A stretch of 64,000 nucleotides of DNA, taken from Bryobacterales bacterium. Its GTDB lineage: Bacteria > Acidobacteriota > Terriglobia > Bryobacterales > Bryobacteraceae. The notes beneath the pieces are model-generated. The model was not told the origin of the DNA. It did not search any database and saw only the letters and a list, made by a program, of their open reading frames with translations. Shown here in pieces: positions 1 to 64,000 of the stretch. The DNA lies in NCBI GenBank assembly GCA_043745195.1, contig JAYTTF010000188.1, forward strand, positions 37,316 through 101,315, in the 5' to 3' direction. Both the position numbers and the translations under genes were made by a program. How positions within the stretch are numbered: the first letter of the stretch is position 1; each line of letters begins with the position of its first letter.

Positions 1-3000
1 TCAACGCCTCGACTTCTGCGTGAAACTGGCGTGACAGAACTTGTGACCGACATTGTTTTGACATGCACCGGCGGGACGCCAACACTGGCGAATGCGCAAA
101 GTCCGCAGACCAACTTTCAGTTGACATCGAATGCGTTCATCACAACTCCTGTGAACACCGGGTTCATTGCACCTGCTAGCAATCCCTATGCGGCGGCTGG
201 AGCATTTGTATTTTTGGATGAACCCGCAGTAGGTTCGCAGTTCTTATGCGCGGCGCGATTTGCCTGTGCGAGTTTTGGAAATGGTACAGGCCAAGGGTAC
301 TACGGGTCTGGAGCGCAATCGGCGAACACGCCAAACGTTCGCAACGTGTATTCGGCATACTATCCACTTGGAAACACTTCGCAAACAGTTACCGCACCGT
401 CTAGGACAATCGTCTGGGATGGTGTGCCAGTTGATGGGACCAGTTCAGGGGTGCGGATATTCCGATTCACTGGAGTGAGAGTGAGCACGTTGAATTTGGG
501 GACGACTAGTGTTGTTGGTACTATTTCTTCGACGCTGCCAATTACAATCAACAATGCCACCTTGAATTTGGGTACGGTTGGGCATTTCATGACTACTGCA
601 TTGCGCGATGCCAGCGGCACTGATGTATTTCCGCCGACGGGCATCGATTTTCCGCAGAATGTGACGATGAATTTCAAGCGGGCGGCGACTCTGCAATTTC
701 GCAAGGAATTCGCAACGGCATTCCGGCCGCGCACTGCGTCAACTTTGACTAGTCTGGATGCTCCGCCACCGGTGGGACTTGCGGCGCAAACGAGTTTAGG
801 AGCCATCTACAATTCGGAATCCGGATTCTTTAATCCCGCATTTCCAAATGTTGTTCCTGGAGTGGGTAACGCATCGCAATCCGGATTGATGGATCAGGGA
901 ACAAGGCTGGTGGCACGCTTCAATAACCTGCCGGTTGGAGCGCAAGTCTATGTGGACATCTACAATACAGGCGCAGTTCTGGGTGGCCGGGTTGCGCGAT
1001 TGACTGCCTCTGAATTTGGTCCTTTCTCGGCTGCAGCGGCAACGGCTGGGCTGCCTGTAAGTAACGTGGCTCAACTTATAGTAACCAACGGAACTGCGGT
1101 CGCGGTTTGGGAAGTTCTGGGAGCGGATTTCGCCACGGCTATCAGTAATTGGGACTTCGGATTTTACTTGTCGTCTGCGCCGCTATCGGCTACAGTGAGC
1201 CCGACCATTCAAATGAGTGCGGGACCTGTGGATGGAAATGAGTTGCCTGCTAGTTTCTCTGCACCACGATTTATTGCGGGGAGTCCGGCGCGCACGCTTA
1301 TTTCGTACAGCACGCTTCCAAATCCTCCGCCTGCTGTGGTGCTGCCTGCATTGTTAGTAAACCCGGGGCAACTTACTTTTACGGCCTCCCAAGGATTGCC
1401 AAGTCCTGCGGCACAGAGTTTGAGTGTTACTTCCAGTGGCGAGAATTTTCCTTTCAGTGTTTCTTCCGGCGGCAGTTTGCCGCTGACATTAAGTGCGCTA
1501 CGAGGGAACACAGCCGGTTCTGTTTCTGTGGGTGTGAATACGGCTGGCCTTGCGCCCGGTAGTTACAAGGATACAGTTACAATAACTGCCGGCGGCACGT
1601 CGAATGGCAGTGTTTCAGTTCCTATTAGTGTTGTGGTGCGATCGAACCCAGTGATTTCGACGCTTGATCCGCCAGAGGTTGGCGCAGGTGGAGCGGGCTT
1701 CAATTTGACAGTGAATGGTAGAGGATTCCTCACTGGCGCATCGATGAATTTTGGCGGCACTGTGCTGACGCCTATTTCATCGACAGGGGCACAATTGGTG
1801 GTTCCTATTGCCGCAACCTTGATTGCTCAGGCTGGGACAATTCCAGTCTCGGTTACCAATCCTGATGGGGTTGTGTCCAACTCGGTTGACTTCGCAGTGC
1901 GGCGGCTGAACATCACATTATTGACCCCGGCTGTTCGCACGGCAACGTCGGCAGGCTTTGCACTGACCGTGACTGGTACAGGATTCCTGCCCGGCGCAAC
2001 GGTGGAGTTTGGCGGCACTTCGCTGAACCCGATTGGGACAACAGCAAGCTCACTTACTGTGAATGTTGCAGCGAGTGCATTGGTGCAAGCGGGGACGGTT
2101 CAGGTGAGTGTGATGAATCCCAACCGGCAAGTATCGAATTCCCTGCCCTTCGTCATTCGGCCAGTGCCGGTGATTGAATCGGCATCACCGAAACCTATTC
2201 CGTTGGGTAGCGCGGCAGTAACATTGACTGTAACTGGGAGAAACTTTTTTGATGGCGTGAAAATTCAGTGGAACGGGCAAGAACTTGCGACCAACTTTGG
2301 AAGCGCTACGCAACTTGGGGTAAATGTGCCAGCCAACCTGCTAACACAGTTGGGAAGCGCGGTGCTGACGGCAATTACTCCCGACATAGTGGTGTCTGCT
2401 CCTTACATTCAGCCGATTGGTTCCGTTACAATTAGTGTCCCAACGCTAACGGTTGGAGATGGACCGGTGACCGTCGTTATTACGGGTACGGGGTTTGGAC
2501 CCAATCCTGGCGTGCAGTTTTCCTGTCCACCTGCGGCGCTGGCGACGCTTGTGACCACCAGTGGTTCTAACACTTCAGTAACAGCGGTGATTCCGGCAAA
2601 TCTATTGTTGCAGGCCGGCACCTGCCAGATTATTGTGATTGGGCCGAACGGGCCCATTATCGTAGATGTGCCGGTGAACCCACGTCCCCAGATCACAACA
2701 CTTAGCCAGAACAACTCGCCGGCTGGAGGAACTGCACCACTTACATTATTAGTTAGTGGCACTGGTTTTGAGCCGGGTTCAATGGTGCGATGGAACGGTG
2801 CGCCGCTGCCGACAACTCCAGCGACAGGCGGTTTACAGGCGATTGTTCCAGTGACTTTATTAGCCACTCCGGGAAGCGTCACTATTACCGTTGTGGGTCC
2901 GAGAGGTTCTACATCGAACGGAGTGCCATTCACAATTTCGTTACCGCCGGTTAGTTTGCAATTGACCGTTCCGCCGGCAACAACACCAAGCAAGGATGAA

Positions 3001-3603
3001 ACGGTAACACTTGGACTAGGCGCTGCTTTCCCAGTGGATTTGGTGGGAACGCTGACGCTGACTTTCAAAGGCGATGGAATATTACCCGATGACCCCGCCA
3101 TTCAGTTTTCAAACAACAGCCGTACACTGCCAATCAACATACCGGCCGGGACGCGGCCTGCGATAAATGCCGTTTTCAAAACCGGGACGATAGCCGGGGT
3201 GATTACGTTGACTCCACAATTTACGAGCGGCGGCGCAGCGGTGACGGGGACTGGCTTGGGTCCGCAAACATTGACTGTGGCGCGCCTTGCTCCGGTGCTA
3301 ACCGCTGTAACATGCACGCGTGCCAGTGGAGCATTCAATGTTGTGACTGATGGCTATACGAACACGCGGCAAGCTACGCAGGCACAGTTCACATTCACGG
3401 GTGATAATCTGGGAACTGCATCTTTGGGTGTGGATGCTACAACTGCATTTAATACATGGGCAGCGGGGAATTCACCGGGCGGCACGTTCCGCTATACCCA
3501 AGCTTTCAACGTGCAGGGAAATGTAAGCGCGATCACAACAGTTGCGGTGCGGTTGACCAATTCAGTTGGACAATCAGCGGAGCGCAGTGCGAGCTGCCAA
3601 TAA
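1..3603 (+). CDS. Large secreted Ig-like surface protein with tandem IPT/TIG repeats (5' end outside window)
   Basis: Frame 1 is open from nt 1 (no stop before the listed GTG at 31), so the N-terminus is missing. Five ~85-aa IPT/TIG-type repeats lie at ~nt 1648-2940 (e.g. PVISTLDPPEVGAGGAGFNLTVNGRGFLTGASMNFGG...VSVTNPDGVVSNSVDFAV). Composition is Thr/Gly/Val/Asn-rich, typical of beta proteins. TAA at 3601-3603. Confidence 0.8.
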   Translation, partial: STPRLLRETGVTELVTDIVLTCTGGTPTLANAQSPQTNFQLTSNAFITTPVNTGFIAPASNPYAAAGAFVFLDEPAVGSQFLCAARFACASFGNGTGQGYYGSGAQSANTPNVRNVYSAYYPLGNTSQTVTAPSRTIVWDGVPVDGTSSGVRIFRFTGVRVSTLNLGTTSVVGTISSTLPITINNATLNLGTVGHFMTTALRDASGTDVFPPTGIDFPQNVTMNFKRAATLQFRKEFATAFRPRTASTLTSLDAPPPVGLAAQTSLGAIYNSESGFFNPAFPNVVPGVGNASQSGLMDQGTRLVARFNNLPVGAQVYVDIYNTGAVLGGRVARLTASEFGPFSAAAATAGLPVSNVAQLIVTNGTAVAVWEVLGADFATAISNWDFGFYLSSAPLSATVSPTIQMSAGPVDGNELPASFSAPRFIAGSPARTLISYSTLPNPPPAVVLPALLVNPGQLTFTASQGLPSPAAQSLSVTSSGENFPFSVSSGGSLPLTLSALRGNTAGSVSVGVNTAGLAPGSYKDTVTITAGGTSNGSVSVPISVVVRSNPVISTLDPPEVGAGGAGFNLTVNGRGFLTGASMNFGGTVLTPISSTGAQLVVPIAATLIAQAGTIPVSVTNPDGVVSNSVDFAVRRLNITLLTPAVRTATSAGFALTVTGTGFLPGATVEFGGTSLNPIGTTASSLTVNVAASALVQAGTVQVSVMNPNRQVSNSLPFVIRPVPVIESASPKPIPLGSAAVTLTVTGRNFFDGVKIQWNGQELATNFGSATQLGVNVPANLLTQLGSAVLTAITPDIVVSAPYIQPIGSVTISVPTLTVGDGPVTVVITGTGFGPNPGVQFSCPPAALATLVTTSGSNTSVTAVIPANLLLQAGTCQIIVIGPNGPIIVDVPVNPRPQITTLSQNNSPAGGTAPLTLLVSGTGFEPGSMVRWNGAPLPTTPATGGLQAIVPVTLLATPGSVTITVVGPRGSTSNGVPFTISLPPVSLQLTVPPATTPSKDETVTLGLGAAFPVDLVGTLTLTFKGDGILPDDPAIQFSNNSRTLPINIPAGTRPAINAVFKTGTIAGVITLTPQFTSGGAAVTGTGLGPQTLTVARLAPVLTAVTCTRASGAFNVVTDGYTNTRQATQAQFTFTGDNLGTASLGVDATTAFNTWAAGNSPGGTFRYTQAFNVQGNVSAITTVAVRLTNSVGQSAERSASCQ

Positions 3604-3606
3604 ATA

Positions 3607-5712
3607 ATGAGTGAGGATTCAGAGAAAACACGGCTTGCAGGAAGCTTGTTGGTCTTAAAAGAACGCTACGAAGTGGAGCGTGAGCTTGGCCGTGGCGGGA
3701 TGAGCGTTGTGTATTTGGCAAGGGACCGCAAGCTGATGAATAAGCGTGTTGTGGTGAAAGTGCTGCTGGACGAATCACAACAAGACGCGTGGATCCGCAA
3801 GAAATTTTTGCAGGAAATGGAAGCACTGGCGCGGATTGATCATCCTGGTGTTGTGGGCGCACTGGACACTGGGGAAACGGCTGAGGGCAGGCAGTTTCTG
3901 GTAATGCAATACATTGAAGGCCAGAATCTTCGACAGGCGTTGGAAAAGGGGCCACTGGAATTCGGTAGGGCGGCAAGCATCTTAAGGCAAGTGGGTCAGG
4001 CGTTGAGCGCTGCGCATGATAAAGGGGTATGGCACCGTGATTTCACCCCGGAAAACATTATGCTGCAAAAGCATGGGGCAAGCGAAGAACACGCCAAAAT
4101 TATTGATTTCGGGATAGCAGGAATTCAGGATTCGGCCTTCGGTGGGGAAAAAACGCAAGTGGCGGGAAAGTATTCGTACATGTCGCCCGAACAGTTTGCT
4201 GGAAAGCCTTCCGCAACGACGGATGTTTATGCCATGGGAATTTGCGCCTATGAAATGATGACTGGGCAGAAGCCGTTCGCGGCAACGCTTGAGCATTTGG
4301 TGTCCGCTGAAAAGGCAAAGCCGGAGCCTCCGCAAAATCTACGCTCCGGGTTACCCGATGAGGCTGGCAGGGCAATTCTGAAAGCTATTTCGTACCGGGA
4401 AGCGGATCGCTTCCAGACGGCTCACGAGTTTGGCGAAGCGATTTCGCAAGCGCTGGTTGCCAAGCAAACGGGGAAAGGAAAGGCGAAGGACCCCAGCAAT
4501 TTGGAAGTGGGTCACATTCTGTTTACGGATCTGGTTGGATATTCGCTTCTGCCCATGGATAAGCAACGGGAATATTTGGCGGAACTGCAGAATATTGTGC
4601 GTGGTTCGGGTGCGTTCAAGAATGCGGAAGACAACGACGATGTGATCAGTTTGCCGACGGGTGATGGAATGGCGCTGTCCTTCTTTGGCGATCCTACACA
4701 GCCGGCGCAATGCTCATTTGAGATTTCAAAAGCTTTGTTGACCCGTCCTCACTTGAAATTGCGCATGGGTATACATTCGGGTCCCGTGTACAAGGTTGCC
4801 GATATCAACGCCAATTCCAATGTGGCAGGCGGCGGCATCAACATGGCGCAACGGGTAATGGATTCGGGAGATGCCGGACACATTCTGGTTTCTGAGGCGA
4901 TGGCAGAAACGTTGATGCAGTTAAGCAGTTGGCGTCCGTACCTGGTGGATTTTGGGGAACGGACAGTGAAGCACGGCGTGATTCTGCATATCTACAATTT
5001 GGCGACGGCTGAATTGGGAAGGACAGTTCTACCGCAGAAATTTGTTGTGGAAATGAAGGAAAAGCGGTCGGCGTCGAATAAGAAACCGATGGCGGCTTTG
5101 GCGGCGGTGGCACTTCTGGGGACTTTGGGATTTGGGGTTTGGAAGTTCATGGTGCCAATTGCGACGCATGAATTGCAATATTTTTTCACTGTGCAGCGCA
5201 GTCGTAACGAGCAGGATTTTGGCCAGGCTTTTCGCAGCGCAGGGAATGTGATTTTTGAAACGGACTATAAAGTGGCGTTGAATGTAACTTCGCCACAGCA
5301 GGGTTATCTTTATGTACTGAACGAAGGGATGGACGCTGAGAAAGGCAAGAAGACTTTCGTGATTCTTTCACCGCTTGCTGGTGCGGAGTGGGATTCGAAG
5401 ATTAGCCAAGGTCAGACGGTGCGCATCCCCAAGGAAAGCTGGTTCCGGATGGATCAGGCTACTGGAACGGAAATTTGCTACGTGGTGTGGTCTGTTGTAC
5501 CCGTGCAGGAAATTGAAAAGCACAAAGCCTCTTCCAATGTTCGAGGTGGAGTGATAAATATTGAGGACGGGGCGTTGATCAGTGAATTACGGGAGTTTTT
5601 GAAAAAGAATTCCGGGGCGCTGGTGGAAAAGAATAATGAGCAAACCAACCAGACGGAACTAAAGGGCACGGGGGATATTCTGGTGCAAAAAATTCCGCTG
5701 AGGCATCAGTGA
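3607..5712 (+). CDS. Receptor-type Ser/Thr protein kinase fused to a class III nucleotidyl cyclase, one TM helix and a C-terminal DUF4384-like extracytoplasmic domain
   Basis: 701 aa. Hanks kinase motifs: LGRGGMSVVY G-loop, VVVKVL lysine, HRDFTPEN catalytic loop, DFG, SPE. Cyclase motifs: FTDLVGYS, GDGMALSFFG, RMGIHSGPV, GGGINMAQR. TM segment AALAAVALLGTLGFGVW. C-terminal YKVALNVTSPQQGYLYVLNEG... resembles DUF4384. Starts 3 nt after the upstream stop. Confidence 0.85.
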   Translation: MSEDSEKTRLAGSLLVLKERYEVERELGRGGMSVVYLARDRKLMNKRVVVKVLLDESQQDAWIRKKFLQEMEALARIDHPGVVGALDTGETAEGRQFLVMQYIEGQNLRQALEKGPLEFGRAASILRQVGQALSAAHDKGVWHRDFTPENIMLQKHGASEEHAKIIDFGIAGIQDSAFGGEKTQVAGKYSYMSPEQFAGKPSATTDVYAMGICAYEMMTGQKPFAATLEHLVSAEKAKPEPPQNLRSGLPDEAGRAILKAISYREADRFQTAHEFGEAISQALVAKQTGKGKAKDPSNLEVGHILFTDLVGYSLLPMDKQREYLAELQNIVRGSGAFKNAEDNDDVISLPTGDGMALSFFGDPTQPAQCSFEISKALLTRPHLKLRMGIHSGPVYKVADINANSNVAGGGINMAQRVMDSGDAGHILVSEAMAETLMQLSSWRPYLVDFGERTVKHGVILHIYNLATAELGRTVLPQKFVVEMKEKRSASNKKPMAALAAVALLGTLGFGVWKFMVPIATHELQYFFTVQRSRNEQDFGQAFRSAGNVIFETDYKVALNVTSPQQGYLYVLNEGMDAEKGKKTFVILSPLAGAEWDSKISQGQTVRIPKESWFRMDQATGTEICYVVWSVVPVQEIEKHKASSNVRGGVINIEDGALISELREFLKKNSGALVEKNNEQTNQTELKGTGDILVQKIPLRHQ

Positions 5713-5724
5713 GGTGAAACAATC

Positions 5725-6963
5725 ATGCGAAAGACTGTAGTAATACTGATGTTGGCGACAGGGTTGCAGGCGCAGGCTCCGAAGTATATTGGTGCGGGCG
5801 GTTGCGCCAGTTCCAATTGCCATGGCGGCACTTCAGCGGCGAATGAAAAAGACAGCCGGATTTGGGGTAACGAGTTCGCGATTTGGCAATTGAACGATAA
5901 GCATTCGAAGGCGTCAAAGGTGCTGTCCGATCCGCGTTCAAAGCGGATGGCGGAAATTTTGAAAATTTCCGATCCGCAGAAAGATGCCAAGTGCACTTCG
6001 TGCCATGCTGCGGGCTCACCGGAAAAGACAGCCAACGATGGGGTAGCTTGCGAGGCCTGCCACGGTCCGGCGGAAAAGTGGTTGGGCACACATACTCAAG
6101 CCAATTCGCATGCTGCAAGTGTTGCCAGCGGAATGGTGGATACGAAGAATATCAGGCTGCGGGCGGGCAACTGCATGGAATGCCATGTAGGTTCAAAAGA
6201 CCGCGTGGTGAACCATGAACTTTATGCGGCTGGGCATCCGGATTTGAATTTTGAATTGGACACGTTCACTTGGGCGCAGCCCGTTCATCATCGCGAGGTG
6301 AAGCCCTCCGCTGGGAACAGCAAACCACGTGTGCGGAACTGGGCGGTGGGACAGGCAACTGGATTGGCAGAAGGGATGCGATTGCTGGCGACGCGCGCGG
6401 CTACCAGTTGGCCGGAATTCGCGGAGCTTGAATGTTACCAATGCCATCACGATTTGCATCAGGATAGCTGGCGGATTCAGCAGGGTTATGGAGCGCGGAA
6501 GCCGGGAAGCCTGCAATTGAATATGGCTCGGTTGACGGTGCTGCGGGTGTTAGTGGCGCAGATGGCTCCAGAGATGCGCGGGGCGCTGGATGGGGCACTG
6601 AACGAAGTTGCGGCATCGGTTTCAAACCAACTGAGCGTAGGCCCAAAGAATGCGGCGGAAAGAGCTGCGGCGTTGGGAGATCAACTGGCCGCAAAATTTG
6701 CGCAGACTGATTTCACGGAACAAAATGCCAGAGCAATTGTGCGCGCATTGGCGGCGGATAGTAACCGAATTGCCGGCAACGGCGTTCATGCAGCGGAAGT
6801 GGCGACGATGTCACTTGACTCGCTTACAGCGGCCATAACAGGCAATTCCAAAGATGCGCAGCAAGCCATGGCGCCTCTGTACGATTACTTAGAGCATCCA
6901 TCGGCGTACACGCCAGTTGGATTCGCCGCACTCTTCCGCAAGGCTGCGGGAGCCGTAAACTAA
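5725..6963 (+). CDS. Secreted pentahaem c-type cytochrome (cytochrome c554-like family)
   Basis: 412 aa. Signal peptide MRKTVVILMLATGLQAQA. Haem-c motifs CASSNCH (CX4CH), CTSCH, CEACH, CMECH, CYQCH. GAGGTGA RBS just upstream. 13-nt gap to the next gene. Confidence 0.85.
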   Translation: MRKTVVILMLATGLQAQAPKYIGAGGCASSNCHGGTSAANEKDSRIWGNEFAIWQLNDKHSKASKVLSDPRSKRMAEILKISDPQKDAKCTSCHAAGSPEKTANDGVACEACHGPAEKWLGTHTQANSHAASVASGMVDTKNIRLRAGNCMECHVGSKDRVVNHELYAAGHPDLNFELDTFTWAQPVHHREVKPSAGNSKPRVRNWAVGQATGLAEGMRLLATRAATSWPEFAELECYQCHHDLHQDSWRIQQGYGARKPGSLQLNMARLTVLRVLVAQMAPEMRGALDGALNEVAASVSNQLSVGPKNAAERAAALGDQLAAKFAQTDFTEQNARAIVRALAADSNRIAGNGVHAAEVATMSLDSLTAAITGNSKDAQQAMAPLYDYLEHPSAYTPVGFAALFRKAAGAVN

Positions 6964-6975
6964 CGAGGAGGCGGA

Positions 6976-9069
6976 ATGAAACTCCGCATCATACTGTTAG
7001 CTGCGGCGCTACTAGCCGCACACACTGGTTATGCGCAGCGGGCGCAATTGCCGGTGAAAGGCCGTCGCGCCGAGAAGGGCCAGCGGGTGAAGCGTACTGC
7101 TTTGCGCAAACTGCCTCGCAAGAAGCCATTGGGACAGACTCTGAACTACGTTGTGCCGCTGGAAGAATTTTTAGCGAGGGAGCGTGCTCGTCCTGTAGTG
7201 GAACGCACGTTTGCGGATGACCGGCTGCGGCGACTGGTTCGTACTGCCCCGGAGTTGGCGCGCATCGCACCCCTGGTGAGATGGGATGAAAAAGCAATTA
7301 ACATTTTGCCACGTCCGGTTTATGTTGACACGCTTGCTGGACTTTTGCCGACCTTCGTTATGCCGGATGTTAGCAAAGAAGATGGAACCGTACCGAACCG
7401 TTGGCGCATTGGATTTCCTGGATGGCGCCGCTACGAGAACAAGAAACTGGACGCGATGTATGCGCGGGAGCGTTGGTATGATCCATTCAATCGCAATCAG
7501 TTCAAGGGTGACTATCCGATTTTTGGACGCAAGAATTTCCTGAACTTCACAGGAGTTTCCGAGACGTTGACTGAGTTTCGGCGAGTGCCGGTGCCAAGTG
7601 TGCAGAGTGCAGCAAGGGCCAATGATTATGGGTTCTTTGGCCAGGGCAATCAGATTGCCGTCCGTCAGAGTTTCCGATTGAGCTTCGATTTGTTCCGCGG
7701 CAGCGCGGGGTTCAAGCCTGTTGATTATGAGCTGCGCATTACTCCTGAGTTCAACATTAATTATTTGAACACCAGGGAGAACGGGTTGACGCGGATCGAC
7801 GTGCGGCAAGGGACGAATCGGACGGATACTAATGTGAGTTTGCAGGAAGCCTTCTTTGAAAAAAGGCTATTCACCAATTCGTTGAGCGCGTTTCGCAAGG
7901 CCAAGGACACTGATGATAACGGAAGCGCCTACTACGATTTCACGTCGTTACGATTGGGCATTCAACGGTTCACTAGCGATTTCAGGGGCTTTGTGTTTTC
8001 TGATGAGCAGCCCGGCGTAAGGCTTTTTGGAAATTTCCACAACAATATTTTTCAGTACAATTTGGCGTATTTCAACATGCTGGAAAAAGATACCAACAGC
8101 GGCTTGAACCGTTGGCGATTGCGGAACCAGCGCGTCTACGCGGCGAATGTTTATTGGAGCGACGCCTTTACCAAAGGCTATACGATGAATTTCAGTTTGC
8201 TGTATAACAACGATCAGCCGACGTTCCACATCGACAAGAATGGCTTTTTGGTAAGGCCAGCGCCGATTGGCTTGCCTGTGGCGCACAAGGTGAGAGCCGG
8301 GTATGCCGGGATTTCCGGGGACGGGCATATTGGCCGCATCAACATTACGCATTCCTTCTATCAGGCTTTTGGGCGGGATGATCTGCACCCATTGCCCGCG
8401 CAGAAGCAGGCGCAACATATTAATGCGCAACTGGCGGCGCTTGAAGTGGCTTACGAATCGGATTGGAAGATTTTCCGTATGTCGGCATTTTATACTTCCG
8501 GCGACAAGGACATCAACGATGGCCAGGCGCGTGGGTTCGATGCCATTGTGCCGAACCAACAGTTCGCTGGCGGTGGATTTCTAGGGAATGCAAGTCTGGC
8601 TGATCGAGGGCTGATTAACAACGCATTTGAAGGCGGCGGGACAAACTTCCTGAACCGTCAGGCGATCCCTTTGACGGGCACTGGTGTGGTTTTGTTTGGA
8701 CCGAATAGTCTGATTCCAAATCTGCGGGCTGGACTTTTTCAAGGTCAGGCAAACTTTATCAACCCGGGTATTTTTCTGGTGAATGCCGGGTTTGACGCGA
8801 AGATAACTCCGAAACTACGTGGGACGATTAACACGAATTATGCACGCTTTATGAGAACCGAGGTGTTGGAAACGTTACTGTTTCAAAGCGGCATCCGGCA
8901 TGGCATTGGCATTGATACAGGCTTTGGCGTGCAATACCGGCCCAAGCTAAATGACAACATTGTGGTGAATTCCGGCTTTGGCATTTTGGTGCCACAAGCA
9001 GGCTTTAAGAATATTTATAACGGGCGAACGCTGTATTCCAGCTTCGTCAATGTGCGGTTGGTGTTTTGA
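6976..9069 (+). CDS. Putative large outer-membrane beta-barrel protein
   Basis: 697 aa. Signal peptide [21 protein letters not shown] followed by a basic linker. Aromatic/Gly/Asn-rich composition with alternating hydrophobicity. C-terminus ...FVNVRLVF has the terminal Phe typical of BAM substrates. GAGGAGG RBS. No family recognised by eye. Confidence 0.65.
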
Positions 9070-12000
9070 TGCGCAAACTCATATTTTCACTTTTGATTTG
9101 GACCGGAAATGCGGCGGCGCAGGACCTGTTGCGGCAATCGATTGACACGATGGCCCGTAAGAGTGAAGGCTGCCAGGCGGCGAAGTGCCATGTGGGTACT
9201 GAGCCAATGCACGCTTCTCCGGCGGTGCATTTGGGCTGTACGGATTGTCATGGCGGCAATGCAACGGCTGTGGATAAAAAGCAAGCGCACGTGGCCTCCA
9301 AACTTAGTAGAGACCAATCGACGGCGAACCCTGTGCGGTCTTACGCGTTGCTAAATAAAGAATCGGCGGAATATATTCGCTTTGTGAATCCAGGGGATTT
9401 GCGAGTGGCGGAGGAAAGCTGTGGTTCCGTGGGTTGCCATGCTCCGACGGTTTATAAAGTACAGCGAAGCATGATGACGCACGGGGCGTTTCTGTGGGGG
9501 GCGGCGTTGTATAATAACGGCGGATCGCCAGTGAAGAATTCTGTGTTTGGGGAAAGCTACGATTCACACGGCATAGCGCGAAAACTGATGACAACCCCTG
9601 CACCCAGCCTGGAAGATACGAAATGGAAAGGCGTGCTGGCTATGTTGTTACCACTTCCTAATTATGAAGCAGCGCAACCGGCCAACACATTGCGCGTATT
9701 TGAACGGGGCGAGGATCGGTTGAGCAATCGAGGCTTTGGAACTTTGACGCGCACTGATCCGGTTGTGCAGGGTCTGCAACGCACACGTTTGTTGGATCCG
9801 CTACTTTCGTTTTCAGGGACGAATGATCAGGCTGGGGATTACCGCGGCTCTGGCTGCACGGGTTGCCATGTGGTTTATGCGAACGACAGGGATCCGGCGC
9901 ATTCCGGCCCTTATGCGAAGAACGGCCATAGTGGAATGAGCTTCACCAACGATCCAACAATTCCGAAGAATGAATCGGGCCATCCCATTCAACACCGGCT
10001 AACCAGAACGATCCCTTCCAGCCAGTGTACGGTTTGCCATATGCATCCAGGAACTTCGTTCGCGTTTCAATATTTGGGTTACATGTGGTGGGACAACGAA
10101 ACCGATGGGGAACACATGTATCCGGACAAGACCAAGCAGTGGAAACCGGAAGACGTTGCGCGATCGCTGGCAAGGAATCCGGAAGCGTCGTCATTGAAAG
10201 GTAAGTGGTCTGATCCGAAATTTCTGGCGAGCCTGACTGATTTGAATCCGAAGTTGAAGCAGACGCAGTTTGCTGATTTCAATGGTCATGGTTGGGTGTA
10301 CCGTGCGGTTTATAAACACGACAAAAAGGGCACCTGGTTGGATAAAGAGGATCAACCGATTACGTTCAACGATCCTGAAAAATTCAAGAAAGCAGTTCAT
10401 TTGAAAGATATCCACCTTGAAAAAGGGATGCATTGTGTGGATTGCCATTTTGAACAGGACAGCCATGGAAACGGCAATTTATATGCTGAGCCGCGGGCTG
10501 CGGTGGAAATTGAATGTGTGGATTGCCATGGGTCGCTGACCAAATATGCGTCGTTGAAAACGTCGGGACCAGCAGCGCCGACACCTCCTCATGATTTGTC
10601 GATTTTGCGAACACCGTTTGGGGAAAGGCGATTTGAATGGCTGGCTGGGAAGTTGATTCAGCGGTCGATGGTTGAAGAGGGGAAGAACTGGAATCTTTCG
10701 CAGGTGAAGGATTCGGTGGTGCCTGGAAGTTGGAACTATAACGAGAAGGCTCGTTTAGCGAAGACAATGCAGAAGGATGGCAAGACTTGGGGATCGTCTA
10801 AGGCGGCGGATATGCTGGCGCACAGCGATGAAAAAATGTCCTGCTATGCTTGCCACACTTCGTGGATGACCAGTTGTTTTGGCTGCCATCTATCGATGAA
10901 GGCTAACGCCAACCGGCCTTCGCTGCACAATGAGGGCGACCCGAATACGCGCAACTTCACCACTTACAATTTTCAGGTGCTGCGCGACGATGTGTTTATG
11001 TTGGGGCTGGATAGCACGGTGAAGAAGAATAAGATTGCACCTGTGCGGTCTTCGAGTGCAGTGCTGGTGGGTTCGCAGAACGCGAATCGGGAATGGCTTT
11101 ATTCGCAACAGCAGACGGTTTCAACCGAAGGGTATAGCGGGCAGGCGTTTAACCCGCACTTCCCGCATACGGTGAGGACTCGCGAATCGAGAACATGCAC
11201 GGATTGCCATGCTTCGAAGGACGGCGACAACAATGCATGGATGGCGCAACTGCTATTGCAAGGCACAAACTTTGTGAATTTCCTGGGTCGCTATGTATGG
11301 GTTGGGGAAGGCAAGCACGGGTTTGAAGGTGTGGTGGTAACGGAGCGAGATGAGCCGCAGGCAGTGATCGGCAGCAACTTGCACAAGTTGGCGTATCCGG
11401 AGAATTTCGCGGCGCATCAAAAATCGAAGCAGGAGTTGAAGGAAGCGTACGAACATCATGGAGACGTGGTGAGTATTCAGATGCGCGGCGAATATGTTTA
11501 TACAGCCAAGGGACATGAAGGAGTTGAAATTTACGACATTGCCAACATTGACAACAAGGCTTTTGCGGAACGCATTACAAGTGCCCCTGTTTCTCCGCTA
11601 GGGCAGAAATTTTCTGTGAAGACGAAAGATGCGCGATGGATTGCTTCGCCTTCGACACTGGCGATTGATCCGGCGCGCCGCAGGCTTGCTGAAAATGAGG
11701 AGCAGCCGATTCATATGCTGTACGCCTATCTATACGTGGCGGATGCAGAAGAAGGATTGATCCTGATTAACGCGGCCACGCTACTGGATGGGGATCCACG
11801 CAACAACTTTATTAAACGTGAAGTGACGTTCAACCCTGGTGGTGCATTGAAAGGTGCGCGGCACGTTGTGATTGCCGGGAACTATGCGTACGTAAGCTGC
11901 GATAAGGGATTGGTGATTGTGGATATCGACAAGCCTGGGACTCCTCGGATTGTGGGCACGCTGCCACTGGAAGGTGCAGGCAATGCGGCCATCCAATTCC

Positions 12001-12602
12001 GGTACGCGTTTGTGTGTACGAAGAAGGGATTGGAAGTTGTGGACATCACTGACGTGGCTACTCCGCAAGCTGTGGCTGTTGTGCCAATGAAAGAGGCGAA
12101 GGATGTTTACCTTGCCAGAACCTACGCTTATGTGGCGGCGGGGCATGAAGGGTTGGCAATCATCGACATTGAGAAAGTGGAAAAGCCGGGAGCGCCGCGA
12201 TACTTCAATGCTGGTGGTGCAATGAACGATGTCCATGCAGTGAAAGTTGGGATGACGAATGCAAGCTTGTTTGCTTATGTCGCCGATGGGAAGAATGGAT
12301 TACGGGTGTTGCAGTTGATGTCGCCCGACCGGTCAGCGGATTTGTGGGGATTTTCGCCGAAGCCTGAAGCACAGTTAATTGCAACGTTTAAGACTAAGGG
12401 TGAAGCGCTGGCTTTATCGAAGGGGCTTGACCGCGACCGTGCAGTGGACGAGAGTGGGAATCAGGTGGCGGTGTTTGGACGGCGCGGTTCGCGACCGTTC
12501 AACCTGGAAGAAATGCGCAAGCTTTATATTCGCAATGGGCAATTGTATACGGTGATTAACGGAGCGCCTGGACCGCCGGTTAGTGAAGGCGGTGCCAAAT
12601 GA
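9066..12602 (+). CDS. Secreted decahaem c-type cytochrome fused to a C-terminal LVIVD-repeat beta-propeller
   Basis: 1178 aa. The likely true ATG is at 9069, overlapping the upstream TGA (TGATG). Signal peptide ...WTGNAAAQ. Eight CXXCH motifs (CTDCH, CTGCH, CTVCH, CVDCH x2, CYACH, CFGCH, CTDCH) plus two CX4CH (CQAAKCH, CGSVGCH). Six LVIVD-type repeats in the last ~400 aa (GVEIYDI, GLILINA, GLVIVDI, GLEVVDI, GLAIIDI, GLRVLQL). Confidence 0.85.
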
Positions 12603-14302
12603 GAAGTGTTGTTCTGATGGCTTTGTTCGCTTCCTTTGTTTTCGCACAGCCGGTGCTGCGAACGGAAATGCGCAATGGTATTGAGCGGGCTTCCTTGCTG
12701 CATGCCAAGAGCGGTGAGCCAGTGACAGATGACGCGCCCGCGTTGCCAGGCGAGACATTGATTCTTGAAGGCGAAGGGTTGGTGGAAGGGCTTACTGTTC
12801 TTGTGGGGGATGCCGCAGTGGCAGTGGTCTTGATGGATGGCGAACACGTTTCCTTTGATCTTCCCGGCGACGTGAGTGGGAGTTTTGTAGAGGTATCGCT
12901 GCAATCGGAAGATGGTCGAAGCAATGTGGCGACGACCACTATCAGTGGTCCGGCCGACCCTGTGCAACTGAGCGGCCTTGAAGTTACCCAGCTAGTAATT
13001 TCGGCGCTGGGAGCGGTAGATGCGCCGGGTCTTGCGGTTGCGGTTGTGGATCGCGCCGGCAATCCATTAGCAATTGACGGCAGAGAACCAACGACAGAGG
13101 CAATCGAAACGGCTTTATCCTTAGCGCGTACGGGTGCTTTCTTCAGCCATAACGAAGCTCCGCTTTCATCGCGCACTGTGCGATTTATCAGCACCGAACA
13201 TTTTCCTGAAGGAATTCCCAACCAACCAGCAGCGGCATTATTTGGTATAGAGAATACCAACCGCGGGTGCACACTATCGAACGACTATTTGCCAAATAAA
13301 GCGGTTCCGCCCGCTCTCAATTCTTCGGGAACCGGACCTGGAAAGGGCATCAGTACAATACCGGGTGGCATTCCACTTTACCGGAACGGACTAACCCTCA
13401 TAGGCGGAATTGGCGTTGCTGGTGTTCCACCTGACGTTGCGGAATTCGCTGTGGTGGCTGCGACCTTTAGCACTCCTTTCTTTCGTCAGTTGCCACTACC
13501 ATCACCAGGAGCTGTGTATATTGATGGCTTCCGGTTGCCGTTCGTAAATCAGACAACCAGGCCCCCAGGAACCAAACCATTCACAGGTTCTTCCTTTACA
13601 AGATTGTTCAACGCCGGTCGTGCGGCTCCTGAAGGCTGGCTGGTTGGGCCGAAGGCTTCGGCCAGTATGACTGCTGAGGAAGTACGAAGCATCATTGATC
13701 GTGCGGTGGCGCGGGCCAATGTTACTCGTGCGCAAATTCGATTGCCGCTGGGGCGTAGAACAAAAATGGTTATCTCTATCGCCGACTTGGACGGAAACAT
13801 TTTAGGGCTTTTCCGTATGCCTGATGCTACGGTGTTTTCTATTGATGTGGCGGCGACTAAGGCTCGGAACGTGGTCTACTTTTCCGGCACGACACTGAAT
13901 GTGGTGGACCTCCCTGGAGTCACCGCCGGAACTGCTGTCACTAACCGGACCATCGGCTTTGGATCGCAGAGCTTTTTTCCTTCGGGTATTTCGAACGCAC
14001 CCCCCGGACCCTTCCGTGAATTGTATCTGTTCGATTCCGCTAACCCTTGCACGCAAGGCCGGCAAGTGAAGAACGCAAATCAATCGGGGATCGTATTCTT
14101 CCCTGGCTCGTCGCCTCTTTATAAGAGTGGGAAATTGGTGGGTGGCCTTGGCGTTTCCGGTGATGGAGTGGAGCAGGACGACTACGTCACAGCGGGCGGT
14201 GCAGCAGGGTTTGAAGCCCCTGAAACCACGCGCGCGGATCAGTTTTTTATCCGGCAGGTTCGTCTGCCTTATTGGAAATTCCCTCGAAATCCGGAGCAGT
14301 AA
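12599..14302 (+). CDS. Secreted protein with an Ig/IPT-like N-terminus and two GlcG/HbpS-like (DUF336) putative haem-binding domains
   Basis: 567 aa. Signal peptide [18 protein letters not shown]. Two DUF336 signatures: [33 protein letters not shown] and [38 protein letters not shown] overlap with the upstream gene. Confidence 0.75.
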
Positions 14303-16375
14303 ATGTTCAAACAAGCAGTATTCTCCCTGGCAGTATCCGCCGTGCTGGTGGCGCAACAAACTCCTAAGCCGAAGGAGCGAGATTTGGAAATTGTTAGTAC
14401 GGTGAAGCCTGCGTCCGTGCAGAAGTCCGTTGCAATTCCGCATAGCTACGCCTTGGTCATCGGCGTTGGCAAGTATCCATATTTGAGAAAAGATCAGCAG
14501 TTGCCTTTTGCTGAACCCGATGCCGAATCGATGTTCAACATTCTGATTAGCCGTGAAGGCGGCAATTTCAAATTTGAAAATGTACATAGGTTGATTGGTG
14601 CAGATGCCAGTCTTGCAAACATCCGCAAAGAACTGGAAGTGTGGTTGCCGTCAGTAGCCCAGGATGGGGATCGAGTGCTGGTCTACTTTGCGGGGCACGG
14701 ATTTGTGGCGGATGGAAAAGGCTTTCTGGCTCCGGCTGATGTTCGGCCAAGCGACCTTAAGAAGACTGGTTATCCAATGGATCAGTTGGGTTCCGTGTTC
14801 GCAGGCCGGATTAAGGGAAAGTGGAAAGTGCTGTTGACGGATAGCTGTCATAGCGGAGCGATTACGCCCTCGGAGATTGGTGCCATCAACAAGAGCATGA
14901 TTGATCTGGACAAATCTCTGTTCGTGATGACTGCGAGCCGCGACCGCGAAGTTGCCAATGAAAGTGCCGATTTCGGCGGCGGGCATGGAGTGTTCACTTA
15001 CTTTGTGGAACGTGGCATGGGTGGTGCGGCTGATGAAAATGGCGATGGCATTGTGACTGCGGATGAACTGGCCGAATACGTCAGGACGAACGTACGCAAA
15101 GCTACCGGGGGCAAGCAGAATCCAACCAGTGATAAAGGAAGTTTCGATCCGAACATGCTGCTGGCCTACGTCCCAGCACTGGTGAAGCCGGACGCACCAC
15201 CAGCACCCAAGCAAGGCACTATGGTGCTTGAGACGAACATGGATGACGTGGAAGTTTTTGTGGACGGGCAATCGGTTGGTGTTTTGAAAAAAGGAACGGC
15301 GTTACGATTGCCTGGCTTGAAACCTGGACCACATACGGTGCGTGGAGTGAAGATGGGTTACGCCGATGATGGTCCTCGAGAGGAGACTATTTACCCAGGG
15401 CTTGAAAGCACGGTGACGGTGCGCATCCAATTCCGGAAGCAGCCGAAGAAGGCAGCGGTTGAGGAACTGGATCGGGGATTGAAATATTACCGCGACGGGG
15501 GCGAGAACAATTATAAGAAGGCGGCGGAATCTTTCAGCAACTCGTTGAAGCTGGATTCTGAATATAGCCAAGCGGCGCTGTATCTGGGCTTGGCACGCAA
15601 CGCACTGTTCGACAACGAAGGCGCAGAAACAGCGTTCAAGAAAGCCATTGCTCTGCAACCGGACTATCTTGCTGCACGCTTAGGGTATGCGGGAATGCTA
15701 TTCGATATCGGCAATATGGATGAATCGGTGAACCAGTTGCGCGCGGTGCTGCAGCGTGACAAAGACTCCGGAGAGGCTTACTACAAACTTTCCAGAGCCT
15801 ACCGAATGAAGCAGGATTTTGAGCAGGCAATGGTGGCCGCGCAAAAAGCGGTTCAGTTGTTGCCGGCGAAGGCGGAACCTCATTTCTATCTGGCTGAGAG
15901 TTTGCGGTTCAAGCAGCGTTGGGATGAGAGCAAGAAAGAGTATTTGGAATATTTGCGAATGAGCGATTTTGATAGTAAATTGGCGGGGAAACTGGATTTT
16001 TACGTCAAGGGTTTTCTAATTGGTGGTGGAAAGAAGCGACGCCCTTCGCAGGACGACATCTGGCGTGAAATGCGTAGCGGTGCTTACTTCGGAATTTGCG
16101 AATCGGACCAGAAGATGAAACGCTTTGACGAAGCTATTTCTAATTGTCAGAAAGCAATCCGGTACGATCCAAAAGATCCGTTCACAAATCAGAAGTTGGG
16201 GATCACATACGCGAGGAAATACGAACAATCGGTTCAGTTGGAAGACCTTGCTTCGGCTTCAAAGTATTTGAAGGCGATGATTCAATTTGGGCCTGATTTG
16301 GAAGATGCGAAAAATGCCCGGACCATGATTGCGAGTTTTGATCAAGCGCTGCAGCAAGCAGCGGCTGCCAAATAG
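14303..16375 (+). CDS. Periplasmic/secreted caspase-like (peptidase C14) protein with PEGA domain and C-terminal TPR repeats
   Basis: 690 aa. Signal peptide MFKQAVFSLAVSAVLVAQQ. His-Cys dyad contexts YFAGHGFV and LLTDSCHSGA. PEGA-like segment VEVFVDGQSVGV...GPHTVRGVKMGY. Several TPR units follow (e.g. AALYLGLARNALFDNEGAETAFKKAIALQPDY). The ATG directly follows the upstream TAA. Confidence 0.85.
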   Translation: MFKQAVFSLAVSAVLVAQQTPKPKERDLEIVSTVKPASVQKSVAIPHSYALVIGVGKYPYLRKDQQLPFAEPDAESMFNILISREGGNFKFENVHRLIGADASLANIRKELEVWLPSVAQDGDRVLVYFAGHGFVADGKGFLAPADVRPSDLKKTGYPMDQLGSVFAGRIKGKWKVLLTDSCHSGAITPSEIGAINKSMIDLDKSLFVMTASRDREVANESADFGGGHGVFTYFVERGMGGAADENGDGIVTADELAEYVRTNVRKATGGKQNPTSDKGSFDPNMLLAYVPALVKPDAPPAPKQGTMVLETNMDDVEVFVDGQSVGVLKKGTALRLPGLKPGPHTVRGVKMGYADDGPREETIYPGLESTVTVRIQFRKQPKKAAVEELDRGLKYYRDGGENNYKKAAESFSNSLKLDSEYSQAALYLGLARNALFDNEGAETAFKKAIALQPDYLAARLGYAGMLFDIGNMDESVNQLRAVLQRDKDSGEAYYKLSRAYRMKQDFEQAMVAAQKAVQLLPAKAEPHFYLAESLRFKQRWDESKKEYLEYLRMSDFDSKLAGKLDFYVKGFLIGGGKKRRPSQDDIWREMRSGAYFGICESDQKMKRFDEAISNCQKAIRYDPKDPFTNQKLGITYARKYEQSVQLEDLASASKYLKAMIQFGPDLEDAKNARTMIASFDQALQQAAAAK

Positions 16376-16404
16376 AAATAGTATGTGATACGCTCTCGTA
16401 TATC

Positions 16405-17742
16405 ATGGCTTTTGTATCAAGTTTTCCTCTTTTTGTCGTTGTGATTTCACCTCTTGCTTTACCTGCTGTAATCCCAACCTTCTCAAAAGACGTTGCGCCG
16501 CTGTTCTACAAACATTGCGCCGGTTGTCATAGGCCGAATGACATTGCGCCCATGTCGTTGCTGGATTATAAGACAGCACGTCCCTGGGCGAAGTCGATCA
16601 AGCAAGCCGTGGCAAGCCGGAAAATGCCGCCGTGGTTTGCGGATGCGAAGTTTGGACACTTTTCTAATGACCCCAGCTTGACCGCAAATGAAATCCAAAC
16701 CATCACCGCGTGGGCGGATGCTGGTGCGCCGGAAGGAGACCCTGCAGTATTGCCGGCGCGTCCAAAATTCGTCGAAGGCTGGCAGTTGGGTAAGCCTGAC
16801 TTGATCGTCGATATGGGCGAGGATCACCAGATCAAAATGGGCGAGGATGCTTATGAGCACTTCACGGTGAATACGAACTTCAAGGAAGGAAAGTGGATTC
16901 GTGCGGCAGAGATAAAACCAGGCAATCGTCAAGTGGTGCATCATGTTCATGTCTTGTTGGTACAGGACGATTTGAAATTGATGGAAGTGGCGTCTACAAC
17001 GAATTCGCCGGCTCTTTCAAAGTATCTGGTGAAGGAAGACAAGCTGACGCGGATTCGTGCGGATGCTCCGGTTGTGAACGATGCTTGCGCAGCCAATTTG
17101 CCGAACTTGCCGTTTCTTACAGGCTCGCAGGAAGGCGCCTTGGCATCGTTTCTGCCAGGCCGTCCACCTGATACATTTCCAGCAGGAACGGCAAAATGGA
17201 TTCCTGCAGGGTCGAAGCTTGAGTTCGTTGTGCACTACGCGCGAACCACAGGCAAGCCGCAAACGGATCGTACCAGCGTGGGATTCTATCTGGCAGATGG
17301 GCCGCCGGATCAAGTGATGCGGCGCATGGATCTGCGCAACTTCTTCCTCAGCATTCCTGCCGGTGAAAGCAATCACACGGTTCGGCGATGCTATGATTTC
17401 GATCAGGATAAACTGCTGCTTTCCTTCACTCCGCATATGCACTACCGAGCCAAGGATGCCACCTATGAATTGACGCGGCCTAATGGGAATTTGGAAGTTT
17501 TGCTGGCGGTGCCGCACTACGATTTCAATTGGCAGTTGGTTTATCGGCTGCAGAAGCCGGTGATGGTGGAAAAGGGCAGCCGCTTGATGGTGACGGTGCA
17601 TTATGACAATAGCGCCAACAACCGGGCAAATCCTGATCCAAAGCAGATTGTACGTTGGGGCGATAAGAGTGAAGAAGAGATGATGACCAGTTGGATTGAG
17701 TATCTGGATGCTCCTGCTGCGGTGGCGAAGAGTGGCAAATGA
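16405..17742 (+). CDS. Haem-c domain fused to a PHM/DBH-like (copper type II ascorbate-dependent monooxygenase-like) domain
   Basis: 445 aa. N-terminal hydrophobic signal/anchor. Single CAGCH motif in the context FSKDVAPLFYKHCAGCHRPNDIAPMSLLDY...RKMPPW. Downstream copper-ligand-like pattern VVHHVHV ... VVHYA ... TPHMHYRA ... EEEMMTSW, plus HYDFNWQ. Confidence 0.7.
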   Translation: MAFVSSFPLFVVVISPLALPAVIPTFSKDVAPLFYKHCAGCHRPNDIAPMSLLDYKTARPWAKSIKQAVASRKMPPWFADAKFGHFSNDPSLTANEIQTITAWADAGAPEGDPAVLPARPKFVEGWQLGKPDLIVDMGEDHQIKMGEDAYEHFTVNTNFKEGKWIRAAEIKPGNRQVVHHVHVLLVQDDLKLMEVASTTNSPALSKYLVKEDKLTRIRADAPVVNDACAANLPNLPFLTGSQEGALASFLPGRPPDTFPAGTAKWIPAGSKLEFVVHYARTTGKPQTDRTSVGFYLADGPPDQVMRRMDLRNFFLSIPAGESNHTVRRCYDFDQDKLLLSFTPHMHYRAKDATYELTRPNGNLEVLLAVPHYDFNWQLVYRLQKPVMVEKGSRLMVTVHYDNSANNRANPDPKQIVRWGDKSEEEMMTSWIEYLDAPAAVAKSGK

Positions 17743-18018
17743 ATGGAAGTGCCTTTTAGGATTTAGCTAACGATCTTAACGCTTGGACTTGTGCTTCTCG
17801 CGTGGCTTGCTCCAGAGAGTTACTTGCCGCTCGTTTTTGGAATTTGCAACAGTTTCGCTTAATTTCCGTGTTCTTTTTCCTGTACTATCAAGCGTTCCAG
17901 TGAAGATGCCCGCATTGCATCACGACGAAGTGAATTCTGTTTTGCAAAAAAATGTCATTAGCCGATGATCCCTTTTCCCTGCGGACTACGCATGTAAGGG
18001 TGAGGGGAAATCGGTAAA

Positions 18019-18396
18019 ATGATTCGGCAGTGTTTTCAACAAGTTGAGCAAAATCAGAGGAAGCGGGTGACCTTTATGGGTCTACTTGGGGGTGGCCTCT
18101 TCGGCTCAAAGCGGGACAAGCCGGAATTCCAGGAGGATGGCCTTCTAGTGCATGGTCGGCTAATCCAATGGGATCAAATTCACGCTTGGGACTGGGAGGA
18201 AGTCGGCAAGGCATTGGTTCTAGATCTAGAAGTCAATCGCAGTGCCAACTTCCCTAATCCTATAAGACTTCAGGTTCAGCCAGCGCAGCGTGACGCGGTG
18301 GAGACTTTGCTGGTGGACAGCATTGTAAGCGCTCGGTTTGCTGCAACCAGGAGTTTGATCGTCAACGCAAGATTGTGCGAATTGCCGGTATGCTAG
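18019..18396 (+). CDS. Hypothetical protein (start uncertain; alternative ATG at 18076)
   Basis: 125-aa ORF in an otherwise gene-free gap. No recognised motif. AGGAAG lies upstream of the internal ATG at 18076. Confidence 0.35.
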   Translation: MIRQCFQQVEQNQRKRVTFMGLLGGGLFGSKRDKPEFQEDGLLVHGRLIQWDQIHAWDWEEVGKALVLDLEVNRSANFPNPIRLQVQPAQRDAVETLLVDSIVSARFAATRSLIVNARLCELPVC

Positions 18397-18591
18397 TCCA
18401 ACAATTCGCGGCCTTTCTTATTGAGAGTTATTCAATTTTTTAAGGTTCTTGCATAACGGTTATCGGCTTCCTTGTCGTTGCGGCGGGCGAGGTCCAGAAG
18501 TACCGTTAATTCCTGAGCTTGCCGCTCCATGAATGCCTCTTTCAGAGAATCCATAAAGCATATACCAAGTACAATATGGCAAGGAGTCTTC

Positions 18592-20607
18592 ATGTTTTAC
18601 CAGCTAATTGTTTTGAGCTTACTATTCGCGGCGACGCTTGTTGCCGGGCATGTTCCCACTGTGGATGAATTGATACGAGTGAAGTCAGCTAGCGCTGCTG
18701 AAATTTCACCAAATGGCAATTGGGTGGCTTATGTAGTTACTCAAGCTGATTTCGAGCAAGACGCTTTTTCAACTCAAGTGTGGCTGGCGGAAAGCGCCAC
18801 TGGTAAGAACATGCAGATTACGCGCGGGCCGAAGAACGCCGCTGGTCCACAATGGTCGCCTGATGGGAAGTGGCTGGGATTTGCTAGTAACCGTGTGGGC
18901 GATAAGGATCAGATTTTTGCCATTCCACCGGATGGCGGTGAGGCAGTTCAACTTACTAAGTCAGAGACGGGAGTGAGTGCGTTTGCATGGGCTCCTGATG
19001 GAAAGACCATTGCCTTTGTTGCAGCCGAAGATTCGGCGAAGGCGAAGAAGGCGCGAAAGGATTCCCTTGGTGACTTTGAGGTTGTGCGCAAGGAGTACAA
19101 TCATCGCCATATTTTCACGATTGCAATTGCAGATGCGATAAAGGAACCCCAAGCAGGCAAGCAGCGGACGAAGGGAACCACTTTCAATGTGGGTTCAATC
19201 GCGTGGTCTCCAGACGGTACGCGCATAGCATTTAGTGCGACTCGAAATCCGGATTTGATTGAAGGCGGCAGTGGGGACATTCATGTGCTGGCTTTAGCTA
19301 GCGACGCTGTGGAACGGGTAGTGAATACTCCGGGTCCTGATGCAAATCCTGTTTGGTCACCTGACGGTCTTTCCATTGCGTTTGTTAGTGCCATGGGTAA
19401 TCCGAAGTTCTTTCACTCGAACCCACGGATCGCGATTGTTGCAGCGACGGGCGGTCAGCCGCGCTCCATTTCCAATGACTTTGACGAGCGGCCTTCACTG
19501 GTGGATTGGAAAAGTGACGGCATTTATTTCAGTGGTCAGCAGCGAACGAATTCGCATTTGTTCAGGGCCGATTTGCAGACTGGCAGAATTACAAGAGTGT
19601 CAACGCCGAGTGATTTGATGGGCACTAGTTTCACGTTGAGTAAGGACGGCAGCACGATTGCATTTATCGCTCCTTCCCCTACTTCGTTACCAGAGGTATT
19701 CGTCTCAGAAAAGGCCGGATTCGCACCGAAGGCAATCACAAAGATGACGGACCAAATCAAAGATCTTCAACTCGGTTCGCGAGAAGTGATCTCCTGGAAG
19801 AGCAAGGATGGTGCGGAGATTGAAGGCATTCTGATTAAACCTGCCGGCTTCGATGCTTCGAAAAAATATCCACTGCTCTGTATTCTGCATGGTGGGCCAA
19901 CAGGGATTGATCGTCCAACACAACTGGATGCCCGTTACTATCCGACGGATATTTGGGCAGGCCGGGGAGCGCTGATCCTGAAGGTGAACTATCGTGGCAG
20001 CGCAGGATACGGGGAAAAGTTCCGCCAATTGAATGTTGGGAATCTTGGAGTGGGGGACGCCTGGGATGTACTGTCGGGCATCGATTCCTTAGTGGCAAAA
20101 GGTTGGGTGGATGAGAAACGAATTGGGTGCATGGGTTGGAGCCAAGGTGGATATATTTCTGCATTTCTGACAACTTCATCAAATCGATTCGCCGCCATTT
20201 CCGTCGGGGCAGGAATTTCCAACTGGTCCACTTACTACTACAATACTGATATTACTCCGTTCACGATTCAGTATCTTGGTTCGGACCCGGCCGCGGATCC
20301 GCAGATTTACTTGAAGACTTCGCCAATGACTTACATCAAGCAAGCTAAGACTCCGACTTTGATCCAGCATGGTGAGTTGGATAAACGGGTACCGATAGCC
20401 AATGGCTATGAGTTACGCCAGGGCTTGGAGGATCGTGGAGTGCCGGTGGAAATGCTTGTCTACAAGGGTTATGGCCATGGGATCACAAAGCCAAAGTCAA
20501 TGAAAGCCGTGATGGAACATAACCTGGCTTGGTTCAATCATTACCTTTGGGACGATGCCAAGCCTGACTTTGTAACTCTTGGAGTGAAGAGCAAGGAAGA
20601 AAAATAG
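18592..20607 (+). CDS. S9 family serine peptidase (prolyl oligopeptidase/acylaminoacyl-peptidase type) with N-terminal beta-propeller
   Basis: The ATG at 18592 is preceded by AAGGAG and opens a signal peptide (MFYQLIVLSLLFAATLVAG); the track ORF starts at 18529. TolB/WD40-like repeats (SPDGKW, APDGKT, SPDGTR, SPDGLS). Nucleophile elbow GWSQGGY. C-terminal D and H present (ELDKRVP, GYGHG). Confidence 0.9.
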   Translation: MFYQLIVLSLLFAATLVAGHVPTVDELIRVKSASAAEISPNGNWVAYVVTQADFEQDAFSTQVWLAESATGKNMQITRGPKNAAGPQWSPDGKWLGFASNRVGDKDQIFAIPPDGGEAVQLTKSETGVSAFAWAPDGKTIAFVAAEDSAKAKKARKDSLGDFEVVRKEYNHRHIFTIAIADAIKEPQAGKQRTKGTTFNVGSIAWSPDGTRIAFSATRNPDLIEGGSGDIHVLALASDAVERVVNTPGPDANPVWSPDGLSIAFVSAMGNPKFFHSNPRIAIVAATGGQPRSISNDFDERPSLVDWKSDGIYFSGQQRTNSHLFRADLQTGRITRVSTPSDLMGTSFTLSKDGSTIAFIAPSPTSLPEVFVSEKAGFAPKAITKMTDQIKDLQLGSREVISWKSKDGAEIEGILIKPAGFDASKKYPLLCILHGGPTGIDRPTQLDARYYPTDIWAGRGALILKVNYRGSAGYGEKFRQLNVGNLGVGDAWDVLSGIDSLVAKGWVDEKRIGCMGWSQGGYISAFLTTSSNRFAAISVGAGISNWSTYYYNTDITPFTIQYLGSDPAADPQIYLKTSPMTYIKQAKTPTLIQHGELDKRVPIANGYELRQGLEDRGVPVEMLVYKGYGHGITKPKSMKAVMEHNLAWFNHYLWDDAKPDFVTLGVKSKEEK

Positions 20608-20616
20608 TGCAATAAA

Positions 20617-21797
20617 TTAGCGTCCATTTTGAAGGTCTTCTAAGGAAACCATGCCCGACTTGGGGAAACCAGTTTGAATGGAATTGCGGCGAGCTTCCAA
20701 CCGCTTGGCATCTTTTGAACGGCCGATCTTTCGAAGTAACGCGGCTTGTCTGGTGAGAACCGGGATCAACTGGGGATGTGTCTGGCCAAGTGCTTTTTCA
20801 AGAATCTCCAAGCTGCGCTCATAAAGAGCCAGAGCACCAGGGTAAGTGCCTTGACGAACCTCAAGTTCAGCCAAGTTGCTGAGGATAATCCCCAGCATGG
20901 CTATGCCCCTCACCCGCAAATTGTTTCGTCAGGCTGAGGGCGCGGTCATAAGAAAGGCGCGCCTGCGTCAGGTCCCCGGTTTCCATAAAGGCATTGCCTA
21001 GTAGATTTAAGATAAGGGCCACCCGGAAGGAGTCCGGACCGAAGGACTTTTCAAACATGGAAAGTGCTTCAACCAATAATATGGAAGCTTCTGAAAACTG
21101 TTTCTTGAACCGAAGGAGTTCCGCCAAGTTGGCGATTGGTGCTCCCACGGCGGCGTTCGCCTCACCCGATATTTGTCTGTACAGTTGAATGCTCTGCCGC
21201 CAACAGGCTTCCGCCTGCCTCTTCTGGCCAAGCCTGTAGGCGACCAGCCCCTGGTTGTTCAGAATCAGCGCGAGCAACCGTTCGGTGCTTTCTCCGCTAC
21301 CCAGTGCATAGCGAAACTCATTATCTGGTGGTAATGCCCGGATTGCTGCATGAACTGAGATAGCTCGCCTGAATGTGTTTTCGGCATCGCGATCCTTACC
21401 AAGAAAATATTGAACCTCCCCGAGCGAATTGAGTACCAATGCGAATACCAACGGCGAATTCTGGCGGATTGGAAAGCGGGCAGCCCGAAGCAGCAACGGT
21501 TCAGCATCGGACGGGTGGTGCAGTGAAACCAGTAGAGACGCGAGACTCTGCAAGGCGATAGCGATGCTTTGTGGGCCTGCCTTGGAGTCTTCGAGAATTG
21601 CGAGCACACGCCGGTGAATCGGCTCAGCTTCCTGATAGCGGTGAAGCTCGCGAAGGATCAACGCTCGATTATGAAGGCAGTCTGACCTTAATTAATTGCA
21701 GCACTCTTCTGTTCAGTTCTCTTGCAAGAGCGGCATGATCCACGGATTGCGCGGAAATGATCGAAAGAAAAACGGCTGATAGAAGGATGCTTCGCAT
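20617..21797 (-). pseudogene. Secreted TPR-repeat protein gene broken by two frameshifts
   Basis: Three consecutive minus-strand ORF pieces in different frames. Piece 1: signal peptide MRSILLSAVFLSIISAQS from ATG 21797. Piece 2: 20867-21661, TPR. Piece 3: 20617-20919, TPR_12-like. Junction 1 is a TTAATTAA at 21688-21695; deleting 4 nt gives ...RRVLQLRSDCLHNRALILRELHRYQEA. Junction 2 is a C4 run on the plus strand at 20906-20909; deleting 1 nt gives ...KQFAGEGIAMLGIILSNLAELE. The corrected length is 1176 nt = 392 codons. Confidence 0.7.
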
Positions 21798-21897
21798 TTG
21801 CTTTGCCTTCTTTGATTCACAAAGCGTGAAGAGAGTAAGAAGTCCGCAAAGAATTCTGTTTGGGGGTTGCGCGCCGCACCAAGAGGCGCTGTGATGG

Positions 21898-22674
21898 ATG
21901 TATATGGCCTTAATTCTGTTTGAACGCGAAGGCACCATCGCCACAATTACGTTGAACCATCCGGAGAAGCGCAACGCATTGTCGCTGCAGTTCATGCGCG
22001 AGTTGATTGCGTGTTTGGAGGAGACTGGCCGGGACACAACTATTCACGTCGTGATTCTGGCCGCCCACGGCCCCGTGTTCTGTGCCGGACATGATCTTAG
22101 TGAAATGACCGGCTGCACGGTTGAGGAATATCGCAAACTATTCGCGGTGTGCTCGCAACTGATGACGAACATTCAATCCATACCTCAACCGGTGATTGCT
22201 CAAGTACAGGGACCGGCCACAGCGGCAGGCTGTCAATTGGTGGCCACTTGTGATTTGGCGATGGCCGCCGATACGGCATGGTTTGCCACGCCAGGTGTGA
22301 AGATCGGCCTGTTCTGCACTACACCCATGGTTGCGCTAACACGAGCGATTGGCCGCAAGCAAGCGATGCGGATGCTACTAACCGGCGAACCCGTGGATGC
22401 GGTAACTGCGATGCAATGGGGTTTGATCAATGAGGCAGTGCCGGGATTGGAACTGGCTCTGCGCACACGCAAACTGGCCCATACGATTTCCAGCGCAAGT
22501 AGCACAACGGTGGGCCTTGGGAAGCGTGCATTCTATTCGCAAATTGATTTAGACCAACAGGCGGCCTATGCCACCGCCAGTGAAGTGATGGCATTGAATG
22601 CGATGGATGCCGATGCTCAAGAAGGCATTGCCGCGTTCCGTGAAAAACGTAAGCCCGCTTGGAAGGAACGGTAG
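21898..22674 (+). CDS. Enoyl-CoA hydratase/isomerase (crotonase) family protein
   Basis: 258 aa. TITLNHPEKRNALS, VVILAAHGPVFCAGHDL, AQVQGPATAAGCQLVATCDLAMAA, and a C-terminal EGIAAFREKRKP typical of the crotonase fold. Confidence 0.9.
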   Translation: MYMALILFEREGTIATITLNHPEKRNALSLQFMRELIACLEETGRDTTIHVVILAAHGPVFCAGHDLSEMTGCTVEEYRKLFAVCSQLMTNIQSIPQPVIAQVQGPATAAGCQLVATCDLAMAADTAWFATPGVKIGLFCTTPMVALTRAIGRKQAMRMLLTGEPVDAVTAMQWGLINEAVPGLELALRTRKLAHTISSASSTTVGLGKRAFYSQIDLDQQAAYATASEVMALNAMDADAQEGIAAFREKRKPAWKER

Positions 22675-22676
22675 CC

Positions 22677-23036
22677 TTACTTTTCCACGCCTCGCAAATA
22701 GGCATCATTGCCTTGCCGCCAATCTTCGCGAATCGGGGAAAATAGGTCGAACACGGTAGAGTCTTCAAGTACAAATACGCGGTGGGGCAAATGCGGGACG
22801 ATCTCCATTACTTGCCCGGCATCCACGATGAACTCGTGGCCGCCTTCAAATTCGAATCGCAACTTACCGGTGAGCACCACGGACATTTGCTCATTCAAAT
22901 GACTGTGCCACGGCACTTCAGCACCTTTCAATAGAGTTAAATTAGCCACAGTGATGTGGGTCCCGTGAATTACGCGTCGCGCAAACTTCGGGTTCATCTG
23001 TTCTTCGGGAATATTTTGCCATACATGGAGCTTCAT
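22677..23036 (-). CDS. Cupin domain protein
   Basis: Probable start is the ATG at 23036 (MKLHVWQNIPEE). Cupin motif GAEVPWHSHLNEQMSVVLTG ... VPHLPHRV. The track ORF extends to 23138, but that extension has no coding character. Confidence 0.75.
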   Translation of the reverse strand: MKLHVWQNIPEEQMNPKFARRVIHGTHITVANLTLLKGAEVPWHSHLNEQMSVVLTGKLRFEFEGGHEFIVDAGQVMEIVPHLPHRVFVLEDSTVFDLFSPIREDWRQGNDAYLRGVEK

Positions 23037-23169
23037 AGTTGTTGACGGGAATTGTATCATTAAAGGTGCCGCAATTTTTACGTCTTTATAGGAACAATGG
23101 GTCCGTATTTGAAAAGTTGAAATTACCGATGTCAACAATGCTTACATTTGCGAAGGCGGAGGACGTTTA

Positions 23170-23718
23170 ATGGGAACCACTACTCCCGTTGAAATCCTAA
23201 CGCCCACCAGCGAGAAGGGCATTGGTCGCGTGATCCTTGCGACGGATTCGCCCGATCTTATTCCCGGCGTGATTGCCAAGCCATTTCCGCTTTGGCCCGA
23301 TGATCGTGGTTATTTCCTGGAAGTGGGACGGATTGGAAAGGGCCTAATCGCGGGGTTTTCAGCCGATTCCACACAGATTTCCGCAGCTCTTAGTTATCCG
23401 GGTAGCATTAAGGCATTCCATTTTCATAAGTATCAAACCGATTGTTGGGTTCCAGTGCAAGGCATGCTGCAAGTGGCTTTGGTTGATCTTAGACCAGATT
23501 CGCCAACCTTCGGCCTGAAGAACACTTTATACTTGGGCACACTTCGTCCCTGGCAGTTGATCATTCCTCCTGGTGTGGGCCATGGATACAAAGTGATTGG
23601 TGATTCCCCTGCCATGCTGGTTTATCTGACGGACAGGACTTATGATCCTGCGGACGAAGGTCGCATCGCTTACAACGACCCGGGCATTGATTACGATTGG
23701 GAACTCCAACACAAATGA
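23170..23718 (+). CDS. rmlC: dTDP-4-dehydrorhamnose 3,5-epimerase-like protein
   Basis: 182 aa. DDRGYFLEV, IKAFHFHKYQTDCWVPVQG, PPGVGHGYKV, AYNDPGIDYDW match the RmlC cupin family. The stop overlaps the rmlB start (ATGA). Confidence 0.8.
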   Translation: MGTTTPVEILTPTSEKGIGRVILATDSPDLIPGVIAKPFPLWPDDRGYFLEVGRIGKGLIAGFSADSTQISAALSYPGSIKAFHFHKYQTDCWVPVQGMLQVALVDLRPDSPTFGLKNTLYLGTLRPWQLIIPPGVGHGYKVIGDSPAMLVYLTDRTYDPADEGRIAYNDPGIDYDWELQHK

Positions 23719-24725
23719 AACTTTTAGTTACCGGCGGTGCTGGATTCATAGGCTCCGCTTTCGTGCGACTGCTGAGCGCACAGCAGCCGGATACTTGCAT
23801 ACTCAACTTCGATAAATTGACTTATGCCGGCAACCTGGAGAACCTACTGCCAGTTGCCGGCAACGCGCAGTATAGTTTCGTGCGCGGGGACATTTGCGAT
23901 GCTGCGGCGGTGGAGGCCACCTTCGCCGAGTTCGTTCCTGATGCCGTGGTGCACTTCGCTGCGGAATCGCACGTGGACCGCAGCATTCTCTCCCCTGCCC
24001 CAGTGATTCAAACAAATTTCAATGGCACATTCACGCTGCTTGAAGCTGCGCGAAAATTCAAGACGGCCCGCTTTGTTCACGTTTCAACCGACGAAGTATA
24101 TGGCAGCATTGCTGAGCCGCACGATGCGGATGAAGACTATCCTCTGCGCACCAGCAGCCCGTATTCAGCATCGAAAGGCGCATCGGATTTGCTGGCACTC
24201 TCCTACTTCACAACCTACAAAATGAATGTTTCGGTGACCCGTGCTTCCAACAATTATGGGCCATATCAGTTTCCCGAAAAACTGATCCCGTTGATGATCG
24301 CCAACGCTCTTGAAGATAAGCCCCTGCCCGTCTACGGAGATGGCCTGCAGATTCGCGATTGGCTTTACGTTGATGACCATTGCACTGCAATCAAAAGCGT
24401 TTTGGAAAAAGGCCGCGCTGGTGAAATCTACAATATTGGCGGTAGCCGCGCGCTACCCAATCTGGAAGTGGTGCATAAGATTCTTGCGGCCACAGGCAAG
24501 CCTGATTCCTTAATTCGATATGTGACCGACCGTCCTGGGCACGACCGACGCTATGCCATTACCACGGCAAAGCTAGAGGCTGAAACCGGCTGGCAAGCTG
24601 CCATGGATTTCGAAAAAGGCTTGGCCGCAACGGTGGATTGGTACAGATCGAATCAACCGTGGGTGGCCCGAGTGCGTTCGGGCGAATATCAGAATTACTA
24701 TCACCAGAACTACGGCGCGCGATAG
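23715..24725 (+). CDS. rmlB: dTDP-glucose 4,6-dehydratase
   Basis: MKLLVTGGAGFIGS Rossmann motif. HFAAESHVDRS. Catalytic SPYSASKGASD (YxxxK). DRPGHDRRY. The ATG at 23715 overlaps the rmlC stop. Confidence 0.92.
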   Translation: MKLLVTGGAGFIGSAFVRLLSAQQPDTCILNFDKLTYAGNLENLLPVAGNAQYSFVRGDICDAAAVEATFAEFVPDAVVHFAAESHVDRSILSPAPVIQTNFNGTFTLLEAARKFKTARFVHVSTDEVYGSIAEPHDADEDYPLRTSSPYSASKGASDLLALSYFTTYKMNVSVTRASNNYGPYQFPEKLIPLMIANALEDKPLPVYGDGLQIRDWLYVDDHCTAIKSVLEKGRAGEIYNIGGSRALPNLEVVHKILAATGKPDSLIRYVTDRPGHDRRYAITTAKLEAETGWQAAMDFEKGLAATVDWYRSNQPWVARVRSGEYQNYYHQNYGAR

Positions 24726-24805
24726 CGAATTGCAAGTGAGCTTTTCGAGTTCCACCTAAGAGAAGGGCAAGCCGGCCCTTCACTGTGCAGCAATGATAAA
24801 CTCAA

Positions 24806-25681
24806 GTGGCTATGACACGGCGATCTATTCTTACCACTTCGGCCAGCGCACTGGCTGCATCACAACTATCGGAACGCCTCAGCGCGGCGGACACCGCCAC
24901 AGGGATGAAAGGCCGCATCAATCATTCGGTCTGCAAATGGTGTTATGCCAAGACCTCGCTGGAAGACCTTTGCAAATCAGCGAAGGACATTGGGCTTAAT
25001 TCTATTGAGCTGCTGGGCCCTGCCGATTGGCCAATGCTGAAGCAATACAACCTGACTTGCGCCATGGCATCGAACCCCGTCATTGATGGGCTGGGCGGCA
25101 TTGGCAAAGCGTTCAACCGGCTGGAGCATCACGATAAGCTGATTAAGGCCTACGAGGAAATTCTGCCCCAAGCTGCTGCGGCAGGTTTGCAAAACGTCAT
25201 CTGCTTTTCCGGCAATCGCGATGGGATGAGCGATGAACAGGGAATGGACAATTGTGCCGTGGGACTGAAACGGCTGATGACCGTTTGCGAAAAACACAAA
25301 GTAACCTTGGTGATGGAGCTTTTGAATTCGAAGGTGAACCACAAAGATTACATGTGCGACCACTCCCAGTGGGGTGTGGAACTTTGTAAGAAAATCGGGT
25401 CAGAACGGTTTAAGCTGCTGTACGACATCTACCACATGCAGATTATGGAAGGCGACGTAATTGCCACCATCAAAAAGTCCCACCCATACTTTGCGCACTA
25501 TCATACCGGCGGAGTCCCGGGACGTGCGGAGATCGACGATTCGCAGGAACTGTACTATCCAGCCATTATGAAGGCAATTGTGGACACGGGATTCAAAGGC
25601 TTTGTGGCGCAGGAGTTTGTGCCGAAGCGTGAGGACAAGCTTGGTTCGCTGAAACAAGGCGTGAAGATCTGCGACGTTTAA
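24806..25681 (+). CDS. Xylose-isomerase-like TIM-barrel protein (hydroxypyruvate isomerase family) with Tat-type signal
   Basis: 291 aa. Twin-arginine leader MAMTRRSILTTSASALAAS. Sequence GRINHSVCKWCY...IELLGP...LVMELLNSKVNHKDYMCD...YDIYHMQIMEGD is typical of Hyi-like sugar-phosphate isomerase/epimerase proteins. Confidence 0.8.
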   Translation: MAMTRRSILTTSASALAASQLSERLSAADTATGMKGRINHSVCKWCYAKTSLEDLCKSAKDIGLNSIELLGPADWPMLKQYNLTCAMASNPVIDGLGGIGKAFNRLEHHDKLIKAYEEILPQAAAAGLQNVICFSGNRDGMSDEQGMDNCAVGLKRLMTVCEKHKVTLVMELLNSKVNHKDYMCDHSQWGVELCKKIGSERFKLLYDIYHMQIMEGDVIATIKKSHPYFAHYHTGGVPGRAEIDDSQELYYPAIMKAIVDTGFKGFVAQEFVPKREDKLGSLKQGVKICDV

Positions 25682-25684
25682 ATT

Positions 25685-25729
25685 AAAAAAGGCGCACAGC
25701 GGAGATTCCGATGTGCGCCTTTTTGTTTT
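25685..25729. terminator. Bidirectional intrinsic terminator between the isomerase gene and rpsA
   Basis: AAAAAA-GGCGCACA (25691-25698), a 13-nt loop, TGTGCGCC (25712-25719), then TTTTTGTTTT. An 8-bp GC-rich stem is flanked by an A-run on one side and a T-run on the other, between convergent genes. Confidence 0.8.
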
Positions 25730-25743
25730 CCGGCTTGCGGGTT

Positions 25744-27462
25744 TTAGGCCAGTTCGAGTTCTATCTTTTTCTTTTCCAAATCAATTGCTGTGATTTTGAA
25801 ATTGCGGATTTGCCCGGAGCGCAGCGCATTGGGATCACCCTTCACTTCCGGCGTTCCTTTGCCTTCCTTCCATCGGGACTTCAGCATTGCCGATAAGGAA
25901 TTAATGTCCACGGGGCCAGCCTCAACCTTCTTTTCTTCCACGGGAACGGCGGGCGTCAGTTTGCAATCGCCCATTACTCCGTCGCCCAGTTCGATTTTTG
26001 CACGTGTAGGAGAAGCATCTACCACGCGGCCCGTTACCTTGTCGCCAGCTTTATGTTCAGCGATATATTCATCAGCGCGGGTTGGTTCCAGTTGCTTCAA
26101 ACCCAAACGAATGCGGCGTTCGGTGTTGTCCAACTTCAATACTTTTGCCTTCACCACCTGACCAACGTGCAAAGCATCCTTAGGATGATCCAGACGTTTT
26201 TCATTGGCGATGTCGCCAATGTGAATCATGCCTTCAATGCCATCGCCAAGGTCGGCAAAAGCACCAAACTTCTGAAGACTGGTAATGGTGGCGTCCACAA
26301 TTGTACCTTCCGGGTACTTGGCAGGAACATCGGCCCAAGGGTCACCTAGAGCTTGCTTCAAACCTAGCGAAATACGCTTGTCCTCTTCCTTAACGCCAAG
26401 GACAACCACTTCCACCTGCTCGCCGACTTTTAGTAAATCGGAGGCAGCGCGAACTTTCTTGGTCCACGACATTTCGGAAATGTGGATAAGCCCGTCAACT
26501 CCAGGTTCCAATTCGACGAAAGCTCCGAAATCAGCAAGGCGAACCACTTTGCCAGTGATGCGCGCACCAACAACAAGTCGTGCAAGAGTGGTCTTCCAAG
26601 GGTCAGGAATTAACTGTTTCAAACCCAGCGAAATTTTCCGCGTGTTGGGGTTGATCTTCAAAATCTTGACTTTAATTTGTTCGCCGATATTCACCACATC
26701 AACCGGCTTGCCAATGCGTTGCCAGCTCATGTCAGTGATGTGCAACAAACCATCAACGCCGCCCAGGTCAACGAATGCGCCGAACTCGGTCATACTGCGC
26801 ACAGTGCCATCCACTGTTTCGCCTTCCTTCATTCGTTCAAAGGCAGCCTTCTTCGCTTCCGCAGCTTCCTCTTCCAAAATGGCGCGGCGGTCAACCACCA
26901 CGTCTTCTTTTTCGGTGTCCAATTTGGTGATGCGGCAAGTAATGTCCTGGCCCAGCATCTTCACAAACTCAGCCTGATCGCGCACACCGCTGCGGCTGGC
27001 TGGCAGGAACGCGCGGCTGCCGATATCAACCGTAAGCCCGCCTTTAACAATGCCTGTGACCTTGCCAACGATGTTTCGTTTCTCGTCGAAAGCAGCTTGG
27101 AGAGCACTCCAATCTTTGGCGCGAATGATCTTCAGCGGAGTAAGAGCAAAATAACCGAGGTCATTAATGCCTTCGGCATTCACCTCGATAATATCGCCAA
27201 GCTTCGCCACATCGCCGCCAGCTTCCTGGTAAAGGCTAAGGGGCAACGCACCTTCCGTCTTGCGACCGATGTCAAGAATAATGTTGTCGTCTTTAATCGA
27301 CACCACCGTTCCTTTAATCGCCTCGGATCTGGTTTCAGTTGCGGCCGGAGCTTCGGCCTTTTGTTGCTGTTCGAACTCCGACAAAATGGCGGCGAACGAG
27401 GGCTCTTCAGCGGAGCCTGTTGCTTCCACGGGAGTCATATCGGGAGAATTTCCTAGAGTCAT
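25744..27462 (-). CDS. rpsA: 30S ribosomal protein S1
   Basis: 572 aa with six S1/OB repeats (e.g. GTVRSMTEFGAFVDLGGVDGLLHITDMSW, GKVVRLADFGAFVELEPGVDGLIHISEMSW). Confidence 0.95.
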   Translation of the reverse strand: MTLGNSPDMTPVEATGSAEEPSFAAILSEFEQQQKAEAPAATETRSEAIKGTVVSIKDDNIILDIGRKTEGALPLSLYQEAGGDVAKLGDIIEVNAEGINDLGYFALTPLKIIRAKDWSALQAAFDEKRNIVGKVTGIVKGGLTVDIGSRAFLPASRSGVRDQAEFVKMLGQDITCRITKLDTEKEDVVVDRRAILEEEAAEAKKAAFERMKEGETVDGTVRSMTEFGAFVDLGGVDGLLHITDMSWQRIGKPVDVVNIGEQIKVKILKINPNTRKISLGLKQLIPDPWKTTLARLVVGARITGKVVRLADFGAFVELEPGVDGLIHISEMSWTKKVRAASDLLKVGEQVEVVVLGVKEEDKRISLGLKQALGDPWADVPAKYPEGTIVDATITSLQKFGAFADLGDGIEGMIHIGDIANEKRLDHPKDALHVGQVVKAKVLKLDNTERRIRLGLKQLEPTRADEYIAEHKAGDKVTGRVVDASPTRAKIELGDGVMGDCKLTPAVPVEEKKVEAGPVDINSLSAMLKSRWKEGKGTPEVKGDPNALRSGQIRNFKITAIDLEKKKIELELA

Positions 27463-27568
27463 GGGGACAAATACACTTTTGAAGGTTGAGCTTTATTCTC
27501 TCATACTTGCAAGATGGGTGTGGTGAGTGGCGTTTGCACCAACTCGGTAGAGCTTAAATTCTGAATAA

Positions 27569-28021
27569 CTACAAGCTAAGAATGTTCTGCACCAATCCAG
27601 CATTTGCCCCGCAGATGGCGCGCCATGCAATACCACCATCCAAAGTCGTCAATCTACCACGCTTCCGGAAGGCAAGTCCGGCAAGATAGACGTCCGTTGT
27701 TTGGCGGGAGCCGGTCAAAATGGAAAGGTCGAATAACCCCGTATCCGTTAAGCTAATCTCGTCTGCCCAAAAGTGGTGAGTGGCGGGAAAGCCAGATTTA
27801 AACTGTGCCAGAGAACTTGCAGCCATGGCGGGCGTCAACTGCAAATTCGGATAGCTCCTGTGAGAAACGATGCGAATAAATCCGTTCTCCGTGATTGGAC
27901 ATGTGGCCCACCCTTTTACAACCGCAACGTTCCTAAACCAAGTTACTGCCAAGGCATGATGTTGATGCGCAGAATCAAGCAGGCTCACCAGCACATTCAC
28001 ATCCAAAAGGCTGATGCTCAT
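27569..28021 (-). CDS. vapC: PIN-domain toxin, VapC family
   Basis: 150 aa. Acidic PIN residues in MSISLLDVNVLV, PITENGFIR, TTDVYLAGLA, TTLD. 4-nt overlap with the upstream antitoxin gene. Confidence 0.85.
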   Translation of the reverse strand: MSISLLDVNVLVSLLDSAHQHHALAVTWFRNVAVVKGWATCPITENGFIRIVSHRSYPNLQLTPAMAASSLAQFKSGFPATHHFWADEISLTDTGLFDLSILTGSRQTTDVYLAGLAFRKRGRLTTLDGGIAWRAICGANAGLVQNILSL

Positions 28022-28245
28022 TCGTCGTCCAATAGATTGCGAACCATATCGTTTGTAATAGTGATAGCCCCCGGCGCGTGAGTCCAGATGGGAATACCGT
28101 CTCTGAGTTCAACTGCGGATACCTCTGGCGTCAAACCGCGCCTCGCCAAATCGGAAAGCGCCCGACCAATACCTTGATTCTTGAGCCGCGCGATTTCTTT
28201 GGCAACCTGCATCACGTCATCATCAACATCTAATGTGGTACGCAT
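28018..28245 (-). CDS. vapB: VapB-family antitoxin
   Basis: 75 aa. MRTTLDVDDDVMQVAKEIA N-terminus is typical of VapB/Rv0623-like antitoxins. ATGA coupling to vapC. Confidence 0.8.
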   Translation of the reverse strand: MRTTLDVDDDVMQVAKEIARLKNQGIGRALSDLARRGLTPEVSAVELRDGIPIWTHAPGAITITNDMVRNLLDDE

Positions 28246-28274
28246 ATTGTCATCATAGCATCTTAATGTTCGGT

Positions 28275-28610
28275 CTATGCTGGCAGAAACTCATGCTCAA
28301 GCGGCTCGGCTGGCTCAATCCGCCTGACACGGATTTTTACCTCGATACGAGAACCGAGGCGGTTGAGAACGGTCATCAGCCGGTCAACTGTGAAACGCCC
28401 CAGATCCGCGTTGCGGATGCGCGAGAAATCGGCGGCGGCGATGCCCGTGCGCTCATGCGCCGCCCGCACCGTCAATTCATCTTTGTCGAGCGCCTTGATG
28501 ATCTCGGCGGCAAGGATGGCCTTGAACTGCAAGGCGTCGGCGTTCTCGCGCCCAAGATCGCGGAACACGTTTCCGCTACCACGCACAATTTGAAGCTTTT
28601 CAGCTTTCAT
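28275..28610 (-). CDS. XRE-family HTH antitoxin (HigA-like partner of a Gp49/RelE toxin)
   Basis: 111 aa. SGNVFRDLG...LTVRAAHERTGIAAADFSRIRNADLGRFTVDRLMTVLNRLG is the typical HTH_XRE antitoxin layout. Lies immediately downstream of the toxin gene. Confidence 0.8.
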   Translation of the reverse strand: MKAEKLQIVRGSGNVFRDLGRENADALQFKAILAAEIIKALDKDELTVRAAHERTGIAAADFSRIRNADLGRFTVDRLMTVLNRLGSRIEVKIRVRRIEPAEPLEHEFLPA

Positions 28611-28643
28611 CGCAATATCTCCTTCAGTCGCTTCAAGCGGTCT

Positions 28644-28964
28644 TTAATTAATCAGGTCGATCTCACGTTGCGGCGTCTTAATGCCCTGCGTTGCTTTCTT
28701 TTGGAAGGCGTGCACAACCCAGATATCGGTACCGAGTCGCACGGCGTAGACAACCCTGTACGCATCACCCTCAAACGGCAAGGCAATCTCCAGTACGCCA
28801 GAGCCAAGCCCTTGCAGCGGCTTCGCAAGGTCAGCCTTGCTTCCCTCGGCAGCAATCGTGAGCGCGGTGAGGCAGATCGCTTGTGCCCCTTCCGGGATCT
28901 TCTCGAATTCCCTAAGTGCTGGCCTGAGCCAGGAAACTGGCCGAGTCTTACGGACTTCCGCCAT
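28644..28964 (-). CDS. Gp49/HigB-like RelE-superfamily toxin, C-terminally truncated by a 4-bp duplication
   Basis: 106 aa. ...AYRVVYAVRLGTDIWVVHAFQKKATQGIKTPQREIDLIN*. The stop lies inside TTAATTAA (28644-28651). Removing 4 nt extends the ORF to ...IDLIKDRLKRLKEILR*, with its TGA (28607-28609) overlapping the antitoxin ATG. Confidence 0.8.
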   Translation of the reverse strand: MAEVRKTRPVSWLRPALREFEKIPEGAQAICLTALTIAAEGSKADLAKPLQGLGSGVLEIALPFEGDAYRVVYAVRLGTDIWVVHAFQKKATQGIKTPQREIDLIN

Positions 28965-28994
28965 CCGCTATCGCGTGCCATCCATAGAACTAAT

Positions 28995-29012
28995 GTTGTC
29001 ATATTTGACAAC
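28995..29012 (-). promoter_or_regulatory. Palindromic candidate operator upstream of the higB-like/XRE operon
   Basis: GTTGTCA-tatt-TGACAAC is a perfect 7-bp inverted repeat, ~30 nt upstream of the toxin start codon at 28964. This is the expected position for TA autoregulation. Confidence 0.45.
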
Positions 29013-29194
29013 TAAACGTCGAGCAGCCGGGACAGGGCAAGTTTGGCGAATCCGGTGCCGACCGCGCTCTATGCAAACTTACCGCCAACATCAAGGCCAA
29101 CGGCTTGCAGCAAAACCTCAACGCAGTACTCCACCGCGCTAACATTGCTGATGTGGATCAACCCATTCAGTCATCGAAACGGCCCGGTATTTGG

Positions 29195-30427
29195 ATGGTC
29201 CGGCGTGATGACATTGTCTGGCTGGCGTTATTCGGACTGATGGCCTGGGCCACTCCAAGCGACAACGTCGAGGCACTGCTCAGCATCGGGCTCTTCGCAA
29301 TTTCACAATTAATTGAAGGGCGCGTTCCGTGGTTTTCTACGCAACATGGCGTGCTCACCAGCATTGCCGTGAAAATTTTGCTTGGTTGGTTTCTCATCGG
29401 CTGGACCGACGGCATTAACAGCACTTACTATCCAATCCTGCTTGCTCCCGTGATCACTGCCGCTACCCGCCTAGGCTGGTTAGGCACCTCTGTTGTGACG
29501 CTGGCTGCATGCAGCACTTATCTTTACTTCCTCCGCTATATTGATTTTTCCATTCAATCTGTTTCCTGGAAAGAACTTGCACTACACCTTGGCTTCTTAC
29601 CAGTGGCTGGTTACTTGACTTACATCCTGGCTGAAACCAATCGTGAAGGCGCGCGGCTGGCTCGCTCCGTAGCAGGGCAGTTGGAAGTAGCCAATCGAAG
29701 CCTGCAAGAGGCCGAAGCCGCAGTGCGCCGTTCCGATAGACTGGCAGCCCTAGGACAGTTAACAGCTGGCTTAGCGCACGAACTTCGTAACCCATTGGGT
29801 ACCATTCGCGCATCTTCTGAAATGTTGCGTAAGTCCCTTACCGGAAATGAAAGCGAGGTGGCCGCAGAAATGGCCGGGTTTATTCAAACCGAAGTGGACC
29901 GCGCGAATTCGTTAGTCACTCGCTTTCTGGAATTCGCCAGACCTTTGCCCTTGCGACGCGCCGCTGTTTCCCTAGCCGATATGCTGGACCGTGCCATTTC
30001 GCAGTTTGAGCATGCAGCTCCACAACCGGATGTTTCCATTTACAAGAACTATTCGCCCGAAATTCCACCACTGGAAATTGATGCGGAATGGATGGAGCGA
30101 GTGGTTTACAATTTGTTGATGAACGCCGCGCAGGCATCACCCGCAGGTAGCGCTGTGACTGTGAAAACCCGATTGCTGGATGATCACAGACAAGCGGAAA
30201 TTTCTGTGATTGATCGCGGTTCCGGCATTGACCCCAAGAACCGGGAAAATATTTTCAACCCTTTCTTCACCACAAAACCTGATGGAGTTGGCTTGGGTCT
30301 GGCCATTGTGTCCAAAGTGATTGATGAACACGGGGGCCAGATTTTGGTGGAAAGTGAACTTGGTAAGGGAAGTATTTTTCGAGTGCTACTGCCATTAAAG
30401 GCTCCAATGGAAAATTCTATCCAATGA
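29195..30427 (+). CDS. Membrane sensor histidine kinase (NtrB/AtoS-like)
   Basis: ATG at 29195; the track ORF begins at a TTG at 29105. About six N-terminal TM helices. H-box LAHELRNPLGTI, N-box NLLMNAAQA, G-boxes IDRGSGI and GVGLGLAIV. Confidence 0.88.
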   Translation: MVRRDDIVWLALFGLMAWATPSDNVEALLSIGLFAISQLIEGRVPWFSTQHGVLTSIAVKILLGWFLIGWTDGINSTYYPILLAPVITAATRLGWLGTSVVTLAACSTYLYFLRYIDFSIQSVSWKELALHLGFLPVAGYLTYILAETNREGARLARSVAGQLEVANRSLQEAEAAVRRSDRLAALGQLTAGLAHELRNPLGTIRASSEMLRKSLTGNESEVAAEMAGFIQTEVDRANSLVTRFLEFARPLPLRRAAVSLADMLDRAISQFEHAAPQPDVSIYKNYSPEIPPLEIDAEWMERVVYNLLMNAAQASPAGSAVTVKTRLLDDHRQAEISVIDRGSGIDPKNRENIFNPFFTTKPDGVGLGLAIVSKVIDEHGGQILVESELGKGSIFRVLLPLKAPMENSIQ

Positions 30428-31791
30428 AACAACGAATCCTGATAGTGGAAGATGAAGAAAAACTTAGGCGTGTGATGGAACTGCAATTGCGTTCCTCCGG
30501 CTTTGAAGTGGAACAGGCGGGCACGGCCGAACAGGGTCTGAAAATGATTGACCATGCCGACCTGATCCTCACCGATCTGCGTCTACCCGGCATGGATGGC
30601 ATTGAGTTTCTGCGTGCCGTGCGCCAGCAGTTCGCCCATACTCCTGTGGTTTTGATGACCGCTTTCGGCACCATTGAAAATGCCGTGGAGGCGATGAAAA
30701 TTGGTGCCAATGATTTTTTGTTGAAGCCTTTCTCCCTCGATCATTTGGTTGCGGTGGTGAACAAGGCTTTGGAGATGCGCAACCTCCGCGCTGAGAATCG
30801 GCAGTTGCGCGAAGAGCTTGGCCAGCGCTTCCAGTTAGACAATATTATTGGCCGCAGCCAACCAATGCAGGAAATTTTCTCCACCGTAATGCGTGTTGCC
30901 CCTACTCGGGCCACCGTGCTTTTGGCGGGCGAAAGCGGCGTTGGCAAGGATCGCATTGCACGGGCTATTCATCAGCAATCGCCACGCAAAGACAAACCCT
31001 TTGTGAAAATCAATTGCACCTCCATTCCGGAAAATCTAATGGAGAGCGAACTGTTTGGTTATGAGAAAGGCGCGTTTACAGGTGCCAACCAAACCAAGCC
31101 AGGTAAGTTTGAGCAGGCGGATACTGGAACGGTCTTTTTAGACGAGATTGGCGATGTCCCTCCGGCGATTCAAGTGAAGCTGCTGCGTATTTTGCAGGAG
31201 CGGGAATTTGAACGGTTGGGGTCAAACAAAACAATGAAGATCGACGTGCGGGTGATTGCAGCCACCAACGTGGACCTGCGTGCGGCACTGGAACAAGGTA
31301 CGTTTCGCGAGGATCTTTATTACCGCTTGAATGTGGTGCCAATGAACATTCCACCGCTTCGCGATCGCAAAGAGGATATCCCTGTGCTGGCGGAATTCTT
31401 TGTCACGAAATTGGGTAAGGAGTTAGATAGCCCGGTGCGAACCATTTCCCGCGCTGCGGTTGCAAAGTTGATGGACTACAATTTTCCGGGCAATGTGCGC
31501 GAACTTGAAAATGTTTTGGAGCGCAGTATTGTGATGGCTGAAGGTCCGGAACTGACAGCATCGGATATCCGGCTGGACCTGGCACCGGCGTCACGGCACC
31601 ATGCTGAATCATCGAACAGCTTTCTGCCGGAAGGGATGACGCTGGATCAGTATGAACAACAACTTATCAAAGAGGCGTTGAAGCGCGCGAACGGAAATAA
31701 GAGCCAGGCAGCGCGTCTGTTGGGTTTGACTCGCAATGCGTTCCGGTATCGCCTGGACCAAATGGGCATGGATTCAAGCGATACCGAATAA
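30424..31791 (+). CDS. Sigma-54-dependent response regulator (NtrC family)
   Basis: 455 aa. REC domain ([10 protein letters not shown]...[10 protein letters not shown]). AAA+ domain with [30 protein letters not shown]. Fis-type [25 protein letters not shown] overlap with the kinase gene. Confidence 0.92.
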
Positions 31792-31794
31792 GTT

Positions 31795-33315
31795 CTACTT
31801 TCCGGCGATCACCCAGCGATCACTGCGAAACGGACCAGCGGGCAGCCCTTCGCGATTGATTAAGTTCGCAGTTGGGTCATCCACCCAGGCATAGCGGACG
31901 GCAGTGGGCTCTGTCACTTCAGTGCTGGAAAGCACAACCGTATTCCCTTCAATCTTCGCCGCCGCCGGTACAAACTTTTCGTCTTTACCGGCAACCAGGA
32001 AGCCTTTCAACTCCTCGTTACCCGGCACGCTGAGACCTGCGCCAACATGGTTGAACCAAACTCGAATAGCATTGCCTTCCAACGTGCTTTGACGATACAA
32101 AGGACCGGAGTATTCAATTTTTTCGCCATAAACAGTGGCCCGCGCGGCGAGTGCCAAACGATGTCCAATGGCTTGTTTGTTCTTCGGATGAATGTCGTTC
32201 GATTCGCCAACGTCAATAGCAACGGCCATACCAGTGTCGCGCAACTCCAGTGCCTCGGCTTGCGATTCACGCAACAGCGGCCAATAGGGATTGGCCTTGT
32301 AGTTGGCTAATTGCACAAACAGAAACGGCAGACTTCCCTGCCCCCAGCCCGCACGCCAATCTTCAATCATTAACCGGAACAGCCGACGGTACGGCATTGC
32401 GTGAACCACGTTGGCATTTGCTTCTCCCTGATACCAGATAACACCGCTGACGGCATAAGGAATCAACGGGGCGATCATCCCGTTGTAAAGACCCGCTGGA
32501 GTGTTGGGGTGTCCAGGGCCAACCGGGGGGCGTGGTGCGGTTGGCAGCTTTGCATTTTCAACCTTGGCTTTTGCCACCGCTTGCTTATGATTCTCTAGCG
32601 CCTTGTCATAACGTTCCTTGGCAGCTGGATAGTTGCCCAGAACTTTTTCCCAATCTGAGGAAATGAACTTCAAAGCAGGCTCGGATTCCAGGGCCGGAGC
32701 ACTGGTCCAGGATTGGGCGGGGGTGCCACCCCAGGAAGAGTGAATGAAACCAATGGGCACGCCCAGTTTCTGGTGTAATTCTCTGGAAAAGAAATAACCC
32801 GCAGCTGAAAAACCTTTCACGGAACTGGCGTCGCATAATTTCCATGAACCAACCACATCATCGGAAGGGGAATCGGCGACAACTCGCTTCACTTGAAAGA
32901 GTCGAATTTTGGGATATTGGGCGGAGGCGATTTCAGTTTCGGCATCCTTTGATCTTTCAACGGACATTTCCATATTGGATTGGCCGGAGCCAACCCAGAC
33001 CTCGCCGACTAAAACGTCGTGGACGACTAAGGTGTTTTCACCTGCTATCGTAAGGTCCGCAGGCGCACCGGGCTTCATCGGGTGGAGGAATACCGACCAT
33101 TTGCCAGCAGCAGAAGCTTTGGCCAATACCTTCTGCTCTTGAAAAGTGACGGTTACGGATTCGGCTGGGTTCGCCGTGCCCCAAATTCGCACCGGAACGT
33201 TTTGACGCAGCACCATATGGTCGGAAATCAATGAGGGCAGTTTTACAGCAGCGGAAAGTTGCCACCCGGCAGCCAGCAAAGGAAGGAGCAAAAGGAATAT
33301 TCGGCGCATAAGCAA
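31795..33315 (-). CDS. Sialate O-acetylesterase-like (SGNH/DUF303) secreted esterase
   Basis: 506 aa. Signal peptide. GEVWVGSGQSNME catalytic-serine block and WYQGEAN block are typical of 9-O-acetylesterases. Confidence 0.8.
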   Translation of the reverse strand: MLMRRIFLLLLPLLAAGWQLSAAVKLPSLISDHMVLRQNVPVRIWGTANPAESVTVTFQEQKVLAKASAAGKWSVFLHPMKPGAPADLTIAGENTLVVHDVLVGEVWVGSGQSNMEMSVERSKDAETEIASAQYPKIRLFQVKRVVADSPSDDVVGSWKLCDASSVKGFSAAGYFFSRELHQKLGVPIGFIHSSWGGTPAQSWTSAPALESEPALKFISSDWEKVLGNYPAAKERYDKALENHKQAVAKAKVENAKLPTAPRPPVGPGHPNTPAGLYNGMIAPLIPYAVSGVIWYQGEANANVVHAMPYRRLFRLMIEDWRAGWGQGSLPFLFVQLANYKANPYWPLLRESQAEALELRDTGMAVAIDVGESNDIHPKNKQAIGHRLALAARATVYGEKIEYSGPLYRQSTLEGNAIRVWFNHVGAGLSVPGNEELKGFLVAGKDEKFVPAAAKIEGNTVVLSSTEVTEPTAVRYAWVDDPTANLINREGLPAGPFRSDRWVIAGK

Positions 33316-33441
33316 CGACTATTGTGTCATGTCTTAAGAATTGATTGAAGGCAAAAGTAAAACCGGTATCATCTGTAATCCTTTTCCAGTCACCCGCCGA
33401 TAATGCCAATGGGGGAGATGGATTAAGTAATCCGTCTTTGT

Positions 33442-34584
33442 ATGGATCAAGCTGCATTAAAAACGGCGGAAATAGTTCAACTAAGGCTTAGTATTCCTTA
33501 TTCCTGGAATCAGTCGTTGGAGGAAACCAGCTATGCTCCAACAGTTCTGATCGTGGATGATCTGGAGATCAATCGTCGTCTATTAAAGGCGATGCTCCGC
33601 AGCACGAATTACCGTTTCCTGGAAGCAAGGCGTGCTAACGATGCACTGCATATTCTTGAAACGGAACCCGTTGACCTAATTATTCTGGATTTGATGATTC
33701 CAGGCTTAAGTGGGCCCGAGTTCTGCAGACATGTTAAGAACAACCGCAAGACTCAGTTGGTGCCAGTGCTGATGATTACCAGTCTGCACGGCGTTGAAAA
33801 CGAGATTCAAGGGATCAATTCCGGTGCTGATGAATTCTTAACCAAGCCTTTGCATCCCGCTTTGGTGAGGTCGCGAATCAGCGCGATGCTGCGCAATAAG
33901 GCGGCAGTGGATTCTTTGGAAGAAGCCGAAACCATTTTGTTTGCCCTTGCTCAGGCAGTGGAGAGTAGGGATCCTTACACCGCAGGTCATTGCGAACGCC
34001 TGGCGACTTATAGTGTAGCGGTTGGAAACGTATTGGGGCTTTCCAGGCAGGAATTGGTGGCACTGCATCGTGGTGGATACCTGCACGACATTGGCAAGGT
34101 GGCTGTACCTGACAAGATTCTTCACGGAACAGAAAAGCTTACGGCGGAAGAGTGGGAAGTTATGAAGTTGCACACCACGCGTGGCGAGGAAATTTGCCGG
34201 CCCATGAAGAGCCTAAAACCTGTGCTTCCCATTATTCGAAGCCATCACGAACGCTGGGACGGAACAGGATATCCGGATGGTTTGGCCGGAGAGAATATTC
34301 CACTCTTGGCCCGGATTCTTCAGGTGGTGGATATCTATGATGCGCTGATTACAGCCCGCACCTATAAACCCGCACTGTCCCATGAGGAAGCGATCCGAAT
34401 TCTGGAAGAAGAAGCTGCAAAGAAGTGGCGTGACCCGGATTTGGTTGCTTTGTTTGCCAATATTTCAAACAGCTCCTGGGAGCAGAGCATTGCTGAGTTT
34501 GCTTCCTCGGAATGGGAAGAACTGCAGTCCATGCGCATTTCCTTGGAAAACATGCAAGTATCGGTTTCCCGTCAGGCGGGATAA
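33442..34584 (+). CDS. Response regulator with HD-GYP phosphodiesterase domain (RpfG-like)
   Basis: 380 aa. REC domain (VLIVDDLEINRRLL...ILDLMIPGLSG). HD-GYP motifs HCERLA, YLHDIGK, HHERWDGTGYPDGL. Confidence 0.9.
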   Translation: MDQAALKTAEIVQLRLSIPYSWNQSLEETSYAPTVLIVDDLEINRRLLKAMLRSTNYRFLEARRANDALHILETEPVDLIILDLMIPGLSGPEFCRHVKNNRKTQLVPVLMITSLHGVENEIQGINSGADEFLTKPLHPALVRSRISAMLRNKAAVDSLEEAETILFALAQAVESRDPYTAGHCERLATYSVAVGNVLGLSRQELVALHRGGYLHDIGKVAVPDKILHGTEKLTAEEWEVMKLHTTRGEEICRPMKSLKPVLPIIRSHHERWDGTGYPDGLAGENIPLLARILQVVDIYDALITARTYKPALSHEEAIRILEEEAAKKWRDPDLVALFANISNSSWEQSIAEFASSEWEELQSMRISLENMQVSVSRQAG

Positions 34585-34598
34585 ACCATCAGCAGGGC

Positions 34599-35933
34599 TT
34601 ACTTACGGACAGGAATTACTCTGCCGTTCCCTCTTGCCATTGGCTGAGGCACAGTAGACGGCACCGGTTCCGGCTCAGGTTCGGGAAGCTTCTTGGGGCG
34701 CGCATCCAATTTCTTCGCGATGTACTCATCCTTCGCCTTAAGGAATTTCGGCGATTCTGGAGCAATCTTGGTAGCCTCAGTCACCTCCACATCGGTAACT
34801 TCTTGAGCCATGCCAACAAACTTCTGCAGGTAATTTTTGATGCGATCTTGAACCAATCGTTCACTGGAGCTCATCAAAAGGAAGATAATCTGGTCCCCTG
34901 CCGCATGCCGAAGCGCCTTGTAAATCAAGGACGGTTTTTTCAAGGTTGGTGACTTGATTTCCTTTTCCAATTTCTTTGACTTTGCTTCCAACTGCTGCCA
35001 GTTATTCACCGTAGCCTTGTCAATACTCATATTCTTGATCAGGGCATTCTTTTCTTTAGGGGAAAGCTTTTGAGTCAAGATATAGAGAAACAGACTTGGA
35101 TAATTCGTTTCAAAGCCGATTTCAAATGGAATATTCGTCCGTGCCTTCATCAGCTTCTGCATACCAGCCAAATTCACTTTGGCACCAGTAAGAGCTGGGG
35201 AAAACAGTGGCAGAATTTTCTCTTCGTCCAGAATCCGGAGCAGTTCAGCAGGGTTCACTTCGCCGGCCATGCGCAACAGTTCGGGCCCAAGGATTTCATT
35301 AGAAATCTTCAGATGCAGCCCGGATTCCTTTACGTTTTCATACTGCCCTTTGGTCCGTTCTGACAAAGGAAAATTCATGCGTACGCTGAAGCGCCACATG
35401 CGCAATACCCGCGACGCATCGTCGTAGAGGGCGTAGCTGTAGGCAGTGTGCATTTCCCGGCGTTCGAGGTCGGCCAGTCCGTTGGTGGGATCGAGCAGCA
35501 ACCCGCGCGATGCTTTGTTCAAAGACAAAGCAATGGCATTGATGGTGAAATCGCGGCCCCGCAAATCCTCGTGAATTGTAGCGGAGGTTACCGTGGGCTT
35601 CGACCCGGCTCGGCCATACTTTTCCACTTTCGCCATCGCGAATTCCGCAGTAACATTGCCTGGAAAACGCATCTCAATACTTTTCTTCCGATCATCAGTG
35701 GAAACTATTTCGCCATGAAGCTTCTTTTCCAAAAGCTTTGCCAGAGGCTTGGGTGCACCTTCGACCACAAAGTCGAGATCGCGGACTGGATAGCCGCCCA
35801 AAACATCCCGCATCGCTCCGCCGGCCAGAAAGACACTGAGATTTGTATCAGCCGCCGCTGCTTGCACAGCGTTCACCACCTGAAACTGGCTTGCCGTCAG
35901 GTGGCTCTCAAGCATGAACATGTAATCACTCAT
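34599..35933 (-). CDS. CCA-adding enzyme / poly(A) polymerase family nucleotidyltransferase
   Basis: 444 aa. Head-domain motif FLAGGAMRDVLGGYPVRDLDFVV, then RDFTINA. Confidence 0.8.
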   Translation of the reverse strand: MSDYMFMLESHLTASQFQVVNAVQAAAADTNLSVFLAGGAMRDVLGGYPVRDLDFVVEGAPKPLAKLLEKKLHGEIVSTDDRKKSIEMRFPGNVTAEFAMAKVEKYGRAGSKPTVTSATIHEDLRGRDFTINAIALSLNKASRGLLLDPTNGLADLERREMHTAYSYALYDDASRVLRMWRFSVRMNFPLSERTKGQYENVKESGLHLKISNEILGPELLRMAGEVNPAELLRILDEEKILPLFSPALTGAKVNLAGMQKLMKARTNIPFEIGFETNYPSLFLYILTQKLSPKEKNALIKNMSIDKATVNNWQQLEAKSKKLEKEIKSPTLKKPSLIYKALRHAAGDQIIFLLMSSSERLVQDRIKNYLQKFVGMAQEVTDVEVTEATKIAPESPKFLKAKDEYIAKKLDARPKKLPEPEPEPVPSTVPQPMARGNGRVIPVRK

Positions 35934-35964
35934 TCAACAGCTCTCCAAAACTAAATCAAGCAAA

Positions 35965-36864
35965 TCAAGCACGTGGATGATGTTCATCCACGACCCGCCT
36001 TAAACGCCCGCGCATAACGTGCGTATAAACCTCAGTGGTCCCAATATCAACGTGGCCCAACATGGTCTGCACGCTGCGTAAATCGGCTCCGTTCTCCAGC
36101 AAATGGGTGGCAAAGCTATGACGCAGCACATGGGGTGTTAAACCATGAAAAATGCCTGCTCGCTTCCCCAACTCCCGGAGAGCGGTCCAAAACATTTGAC
36201 GGGTCATCCGGCTACCTCTACCCGTCACAAACAAAAACCGGCTTGCCCGCTGCTTTAAAATTGCAGGACGGGCTTCCTCAAAATACCTGGTCACAAATCC
36301 AATGGCTTGCCGTCCAACGGGAACCAGCCGCTGCTTATTGCCCTTGCCGGTAACTCTCAGCACTCCCAGATCTGCATTAAAATCAGTGATCTCAACCGCG
36401 CATAACTCCGACACCCGCAGACCCGATGCATAGAGCAGTTCTAGCATAGCTCTGTTTCGTTGGCCCAAGGGCTGAGTGAGATCACAAGACTGTAATAACT
36501 TATCAATATCTTCCGCATTTAAAAACTTCGGAATGGATTTCCATTGCTTTGGCGTCGACAAGAACTCTGTCGGATCCGCCGTCAATGTTCCAAGACTAAT
36601 CAAATGACTATACAATCCTCTCAGACTGGATAGGTGTCTGGCAATAGAACGACTGCTAAGTCCTTTTTTGTAAAGTAGATCCACATAGTGACGAAGATCT
36701 TCTTCAACGGGGATTCCGGACACTTTGGCTTCCTCGGAAAAGTGACGGAAACCATTCAAATCTAAAGAGATAGCGGAAATAGAATTCTTCGCCAACCCTT
36801 TTTCCATTCGGCAAAAATCGAGATAGCGCTGTACGATAGCGGACAAAGAAGCCACTTCCAGCAT
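35965..36864 (-). CDS. Tyrosine recombinase, XerC/XerD family
   Basis: 299 aa. N-terminal SAM-like domain. LYASGLRVSEL (Arg I), HVLRHSFATHLLENGADLRSVQTMLGHVDIGTTEVYTHV (H-x-x-R ... Y). Confidence 0.9.
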   Translation of the reverse strand: MLEVASLSAIVQRYLDFCRMEKGLAKNSISAISLDLNGFRHFSEEAKVSGIPVEEDLRHYVDLLYKKGLSSRSIARHLSSLRGLYSHLISLGTLTADPTEFLSTPKQWKSIPKFLNAEDIDKLLQSCDLTQPLGQRNRAMLELLYASGLRVSELCAVEITDFNADLGVLRVTGKGNKQRLVPVGRQAIGFVTRYFEEARPAILKQRASRFLFVTGRGSRMTRQMFWTALRELGKRAGIFHGLTPHVLRHSFATHLLENGADLRSVQTMLGHVDIGTTEVYTHVMRGRLRRVVDEHHPRA

Positions 36865-36917
36865 TGTGCCAATGATACAATACTTACGAAAATGTTTGGA
36901 AGCAATCCGAATTTGGA

Positions 36918-37403
36918 GTGGCGTTTTTGAGTACTTCTTCTAGCAAGAAGGCGCTGGTACTGCGATTTGATCGCGAACCGCTGCCCGGCTTTGTAAATCC
37001 GCAGAACTTTGCCACGCCAAGTGGCATCGAACTCCTGACTCCTCAGGGTCAGGTGCAGATCCTGCCCTTTTTCGAAGTTAAACTCGTTTGTTTTGTTAAA
37101 GATTTCGCTGATTCCCCGAACGTTTTTGAAAAGCGGCAATTCGCTGCACGGCCCAAAACTCTGGGACTTTGGGTTCGTTTGAAATTTCGCGACGGAGACA
37201 TGCTGGAAGGACTTTTGTCCAGCAATTTGTTACAGATAGAGCAGTTCGGGTTCACCGTAGCTCCGCCTGACCCTACATTACAGCGCATCTTTGTACCGCG
37301 GTCGGCGTTAACCGATCTGGATGTTCTTGGTGTAATCGGAAGTGCGTTGAAGAAACCTAAGGTGAGACCGGTTTCCGAAGATCAACTGCAAATGTTTGAG
37401 TAA
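36918..37403 (+). CDS. Conserved-looking hypothetical protein
   Basis: 161-aa ORF (GTG start) divergent from xer, with clean coding character and an internal two-fold pattern (...VKLVCFVKDF... / ...LWVRLKFRDG...). No family recognised. Confidence 0.5.
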   Translation: MAFLSTSSSKKALVLRFDREPLPGFVNPQNFATPSGIELLTPQGQVQILPFFEVKLVCFVKDFADSPNVFEKRQFAARPKTLGLWVRLKFRDGDMLEGLLSSNLLQIEQFGFTVAPPDPTLQRIFVPRSALTDLDVLGVIGSALKKPKVRPVSEDQLQMFE

Positions 37404-37408
37404 ATTCT

Positions 37409-38389
37409 TTAGAGCAAACGGAAATTTACTTCGACTTGGGCAATCACAGGAACTGCACGCCCGTCCTTGACGCCTGGCTTGAATCTCCACTTCTGGACAG
37501 ATTCGATAGCCTTCTCATCCAATCCGAGGCCTAAGGCGCGAATAATGCGAATATCGCGGGGATTGCCTTTTTCGTCAACAACCACAGAAAGCAGCACCGT
37601 GCCCTGGAATTTCGCTTTGCGAGCCTCTTCGGAATACTCAGGCTCAACTTTGAATAAGAGTGCAGGTGAAGACACGCCGCCACCGACGCGGTAAACGCCG
37701 CCGCCCGTTCCGCCGCCGGAACCAGGTCCTAAACCACCACCAGTGCCTGAGCCTACCCCACCGCCGCTACCGCTACCAATTCCAGCACCAGACCCAGTGC
37801 CGTTGGAAGGAATTTTCCCAAGGGAGTTGGGGTCGCCGAAATTCGGCATATTCACGTTAGGCACAGCTGTATCCAACTGAATGGTGGGTTCCATAATTAG
37901 TTTTGGAGCTGTATTGTTTACAACTGCCATAGGCGGAGTAAACTGTCGCGGTGAAATTTTCGGGAGTTTTCCCTTGCTAGCCTGAACCAAACTGCGGTCT
38001 CCACCGCCACCACCACCGGCGCTTGTCTGCTTCTTGATGGGTTCCGGTTTGTAAGCCGCCAGATCAGGAGCAATCAGCGGGACCATATCCTTAACCTTCT
38101 TCTGGATTGTTTCGTTGGTGCTTAGAAACAGAACAAGCACAACAGCTAAGCCGTGAAGAACCACAGAAACTGCTTTGGTTTTTTTTGACTCATCATCCAC
38201 TGACCATATGTCTTTAACCGCAACAGGCTTGGAGGTTAATTCAAGCGGCGGGAGCTTTGGAGGGTTGATCAGTTCCTTGAAGGAATCAACAATTGTGAAA
38301 AACCACGGAGTGTTGGTTTCCGGAGTCAGAAGACGCGCCAAATGAATGTCTTCTTCCTGCTGCGTCGGGTTTACCGGAGTCATCGCCAT
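37409..38389 (-). CDS. Energy transducer TonB family protein
   Basis: 326 aa. N-terminal TM anchor, Pro- and Gly-rich spacer (GSGAGIGSGSGGGVGSGTGGG), C-terminal TonB_C block EARKAKFQGTVLLSVVVDEKGNPRDIRIIRALGLGLDEKAIESVQKWRFKPG. Confidence 0.88.
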   Translation of the reverse strand: MAMTPVNPTQQEEDIHLARLLTPETNTPWFFTIVDSFKELINPPKLPPLELTSKPVAVKDIWSVDDESKKTKAVSVVLHGLAVVLVLFLSTNETIQKKVKDMVPLIAPDLAAYKPEPIKKQTSAGGGGGGDRSLVQASKGKLPKISPRQFTPPMAVVNNTAPKLIMEPTIQLDTAVPNVNMPNFGDPNSLGKIPSNGTGSGAGIGSGSGGGVGSGTGGGLGPGSGGGTGGGVYRVGGGVSSPALLFKVEPEYSEEARKAKFQGTVLLSVVVDEKGNPRDIRIIRALGLGLDEKAIESVQKWRFKPGVKDGRAVPVIAQVEVNFRLL

Positions 38390-38547
38390 CCAAATAGATT
38401 CCTACAAAGTTACAGACGCGAAACAAGGGACTGAGGTTGCATGCCCTTGGGGAAATCCTACCAAAAATTGTATCGCAATACAACAATGGCCCAAATCCTC
38501 TACCAAATTCCGTAACAGTTGTATCCAGAACAACTTAACAAATGATT

Positions 38548-40590
38548 TCACCCTGCCAACCCTAGGCGTACCAGCATTGCTTCCGGGTCAGGTTGCCGTC
38601 CCATGAATTGTTGATACAGCTGAATCGGTTCCTCGCTGTTCCCTTTCGACAGAATTTGATCACGGAATGCGCGCCCAGTTTGAGAATTGAGCACCCCTTC
38701 CTTGTGGAATCGGCTGAAGGCATCGGCGTCCAGCAATTCGGCCCATTTGTAAGAATAGTACCCGGCACCGTATCCAACTGGGCTGGAAAACAGGTGCGTG
38801 AAGGAGGCAATCATTGCATGGCCTTTTGGCAATGGCACTGGCAGGCAATCAGCCAGAATGTTACTTGAATAAGATATGGGGTCGCCGTGAATTTCGGGGT
38901 TGTACTTCATGTGCAGTGATAAATCGATTGTTGAAAAACTGACTTGCCGCATTTGAGCAGAAGCTGAGCGGAATGTCTTGGAATCCTGCAGCTTCTTCAA
39001 TAAAGCATTTGGCAGAGGTTCACCAGTTTCATAATGGCGGGCAAACAAATTCAAAGCCTTCTCTTCAACGCACCAATTTTCAAGAATTTGCGAAGGAAGC
39101 TCAACGAAGTCCCAAGCAACGTTTGTGCCAGCTAACCCGCGCACCTCAACTCGAGTGAGGCAATGATGCAACAGGTGGCCAAATTCGTGGAAAACTGTTT
39201 CCACCTCGCGGTGAGTAAGCAGGGCAGGCTTGCCATCCAAGGGAGGAGTCATGTTGCCGCAGATTAATCCCAGGTGCGGAGTCCAGCCGTTGGCAGTTGG
39301 ACGCCCCAGGCAAAAACCATCCATCCAAGCTCCACCGCGCTTGGTTTCGCGTGGGAACATGTCGGAATAGAAGCATCCCATCAGTTCGCCGGAAGTCCGG
39401 TCATAAATGGCGTAAGATTCCACATCGGGGTGCCACACTGGAACATTTTCGCGCCGCAACACGTTTATGCCAAAGAGTTCACCGAAGATTTCGAACATGC
39501 CTTTCAGCACCTGCGGCAGAGGGAAGTAGGGCCGCAACTCCTCTTCGTTGAAATCCATTTGCTGAGCACGCATTTTCTCAGCAAAGTAAGAAATGTCCCA
39601 TAGTTGCATGGGTCCTTCGGCTTCTTTGGTTATTTGAAAGCGAAAGGCTTCCAACTCGCGATTTTGTTGTTCCCAAAATGGAAAGGTTCGCTCTCGAAGG
39701 GACTCGATAAAAGCCAACGCGGAATCGCCGGATTTCGCCATGCGATCAGCAGTCACCAAATCGGCAAAATTCTTATAGCTAAGCAGGTTCGCTTTTTCAC
39801 GGCGCAACTCAAGAATGCGCGATACGATTGGGCGGTTATCGCGATCCCCTTGCGTGGCTCTTGAATAAAAGCCCCGCGCAATTGTTTCGCGAATCTGGCG
39901 ATTGTCAAGATAATTGGAAACAGCGGTGAAACTAGGTGCTTGCAGGGTGAACCGCCAGCCCTCAACACCCTTTGATTCGGCGCTTTGTCTAGCGGCTGCA
40001 ACGGCTGAAGGCGGCAGACCAGCTAACTCGCTTTCATCGGTAACCACAAGCTCAAAGTCGTTAGTTGCATCCAGAACATTTTCTGAAAACTTCATGGTGA
40101 GCTTGGATAACTCAACATCGATTTCAGCTAACCGAGCCTTGCCTACCGAACCCAGTTCAGCCCCAGCGCGCCGGAACCCATCCAACGTTTTTTCCAAATA
40201 GCGCTTGTGGACTCCAGTAAGATTGGAAGCTTCGGCAGTTACAGCATAGTCTTTCAGCGCCTGATAAAGTCCTTCATTTAGAGAAATACTGGAATAGAAG
40301 GCACTAACGTTTGGCTGAGAAATGTTGACTGCAGCGCGCATCTCAGGCGTAGACGCCACAGATTCCAGATGGCGAACAATTGTAATGGCCCAATCCAAAC
40401 CTTCGGTGGCCACGTCATAGGCGGCCATAGTGTTATTCCAAGTTCGAGGGGAAGGTTGGTTGATGATCTGGTCGATCTTCAGTTTGGCATTTTTGATGAG
40501 CTGATCCAGCCCCGGCTCAACATGGGAGGCTTGGATTTTATCGAACGGGATATCAAATTGAGGTTGAAGGAGCGGGTTTGCAGCAGACAT
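38548..40590 (-). CDS. M3 family metallo-oligopeptidase (oligopeptidase A / Dcp-like)
   Basis: 680 aa. Zincin motif VFHEFGHLLHH with a downstream E. Length and layout are typical of the M3A family. Confidence 0.9.
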   Translation of the reverse strand: MSAANPLLQPQFDIPFDKIQASHVEPGLDQLIKNAKLKIDQIINQPSPRTWNNTMAAYDVATEGLDWAITIVRHLESVASTPEMRAAVNISQPNVSAFYSSISLNEGLYQALKDYAVTAEASNLTGVHKRYLEKTLDGFRRAGAELGSVGKARLAEIDVELSKLTMKFSENVLDATNDFELVVTDESELAGLPPSAVAAARQSAESKGVEGWRFTLQAPSFTAVSNYLDNRQIRETIARGFYSRATQGDRDNRPIVSRILELRREKANLLSYKNFADLVTADRMAKSGDSALAFIESLRERTFPFWEQQNRELEAFRFQITKEAEGPMQLWDISYFAEKMRAQQMDFNEEELRPYFPLPQVLKGMFEIFGELFGINVLRRENVPVWHPDVESYAIYDRTSGELMGCFYSDMFPRETKRGGAWMDGFCLGRPTANGWTPHLGLICGNMTPPLDGKPALLTHREVETVFHEFGHLLHHCLTRVEVRGLAGTNVAWDFVELPSQILENWCVEEKALNLFARHYETGEPLPNALLKKLQDSKTFRSASAQMRQVSFSTIDLSLHMKYNPEIHGDPISYSSNILADCLPVPLPKGHAMIASFTHLFSSPVGYGAGYYSYKWAELLDADAFSRFHKEGVLNSQTGRAFRDQILSKGNSEEPIQLYQQFMGRQPDPEAMLVRLGLAG

Positions 40591-40744
40591 CAGTTAGCTA
40601 CCAAAGTACAAGAAAAGCGGCTGAATAACCAGCAGTAAAGCAATACAAGTAAGAATTGCTAATTGTTCGATATTTGTAAACGGCTACTTTTCAGTGGAAT
40701 GAAGTATTTACACTGTTAGTAAATGTTTCGTCATACGGTTGCGT

Positions 40745-41055
40745 GGACGGTTTTCAGTTGGTTGCCGTTTTCGTCAAAGATCCCCATTTCCCCAGACAAC
40801 GAAAATCGTCTTGAACTTTGAAATGACCCGTTGCCATCCATGCCTTGTGGAAGGCATCAACTTCAAACTCATCATCCAAACTGACGGCCGGATCAGTTTT
40901 GGTTCGGCCTTCGTTTCAATCGAAGGTGCTTGCTTGTGAGTCTAGATCGATTAGCGCTGCTCGCACCTTCCGGGATCTCGCATAGGCGGCCAGATGTACA
41001 GCGGTTGTGCTTTTGCCACTCCGCCCTTTTGCGCAATGATGGCTGCGGTTTTCAT
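40745..41055 (-). pseudogene. ParA/Soj-like ATPase gene remnant (frameshifted and truncated)
   Basis: The ATG at 41055 gives MKTAAIIAQKGG. The Walker A box then continues in another frame (SGKSTTAVHLAAYARSRKVRAALIDLDSQASTFD) and ends in stops. A 1-nt loss in GGA-AGT explains the shift. The remainder of the ParA body is missing. Confidence 0.6.
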
Positions 41056-41176
41056 ACTACAGTGGTAGCATGTTATCACATAGCGCGAGGCGCCTGAGCA
41101 GGATAGGTCTAGTTCAGCAAGGGAAACATGGTACCTTTGGTTAGGTTCGCAATAATGAGAACCATGGGAAGAGTGG

Positions 41177-41545
41177 TTGCCTCAAACAGAAATTTTCTTC
41201 TTCCGAGAACCGGGCAGGCCCGTGCCGCTTCTGGACTGGCTCGACGAGATGCCCACCAAGGTGCAGTCCAAATGCACCGAGCGGATTGATCGGTTGGGCG
41301 AACTTGGCCATGAACTCCGGCGACCGGAAGCCGATTTCTTGAGAGACGGAATCCATGAACTTCGAGCAAGCTACCAGGGGGTTCACTACCGAATGCTGTA
41401 TTTCTTTGCCGGTAAGGCTGTGGTGGTTGTATCACACGGATTGACCAAGGAAAGGGAAGTGCCGCCGAAGGAGATCGATCTCGCCGTGAAGCGGAAGAAG
41501 CAGGTTGAGACGAACTTCAAGCAGTTCACGTTCAAACCGGAGTAG
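41177..41545 (+). CDS. Gp49/HigB-like RelE-superfamily toxin (second copy of this TA type)
   Basis: 122 aa with a TTG start. ...GIHELRASYQGVHYRMLYFFAGKAVVVVSHGLTKEREVPPKEIDLAVKRKK is the typical Gp49 (DUF891) core. Confidence 0.75.
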   Translation: MPQTEIFFFREPGRPVPLLDWLDEMPTKVQSKCTERIDRLGELGHELRRPEADFLRDGIHELRASYQGVHYRMLYFFAGKAVVVVSHGLTKEREVPPKEIDLAVKRKKQVETNFKQFTFKPE

Positions 41546-41555
41546 AAGGAAGGGT

Positions 41556-41879
41556 ATGCCAAAGAAACAGTTCAGTTCAAAAGCCTCGGCGTATCTGTAC
41601 AAGCGATATGTAGCCGGTGATCCGGCGCGAGAACAGTCCTACGAAGAGGAGGTCATCAACGCGGAGATCGCGCGGAAGATCCATAACCTTCGCACGAAGG
41701 CCGGTCTCACACAGCAAGAACTGGCTTCTCGGATAGGGACGACCAAATCGGCGATCTGCCGTTTAGAAGATGCCGACTATGACGGCCACTCTCTTTCCAT
41801 GCTGAAGCGAATTGCTGAAGCCCTGGATAAACGCGTGCAGATTCGTTTCGTCGCCGCGAAGAAGTTGAGGGTCGCCTGA
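41556..41879 (+). CDS. XRE-family HTH antitoxin
   Basis: The ATG at 41556 is preceded by GAAGGAAGGG. IHNLRTKAGLTQQELASRIGTTKSAICRLEDADYDGHSLSMLKRIAEAL is an HTH_XRE motif. Confidence 0.8.
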   Translation: MPKKQFSSKASAYLYKRYVAGDPAREQSYEEEVINAEIARKIHNLRTKAGLTQQELASRIGTTKSAICRLEDADYDGHSLSMLKRIAEALDKRVQIRFVAAKKLRVA

Positions 41880-42061
41880 TGCTCAACGCAGCAATCGCCT
41901 CCGGGAGCTGATCGAAGCATTCCCTGGAATCAAAGCAAAGAAGAAGAATCCCTCGTATTCGAGCTTTTTTGGGCAAGAACTTACTTGACAAATCACATTG
42001 TTAGCGATGGGTGAAATTTGGGTAGTGGGGTCAGTCTACCGAAATTTGACATTGGGGATGG

Positions 42062-42434
42062 TTAGGCTTGAGGGCGCTGGAACGTGTTTTCTATAACCAA
42101 CTCTTCTAAGCGTTTAGCGGATTTTTGGATCCGACGAGCAATAGCCCGGTATGTTTTTGACCCTGAAAGTCCGGCAGCGGTATTCTCCCAAGATGGGAAT
42201 GTTTCTTCCAGCTCTTCTAGTTCTTTACGCACTAATGAAATCTGGGCTTCTATTTTGAGGGCACCATCATTGCGTCTTCAATTTGATGCCATTATTTTCG
42301 CGCTCCACCTTGTTTTTGGCTTCCTTCTTGAGGAGGTCTGCCTTTGAAACGGTTAGCACCTTGCGGAACGCCATATCTAAACGTTCGGATGGCGTTCCAC
42401 CTTCGCGAAGGTCGATTGCGGGAGGAGTTCTCAT
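42062..42434 (-). pseudogene. Possible frameshifted small coiled-coil gene (or two small ORFs)
   Basis: 55-aa ORF 42267-42434 (MRTPPAIDLREGGTPSERLDMAFRKVLTVSKADLLKKEAKNKVERE...). It is followed in another frame by an open stretch with no canonical start (NDGALKIEAQISLVRKELEELEETFPSWEN...RLEELVIENTFQRPQA*, stop at 42062-42064). Confidence 0.3.
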
Positions 42435-42555
42435 ATGATTCCATCATATGCCCTAAAGGGCGGGAATACCAGCCCGCCCCGCCAACACTCCTTCCTGAAA
42501 TAAACTTTGAAGAAATTTGCTTTTTGTGGAGGAGGAATGATATAAAGGAGGAGCA

Positions 42556-43299
42556 ATGAAGTTCGATCAGATTCAATTCGAGGAGGCAGCGTATGATAGT
42601 GTTCGCGAAGTATTGGCCGCAGCGCGAAAATGTCAGGAGCTGCATGAAAGGGCTGGTCTGTCACTCCCCCATCGGATTCAGCGAATGTTGGGGCTCATTT
42701 CGGAATCCAGCGGCTCCACGCCCAGCGGGATGTCTTCGCGAGTCCCTAAGCCGGAGCGTGGTAACGTTCCCAGTGGTGCCGAACCTGACTGGATCTCGAT
42801 TCCCCTCACTGATGGAATCGTGGCCACCTTGACATTGGCGCTCCTTCGGGCCAACGGACCGATGAAGTCCAAAGATGTACAGGACCGAATTGTGGATTTG
42901 AAGCCAGAGACCAAGCCAGGAAGCGTGGCAAATGTCGGTACTCGTTTTAAGGCGAACGCCACAATAATGTCCACGCCAGACGGGTGGCAACTCCTGAAGC
43001 CCGAAAGCGCCGCCATAATCCACGAGGGGAAGCTTTGGGGGCCTGCCGTGGTCTTCACGCCTCCAGAACTCGCGACTTATCGGCGTGAAGCGATCCTCCA
43101 CATACTTAAATATTTTGCTAGCGGACTGCAAGTGGTTCAGATTGTCCAAGAGATCAACTCGTGTGATTGGTGGACAAGCGGAACGGTTAACAAAGACATG
43201 CTAAAAGCGGATCTTCCAATCCTCGCAGAATTGGGGAAATTAATACAGGTAGGCCAGAGCAGGAAATGGAAGCTGGCTCCAATAGAGAAGACACAATGA
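42556..43299 (+). CDS. Orphan hypothetical protein, possibly two winged-helix-like modules
   Basis: 247 aa with a strong AAGGAGGAG RBS. N-terminal helical segment, Ser/Pro-rich linker, then two similar ~70-aa modules (ATLTLALLRANGPMKSKDVQDRI...DGWQLL and REAILHILKYFASGLQVVQIVQEI...RKWKL). No family recognised. Confidence 0.6.
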   Translation: MKFDQIQFEEAAYDSVREVLAAARKCQELHERAGLSLPHRIQRMLGLISESSGSTPSGMSSRVPKPERGNVPSGAEPDWISIPLTDGIVATLTLALLRANGPMKSKDVQDRIVDLKPETKPGSVANVGTRFKANATIMSTPDGWQLLKPESAAIIHEGKLWGPAVVFTPPELATYRREAILHILKYFASGLQVVQIVQEINSCDWWTSGTVNKDMLKADLPILAELGKLIQVGQSRKWKLAPIEKTQ

Positions 43300-43346
43300 C
43301 AATGAAACAACACATTTACGAGTGGTTAACAATGAGGAGAACAGTA

Positions 43347-43426
43347 GCCCCTGCCGCCCGAGTTCACCGACGGCTGGGGGCCATAACCGACCTGGGGCGC
43401 TAGGTTTAGCGACTGCCACGCCCCAG
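43347..43426. terminator. Two adjacent GC-rich hairpins downstream of the orphan gene (terminator or REP-like)
   Basis: GCCCCTGCCG (43347-43356) pairs imperfectly with CGGCTGGGGGC (43371-43381). CTGGGGCG (43392-43399) pairs perfectly with CGCCCCAG (43419-43426). No T-tract follows. Confidence 0.3.
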
Positions 43427-43565
43427 ACTCAAGGTGAACAACGTTATAACTAATGCAGAGGATCGCAAGCCTAAAGCTCGCGGTCCTCTGTCCACTAACA
43501 GTATCAGCCATTTCAGCGGAATAGTCCACTATTCCGGCAGTTTACGATTGCCACTACCTTGGCGT

Positions 43566-43934
43566 TTATGCCGCTGGTTGCCGTTCATCCACATTCTTGC
43601 CTGTCAATTGATCCCACGTGAGACGCTTGCCGATGATCTGGCGAACGGCGAGATCAAACCGCTGGCCATCGTTGAAGTCTTTGCGATGATTAAAGCGGAA
43701 GGCTTGTTCATCCAAATAGGGGAACAAGTGAAATGGTTCAACTGAAATGTAAGTGCCGCCTAATGTGCGCTTGAGTAAGCTCCAAAAGTTTTCAAGTCCG
43801 TTAGTGTGGATCTCGCCATCAACGTAAGCTACAGCGTGATCAATTACCTCATGCTGGAACTCAGTTAGCCCCTCGTAGAAAATTGGTTGACGAAACAGCG
43901 CAATATGTGGGAACGCCGCTTGGATCACGATCAA
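43566..43934 (-). mobile_element. IS1595-family transposase C-terminal fragment
   Basis: ...YEGLTEFQHEVIDHAVAYVDGEIHTNGLENFWSLLKRTLGGTYISVEPFHLFPYLDEQAFRFNHRK matches the conserved IS1595/ISXO2-like C-terminus (HTN-x-IEGFWS-x-LKR ... H-L-x-x-Y-L-x-E-F-x-FR-x-N). The N-terminal zinc ribbon and first DDE residues are absent. Confidence 0.75.
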
Positions 43935-43963
43935 TATTTACTGGAAATGAAGGAGAAGGAATA

Positions 43964-44447
43964 ATGACATCCTCAAAGCTATGGGTCCCGGATCCGAACC
44001 TGGACCTTGTTCTGGAACGAATTGTCGACGTAAAGGCGGAATTGGTTTGGAAAGCCTGGACCGAACCTGAGCACTTATGTCAAATGGTTTTGCCCATTGC
44101 CCTGGACCGCTTCTGATTGCGAGATCGATCTGCGTCCCGGAGGACTGTTCCGCACCACAATGCGATCACCGGAGGGGCAGGAATTTCCTAACGTAGGCTG
44201 CTACCTGGAAGTGGTTCGGAACAAGCGACTGGTTTTTACGGACGCGCTCCTGCCGGGTTACCGCCCATCGGAAAAGCCATTCATGACAGCGATTATTTCA
44301 ATAGAGCCAAATGGTGACGGGACGAAGTACACAGCGGTGGCCCTGCATCGCGATGAGGCGGCACGAAAGCAGCACGAAGACATGAGGGTTTTAAAAGGTT
44401 GGGAGACGGCGCTGGATCAGTTGGTAGCGCATGTTAAGAGCTGGTAA
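43964..44447 (+). pseudogene. SRPBCC/AHSA1-family protein gene with a 1-nt frameshift
   Basis: The ATG at 43964 (RBS GAAGGAGAAGGA) gives [38 protein letters not shown]. The conserved continuation (V)[35 protein letters not shown]... is in the +1 frame from ~44078. Confidence 0.7.
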
Positions 44448-44449
44448 CA

Positions 44450-45244
44450 TCACCGTGCGGCTCGAATTGTCCAGTTTACGCCCAGCAGGATTTGATGATC
44501 CACTGTACCGGTAGAGATCCCCACGTGCTGCGCTGAAAGATCGAGACTGAAGCCGTCACTAATTTGATATTCCATACCTTCCAACATGGTAAAAAAGCGG
44601 TTCAGTGAAGTCTGTTTTTCAACAGTGATATTGGCGTGCAAGGTTAACTTCTTACGCAAACCGTGCTGCCCCAATTTTCGCCCGTAGCCAAAAGCTACGT
44701 CGAAAATGCCTGCTGGATTGGTGTCACTTGCTTGGCTTGCGCCGGTCCAACTGACGCTTCCGCCGATGCTGTTCAAACCTGGATCAACACGAAACAGAGC
44801 ACTCCCACCGCCACGAAATCCACCTTCCCCTCGGGTCTGAATGGTGATCATTGGGGCAATCCCCACATTGATACCGTTCCATTTTACTGCTGTGGTGCTG
44901 GTGAAAGTAATGTGGTCGCTGGCTTGGGTCAGCCGGTTGCCGTCAGTTACGAAACTATCCACAACATCAGCGTTGATCCCCCATTCGGTGTGCTTCAAAT
45001 AGGCGTTGTCTGATTCTGGAGTAAAGCGCAATGTGGTGGGCATCCAGTAACTACCGTTTGCTGTGAAGCCATTCAATACATCCAATTCAAAGGTTCCGGG
45101 AGCTGCGATCAAAGGGGAAACTGTCAGTCTATTACGGAAGGAAACAGACTGACGGCGCATCCGTGGTGTCCTCCTGGGCGCAGCCCTAAGTTGCGATGAG
45201 CCGAGCAGCAACCCAAACAGCGTCAGCAGCGTCCTATAGTTCAT
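44450..45244 (-). CDS. Putative outer-membrane beta-barrel protein
   Basis: 264 aa. Signal peptide MNYRTLLTLFGLLLGSSQLRAA. Alternating-hydrophobicity beta pattern. Gly/Ser/Thr-rich loops. No family recognised with certainty. Confidence 0.55.
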   Translation of the reverse strand: MNYRTLLTLFGLLLGSSQLRAAPRRTPRMRRQSVSFRNRLTVSPLIAAPGTFELDVLNGFTANGSYWMPTTLRFTPESDNAYLKHTEWGINADVVDSFVTDGNRLTQASDHITFTSTTAVKWNGINVGIAPMITIQTRGEGGFRGGGSALFRVDPGLNSIGGSVSWTGASQASDTNPAGIFDVAFGYGRKLGQHGLRKKLTLHANITVEKQTSLNRFFTMLEGMEYQISDGFSLDLSAQHVGISTGTVDHQILLGVNWTIRAAR

Positions 45245-45292
45245 TAGTTAAAGTGTACGCCTGCTTGGGCGGTTAGAATTAAGAGAGATACC

Positions 45293-46801
45293 ATGAACCT
45301 TCGATTTGTACATCTGGCCGGAGCTTTGCTCGCAGCATCAGCATTCGGTCAATCCCTTAAAGACTTCGAAAAGAACGTTACCGAGTTTGATTTGCCAAAC
45401 GGAATGCATTTCATTTTGTTGGAACGGCACCAGGCACCTGTGGCCAGTTTTTACATGCACGTGAATTCCGGCGCGGTGAACGATCCTGGTGGCCGCACCG
45501 GCATGGCCCACATGTTTGAACACATGATCGGCAAAGGAACAACCACCGTTGGAACTAAGAATTGGGCTGACGAAGAAAAAGCACTGTACGCCATTGAAGG
45601 TGCTTACGACACTTTGGAGGCTGAGCGCCGCAAGGGTCCACGAGCGGATAAAGGCAAGTTGGAAAGGTACGAAGCCACGCTGAAAAAGTACATTGAACTT
45701 GCCGGGGAATACGTGGATCAAAACGCTTTTGTGCGGTTGATTCAGGACAACGGGGCCAAGGGATTCAACGCCAGCACATCCATGGATTACACCAACTATT
45801 TTTACAGTCTGCCTTCCAATCGTGCGGAATTGTGGTTTCTGCTGCAAGCGGAATGGGTGAAGCGCCCGGTGTTCCGCGAATTCTACAAAGAGCGCGACGT
45901 GGTGCGCGAGGAACGGAAAATGAGATTGGAATCTTCACCACTAGGCAAACTTCTGGACGTGGCAATTACCAGCGCATTTGCGGCGCATCCTTATCGAGTA
46001 GCCGCTGGATGGGCTAGCGATATTGTTGCCTTGCGCGCCCGTGATGCGGAAGCATTTTGGAAAGAGCATTATGTGCCCAGTAACATCACTGTGGGAATTT
46101 CTGGCGATATTACTGCCGCTGAAGCCAAGCGGATGGCGATGAAGTATTTTGGCGACATGACTCCTGGAACTGCACCATCGCGAGTTACTACTACAGAGCC
46201 TCCGCAGATGGGGGAAAAGAGAGTGAAAGTGGAAGATGCAAGTCAGCCGTTTCTGCTGATCGCCTACAAACGGCCATCGGAAATGGATCCTGATGATGCG
46301 GCCTTCGATGTGCTGGATGGCATTGTTTCCGGCGGGCGCACAGGAATGATTTATAAGGAACTGATTCGTGATAAACAGTTGGCCTTGCAGGCACAGACAG
46401 TAACGAACTTCCCTGCCAGCCGCTATCCAAATTTGTTCCTGTTCTTCACTGTGCCAAATCAGGGAAAGACAGTGGAGGAGAACGAAAAAGCCTGGTATGA
46501 AATCGTGGAGAAATTGAAGTCTGCGCCAGTGGATGCAGCGACACTGAAACGGGTGAAGACGAAGATGCGCACCGGGATGATCAGCCAGTTGGACGACAAT
46601 GCGGGCCTTGCTTCGCAGTTGGCACAGTACCATGCAACTTATGGAGATTGGCGGAAAATGTTCACCGCTTTAGAAGACATTGAAAAAGTAACTGCAGCCG
46701 ATGTGCAGCGAGTTGCGAAAACTTACTTGGTGGAAAAAACGCGCACCGTGGCTTGGATTGTTCCCCCCGCAATTGAGCCAGCCAAGGGAGAAACAAAGTA
46801 A
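45293..46801 (+). CDS. M16 family zinc peptidase (active subunit)
   Basis: 502 aa. Signal peptide. Inverted zincin HMFEHM (HxxEH) with downstream E residues. Confidence 0.9.
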   Translation: MNLRFVHLAGALLAASAFGQSLKDFEKNVTEFDLPNGMHFILLERHQAPVASFYMHVNSGAVNDPGGRTGMAHMFEHMIGKGTTTVGTKNWADEEKALYAIEGAYDTLEAERRKGPRADKGKLERYEATLKKYIELAGEYVDQNAFVRLIQDNGAKGFNASTSMDYTNYFYSLPSNRAELWFLLQAEWVKRPVFREFYKERDVVREERKMRLESSPLGKLLDVAITSAFAAHPYRVAAGWASDIVALRARDAEAFWKEHYVPSNITVGISGDITAAEAKRMAMKYFGDMTPGTAPSRVTTTEPPQMGEKRVKVEDASQPFLLIAYKRPSEMDPDDAAFDVLDGIVSGGRTGMIYKELIRDKQLALQAQTVTNFPASRYPNLFLFFTVPNQGKTVEENEKAWYEIVEKLKSAPVDAATLKRVKTKMRTGMISQLDDNAGLASQLAQYHATYGDWRKMFTALEDIEKVTAADVQRVAKTYLVEKTRTVAWIVPPAIEPAKGETK

Positions 46802-48885
46802 TGAAGACGGCATTGTTATCTATTTTTGTGGCTGGCAGTTTGTTAGCACAACCAGTGAAGTCTCCAGCTGAAAAACTGATTTATCCACCGTTGGGGCAAG
46901 TGAAGACTCCAGAGATTCAAACGGCAACGCTGCCGAATGGGATCAAGCTGTATTTGATGGAAAACCATGCACTACCGCTGGTGTATGGCACGGCCATTGT
47001 GCGGACAGGCAGCCTTTTCGATCCTGCAGGCAAAGTGGGTGTGGGGGAAATGGGCGCATCCATCATGCGCAGTGGTGGTACCAAAACTAAGACAGGGGAT
47101 CAATTGGATGAGCAATTGGAAAACATTGCGGCGACGGTTGAGGCCAGCATGGGCGACACCGAAGCAAGCGTCACCTTTACAACCTTGAAAGAAAATGCGG
47201 ATGAGGTAATGGCCGTGTTCAAAGATGTGCTGACGCAGCCGGAATTTCGCCAGGACAAAATCGACTTACTGAAAAATCAGTTCCGCAGCGCGATTGGCCG
47301 TCGGAATGACGATGCGGATGCAATTGCATCGCGAGAGATGGAGCAAATTGTTTATGGGCGAGATACCGTGTTTGGCCGGCAACTTGAGTATGAACATGTG
47401 GACGCCATTACGCGGCAGGACCTGCTAGCATTTCACGCACGCTATTATTTCCCGGCGAATACTATGCTGATTGTTCAGGGTGATTTTTCTGCCGCCGACA
47501 TGAAACAGAAAGTGGAAGCCTTGTTTGCCGATTGGAAAGAAGTACGTCCGCCCGTTCCAACATTTCCAAAAGTAGACCGCACCAAGAGCAAGCCCGGAAT
47601 TTATGTGGCAGAAAAAGAAAACGTGGAGCAGACCTTTTTTGAAGTGGGGCATTTGGGTGGCAAGTTGAATGACAAGGATTATCCAGCCACTGAAGTGGCG
47701 CTGAGCATCCTTGGCTCCAGTTTTTCAGGGAGGTTGTTCAACATTATCCGCACGGACAAAGGCTACGCTTACAGCGTCAGCGGAAGTTGGGGTGCGGGGT
47801 ATTTAAATGAACGGCTGCTGAACATTTCTGGTTCCGCTTCGTTGAATAAGACCACCGATACTTTGGAAATCATTCGCAGCGAAATTGGGCGGATTGGCAA
47901 GGAAGAAGTTACGGACCAGGAATTGAAATCCGCCAAATCGCGAGTGTTGAATAGTTTCATATTCAATTTTGATCAACCTCGCAAGACACTTACAAGGATG
48001 GTGAGTTATAGTTACTACGGTTATCCATCGGATCACTTATTGAGCTATCAAAAAGCCATTGCAGCAGTTACTAAAGCCGATGTACTGGCCGCAGCAAAAC
48101 GCAACTTGCAAGTGGACAAGCTGGTGTATGTGGTGGTGGGTAAAACCTCAGAGTTCGGCAGGCCGCTATCGGATTTGAAACTGCCCATTAGTAAGATTGA
48201 CCTCACCATACCAGAGCCGAAAAAGAAGTCGAATGCCAAGACCGATGCAACTGGCGCAGCGAAAGCTAAACAGTTGCTGGCACGCGCTCAGCAGGCAATG
48301 GGCGGAGCTGAGGCTTTAGCTGCAATCAAGGACATGACCTGGAACGTGGATATGAACATGGCTGGCACATCGCTAAAGTCCAAGAATCTGTTCCGCGTAC
48401 CCAATCAGTTCCGGCAGGAACAGGAGTTGCCATTCGGCAAGGTGCTTGTTTATTCGGACGGCACCACCGGATGGATGAAAACGCCGCAAGGTGAAATTCC
48501 CATGCCACCTGAATTCCTGACGCAAGTAAGAGGGCAGATTATGAAGTTACTGCCGACTTTGGTGATAAGCGACAGGGTTGCCAATCGCACCATATCCCTT
48601 GTTGACGACAACACGGTGGAAATTTCTGAACCGGGCAACCCTTCCATGAAATTGCGGTTCAATGCCAAGTCAGGCTTGCCGGACAAAGTGAGTTACGCTT
48701 CAACAGGAATGCAGGGAATGGTGGATGTGGAAGAGGAGTTGGACGACTTCCGCGATATTGGCGGTGGCGTGAAAATGTACTTTAAACAAAGCGTAACGCA
48801 ATCGGGACAGAAGGCAACTTCTGTGCTGAGCGACTACAAGATCAATACTGGTCTGACCAAAGAGGCATTGAGCGCCAAACCATGA
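46801..48885 (+). CDS. M16 family peptidase-like protein (no HxxEH) with a C-terminal LolA-like extension
   Basis: 694 aa. M16 fold similarity, but GEMGASIMRSGG replaces the zinc motif. The last ~210 aa (AKQLLARAQQAMGGAEALAAIKD...FRDIGGGVKMYF...YKIN) are paralogous to the next gene. The start codon overlaps the upstream stop (TAATG). Confidence 0.85.
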   Translation: MKTALLSIFVAGSLLAQPVKSPAEKLIYPPLGQVKTPEIQTATLPNGIKLYLMENHALPLVYGTAIVRTGSLFDPAGKVGVGEMGASIMRSGGTKTKTGDQLDEQLENIAATVEASMGDTEASVTFTTLKENADEVMAVFKDVLTQPEFRQDKIDLLKNQFRSAIGRRNDDADAIASREMEQIVYGRDTVFGRQLEYEHVDAITRQDLLAFHARYYFPANTMLIVQGDFSAADMKQKVEALFADWKEVRPPVPTFPKVDRTKSKPGIYVAEKENVEQTFFEVGHLGGKLNDKDYPATEVALSILGSSFSGRLFNIIRTDKGYAYSVSGSWGAGYLNERLLNISGSASLNKTTDTLEIIRSEIGRIGKEEVTDQELKSAKSRVLNSFIFNFDQPRKTLTRMVSYSYYGYPSDHLLSYQKAIAAVTKADVLAAAKRNLQVDKLVYVVVGKTSEFGRPLSDLKLPISKIDLTIPEPKKKSNAKTDATGAAKAKQLLARAQQAMGGAEALAAIKDMTWNVDMNMAGTSLKSKNLFRVPNQFRQEQELPFGKVLVYSDGTTGWMKTPQGEIPMPPEFLTQVRGQIMKLLPTLVISDRVANRTISLVDDNTVEISEPGNPSMKLRFNAKSGLPDKVSYASTGMQGMVDVEEELDDFRDIGGGVKMYFKQSVTQSGQKATSVLSDYKINTGLTKEALSAKP

Positions 48886-49688
48886 AAGCTTTTAGTTTGC
48901 TGATGATCTTCGCCATGGGCGGATTTGCCCAGGAAACCGGCATCCAACAGCGAGGCCGTAAAGTGGTGGATACTGCGCTGGAAGCCTTGGGAGGTGCGCA
49001 ATTTCTGGCTGTAACGAGCCGCACAGAACAGGGACGTCTGTATTCATTCCATAACGACCGAACCACCGGGGCGGCTCGGGCAAAACTCTATACAGCTTAT
49101 GTTTCCCGTCCTGAAGGGGCGGCTGCTGGATTCTTTGGACAACGGGAACGACAGTCATTTCTATCCAAGAAAGATAAGGAAGAGCGTGCCGTAATTTTCA
49201 ACGAATTAGAGGCCTTTGATTTGGGTTATCGGGGTGCTACGCCAATAGCAAAAGACGTTTATGACCGATACCGTGATTCGGCGCTACGCAACATCTTTTA
49301 CATTTTGAAGCATCGCCGTAACGAGAAGGGGATGATTTTTGAGTACCGCGAAACAACTACCCTGGATAATCTTCCCGTGGAAGTAGTGGACATTACAGAT
49401 GACGAAAACCGTGTTGTGAAAGTGTATTTTCACCTTTCGACACATTTGCCTTTGCGGCAAGTGTATGAGCGGCGCAATCCTGAGACTCGCGAATTGAATG
49501 AAGAAATTTCCATGTTCACAAAGTACCGTGACGTTGGCGGTGGTGTGAAGTGGCCGTTCAACATCACTCGGCATCGCAACGGGGAAAAGATTTTCGAATT
49601 GTTCTCTGAGTCGGTAAAGATCAACGAACCCATCAGCGACAGCCAATTCAAGCTGCCTACCGGCGTCGCCATCATTAAGAGACGCTAA
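48882..49688 (+). CDS. Secreted LolA-like/DUF protein paralogous to the C-terminus of the upstream M16-like protein
   Basis: 268 aa. Signal peptide MKAFSLLMIFAMGGFAQE. Shares blocks with the upstream gene: ALEALGGAQFLAV vs AMGGAEALAAI, YRDVGGGVKWPF vs FRDIGGGVKMYF, SVKINEP vs DYKINTG. ATGA overlap with the upstream gene. Confidence 0.75.
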   Translation: MKAFSLLMIFAMGGFAQETGIQQRGRKVVDTALEALGGAQFLAVTSRTEQGRLYSFHNDRTTGAARAKLYTAYVSRPEGAAAGFFGQRERQSFLSKKDKEERAVIFNELEAFDLGYRGATPIAKDVYDRYRDSALRNIFYILKHRRNEKGMIFEYRETTTLDNLPVEVVDITDDENRVVKVYFHLSTHLPLRQVYERRNPETRELNEEISMFTKYRDVGGGVKWPFNITRHRNGEKIFELFSESVKINEPISDSQFKLPTGVAIIKRR

Positions 49689-50531
49689 CTAATTCTCGGT
49701 TGGTTTTTCAACACTATCGACCACAATCATCGGGACGGGTCCTTTCTGTGATTCCAACTTCAAACCGAGCTGTTCCTGAAGAGCGGTGAAGATAGACGGA
49801 CCACCCGTATCGGATGGCGGCGGTGGAGGTGCTGGTGGCCCGCCAAAAGGTCCGAAGCCTGCTTGCGATTCGTCAGGGGTCCATTTCAATTCGAAATCGT
49901 ACTGTTCCGTGAGCCCGGTTTTATCAATCACCTGACGACCCAATTGGTTTGACAGGTTATTGGCCAGCATCGCCATATCCATTTGCTTTCCGGTCATTTG
50001 ACCACGACCCATGCTCATCATGCCTGGCGTTTCCTGGCCCTGAGTCTCCGCCACTTTCATTTTCGATCCGCCCTTGCCGGGGACCAGAGCATAGATAGGA
50101 AACTCCTTGGTTTCGCGATGGAACTTCAGTTTGAAACGGTCTTCCAGCAGTGACAGGATCATGGGCTGCAGTTCGTCTCTACCAATCTGTCCTGTCCCAT
50201 CGGTCTTGGCATTAACATCGAAACGTTCAGTCCCCATCCAATTAGGCCCACCTGAAATCTGGAATTGCCGCACACCCAGAGCCTGCTCAATCAAGGACCT
50301 GACACTGACGTTCTCGCAAACAAAACGGCCTCGGCTGGTTTGGACACGCACGCCATGGAAGGCGGGGTCGCCTGGTTTAATCGAAACCACCTCGAATGCC
50401 TTCCGGGCTGAAGGGGAATTCTGCGCATTGGCAAGGCCTGCGGCGATGCAAGCCAAGGTGGTTCGACGAGTAAGAGGAAAAGTGTTTTGTTTCATAAAAT
50501 CATGCAACATGTTCGAATATACGGCATGCAA
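49689..50531 (-). CDS. TIGR03435-family (Acidobacteria-typical) periplasmic protein
   Basis: 280 aa. FEVVSIKPGDP, ENVSVRSLIEQA, GGPNWMGTERFDVNAKT, LLEDRFKLKFHRETKEFPIYALV, VIDKTGLTEQYDFELKW, TALQEQLGLKLESQKGPVPMIVVDSVEKPTEN. The start may be the internal ATG at 50495. Confidence 0.85.
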   Translation of the reverse strand: MHAVYSNMLHDFMKQNTFPLTRRTTLACIAAGLANAQNSPSARKAFEVVSIKPGDPAFHGVRVQTSRGRFVCENVSVRSLIEQALGVRQFQISGGPNWMGTERFDVNAKTDGTGQIGRDELQPMILSLLEDRFKLKFHRETKEFPIYALVPGKGGSKMKVAETQGQETPGMMSMGRGQMTGKQMDMAMLANNLSNQLGRQVIDKTGLTEQYDFELKWTPDESQAGFGPFGGPPAPPPPPSDTGGPSIFTALQEQLGLKLESQKGPVPMIVVDSVEKPTEN

Positions 50532-50598
50532 CAGAAAGGTTCCAGCAATTGTACGTTTCCTTGTTTACGGGTACAATCGAACCGTTAGGAGTGCACTC

Positions 50599-51201
50599 AT
50601 GAATTTTCGTTGCTTATGGTTTTTGATGGCCGGGATGGCCTTTGGACAGCAGGGGCCCAACGCTCCGGATCCGAATCGGCTTCCCGATGAATCACGTGCG
50701 TTGAAAGCTTATCTGGGACTGACGGATGATCAGTTAATGCAGATGCGTAAGGCTGCCGAGTTACTTCACCAATCGGCCAATGAAAAGGTCCGTGCTATGC
50801 AGCCACAGTTGGAACAGAAGCGGTTGGCCATTCAACAATTGCTGGGCGGCAAGAATCCTGACCCCACTGCTTTGGGCAAGGCAGTATTGGAATTGCGGGC
50901 TGTCGAAAAGCAGATTGGTGAGATTCACGATGGAGCACGCCAGGGTGCTTTGGCGGTTCTTACGCCGGAACAACGCACAAAATTTAAGTCGATCGAAGAT
51001 GCCGCGTTACTGCCAGAGGCAACGCGCGATGCCATTCGGATGGGGCTTACTCCAGTTGGCCAAACGATGGGGAACCCCGGCGGCGGGAATCGCGGGAATC
51101 AAGGTCCGCAGCAAATCCGCGGCACGCAAATGGATGGACCTCGACCACAAATGCAGCAGACGCCTGGGCAGCCGCAACCAAAGCGAGAGGAATATCTATG
51201 A
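50599..51201 (+). CDS. Periplasmic Spy/CpxP-like (LTXXQ motif) protein
   Basis: The ATG at 50599 opens the signal peptide MNFRCLWFLMAGMAFGQQ. LTXXQ motifs LGLTDDQLMQM and LTPEQRTKF. Gln/Pro/Gly-rich tail. The 5' 490 nt of the track ORF (50107-) is antisense shadow of the TIGR03435 gene. Confidence 0.75.
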   Translation: MNFRCLWFLMAGMAFGQQGPNAPDPNRLPDESRALKAYLGLTDDQLMQMRKAAELLHQSANEKVRAMQPQLEQKRLAIQQLLGGKNPDPTALGKAVLELRAVEKQIGEIHDGARQGALAVLTPEQRTKFKSIEDAALLPEATRDAIRMGLTPVGQTMGNPGGGNRGNQGPQQIRGTQMDGPRPQMQQTPGQPQPKREEYL

Positions 51202-52337
51202 CACCCAACATGCTGGGAGCCTACGGCGAATGGGCGGTGCAGGGCATGCAGGATCCGCCTCGGCTATCCTTTCGTCAGCCGATGTTCACTAATGTGGATT
51301 CATGGCGAGCAGTGGCGCGTGCGCGATTCCGGGAACTTCTTTCCGGGCCTGCTGCTTCACAAACTCCAATTCCAGTGGTGCAACACCAAGTGGAATTCGA
51401 TGGGCTTTCCATTGAGCATCTGCACTGGCAACTACCCTACGGCCCAGCTACCGATGCGCTGGTACTGAAACCTGCAAAGGCAATTGGAAAACTGCCAGGA
51501 GTTGTGGCATTGCACGATCATGGCGGCAACAAGTATTTTGGTTATCGCAAAATCACGCAGATGTCAAAGGACCCGCACCCGTTAATGATCCGCCATCAGG
51601 AACGTTATTACGGCGGCTTAGCTTGGGCCAACGAATTGGCGAAACGCGGCTATGTGGTGTTGGTGCACGATGCCTTCGCGTTTGGAAGCCGCCGTATGAT
51701 GCTAGCCGATCTGCCAGCCAATATCCGGAACAACATGGTTGAGGCCAATCCCGAATCGGAAGAAGAGATTGTGCGCTATAACCAGTTCGCCAGTGCGCAT
51801 GAGCATATCATTGCGAAAAGTTTGATCAGCGCGGGAATGACTTGGCCCGGCGTATTTGTTTCGGATGATCAACGGGCATTGGATTATTTGGCATCGCGTA
51901 AAGATGTGGATGCAACGCGGCTGGGCTGCGGTGGCTTATCGGGCGGCGGACTGCGGACGGTGATGCTGGCCGGAGCCGATGAGCGGATTCGCTGTTCCTG
52001 TTGCGTAGGCATGATGACCACTTGGCGCGACTATGCTTTGAGTAAGTCGCACACACATACATGGATGTGTTACATCCCAGGCTTACCCAAGGAATTGGAC
52101 TATCCGGAGATTCTGGGCCTGAGTGCGCCCAACCCTGTGCTGGTACTGAACAACAATCAGGATGCTTTGTTCTCGCTGCCGGAAATGCAGCGCGCTGACC
52201 GGATTCTGATTGACGTTTACAAGAAGGCTGCAGCCGCCGAGCGCTATAAAGCCAACTTCTATGAAGGTCCGCATAAGTTCGATGCCGCCATGCAGAAGGA
52301 TGCGTTTGCCTGGTTCGATCGCTGGTTGAAGAGCTAA
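51198..52337 (+). CDS. Alpha/beta hydrolase (dienelactone hydrolase / acetyl-esterase-like)
   Basis: 379 aa. LHDHGGNKYFG. Nucleophile elbow GCGGLSGGG. ATGA overlap with the upstream gene. Confidence 0.75.
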   Translation: MTPNMLGAYGEWAVQGMQDPPRLSFRQPMFTNVDSWRAVARARFRELLSGPAASQTPIPVVQHQVEFDGLSIEHLHWQLPYGPATDALVLKPAKAIGKLPGVVALHDHGGNKYFGYRKITQMSKDPHPLMIRHQERYYGGLAWANELAKRGYVVLVHDAFAFGSRRMMLADLPANIRNNMVEANPESEEEIVRYNQFASAHEHIIAKSLISAGMTWPGVFVSDDQRALDYLASRKDVDATRLGCGGLSGGGLRTVMLAGADERIRCSCCVGMMTTWRDYALSKSHTHTWMCYIPGLPKELDYPEILGLSAPNPVLVLNNNQDALFSLPEMQRADRILIDVYKKAAAAERYKANFYEGPHKFDAAMQKDAFAWFDRWLKS

Positions 52338-52414
52338 GTTTTCAAACTCGCTTGCGTCCTCTGGTCAGTTGTTCTATATAATGTAGGCCTCTCTGAAACG
52401 TTAAAGAGGTCTAT

Positions 52415-52690
52415 GTGCGAGTACTTATTCTTTGTGTTTTTCTCTTGCTGGTTTCTGGCCTGTCCACCGCCCAAGATACACGCGGAAGCATTTCCGGAAC
52501 TGTAACGGATGCCCAGAAAGCCACCGTTGCAGGAGCGGCGGTCTTAATCGCCAATACGGGAACTGGCACTGCTCACCACAAATGCCAGTGGTTACTACGA
52601 AGCAGCTTTGCTGTTACCCGGGGATTATCGTGTAACTGTGGAAAATGCCGGATTCAAAACATCAGTGCACTCGGGAATTTCCTTAGGCGC
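52415..52690 (+). pseudogene. N-terminal fragment of a carboxypeptidase-regulatory-domain TonB-dependent receptor (frameshifted and truncated)
   Basis: GTG at 52415 (RBS AAGAGG) gives MRVLILCVFLLLVSGLSTAQDTRGSISGTVTDAQKATVAGAAVLIANTGTGTA. The conserved continuation LTTNASGYYEAALLLPGDYRVTVENAGFKTSVHSGISLGAVG is in another frame (1-nt loss at ~52571). Homology stops at ~52690. Confidence 0.7.
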
Positions 52691-53283
52691 GGTCGGCAAT
52701 GATGCAAACCGAACCGATGCCAAACCGGCTTTTCAACCGCTCCACAATGGGGATCAGACTCTTAACATCAGCGATCCTCTCGGCTTGGCGGTCACCTGCA
52801 CGATATCAACTGGCGGAACGCAACCGGTTCATTAACCCGCGCATCGCACCGGGGGAATTAGATGTTCAGCAACTGACAGATACGGATTGCATCGCGACTG
52901 CTCCTCGCCTACTCTGCGCCCTTGATTGCGAATTCAGGGATGCGCACGTTGAATTGCCAGGCTCCGGCAAATAGCCCAGGTCTTGGCCCGTGATGAAGAT
53001 TTTCATTGGAAGGTTCTCATCGCAACCGCCTTTCGGGAGCGTGTTTTGGACTTCGCTGGACAATCTAACCGCGTGGTTTCTAGATTTTGCTACAAGGCGA
53101 AGGGTGGTATTTCGTGAACGGTGGCAGCAACCGCGGCTTTCAGTGCGAACTCGCACGGCACCAAGGGTTATGGAGTGGTCATCACTACGGCGGCGCAGCA
53201 TTCAATCGCGAAATCATCGATTCGCGCAGCCCGCGCCTATAGTTGGGATTCGCTCGACAAACCACCCCTGCGGTAGTAACATT
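52690..53283 (-). mobile_element. Degraded IS4/IS1634-like transposase remnant
   Basis: The minus strand reads ...ADVKSLIPIVERLKSRFGIGSVCIIADR at ~52690-52775. This matches the conserved GN-x-x-D...L..RFGI..V..VADRGM block of IS1634-type DDE transposases. Upstream pieces (..ARSSRDAIRICQLL.., ..PEFAIKGAE..) are scattered over three frames with stops. Confidence 0.45.
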
Positions 53284-53529
53284 TCATTTGCTGAGTCTTT
53301 GCTTCAAATTCCCAACGTGTACGCTGATCTGGACCCATTTGAAGCGCCTGCCTTGCTTGGAGCACATCTGCAATTCGCCGCGCTGATAAAATTTCTTGGC
53401 GGCCTGCTGGCTAGTATTGGCTTCTTGGGGCCAAAGCTGGCCCCGAATATTGGCATCGCAGACTGGCATTGGAGCCTCTTGGGCCAAGCATATGGTTCCG
53501 AATATCGCCAAGTACGCGAAATATCTCAC
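53284..53529 (-). CDS. Small secreted hypothetical protein
   Basis: 81 aa. Signal peptide MRYFAYLAIFGTICLAQEA. Two Cys in the mature part. Same orientation as, and directly downstream of, the Kelch gene. Confidence 0.4.
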   Translation of the reverse strand: MRYFAYLAIFGTICLAQEAPMPVCDANIRGQLWPQEANTSQQAAKKFYQRGELQMCSKQGRRFKWVQISVHVGNLKQRLSK

Positions 53530-53611
53530 AGCCCTATTATTGGTGGCAATGTCCCATTCGCGCCCCTCTTAAGGTCCCATTACCTGTTCAATTTGTACCG
53601 GTATCCAGCCG

Positions 53612-55306
53612 CTACTTAACCGCGATGGTTACCCCAGCCTGACTACTTACTCCACCGATTGTCAAAACCACCGGAACTCCATTCCCCGCAGTAATTCCCT
53701 CAGGTAATCGTACATTCAACTGCATCACTCCAGCAGTTCCCGGAGCCTGTCCGCGAAACAGAACCTCACCAGCAAGCCCGCCAATACTTACCGTGGCTGG
53801 CAATACAGGTTCAGGAAAGCTCCCCACAGGATATCCTCCCGTCCGGCTTGCCGGGTTCGTAATGCCTTGTCCTGTTGCATAAAGCACTATCACGCTTCCG
53901 GCCAGCGCCGGATTATCAGGCGCGTTGATGCTGCCATCCTGATTCCACACCCGTGTTACTAAGCCCGGTTTCGTTGCCACCACTGGCATAGTAACTATGT
54001 CACTCGCTTGGCCATTCACAGTAACTACCAGCCGAGCTTCTGTTGATCCACTTACTTCATATGGAACCTGTATGTTAATCTGCCCAGTGCTCACGAAGTA
54101 CAGTGGTGCAGGTTGACCATTCATGCTAACCACCACACCGGACCCGGAAGTTGGAAGCAAACCAGTTCCAGTGTCGAACCCCAATGAAACGCCGGTCGCC
54201 GGTCCCAATCCACTTCCGAACAAGGACACGATTTCGCCGGGAGCCACTCTGCCTCCTACACCGCTAAACACATTGCCCAACCCGGCCTGACTGATTTCAG
54301 GACGAACCACCGCAGCCCCTGCACCCAGCATCCACAACTCGTTTGTCGAACCACTAGCTGTACTCCCCCCGAAGAAAAAGCTTGCCCCGCGGTCCATCGC
54401 ATACGCACTTTCATGGCGGGATCGAGCGGATGGGGAAGGACCACTAACAGTCGGCATCAACCAACTTCCCTGCAGCGAGTTGTATTCCCAAGTATCATTC
54501 AATTGCCCATTTCCATTACCGCCAAATACAACCAGCCGACTCCGAACTGTATCGAAGACCATGCCATAGTGTTCCCGTGGAGGTAAATTATTTCGTGGAG
54601 TTCGCTCGGTCCAAGTGTTGGCTGCGAGATCAAAAGACCAAAGATCGCCTTGGGGACAAGGGCCCGAACCGCTGGAGCATCCGCCATACAAATACATCTG
54701 TCCAGCAGCAGCATCCAATACGGCATGATGCAGACACCTGCGCAGTGGACGATTTCCCGCAGGGCCAATACTGTTCCAAGTGTTGTTCGATAAATTAAAC
54801 GCCCAAGTGTCATCAAAACGGCCAGCGCTGGTAAACCCATGCGAGATAATCATACGTCCCCGCCCAGGCTCGTAAACTGCCGAATGCCCATAGCGCTTGG
54901 TTGGCCCTGTGTCGTCAGCACTCAAGCGACTCCAAGTGCGGCGCGGTATATCGAATGCCCAAACATCACTGAAAAACCCACTCGCCTGACCGCCAAAAGC
55001 TACCAGCCGGTTGTTCGCAGCATCGAAGATCAAAGTATGACCAGAACGGGCAGGTGGCAGCGTACCGGAAGGTTGAATTTCAGTCCAACGCCGATCAGCT
55101 ATTGAGTAAACCCACAGATCGTTTCTGGGCGCAGAATCCCGTCCTCCAAATAGAAAAATCTGCCCGCCACTGGGTTCATAGGCAATGGGGGCATCAAAAC
55201 GGGCAGAAGGTTTCTGTCCATCTGCAGGAAGCAGGGAATAGGTGAGTGTTTGTGCCTCCATTACAAAGGCAAACAGGAAAAGGAATAGCATGGTTATTCT
55301 CCACAT
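53612..55306 (-). CDS. Secreted Kelch-repeat beta-propeller protein with a TIGR03437 (Soli_cterm)-like C-terminal domain
   Basis: Kelch-type blades: PSARFDAPIAY, PPARSGHTLIF, PTKRYGHSAVY, PLRRCLHHAVL, PPREHYGMVF, PSARSRHESAY. C-terminal APGEIVSLFGSGLGP...PLYFVSTGQINIQVPYEV...VLYATGQG...GVMQLNVRLP. The start is either ATG 55306 or ATG 55291 (the latter has a GGAGA RBS); the track ORF extends to 55360. Confidence 0.85.
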   Translation of the reverse strand: MWRITMLFLFLFAFVMEAQTLTYSLLPADGQKPSARFDAPIAYEPSGGQIFLFGGRDSAPRNDLWVYSIADRRWTEIQPSGTLPPARSGHTLIFDAANNRLVAFGGQASGFFSDVWAFDIPRRTWSRLSADDTGPTKRYGHSAVYEPGRGRMIISHGFTSAGRFDDTWAFNLSNNTWNSIGPAGNRPLRRCLHHAVLDAAAGQMYLYGGCSSGSGPCPQGDLWSFDLAANTWTERTPRNNLPPREHYGMVFDTVRSRLVVFGGNGNGQLNDTWEYNSLQGSWLMPTVSGPSPSARSRHESAYAMDRGASFFFGGSTASGSTNELWMLGAGAAVVRPEISQAGLGNVFSGVGGRVAPGEIVSLFGSGLGPATGVSLGFDTGTGLLPTSGSGVVVSMNGQPAPLYFVSTGQINIQVPYEVSGSTEARLVVTVNGQASDIVTMPVVATKPGLVTRVWNQDGSINAPDNPALAGSVIVLYATGQGITNPASRTGGYPVGSFPEPVLPATVSIGGLAGEVLFRGQAPGTAGVMQLNVRLPEGITAGNGVPVVLTIGGVSSQAGVTIAVK

Positions 55307-55416
55307 ACGAAATATATCCAATTCCGGATCGTAAATATTCCCATCTCCGAAAACAAACAACCCTCCGGCTCACCTTATGTGAGAACGGAGGGCTGTTGAT
55401 TTGACGCTTTTGCGGA

Positions 55417-56622
55417 CTATTTTGCTGTGACGCGCATCGAAATACGGCGATTCTTCTGCCGTCCTTCTTCAGTAGCATTATCAGCAATCGGGTTGCCTTC
55501 GCCATAACCTTCTGAAGTTAACCGGTCGGCAGCCACACCCAGTTTCGCCAGTTCCGCGGCCACGTTTTTGGCCCGCTCTTCAGACAGCTTTTGATTCGCT
55601 GCCTTGTCGCCGGTGTTGTCGGTATATCCGCCCACCTTCGCTTTTACATTTGGGAAAGCCTTGAAGATGTTTGCTATATCGTCCAACTGTGCTTGCGATG
55701 CTGCCTGCAATGTTGCCTTGCCCGTATCAAACAACAAACGATCAAAATCAAACCAGGTTGTTTTATCAACCGGCTTGGCAGCGTCCTCAATGAAATCCAA
55801 TAGTTTGTTTTCCACACCTAAACGAGGGATGTTCAATTCAATGCCATTTGGCAATTTCCGTTTAAAGAACTCACCGAGTGCCGCCCACATATTCCTGGCC
55901 GCATCGCCAACCGCGCTTGTAGCCGTTGTAGTTGCTACTTCTGCTGTCTTCGCAACTTCTTTCACTGCCGGTGCGCTCTGGTTCAGGAACCAAAACAATC
56001 CACCAAGCAATGCCAGACCAAGCAAAGCAGGAACCAACCACTTCATCCCGGAAGCTGCTTCGTCAGCTACGACTGTTGCTGCGGGCATGGAAGGAAGGCT
56101 ACCCAAAAGGCCACTTACACCAGCCGGCAGGAAACCTTTCAAGGAAGGACCTTCAGCCTTCAACATATTTCCCAACGAGGCTGCATTCAAATTTCCATCA
56201 CCTATTTTCTGGTTTAGAAGACCCATCACCATTGGAGCGGCCATGCTTAGAATGCTGGTTGCTGAACTGGACTTCAATCCGGAAGCTGCACTGATTGCAC
56301 TGGCAATACCAGATTGTTGTCCACCAAGAACCTGGGAAAGGAATTTCATGCCCATGTCCGTGACCGATGAACTTGCGCTTCCCGATGCCAAAGATCCAAG
56401 GCTGGAAAGTAGGCCGGAACTTCCAGAACCCGTCACCATGCCGAAAATTGTCTTTAGAAAGTCACCATCCCCAGCCTTACCGGCCAGAGATCCCAGAATA
56501 CTTGCTGCGCCACCTGTCAAACCTTTCGTAACCGCACTTTCCGATTCACCCAGACGCGAGGACAATGCCCCTACGATTTGCGGGGTTGCCATGCTGATCA
56601 AACTTTCGATCATTGAACTCAT
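55417..56622 (-). CDS. DUF937-OmpA_C fusion protein (peptidoglycan-associated)
   Basis: The ATG at 56622 has a GAGGAGA RBS. N-terminal MSSMIESLISMATPQIVGALSSRLGESESAVTKGL (DUF937-like), a TM segment WLVPALLGLALLGGLFWF, and a C-terminal OmpA block VGGYTDNTGDKAANQKLSEERAKNVAAEL...GYGEGNPIADNATEEGRQKNRRISMRV. Confidence 0.85.
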   Translation of the reverse strand: MSSMIESLISMATPQIVGALSSRLGESESAVTKGLTGGAASILGSLAGKAGDGDFLKTIFGMVTGSGSSGLLSSLGSLASGSASSSVTDMGMKFLSQVLGGQQSGIASAISAASGLKSSSATSILSMAAPMVMGLLNQKIGDGNLNAASLGNMLKAEGPSLKGFLPAGVSGLLGSLPSMPAATVVADEAASGMKWLVPALLGLALLGGLFWFLNQSAPAVKEVAKTAEVATTTATSAVGDAARNMWAALGEFFKRKLPNGIELNIPRLGVENKLLDFIEDAAKPVDKTTWFDFDRLLFDTGKATLQAASQAQLDDIANIFKAFPNVKAKVGGYTDNTGDKAANQKLSEERAKNVAAELAKLGVAADRLTSEGYGEGNPIADNATEEGRQKNRRISMRVTAK

Positions 56623-56742
56623 TTGATATCTCTCCTCGATTTCTAATCTTGCTTTGCGCTTGCGGCAGGGGGAAGGCACACCGCCAGTGCGCTATACAGT
56701 TTTGCACGTTTCGCGCCAAACGTCATCGGCTATTTCATATCT

Positions 56743-57747
56743 TTATTCAACAATCTCCGCACGCCAACTTAACCGCGGCCCCAGCACTGTTAGTAATTGC
56801 CGGATAAGTGGCCACTTTTGAATGACGTTGATTGTGGATAACAATTTGGCTAACTTGGGCTTATGTGGCGCGCTTAGTAGTGCAGGGCCAACTGAAATAG
56901 AAGTGTAACCTGCGGCGCGTAAATAGTTCCTCAATTCACCAGATCCAAACAAATTTACCTGGTAGCGGTGCAGATCGTTTCTCCGCCAAGCTACATAGCT
57001 GGCTTGCTGCAATCTTGGAAGCCATCCAACACACCACAATCCAACTTGCGGGTCGGGCATGGGAGCGTAACGATTGTTGGTGTATCCGATCAGTTCCCCT
57101 TGTGGCCGAAGGATTCGTCGGCATTCGCGCAGCATTGCCTCAGCATCACGGACGTGCTCAATAACATCAACCGCTGTAACAGCGACAAATTGATTGTTGG
57201 CGAAGGGGAGAGCTTCTGCATTTGCGCAAATCAACTGGGCGGAAACACCCAATTCACGCAAGCGCAGTTGGCCGATTACTAACCAGCGGAATGCGCAATC
57301 CACACCAACGGTAAGTTTGAATCTATCCCTTGCAGCCGCAACCATTCCACCAGTGGAACATCCAATATCCAGAAGCGAGTAACCCTTAAGTTTCGATTCG
57401 GCCAAATAATCTTGGGCTATAGCAACTTCGGCCAACGCATGAGCAGTCCAGTGAACCGCTAAGTCAGCCGGATCCTCCGGCGTGATCGAGTAATAGTAAT
57501 CCAGCATCTGCGCGAATGTGCGCGATTGGCAGGCTTCCCATAAGTGCAGGCCCTTGGCGCGGTCGGCCTCCAACGCAATGTAAGGATCTGGTTGCAGCCG
57601 AAAGTCTGGAATGCCGCAAATAATAGGGAAATCCAGTAAACAAGCAGGGCAATGAAATGCCGCAGACAAATGCCGGATTTCGCCTTTGCATTGTGGACAG
57701 ACTAAGGATAAGTCAGTCAGTGCGGACACAACTGCCTCCCGCACCAC
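56743..57747 (-). CDS. Class I SAM-dependent methyltransferase with N-terminal Trm112-like zinc ribbon
   Basis: 334 aa. CPQCKG...CPAC. Motif I LLDIGCSTGGM. Post-I VGVDCA. Overlaps the upstream GT2 gene by 35 nt. Confidence 0.8.
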   Translation of the reverse strand: MVREAVVSALTDLSLVCPQCKGEIRHLSAAFHCPACLLDFPIICGIPDFRLQPDPYIALEADRAKGLHLWEACQSRTFAQMLDYYYSITPEDPADLAVHWTAHALAEVAIAQDYLAESKLKGYSLLDIGCSTGGMVAAARDRFKLTVGVDCAFRWLVIGQLRLRELGVSAQLICANAEALPFANNQFVAVTAVDVIEHVRDAEAMLRECRRILRPQGELIGYTNNRYAPMPDPQVGLWCVGWLPRLQQASYVAWRRNDLHRYQVNLFGSGELRNYLRAAGYTSISVGPALLSAPHKPKLAKLLSTINVIQKWPLIRQLLTVLGPRLSWRAEIVE

Positions 57748-58606
57748 CTAGATAGCCGGTAACTTCACCAACACCCCAAGCAAGGAAATATACTAACAAC
57801 AAAGGACAGGCAGCAGTAAAGCGCCAGCGATTTCTTGACTTGCTGAAAACTGCTCGTGCCGCTCTAACAAAAAGTAACGCAGGGATTAAGGGTGATTGCA
57901 GCAGCAACGCCGTCCGTTGCGATGCAGGAGTAGCCAGCCAACGCCGCCCTCCGTAGCATCGGCCATGCCGGAATCGAAGCGGGATGTACCCCAACATGCC
58001 TCGGTTCTGATGTTGTCGTACAGTCGCTCCTGCGCATAACCAGAAAGGCTTTTCCTTGACGATCTCATGGTTGAATTCCGCTTCCCAGAAGCCGTCAGTA
58101 AGTAAGTCAGCGCGGCGAAGCAACACATCCCGCCGGTAACAGGCGTTGTTACCAGGAAGCATCTTAGTTGATCCTTCAACCAGCGGTGGCATGAAGTTGG
58201 AATATCTTGTGAAATACTGTGCCCATCCGGCGTAAGTCTCCAAGCCTTGGTCAACACCACCACCACTTACATCCACTCCATGCTGATCCAAGGCAGTAAC
58301 CAGTTTCTTCAACCAGCCATCAGGGAAAGTGCAATGATCTTCGGCAATGACAATGTACTGCGCAGTTGTTGCATTCACGCCATTTCTGCGCAGTTGCGGA
58401 ATCCCTTGCGGGCCTTCGGCCGCCAAAAGCTTCACCCCTTCCAGACTCCAGCTCCGCAGCAATTGCGCCGTGGGGTCAGTGTCCGAAACAGTAACAATAA
58501 GTTCGGCGTTCATCTGACGGCACTCGCCGATAGCCGAAGCAAGAGTAGCTTGAATGGTTGCTTCGGCTTCTCGAACAGGAATCACAACGGCAACTGTTGG
58601 CTTCAA
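57713..58606 (-). CDS. Glycosyltransferase family 2
   Basis: 297 aa. KPTVAVVIPVREAEATI..., acidic IVIAEDHC motif, C-terminal TM helices. 4-nt overlap with the upstream gene. Confidence 0.75.
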   Translation of the reverse strand: MKPTVAVVIPVREAEATIQATLASAIGECRQMNAELIVTVSDTDPTAQLLRSWSLEGVKLLAAEGPQGIPQLRRNGVNATTAQYIVIAEDHCTFPDGWLKKLVTALDQHGVDVSGGGVDQGLETYAGWAQYFTRYSNFMPPLVEGSTKMLPGNNACYRRDVLLRRADLLTDGFWEAEFNHEIVKEKPFWLCAGATVRQHQNRGMLGYIPLRFRHGRCYGGRRWLATPASQRTALLLQSPLIPALLFVRAARAVFSKSRNRWRFTAACPLLLVYFLAWGVGEVTGYLGGAGGSCVRTD

Positions 58607-59478
58607 AAGATTCGTGGCTCCCCGGCATTGCCTGTTGCATAGCCCACCGCTTCACCCAACGCCCAAGCGGAGTTCAGAGTCAATAGCCAACCCAGAGTTG
58701 CGGCAGATAATAGCCTTTTGTTCTTTCTTTGAGCCGTGCGCCACGTCAATAAGCAAGGCAGTAATAGAGCTATCAGCGCGTAACCAAGGTTCCTTTGTCC
58801 AAATCGGTTGGCAGCATATCCACGGCCATAGAAAAATCGTTGCTGCAAGGCGACCCATGGCGTCATCGTGTTTTCAAACTCAATGACAGCTTGGCTCATC
58901 CACAATGTTTTCCCTTGTTGCTTCCATCGTAAGTGCAGCAGAGTCTCCCATTTGCCATCGGAAAGTAAGTCGTGTTCTTTTATGAGGGCAACTCGCTTGT
59001 AAGATAAATTGGCCCCAGCCAATTCACTCGTAACACCTTCGGCCATGGGAGCAGTGTAAGCTCCGTATTCGCAAAGATAGAGACCTCGTTCAAAAGCGGA
59101 CGATGGTTCGGCTAAAGCAACTGGGCCGCCGACGGCTGGACATTCCGGATGTGCCGCATGAGCCTCAACAATTCGCCGAGCCCAATCCGGTTGCGGAATA
59201 GTGCGGGCTTCCACTGCACCCACTAAGTCAGTTTGCACATGTTCAAGCGCAGCCCAGCGCATTGCAGGAACAAACAGCGGCCTGTCCCAATGGAGGAATG
59301 TAACAAGCGGGAAGCGGGATTGAAGTGCGTCACCCGGATTTACCGGCGAACAATCAGCCACCAAAATTTGACTTACTTCCGCCTGCGCACAAAGAGAGGC
59401 TAAACACTTTTCCAAAACCACCGGCGATTGATAGCTGGTGACGATCACTGTTAATGGAGCATCAGCTCTTTTCATCAT
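58603..59478 (-). CDS. Glycosyltransferase family 2
   Basis: 291 aa. LTVIVTSYQSPVVLEKCLASL... layout of a GT-A fold, with a C-terminal TM segment. 17-nt overlap with the upstream gene. Confidence 0.65.
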   Translation of the reverse strand: MMKRADAPLTVIVTSYQSPVVLEKCLASLCAQAEVSQILVADCSPVNPGDALQSRFPLVTFLHWDRPLFVPAMRWAALEHVQTDLVGAVEARTIPQPDWARRIVEAHAAHPECPAVGGPVALAEPSSAFERGLYLCEYGAYTAPMAEGVTSELAGANLSYKRVALIKEHDLLSDGKWETLLHLRWKQQGKTLWMSQAVIEFENTMTPWVALQQRFFYGRGYAANRFGQRNLGYALIALLLPCLLTWRTAQRKNKRLLSAATLGWLLTLNSAWALGEAVGYATGNAGEPRIF

Positions 59479-60928
59479 TCAATTGGGCAGCTGTACGGCT
59501 TGTGTGGGCAGGTCGAAACGAATGGCGCAATAATCCGATACCGAAGGAAATTCCATTATAGAAGTGATACAGCAGATGGAAGGGCACAGCTGCCAGTGCA
59601 AACCAGCGGCCCCGCTTGGCAGCAAGAAATACATAAAACTGGCTATTCACGGCAATCAAAATAATAGTCCCCAATAAAGAAATTAAGAATAGTGGCTGCA
59701 GCCCTAAGGAAGCAACCGAGTGTGCCTTGCCCATTGCGCACGCCAAAGTGAATGGCATGGAACAAGGGCAAGCATGCATAAATGTTAGGGCCGATAGCGA
59801 GGCAAGAACGCCGTAAAATCCATAAACTAGCATTAGACTTCGCCTGCGGGTGCTCGGTTCTCCCTCATACCGATGTCCAAGAGCGAGTATGGAATAACCA
59901 AGTACCAGTGGCGGAACTAGCGACAACATATGGTGCTGATAAGCCATTAGGAGCAATGCTGCCATGGCCAAACTCATGGTCACAATAACCGGCTTTGAAC
60001 GCTGCTGCGAACCTTCCAGCCAATAGCGCGAAAGTAGAAAAAAGATCAGCGCGAATAACGGCGTAAGGAAATAGCCTTTGTAGTAAATTGCCGCCGCCAA
60101 GGCTCCGCCCAACAAAAGATAAACCAGTGCCACACTTACCCGCTGACTCAGTTGCAGGTTTAGATCATTTGGCATGTTGCGGTCGCGCAGAATCAATTCA
60201 GTCCATGGAATTCCTCGATCCAGAACGTCGGTCTTCAGAAGATTCCAGAAAGTCCACTTCTTTAAATGCTTCACTTGCAGCTTACGGTCCAGCACCATCT
60301 TCCGTCCGGCACTGCTCAAACGGTAACCCAGTTCAATATCTTCAATCGCCGGGCGGCCGTAGGATTCATCGAAGCCACTGTGTTCCAGGAACACTGATCG
60401 GCGCATGGCACCGCAACCGCTCCAAAAGGTGCAAGCCTGTTCCCGTGCCTGCTGATGGACAAAAGAATGCATCAGGTTTTTGTACTGTGAAAGAAAGTCG
60501 GATGAACCTGGGGAATCGTCGTAAGAACCAATGAGTGCTGCCAACTCTGCATCCTCTTCAAAGGCGGTTTGCACAATGCCAACAGTATCGGGATAAACGC
60601 ATACGTCAGCGTCAATGAAAAACACAACATCGGCGTTGGTTGCTTTGGTACCCAGGTTGCGCGCAGTTGCTGGTCCGTGGTTGCCGCCAGTCGGAACTAC
60701 GCGCGCACCAAACTCGATGGCAGTTAGAGCAGAGGAATCAGTTGACCCATCGTCAACAACAATCAACTCCCAGCTTTGTGCACGAGTTTGCGCAAGGCTT
60801 TGCAGACATTGGCGCAACATAGCTCCACCGTTATACACGGGAATGATGACCGCCACAGTAATTGGCACGAAACTCAATCTTACGATATTTTCGCTTCTTT
60901 GTTGCACGTTAGCTGATTCATGAAGCAT
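59462..60928 (-). CDS. Glycosyltransferase family 2 with C-terminal polytopic membrane domain
   Basis: 488 aa. VAVIIPVYNGGAMLRQCLQSL, LIVVDDGSTDSS, FIDADV (DxD). About six C-terminal TM helices. The start may lie downstream of 60928, because only 21 nt separate it from the divergent nadE. Confidence 0.85.
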   Translation of the reverse strand: MLHESANVQQRSENIVRLSFVPITVAVIIPVYNGGAMLRQCLQSLAQTRAQSWELIVVDDGSTDSSALTAIEFGARVVPTGGNHGPATARNLGTKATNADVVFFIDADVCVYPDTVGIVQTAFEEDAELAALIGSYDDSPGSSDFLSQYKNLMHSFVHQQAREQACTFWSGCGAMRRSVFLEHSGFDESYGRPAIEDIELGYRLSSAGRKMVLDRKLQVKHLKKWTFWNLLKTDVLDRGIPWTELILRDRNMPNDLNLQLSQRVSVALVYLLLGGALAAAIYYKGYFLTPLFALIFFLLSRYWLEGSQQRSKPVIVTMSLAMAALLLMAYQHHMLSLVPPLVLGYSILALGHRYEGEPSTRRRSLMLVYGFYGVLASLSALTFMHACPCSMPFTLACAMGKAHSVASLGLQPLFLISLLGTIILIAVNSQFYVFLAAKRGRWFALAAVPFHLLYHFYNGISFGIGLLRHSFRPAHTSRTAAQLNDEKS

Positions 60929-60949
60929 GTCCCCGGTACAATGGAATGA

Positions 60950-62593
60950 ATGCGTATCGCTCTAGGGCAGATCAACACAACCATCGGTGATCTGGCAGGC
61001 AATGTAGATAAGATGGTTGCCATGGTTCGCCAAGCCGCTGGGCTGGGAGCGGATTTGGTTGTCTTCCCCGAACTATGCATCACCGGCTACCCGCCGCAGG
61101 ATCTGATTGAACGGCCTGGTTTTGTTGCTCGTTCAATGGCGGCAGTGGATCGCCTGATTGCAGAAACCGCAAGCTTGTCTCCAGCATTGATTGCCGGAAG
61201 CATTGAACCTTCTGAAGACGGTAGGCGCGTTCGCAACCTTGCCATTGTCGCCCAAAGAGGGCAAGTTTTAGTCAAGCAACAAAAAATGTTGCTGCCCACG
61301 TATGACGTATTCGATGAGCAGCGTTATTTCGTTCCTTCGGAAAAAGAAAAGTTGGTCTACATTGGCCGGGTTCCTGTTGCCATCACGATTTGTGAAGATG
61401 CCTGGAACGACAAGTACTTCTGGCGTCAGCCGCAATACGATCGCGATCCAGTCGAGGAATTAGTTCGCCAAGGTGCCAAGGTTTTAGTCAGTATCAATGC
61501 ATCGCCATACAGCATGGGGAAACGTGACCAACGCCGGCAGATGTTTGAAGCACTGGCTTGCCGCCATGGAATTCCTGCTGTTTATGTGAATTCGGTAGGT
61601 GGCAATGATCAATTGGTTTTTGATGGCTCCAGTTTTGCCCTAAACGCCGAAGGCGCTGTAATCGCCTCTGCCAAGAGTTTCGAAGAAGATTGCCCACTGG
61701 TGGATCTTACAACGCAAATCGGCGACAAGAACGAAAATCTGAGCGACGAGTGTGAAGCTGCCTATCAGGCCTTGGTGTTGGGAACGCGCGACTATGTGCG
61801 TAAGTGCGGTTTCAGCAAAGTACTCATCGGTCTTTCTGGCGGTATAGATTCGTCCCTGGTCGCAGCGGTAGCGGTCAGCGCTCTGGGTAAGGAAAACGTA
61901 ATAGGTGTTGGCATGCCCGGCCCTTATTCATCGGATCACAGCGTGACCGATGCGCGTGACATGGCCCAACGTCTGGGGATTCGGTTTGAGCTGATCTCCG
62001 TAAATGGCCTCTATCATGAATTTATTCGCACGCTGGCTCCAGTATTCGAAGGTGCTGCCGCTGACGTCACTGAAGAGAATATTCAATCCCGCCTGCGTGG
62101 CAATACGTTAATGGCCCTATCCAATAAATGGGGCGCTCTGGTGCTTACAACCGGGAACAAGAGCGAGATGGCTGTGGGTTATTGCACGCTCTACGGAGAC
62201 ATGTGTGGTGGGCTTGCGGTGATCTGCGATGTGCCGAAAACATTAGTGTATAAGTTGTGCCGGGTTGCCAACCAGATGTTGGGTCCAGTAATTCCGGAAT
62301 CTGTATTCACCAAGCCACCATCGGCCGAACTTCGCGCTGATCAGAAAGATACGGATTCACTGCCCGAATACGATGTACTGGATGCAATTCTTCACGCCTA
62401 CATTGAAGAAGCAAAGACGTCAGCCGAAATTGCCGAGCAGCATCACTTTCCTCTTGATCTGGTGCGTGGCATCACCTTGAAGGTTGACCGCAACGAGTAT
62501 AAACGCCAACAGGCTGCCCCCGGGTTGAAAGTTACATCGAAGGCGTTCGGAATGGGCCGTCGATATCCAATTGCGCAGAGGTTTACTGAATGA
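60950..62593 (+). CDS. nadE: Glutamine-dependent NAD+ synthetase
   Basis: 547 aa. N-terminal CN-hydrolase domain (MRIALGQIN..., FPELCITGY, ICEDAW). C-terminal NAD synthetase domain with P-loop GLSGGIDSS. Confidence 0.93.
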   Translation: MRIALGQINTTIGDLAGNVDKMVAMVRQAAGLGADLVVFPELCITGYPPQDLIERPGFVARSMAAVDRLIAETASLSPALIAGSIEPSEDGRRVRNLAIVAQRGQVLVKQQKMLLPTYDVFDEQRYFVPSEKEKLVYIGRVPVAITICEDAWNDKYFWRQPQYDRDPVEELVRQGAKVLVSINASPYSMGKRDQRRQMFEALACRHGIPAVYVNSVGGNDQLVFDGSSFALNAEGAVIASAKSFEEDCPLVDLTTQIGDKNENLSDECEAAYQALVLGTRDYVRKCGFSKVLIGLSGGIDSSLVAAVAVSALGKENVIGVGMPGPYSSDHSVTDARDMAQRLGIRFELISVNGLYHEFIRTLAPVFEGAAADVTEENIQSRLRGNTLMALSNKWGALVLTTGNKSEMAVGYCTLYGDMCGGLAVICDVPKTLVYKLCRVANQMLGPVIPESVFTKPPSAELRADQKDTDSLPEYDVLDAILHAYIEEAKTSAEIAEQHHFPLDLVRGITLKVDRNEYKRQQAAPGLKVTSKAFGMGRRYPIAQRFTE

Positions 62594-64000
62594 CAATGAA
62601 AGCTTTGGCCGCCATGCTTTTGACATTTGCCGCAGCGGCGCTGCTGGTTTCCCAATCAGCTCCGCCCCAAGAAGTGGGACCCTTGCGCGACGGCAAATTC
62701 CTACTGAACAGCCGAGCAGTATTATCGCCGGCGGGGAAGCAGATTCCCCTTGATACACTGCCGATGAACAGCTTGTTGTCTCCCGATGGCAAGCATTTGT
62801 TGGTGCTGCACGGTGGATATAGACCGCCATCGATTCACGTGCTGAATGCTGCAACCCTGCAATTGGAAAGCAAGATTGGTTTGCCCGATGCTTGGCTTGG
62901 GATGGCTTTTGCCCCAGGTGGCAGCTTGTTGTATGTGGGCGGCGGCTCCCGTTCCGTGATTTACGAATACCGCTTCTTTACCAATGAGGGCAAGCTGGAA
63001 CTGAGTCGCACCTTCCCAGTAGTTCCTGAAAAAGATCGTAAGGCAACCGATTTTGTGGGGGACGTGGCCCTTTCTCCAGATGGGCGGCTGATCTATATTG
63101 CCATGTTGTATCGCGACGAAATTGCCGTCATCAATCCGCAGTCTGGAATGGTTATTGAGCATTGGCGCACTGGCAGGCGGCCTTACAAAATTCTGTTTCA
63201 TCCTGACGGCAAATCCTATTTCGTCTCCGCTTGGGCAGGGGCTGCGGTATACCAGCATGAATCGGATACTGGCCGTTCCATTGGCATGATTGGTACCGGC
63301 CCACACCCTACCGACATGGTGTGGCGTGACCGTCAAGCCACGGCTGAGGCTGATGACAATGAATCCTACAAGGCTCGAATTTTCGTCACTGCGGGCAATA
63401 CCAACAACGTGAATGTGCTGGGCATTAGCGGGGAGCGCACTGTTTCCAATATCGAAACCATCAACGTCGGTTTGTATCCTGTAATGCCCGCTGGTATGAC
63501 TCCCAGCGCACTTGCCCTAAGCCCGGATAAAAACAAATTATTCGTAGTTTGTTCCGACGCCAATGCTGTTGCGGTGGTTGATGTGATGACGAAGAAGTCG
63601 AGGGTTGAGGGCTTTATCCCATCTGGCTGGTACCCCATTGCCGCGCGCGTGATGCCGGACAATCGACTGCTGGTTTTCAATGGCCGCGGTACACGCAGTT
63701 ATCCAAATCCGCAGGGCCCCAATCCCACCAGGAAAGCGGCCCCTACGCATGAAGGAATTCGGAGTGATCAGTATGTGGGACTTCTGCAAACTGGAACCAT
63801 GTCTGTTGTGGATGTGTTTAGTATGGAGCAGTTGGATCAATGGACCAGAACTGTTCGTGCCAACTCGCCCTACAATCCAGAGCAGCATCAAGTGGCCCAC
63901 AGGAATCCGGCGACGCCCATTCCTCAAAATGCCAGTGAGACAGGTGGACCCATTGAGCACGTGATTTACATCATCAAAGAGAATCGCACTTACGATCAAG
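62590..64000 (+). CDS. Secreted beta-propeller (YVTN/lactonase-like) protein fused to a phosphoesterase (PLC/AcpA family) domain; 3' end outside window
   Basis: Not in the supplied ORF track, because there is no stop before the window end. The ATG at 62590 overlaps the nadE TGA (ATGA). Signal peptide MTMKALAAMLLTFAAAALLVSQ. Repeats LSPDGKHLLV, LSPDGRLIYI, FHPDGKSYFV, LSPDKNKLFVV. At the edge, GGPIEHVIYIIKENRTYDQ is the phosphoesterase-family N-terminal motif. Confidence 0.8.
   Translation, partial: MTMKALAAMLLTFAAAALLVSQSAPPQEVGPLRDGKFLLNSRAVLSPAGKQIPLDTLPMNSLLSPDGKHLLVLHGGYRPPSIHVLNAATLQLESKIGLPDAWLGMAFAPGGSLLYVGGGSRSVIYEYRFFTNEGKLELSRTFPVVPEKDRKATDFVGDVALSPDGRLIYIAMLYRDEIAVINPQSGMVIEHWRTGRRPYKILFHPDGKSYFVSAWAGAAVYQHESDTGRSIGMIGTGPHPTDMVWRDRQATAEADDNESYKARIFVTAGNTNNVNVLGISGERTVSNIETINVGLYPVMPAGMTPSALALSPDKNKLFVVCSDANAVAVVDVMTKKSRVEGFIPSGWYPIAARVMPDNRLLVFNGRGTRSYPNPQGPNPTRKAAPTHEGIRSDQYVGLLQTGTMSVVDVFSMEQLDQWTRTVRANSPYNPEQHQVAHRNPATPIPQNASETGGPIEHVIYIIKENRTYDQ

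Follow-up and report, generated by a model that had tools for sequence, protein, structure and literature searches.

A plus-strand block of four coupled genes, g1-g2-g3-g4, probably moves electrons across the cell envelope. It was found in a bacterial DNA stretch of 64,000 nucleotides, analyzed as a whole and called the window below. With a probability of roughly one half, we read the block as the outer half of a conserved, multi-phylum system of the porin-cytochrome cluster (PCC) type that shuttles electrons between the inside of the cell and a redox substrate located at the outer membrane. The core of this system is the pair formed by the g2 barrel and the g3 decahaem/propeller protein. Bacteria that carry the gene set belong to several phyla and come from soil, freshwater and marine settings; some of them are apparently aerobic heterotrophs, so that a role in respiration does not suggest itself readily.

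The four consecutive plus-strand genes delineated in a preliminary description of this DNA were confirmed from the list of open reading frames (ORFs) and by reading the sequence (Table 1). As described there, g2 and g3 overlap in TGATG, and g3 and g4 overlap in ATGA, whereas the gap between g1 and g2, given as 13 nt, is 12 nt long, with GGAGG inside. An alternative start of g3, TTG at 9066, is present in the ORF list. The coupling claimed for the four genes stands, but the block does not end with them: a Ser/Thr protein kinase gene, whose stop lies 12 nt before g1, adjoins upstream, and a gene for a caspase-like TPR protein, whose start codon immediately follows the g4 stop (TAAATG), adjoins downstream. 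The kinase is likely a regulator of the block, and at its position other Bryobacterales carry a different kinase together with a PP2C phosphatase. Further upstream, an ORF ending 3 nt before the kinase gene gave no family match in a Pfam search; conservation of this ORF ahead of the kinase gene is confined to the subclade of the window (loci L004 and L041, full length; L042, partial). The block contains no polysaccharide synthesis genes, and no genes for alginate or another polysaccharide lie nearby.

Table 1. Positions of genes and protein segments in the window
Feature	Position	Strand	Description
Repeat-rich ORF	31..3603	+	1190 aa
Ser/Thr protein kinase	3607..5712	+	cyclase-like segment, membrane span, periplasmic DUF4384; PF00069 138.6 bits, DUF4384, Guanylate_cyc
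g1	5725-6963	+	412 aa, secreted pentahaem cytochrome; c554-like N-terminal part, helical C-terminal part
g2	6976-9069	+	697 aa, outer-membrane beta-barrel
g2 pre-barrel motif	7393..7530	+	residues ~140-185, consensus DRWRxG...DRY...DPYNxNxLKGDxP
g2 long conserved loop	8497..8769	+	residues ~508-598 (~90 residues), between predicted strands 13 and 14
g3	9069-12602	+	1177 aa, ATG start; decahaem cytochrome + LVIVD propeller
g3 haem domain	9069..11300	+	ten c-type haem sites: 8 CXXCH, 2 CX4CH
g3 C-terminal beta-propeller	11301..12602	+	six LVIVD-type repeats; PF08309 74.7 bits vs cutoff 20.2
g4	12599-14302	+	567 aa, tandem HbpS-like protein
Caspase-like peptidase with PEGA and TPR domains	14303..16375	+	secreted; PF00656 55 bits, TPR families

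By inspection, Sec-type signal peptides are apparent at all four N-termini, in agreement with the preliminary description, whose count of 15 haem motifs (5 in g1 and 10 in g3) was also reproduced. The secreted g4 protein consists of an Ig-like N-terminal part and two HbpS-like (DUF336) domains. Its assignment as a double DUF336/HbpS protein, made earlier, is supported at the sequence level by a PF03928 match of 77.1 bits (cutoff, 25) in two stretches, and its relatives in the PDB are EfgA and the PduO C-terminal domain. Acidobacteriota, Gammaproteobacteria and a third lineage all have a g4 orthologue within the cluster, in many cases placed upstream and encoded on the other strand; one such orthologue has a weak TIG match.

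Recurrence in relatives and the inner-membrane module

Homologues of g2 and g3 are adjacent in every Acidobacteriota locus with room for both. In general, the two genes nearly always sit side by side, in many cases with translational coupling, and homologues of g1 and g4 accompany the pair across phyla. Adjacency of the barrel and decahaem-propeller genes was scored in 61 of 82 loci (two gammaproteobacterial loci and 80 metagenome contigs), with two c554-like genes, an anchored decahaem cytochrome, a membrane protein and an Fe-S gene found nearby in this set; in both gammaproteobacterial loci the whole seven-gene set forms one operon. In Blastocatellia the pair stands alone amid housekeeping genes, and in five contigs of the third lineage no decahaem gene adjoins the barrel gene. 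Conservation of the neighborhood, on which the preliminary description had made its proposal depend, was thus found: synteny of the barrel and decahaem cytochrome genes holds for Acidobacteriota, for Gammaproteobacteria and for the third lineage. The data support that these genes are a conserved functional unit and not a chance neighborhood.

Beyond the subclade of the window, an inner-membrane input module is also present in most relatives whose flanking sequence is long enough, comprising a cytoplasmic 4Fe-4S/cNMP-binding protein, a five-helix membrane protein of ~300 aa and a membrane-anchored decahaem cytochrome. The membrane protein carries two WX3HX13H motifs; among its 47 orthologues, H87/H101 and SGxxG are invariant, and H277 and H291 are kept in 45 and 44, respectively. 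In relatives the Fe-S gene lies upstream of the membrane-protein gene, with a PF13247 match in the gammaproteobacterial locus L082, and its product has an extra domain, FAD/NAD(P)H in gammaproteobacterial loci and FHA in Bryobacterales. The paired WX3HX13H signature has been read as two b-haems (He et al. 2017, PMC5566968). The adjacency of the input module in relatives lends weight to electron transfer across the envelope; the 64-kb window itself lacks the module, which is tied to this genome by orthology only. In the proposed route, electrons would pass from the cytoplasmic Fe-S protein to the two b-haems of the membrane protein, then to the anchored decahaem cytochrome and on to g1, a putative periplasmic electron carrier, and g3, which would work with the g2 barrel at the outer membrane. 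The kinase, PP2C, FHA and cNMP domains may gate this electron flux.

The barrel as a possible channel, conduit or exporter

As anticipated from hallmarks that include its terminal RLVF, g2 (697 aa) was modeled by AF2 as a beta-barrel, with ~18 long strands in residues ~180-697; the number of strands and the position of the loops both derive from a single moderate-confidence model (pLDDT 70 overall, 75-93 in the barrel). The best Foldseek matches were AlgE, with 18 strands (E 1e-14, TM 0.63-0.67 relative to target), along with MOMP and OprD/Occ channels; the AlgE and OprD/Occ matches span E 1e-14 to 1e-9 and TM 0.6-0.67 relative to target, and MtrB was outside the top 50. Sequence searches of g2 against Pfam, NCBIfam (E<=0.01) and the PDB gave no match. 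No HMM match to the MtrB/PioB family (PF11854, TIGR03509) was found, a profile search against PDB sequences, MtrB of 6R2Q among them, returned nothing, and without a Pfam match to the AlgE family (PF13372) the likeness to AlgE is one of fold only. Judged by these searches, g2 belongs to no characterized sequence family of outer-membrane proteins, and membership in an unrelated one, which the preliminary description had considered, was not observed. The g2 family itself comprises 1798 clusters at 50% identity (E<=1e-3).

The protein is basic (92 K+R vs 60 D+E), with many invariant arginines in the alignment and a basic N-terminal extension of ~180 residues ahead of the barrel. Two further elements are conserved. 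The pre-barrel motif, over which AF2 confidence is low, is invariant across 99 Acidobacteriota sequences and is kept in distant relatives whose N-terminal extensions are unrelated; it may be a plug or docking peptide. The loop between predicted strands 13 and 14 contains a dense invariant run from G520 to G598, is conserved across phyla too and shows no long strand in the AF2 model, making it a candidate in-lumen constriction or partner-binding site.

These features bear on the MtrCAB analogy drawn in the preliminary description. In an Mtr-like conduit, g1 or the g3 haem domain would be threaded through g2, with g3 at the cell surface carrying out the terminal reduction or oxidation of insoluble minerals or electrodes. 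The order cytochrome-barrel-large cytochrome mimics that of mtrA/B/C-type clusters, all haems may be six-coordinate, the haem density of the g3 domain (10 haems in ~745 residues) is similar to that of MtrC, and the propeller could bind a surface or mineral; in locus L082, PilN-like and T2SS-M-like genes lie upstream. The barrel argues otherwise: with ~18 strands in an AlgE/OprD-like fold, and not the 26 of MtrB, the model makes an Mtr-style threaded cytochrome unlikely, and simple barrel geometry would limit an 18-strand lumen to at most ~20 Å before loops are considered. A barrel too narrow or plugged, named in the preliminary description as evidence against its proposal, is indeed what the model suggests, given the strand number and the conserved ~90-residue loop, and the analogy failed on the structural matches as well. 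It had been noted correctly that g2 has no MtrB-like CXXC (the protein is free of cysteine) and that haem density falls below that of MtrA: g1 has 5 haems in 412 aa, against ~10 in ~330 residues for MtrA/DmsE. The MtrA/DmsE model (TIGR03508) scored g1 at 21.3 bits (cutoff, 192.2) and the MtrC/OmcA models (PF22113 and relatives) at 17.2 bits (cutoff, 30), with no match of g3 to either. In addition, the g3 signal peptide has no lipobox cysteine, g1 orthologues adjoin the barrel in Bryobacterales but lie elsewhere within the cluster in other lineages, and g3 is far more conserved than is usual for surface cytochromes. Altogether, we consider a threaded conduit highly doubtful.

A role of g2 in exporting g3 or anchoring it at the cell surface has also to be weighed, with the caspase-TPR protein, a possible assembly or maturation factor, assisting in assembly or processing by analogy to AlgK-AlgE. 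Such a role has been proposed for the large barrels and beta-propeller lipoproteins of OmcE/OmcS nanowire clusters; in OmcE clusters, multihaem cytochromes are always accompanied by propeller lipoproteins and by a large barrel (bioRxiv 10.1101/2025.10.22.684050), and in the peat cluster EET1 a porin occurs with a cytochrome and with an NHL propeller as scaffold. Here, the g2 fold is AlgE-like and the TPR protein abuts the block, with homologues (~51% identity) encoded immediately upstream of the barrel in Acidobacteriaceae-type loci. The caspase-TPR gene was, however, not found in the gammaproteobacterial or third-lineage loci examined, the cluster has no polymerizing small cytochrome, and a folded haem protein of 130 kDa should be unable to pass an 18-strand barrel. 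This export or anchoring function appears improbable.

Since g2 is probably too small to sheath a cytochrome, we favor a selective channel or docking site as its function in the electron-transfer system. Periplasmic g3 would in this way be supplied with a redox-active substrate that is soluble and probably anionic (a metal chelate, humic-type quinone or oxyanion). The two proteins may touch via the propeller and the conserved barrel motifs, a contact suggested by gene coupling alone.

The cytochromes and the propeller

The g1 haem motifs, four CXXCH and one CX4CH, lie at residues 27, 90, 109, 150 and 237 and account for 10 of its 10 cysteines; a c554 domain was recognized by Pfam (PF13435, 33.5 bits vs cutoff 20.8). 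In g3, 20 of the 22 cysteines lie in haem motifs, and all ten motifs are retained in every full-length orthologue. The invariance of 30/30 motif Cys/His across phyla puts these haem sites far beyond chance, and 12 further invariant His and 2 Met provide enough ligand candidates for six-coordinate electron-transfer haems. The haem domain has no PDB relative by sequence or fold. A PF14537 match of 41 bits was found by Pfam, and residues 447-717, to which the alignment is confined, resemble part of Geobacter ExtM at 84.1 bits, far below the equivalog cutoff of 800 (NF040943).

The six LVIVD-like motifs claimed for the large cytochrome are visible in the g3 translation, and the PF08309 score agrees with them; among the other families proposed for HMM searches, PF13435 and PF03928 were likewise matched and PF11854 was not matched by g2. 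AF2 pLDDT of the propeller is mostly >90, with Foldseek retrieving generic propellers only (WD40, cd1 nitrite reductase, AztD). Its alignment contains no invariant His, Cys or Met, and so no metal-ligand signature; the invariant residues are rich in D, N, E and R, including DRDRxxDE. Six-coordinate haems and a cofactor-less propeller would be equally compatible with a terminal reductase exposed at the surface and with one in the periplasm.

Acidobacteriota and gammaproteobacterial g3 share 51% identity, compared to 26-36% for the other components (32% for g1). Conservation of this degree across phyla is enzyme-like and would suit a periplasmic detoxifying or catalytic system, in which g3 reduces or oxidizes a small molecule entering via g2, such as peroxide, other reactive oxygen species or an oxyanion of selenium, tellurium or sulfur, and g4 serves as a haem or oxidant sensor or protector, like Streptomyces HbpS. 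The basic, arginine-rich g2, the HbpS-like family of g4, the occurrence in soil and marine metagenomes (one marine carrier is a TARA ocean contig) and the module common to g3 and ExtM are in keeping with this, the last because ExtM belongs to a selenite/tellurite-linked ext cluster whose ExtI porin is thought to admit oxyanions. Against it, the invariant His and Met suffice to six-coordinate all ten haems and leave no obvious open catalytic haem, the propeller offers no metal-ligand signature, and a chain of at least 25 haems with dedicated transmembrane input would exceed known detoxifying enzymes in elaboration. Nor do the cytochromes match known multihaem enzymes: for NrfA, HAO and octahaem tetrathionate/nitrite reductases, Pfam and NCBIfam gave nothing beyond a sub-threshold NrfB fragment (16 vs 184 bits), and the best PDB profile matches had E values of 0.38-0.6. 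Orthology to NrfA, HAO or OTR-type enzymes, raised in the preliminary description as a contrary outcome, is thus not indicated by either kind of search. We regard a detoxifying system as unlikely.

Comparison with known systems

Like MtrCAB, MtoAB and PioAB, the block groups an outer-membrane barrel with two cytochromes, a periplasmic multihaem one and a large decahaem one, and likely serves trans-envelope electron transfer, but it lacks homology to MtrB/PioB, MtrA/DmsE and MtrC. Unlike MtrB with its 26 strands, g2 has a predicted ~18 and no CXXC, and the large cytochrome has no lipobox. Input in relatives would be by a dihaem-b membrane protein and a cytoplasmic Fe-S partner, in contrast to the CymA-type quinol oxidation of Mtr systems.

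AlgE and OprD/Occ 18-strand channels are the best structural matches to g2. AlgE has a basic pore, and its extracellular loops, like those of OprD/Occ channels, fold into the lumen, as may also be the case in g2. The ~180-residue N-terminal extension and conserved pre-barrel motif distinguish g2 from these channels, as does its lack of a sequence-family match.

Multihaem cytochromes, a beta-propeller and a large barrel also come together in the OmcE/OmcS companion genes, the Tenderia cluster and peat EET1, all proposed to function in extracellular electron transfer. A Desulfovibrio ferrophilus cluster likewise unites cytochrome, beta-propeller and barrel. In all these clusters the propeller is a separate NHL-type (lipo)protein, whereas in g3 it is of the LVIVD type and forms part of the decahaem cytochrome itself. 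EET2, a peat cluster from Bryobacterales with MtrC-like and DmsE-like proteins and a TonB-type porin, is distinct from the present block.

The Geobacter ext cluster (ExtHIJKLMNOPQS; Jahan et al. 2018, PMC5877670) resembles the block in that the gene for a small porin-like outer-membrane protein, ExtI, is grouped with genes for redox proteins of the inner membrane and for several multihaem cytochromes. The role proposed for ExtI is entry of soluble oxyanions and not the sheathing of a cytochrome (Jahan et al. 2018, PMC5877670). Residues 447-717 of g3 share a multihaem module with ExtM and ExtN, a match at the domain level only. Genes of the ext cluster encode a rhodanese, a selenoprotein and a Rieske/cytochrome b pair but neither a propeller fusion nor an HbpS-like protein.

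Closest are the candidate porin-cytochrome clusters PCC3 and PCC4 (He, Barco, Emerson & Roden 2017, Front Microbiol 8:1584; PMC5566968), likened here by their published description; PCC4 was found in Gammaproteobacteria and Planctomycetes (PMC5566968). As in these clusters, a porin gene lies beside predicted periplasmic multihaem cytochromes, including 5- and 10-haem proteins, in g1-g2-g3. Their membrane protein of ~300 aa has five helices, the third and fifth each bearing WX3HX13H and the fourth SGXXG, the same features as in the 47 orthologues from relatives of the block, and their Fe-S (pfam13247) gene is upstream of it, as is the PF13247 gene of the gammaproteobacterial locus L082. PCC4 is described with 4-, 5- and 10-haem cytochromes, whereas the present clusters have 5 (often twice), 10 and 10, and none of the clusters examined showed a tetrahaem protein. 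The novelty claimed for this combination therefore needs narrowing: the porin and the 5-/10-haem cytochromes, and in relatives of the block the Fe-S gene and membrane protein as well, have counterparts in PCC3/PCC4, but He et al. 2017 do not speak of a fused propeller, an HbpS-like protein, a kinase, cNMP/FAD/FHA domains or Acidobacteriota (PMC5566968). What sets the present system apart from PCC3/PCC4 as described is the propeller fused to the decahaem cytochrome, together with the HbpS-like partner.

The gene block and its flanks

The four plus-strand genes are laid out much as the preliminary description had it. Both overlaps, TGATG between g2 (an outer-membrane beta-barrel) and g3 (a decahaem cytochrome fused to a six-repeat LVIVD propeller) and ATGA between g3 and g4 (a secreted tandem HbpS-like, DUF336, protein), were read directly in the sequence, although the gap between g1 (a secreted pentahaem c554-like cytochrome) and g2 is 12 nt with a GGAGG, not the 13 nt first reported. 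The block itself was confirmed, but coupling reaches beyond four genes, to the kinase, caspase-PEGA-TPR and 1190-aa open reading frames. A promoter and terminator scan returned fewer sites than in shuffled sequences and placed no boundary within the block.

Coordinates of the gene block and adjoining open reading frames in the window
Feature	Position	Size	Remarks
1190-aa repeat-rich ORF	31-3603	1190 aa	ends 3 nt upstream of the kinase gene
Ser/Thr kinase gene	3607-5712		stop 12 nt upstream of g1
g1	5725-6963	412 aa	
g2	6976-9069	697 aa	
g3	9069-12602	1177 aa	counted from ATG; alternative in-frame TTG at 9066
g4	12599-14302	567 aa	
Caspase-PEGA-TPR gene (secreted, Peptidase_C14)	14303-16375		start is the base next to the g4 stop
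Protein with one CXXCH and a copper type II monooxygenase C-terminal domain	16405-17742		29 nt 3' of the caspase-TPR gene

All 15 haem motifs previously counted were recovered, with four CXXCH and one CX4CH in g1 and eight CXXCH and two CX4CH in g3; these motifs hold 10/10 cysteines of g1 and 20/22 of g3. The barrel features described for g2 were likewise present, as it ends in RLVF and lacks any cysteine, and the protein is strongly basic (92 K+R versus 60 D+E). In Pfam, g1 matched the c554 domain, g3 gave LVIVD repeats plus a c3-type segment, and g4 gave two HbpS-like stretches; g2 had no match. The sole addition from NCBIfam was a partial likeness of g3 residues 447-717 to Geobacter ExtM, at 84 bits against a cutoff of 800.

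The 1190-aa protein had no Pfam match and shows Ig/IPT-like repeats by eye; conservation of its gene at this place, ahead of the kinase, is confined to the window's subclade, where L004 and L041 have it in full length and L042 in part. The position of the CXXCH/copper monooxygenase-domain protein is conserved only in the closest relatives (L004, L006 and L041). Homologues of the caspase-PEGA-TPR protein, about 51% identical, lie directly upstream of the barrel in Acidobacteriaceae-type loci; the gammaproteobacterial and third-lineage loci yielded no homologue. The protein may serve in assembly or processing in a lineage-specific way. The remainder of the window (20000-64000) apparently carries housekeeping and regulatory genes, e.g., S9, M3 and M16 peptidases, ribosomal protein S1, a sigma-54 two-component pair and a sugar epimerase/dehydratase, and no cytochrome maturation or secretion genes were found there.

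The barrel and its decahaem partner

An AF2 model of g2, built with 99 homologues as input (mean pLDDT 70; barrel 75-93), predicts about 18 long strands over residues 187-696, preceded by some 180 unstructured residues. When the model was compared with the PDB by Foldseek, the top match was the 18-strand alginate exporter AlgE (E ~1e-14, TM 0.63-0.67 relative to the target), followed by Campylobacter MOMP, OprD/Occ channels and general porins. With an AlgE/OprD-like barrel of this size and MtrB outside the best 50 structural matches, the Mtr-like mechanism proposed earlier was not upheld. PDB sequence searches with the four proteins and with profiles A1 and A2 yielded no significant match for either g2 or g3.

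Identity of g2 across Bryobacterales is about 60%, unusually high for an outer-membrane protein, with peaks of conservation in the pre-barrel segment (~140-185) and in a loop of about 90 residues that links predicted strands 13 and 14; numerous arginines are invariant. Searching the full library with a profile returned 1798 clusters at 50% identity with E<=1e-3, 543 of them at E<=1e-30. Distant members have unrelated N-terminal extensions and retain the motif DRWRxG...DRY...DPYNxNxLKGDxP; the Terriglobia-type barrel (L048, 9230-11599) carries a CarboxypepD_reg domain where the window has a basic disordered extension. The extensions of distant relatives differ again and, by eye, resemble HEAT-like repeats, FN3, and SPOR- or AMIN-like segments. 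Judged from the model, g2 looks too small to sheathe a cytochrome, and its small size, the conserved lumen-sized loop and the many invariant arginines together favor a role as a selective channel or docking site, with g3 in the periplasm.

More than 8000 database proteins match g3, and among the matches listed identities are 56-98% and all are annotated as "hypothetical". Its AF2 model (pLDDT 74, pTM 0.81) has a confident C-terminal propeller and a haem domain of low to moderate confidence; Foldseek found generic beta-propellers only and no structural relative for this low-to-moderate-confidence haem domain, and the best hit of a profile search of PDB sequences had an E value of 0.38. In an alignment of ten sequences spanning the lineages, 297 of 1177 positions are invariant, including 30/30 Cys/His of the ten haem motifs, and all ten motifs are kept in every full-length ortholog of the Acidobacteriota-scan loci. 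The haem domain holds a further 12 invariant His and 2 invariant Met, sufficient for ten six-coordinate haems. None of the His, Cys or Met residues of the propeller is invariant in the same alignment; the propeller positions that are invariant there are rich in D/N/E/R, DRDRxxDE included. We infer from this pattern that g3 combines a decahaem unit for electron transfer with a binding domain, and that its propeller is not a catalytic one bearing a cofactor. Six-coordinate haems and a cofactor-less propeller fit a g3 at the cell surface as well as one in the periplasm; its very high conservation and the absence of a lipobox lead us to lean toward the periplasm.

Gene neighborhoods and the inner-membrane trio

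A genome scan, taking a single genome for each species, gave 80 loci, all from MAGs and nearly all from Acidobacteriota (Bryobacterales, Terriglobales/Acidobacteriaceae and Blastocatellia), including one Bryobacterales MAG 97% identical to the window. Seven loci (L007, L008, L047, L061, L063, L065 and L079) have identities inside Acidobacteriota clades despite MAG labels of Anaerolineales, Acidimicrobiia, Dormiibacterota, Verrucomicrobiia, Limnocylindrales, Clostridia and Rhodanobacteraceae; these are probably mis-binned contigs and not true hosts. In all scanned Acidobacteriota loci with room, g2 and g3 are adjacent, and only in Bryobacterales do g1 and g4 lie beside the pair. In other Terriglobia g4 is upstream on the opposite strand and g1 is 4-5 kb downstream; in Blastocatellia g2-g3 stand alone amid ilv and pentose-phosphate genes, which identifies the pair as the minimal unit.

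A second gene set, found in 45-48 of 81 loci, comprises a cytoplasmic cNMP-binding 4Fe-4S protein (with an added FHA domain in Bryobacterales), a membrane protein of about 300 aa with no family match, and a cytochrome with about ten haems that is anchored in the membrane. Between this trio and g1, Bryobacterales loci have genes for a PP2C phosphatase and a kinase. The 64-kb window lacks the trio, and its subclade has the 1190-aa ORF and a longer kinase where relatives have it. Among 47 orthologs of the membrane protein, two His pairs with 14-residue spacing are conserved (H87/H101 in 47/47, H277 in 45/47 and H291 in 44/47), each with a Trp four residues ahead of its first His, and SGxxG is invariant.

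Outside Acidobacteriota, a homologue search with the mixed alignment A3 yielded 12 gammaproteobacterial relatives and no others, so that the Planctomycetota-like branch was reached via a metagenome scan. In two gammaproteobacterial loci (L082 and L083), related to an Arenicella-labelled MAG, one operon holds the whole set. Its Fe-S protein has, besides two cNMP domains, an additional Pyr_redox_2 FAD/NAD(P)H domain; the other genes encode the membrane protein and the anchored decahaem cytochrome, the HbpS-like protein, the barrel with the LVIVD decahaem cytochrome, and a pair of pentahaem c554-like cytochromes, one of which lies at the upstream end and is transcribed divergently. Compared with the window proteins, g3 is 51% identical across 1136 residues, and g2, g1 and g4 are 36%, 32% and 29% identical. 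Just upstream of the L082 cluster (1-1677) are PilN-like (weak) and T2SS-M subtype b genes, and the two genes at that position in L083 have no Pfam match; on this short flank, the L082 genes could point to a secretion or pilus-type apparatus close by.

The third lineage was sampled with 80 further metagenome contigs from ocean, freshwater and soil. Cluster look-ups gave a single organism label, Planctomycetota, for one related cluster, and no cultured carrier. Genes for two c554-like cytochromes of 5 haems apiece lie near the third-lineage barrel, as do those for the anchored decahaem, the membrane protein and the Fe-S protein. When these contigs were counted together with the two gammaproteobacterial loci, the barrel and decahaem-propeller genes were adjacent in 61/82 and the HbpS-like gene was upstream in 31/82. 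Five contigs (L112, L117, L123, L158 and L161) have several kb downstream of the barrel without an adjacent decahaem-propeller gene, although three of them keep an upstream HbpS-like gene; barrel and cytochrome are thus paired very often, not always.

A possible electron route and its described relatives

Altogether, secreted multihaem cytochromes, a small outer-membrane barrel and an HbpS-like protein form a conserved multigene system, joined in relatives by a transmembrane electron-input module and accompanied by cNMP, FHA, kinase and PP2C regulatory domains. The system is widespread and uncharacterised, and all its components are unnamed. The Fe-S protein in the cytoplasm would hand electrons to two b-haems, these to the anchored decahaem, and the latter to g1 and to g3 at the barrel, where g2 would serve a periplasmic g3 as a selective channel or docking site; flow in the opposite direction is possible. 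Because export of NAD(P)H electrons through a dihaem-b protein would dissipate membrane potential, regulated non-respiratory extracellular chemistry fits at least as well as respiration.

The boldest reading, to which we give a probability of about one in four, places the block at the outer end of a widespread, quinone-independent, envelope-spanning electron-export chain for extracellular chemistry, not classical anaerobic respiration. Cytoplasmic NAD(P)H or ferredoxin would feed a cNMP-gated, phospho-regulated Fe-S protein, then a NOX/FRD-like dihaem-b protein, 25 or more c-haems and finally the decahaem-propeller/barrel pair, in aerobic soil Acidobacteriota, marine Gammaproteobacteria and Planctomycetota, with Fe(III), Mn or humic reduction or superoxide production as candidate uses. 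Acidobacteriota are among the commonest soil and peat bacteria, and their electron exchange with iron, manganese and organic matter is poorly understood. The scale is considerable, with about 1800 barrel clusters (50% identity), a decahaem cytochrome about 50% identical across phyla, and occurrence in soil, freshwater and ocean metagenomes. If such a route exists, models of redox cycling in soil and peat would gain a major pathway and metatranscriptomics a set of marker genes, and the cytochrome/small-barrel pairing would be unlike the Mtr paradigm; together with its Fe-S/NAD(P)H partner in the cytoplasm, the dihaem-b protein would give bacteria an equivalent of NOX-type electron export across the membrane.

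Full-text literature searches covering LVIVD repeats with multihaem proteins or cytochromes, DUF336 with multihaem proteins, and propellers in Acidobacteria turned up no account of this cluster, and the nearest described relatives are genomic candidates only. OmcE/OmcS nanowire clusters and the peat cluster EET1 (2026 preprint) combine cytochromes, propeller proteins and a barrel, the propeller being a separate protein there, whereas here it is fused to the decahaem cytochrome. The Bryobacterales peat cluster EET2 of the 2026 preprint was considered as the present system and rejected as a different cluster.

The idea of an electron conduit, as originally put forward, is supported in general terms, as a porin-cytochrome (PCC)-type system. 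In the candidate clusters PCC3 and PCC4, the inner-membrane protein has five helices, two WX3HX13H motifs and SGXXG, a signature read as two b-haems, like ferric-reductase/NOX domains and cytochrome b (He et al. 2017; PMC5566968). PCC4 comprises a porin, periplasmic 4-, 5- and 10-haem cytochromes and the inner-membrane protein, with an Fe-S (pfam13247) gene upstream of the latter in subgroup II, and is reported from Zeta-, Gamma- and Alphaproteobacteria and Planctomycetes, with Oceanospirillum beijerinckii DSM 7166 and Hyphomicrobium among the carriers (PMC5566968). Compared by published description, its layout is very close to that of the present cluster and its membrane-protein signature is the one seen in the orthologs carried by relatives of the window; its haem counts are 4, 5 and 10 versus 5, 5, 10 and 10 here, and, in contrast to the present system, the propeller, the HbpS-like protein and Acidobacteriota go unmentioned (PMC5566968). 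Geobacter ExtM is a cluster-mate of the small porin ExtI, which is thought to admit oxyanions (PMC5877670). As a channel or docking site, g2 would act more in the manner of ExtI or PCC4 than of MtrAB.
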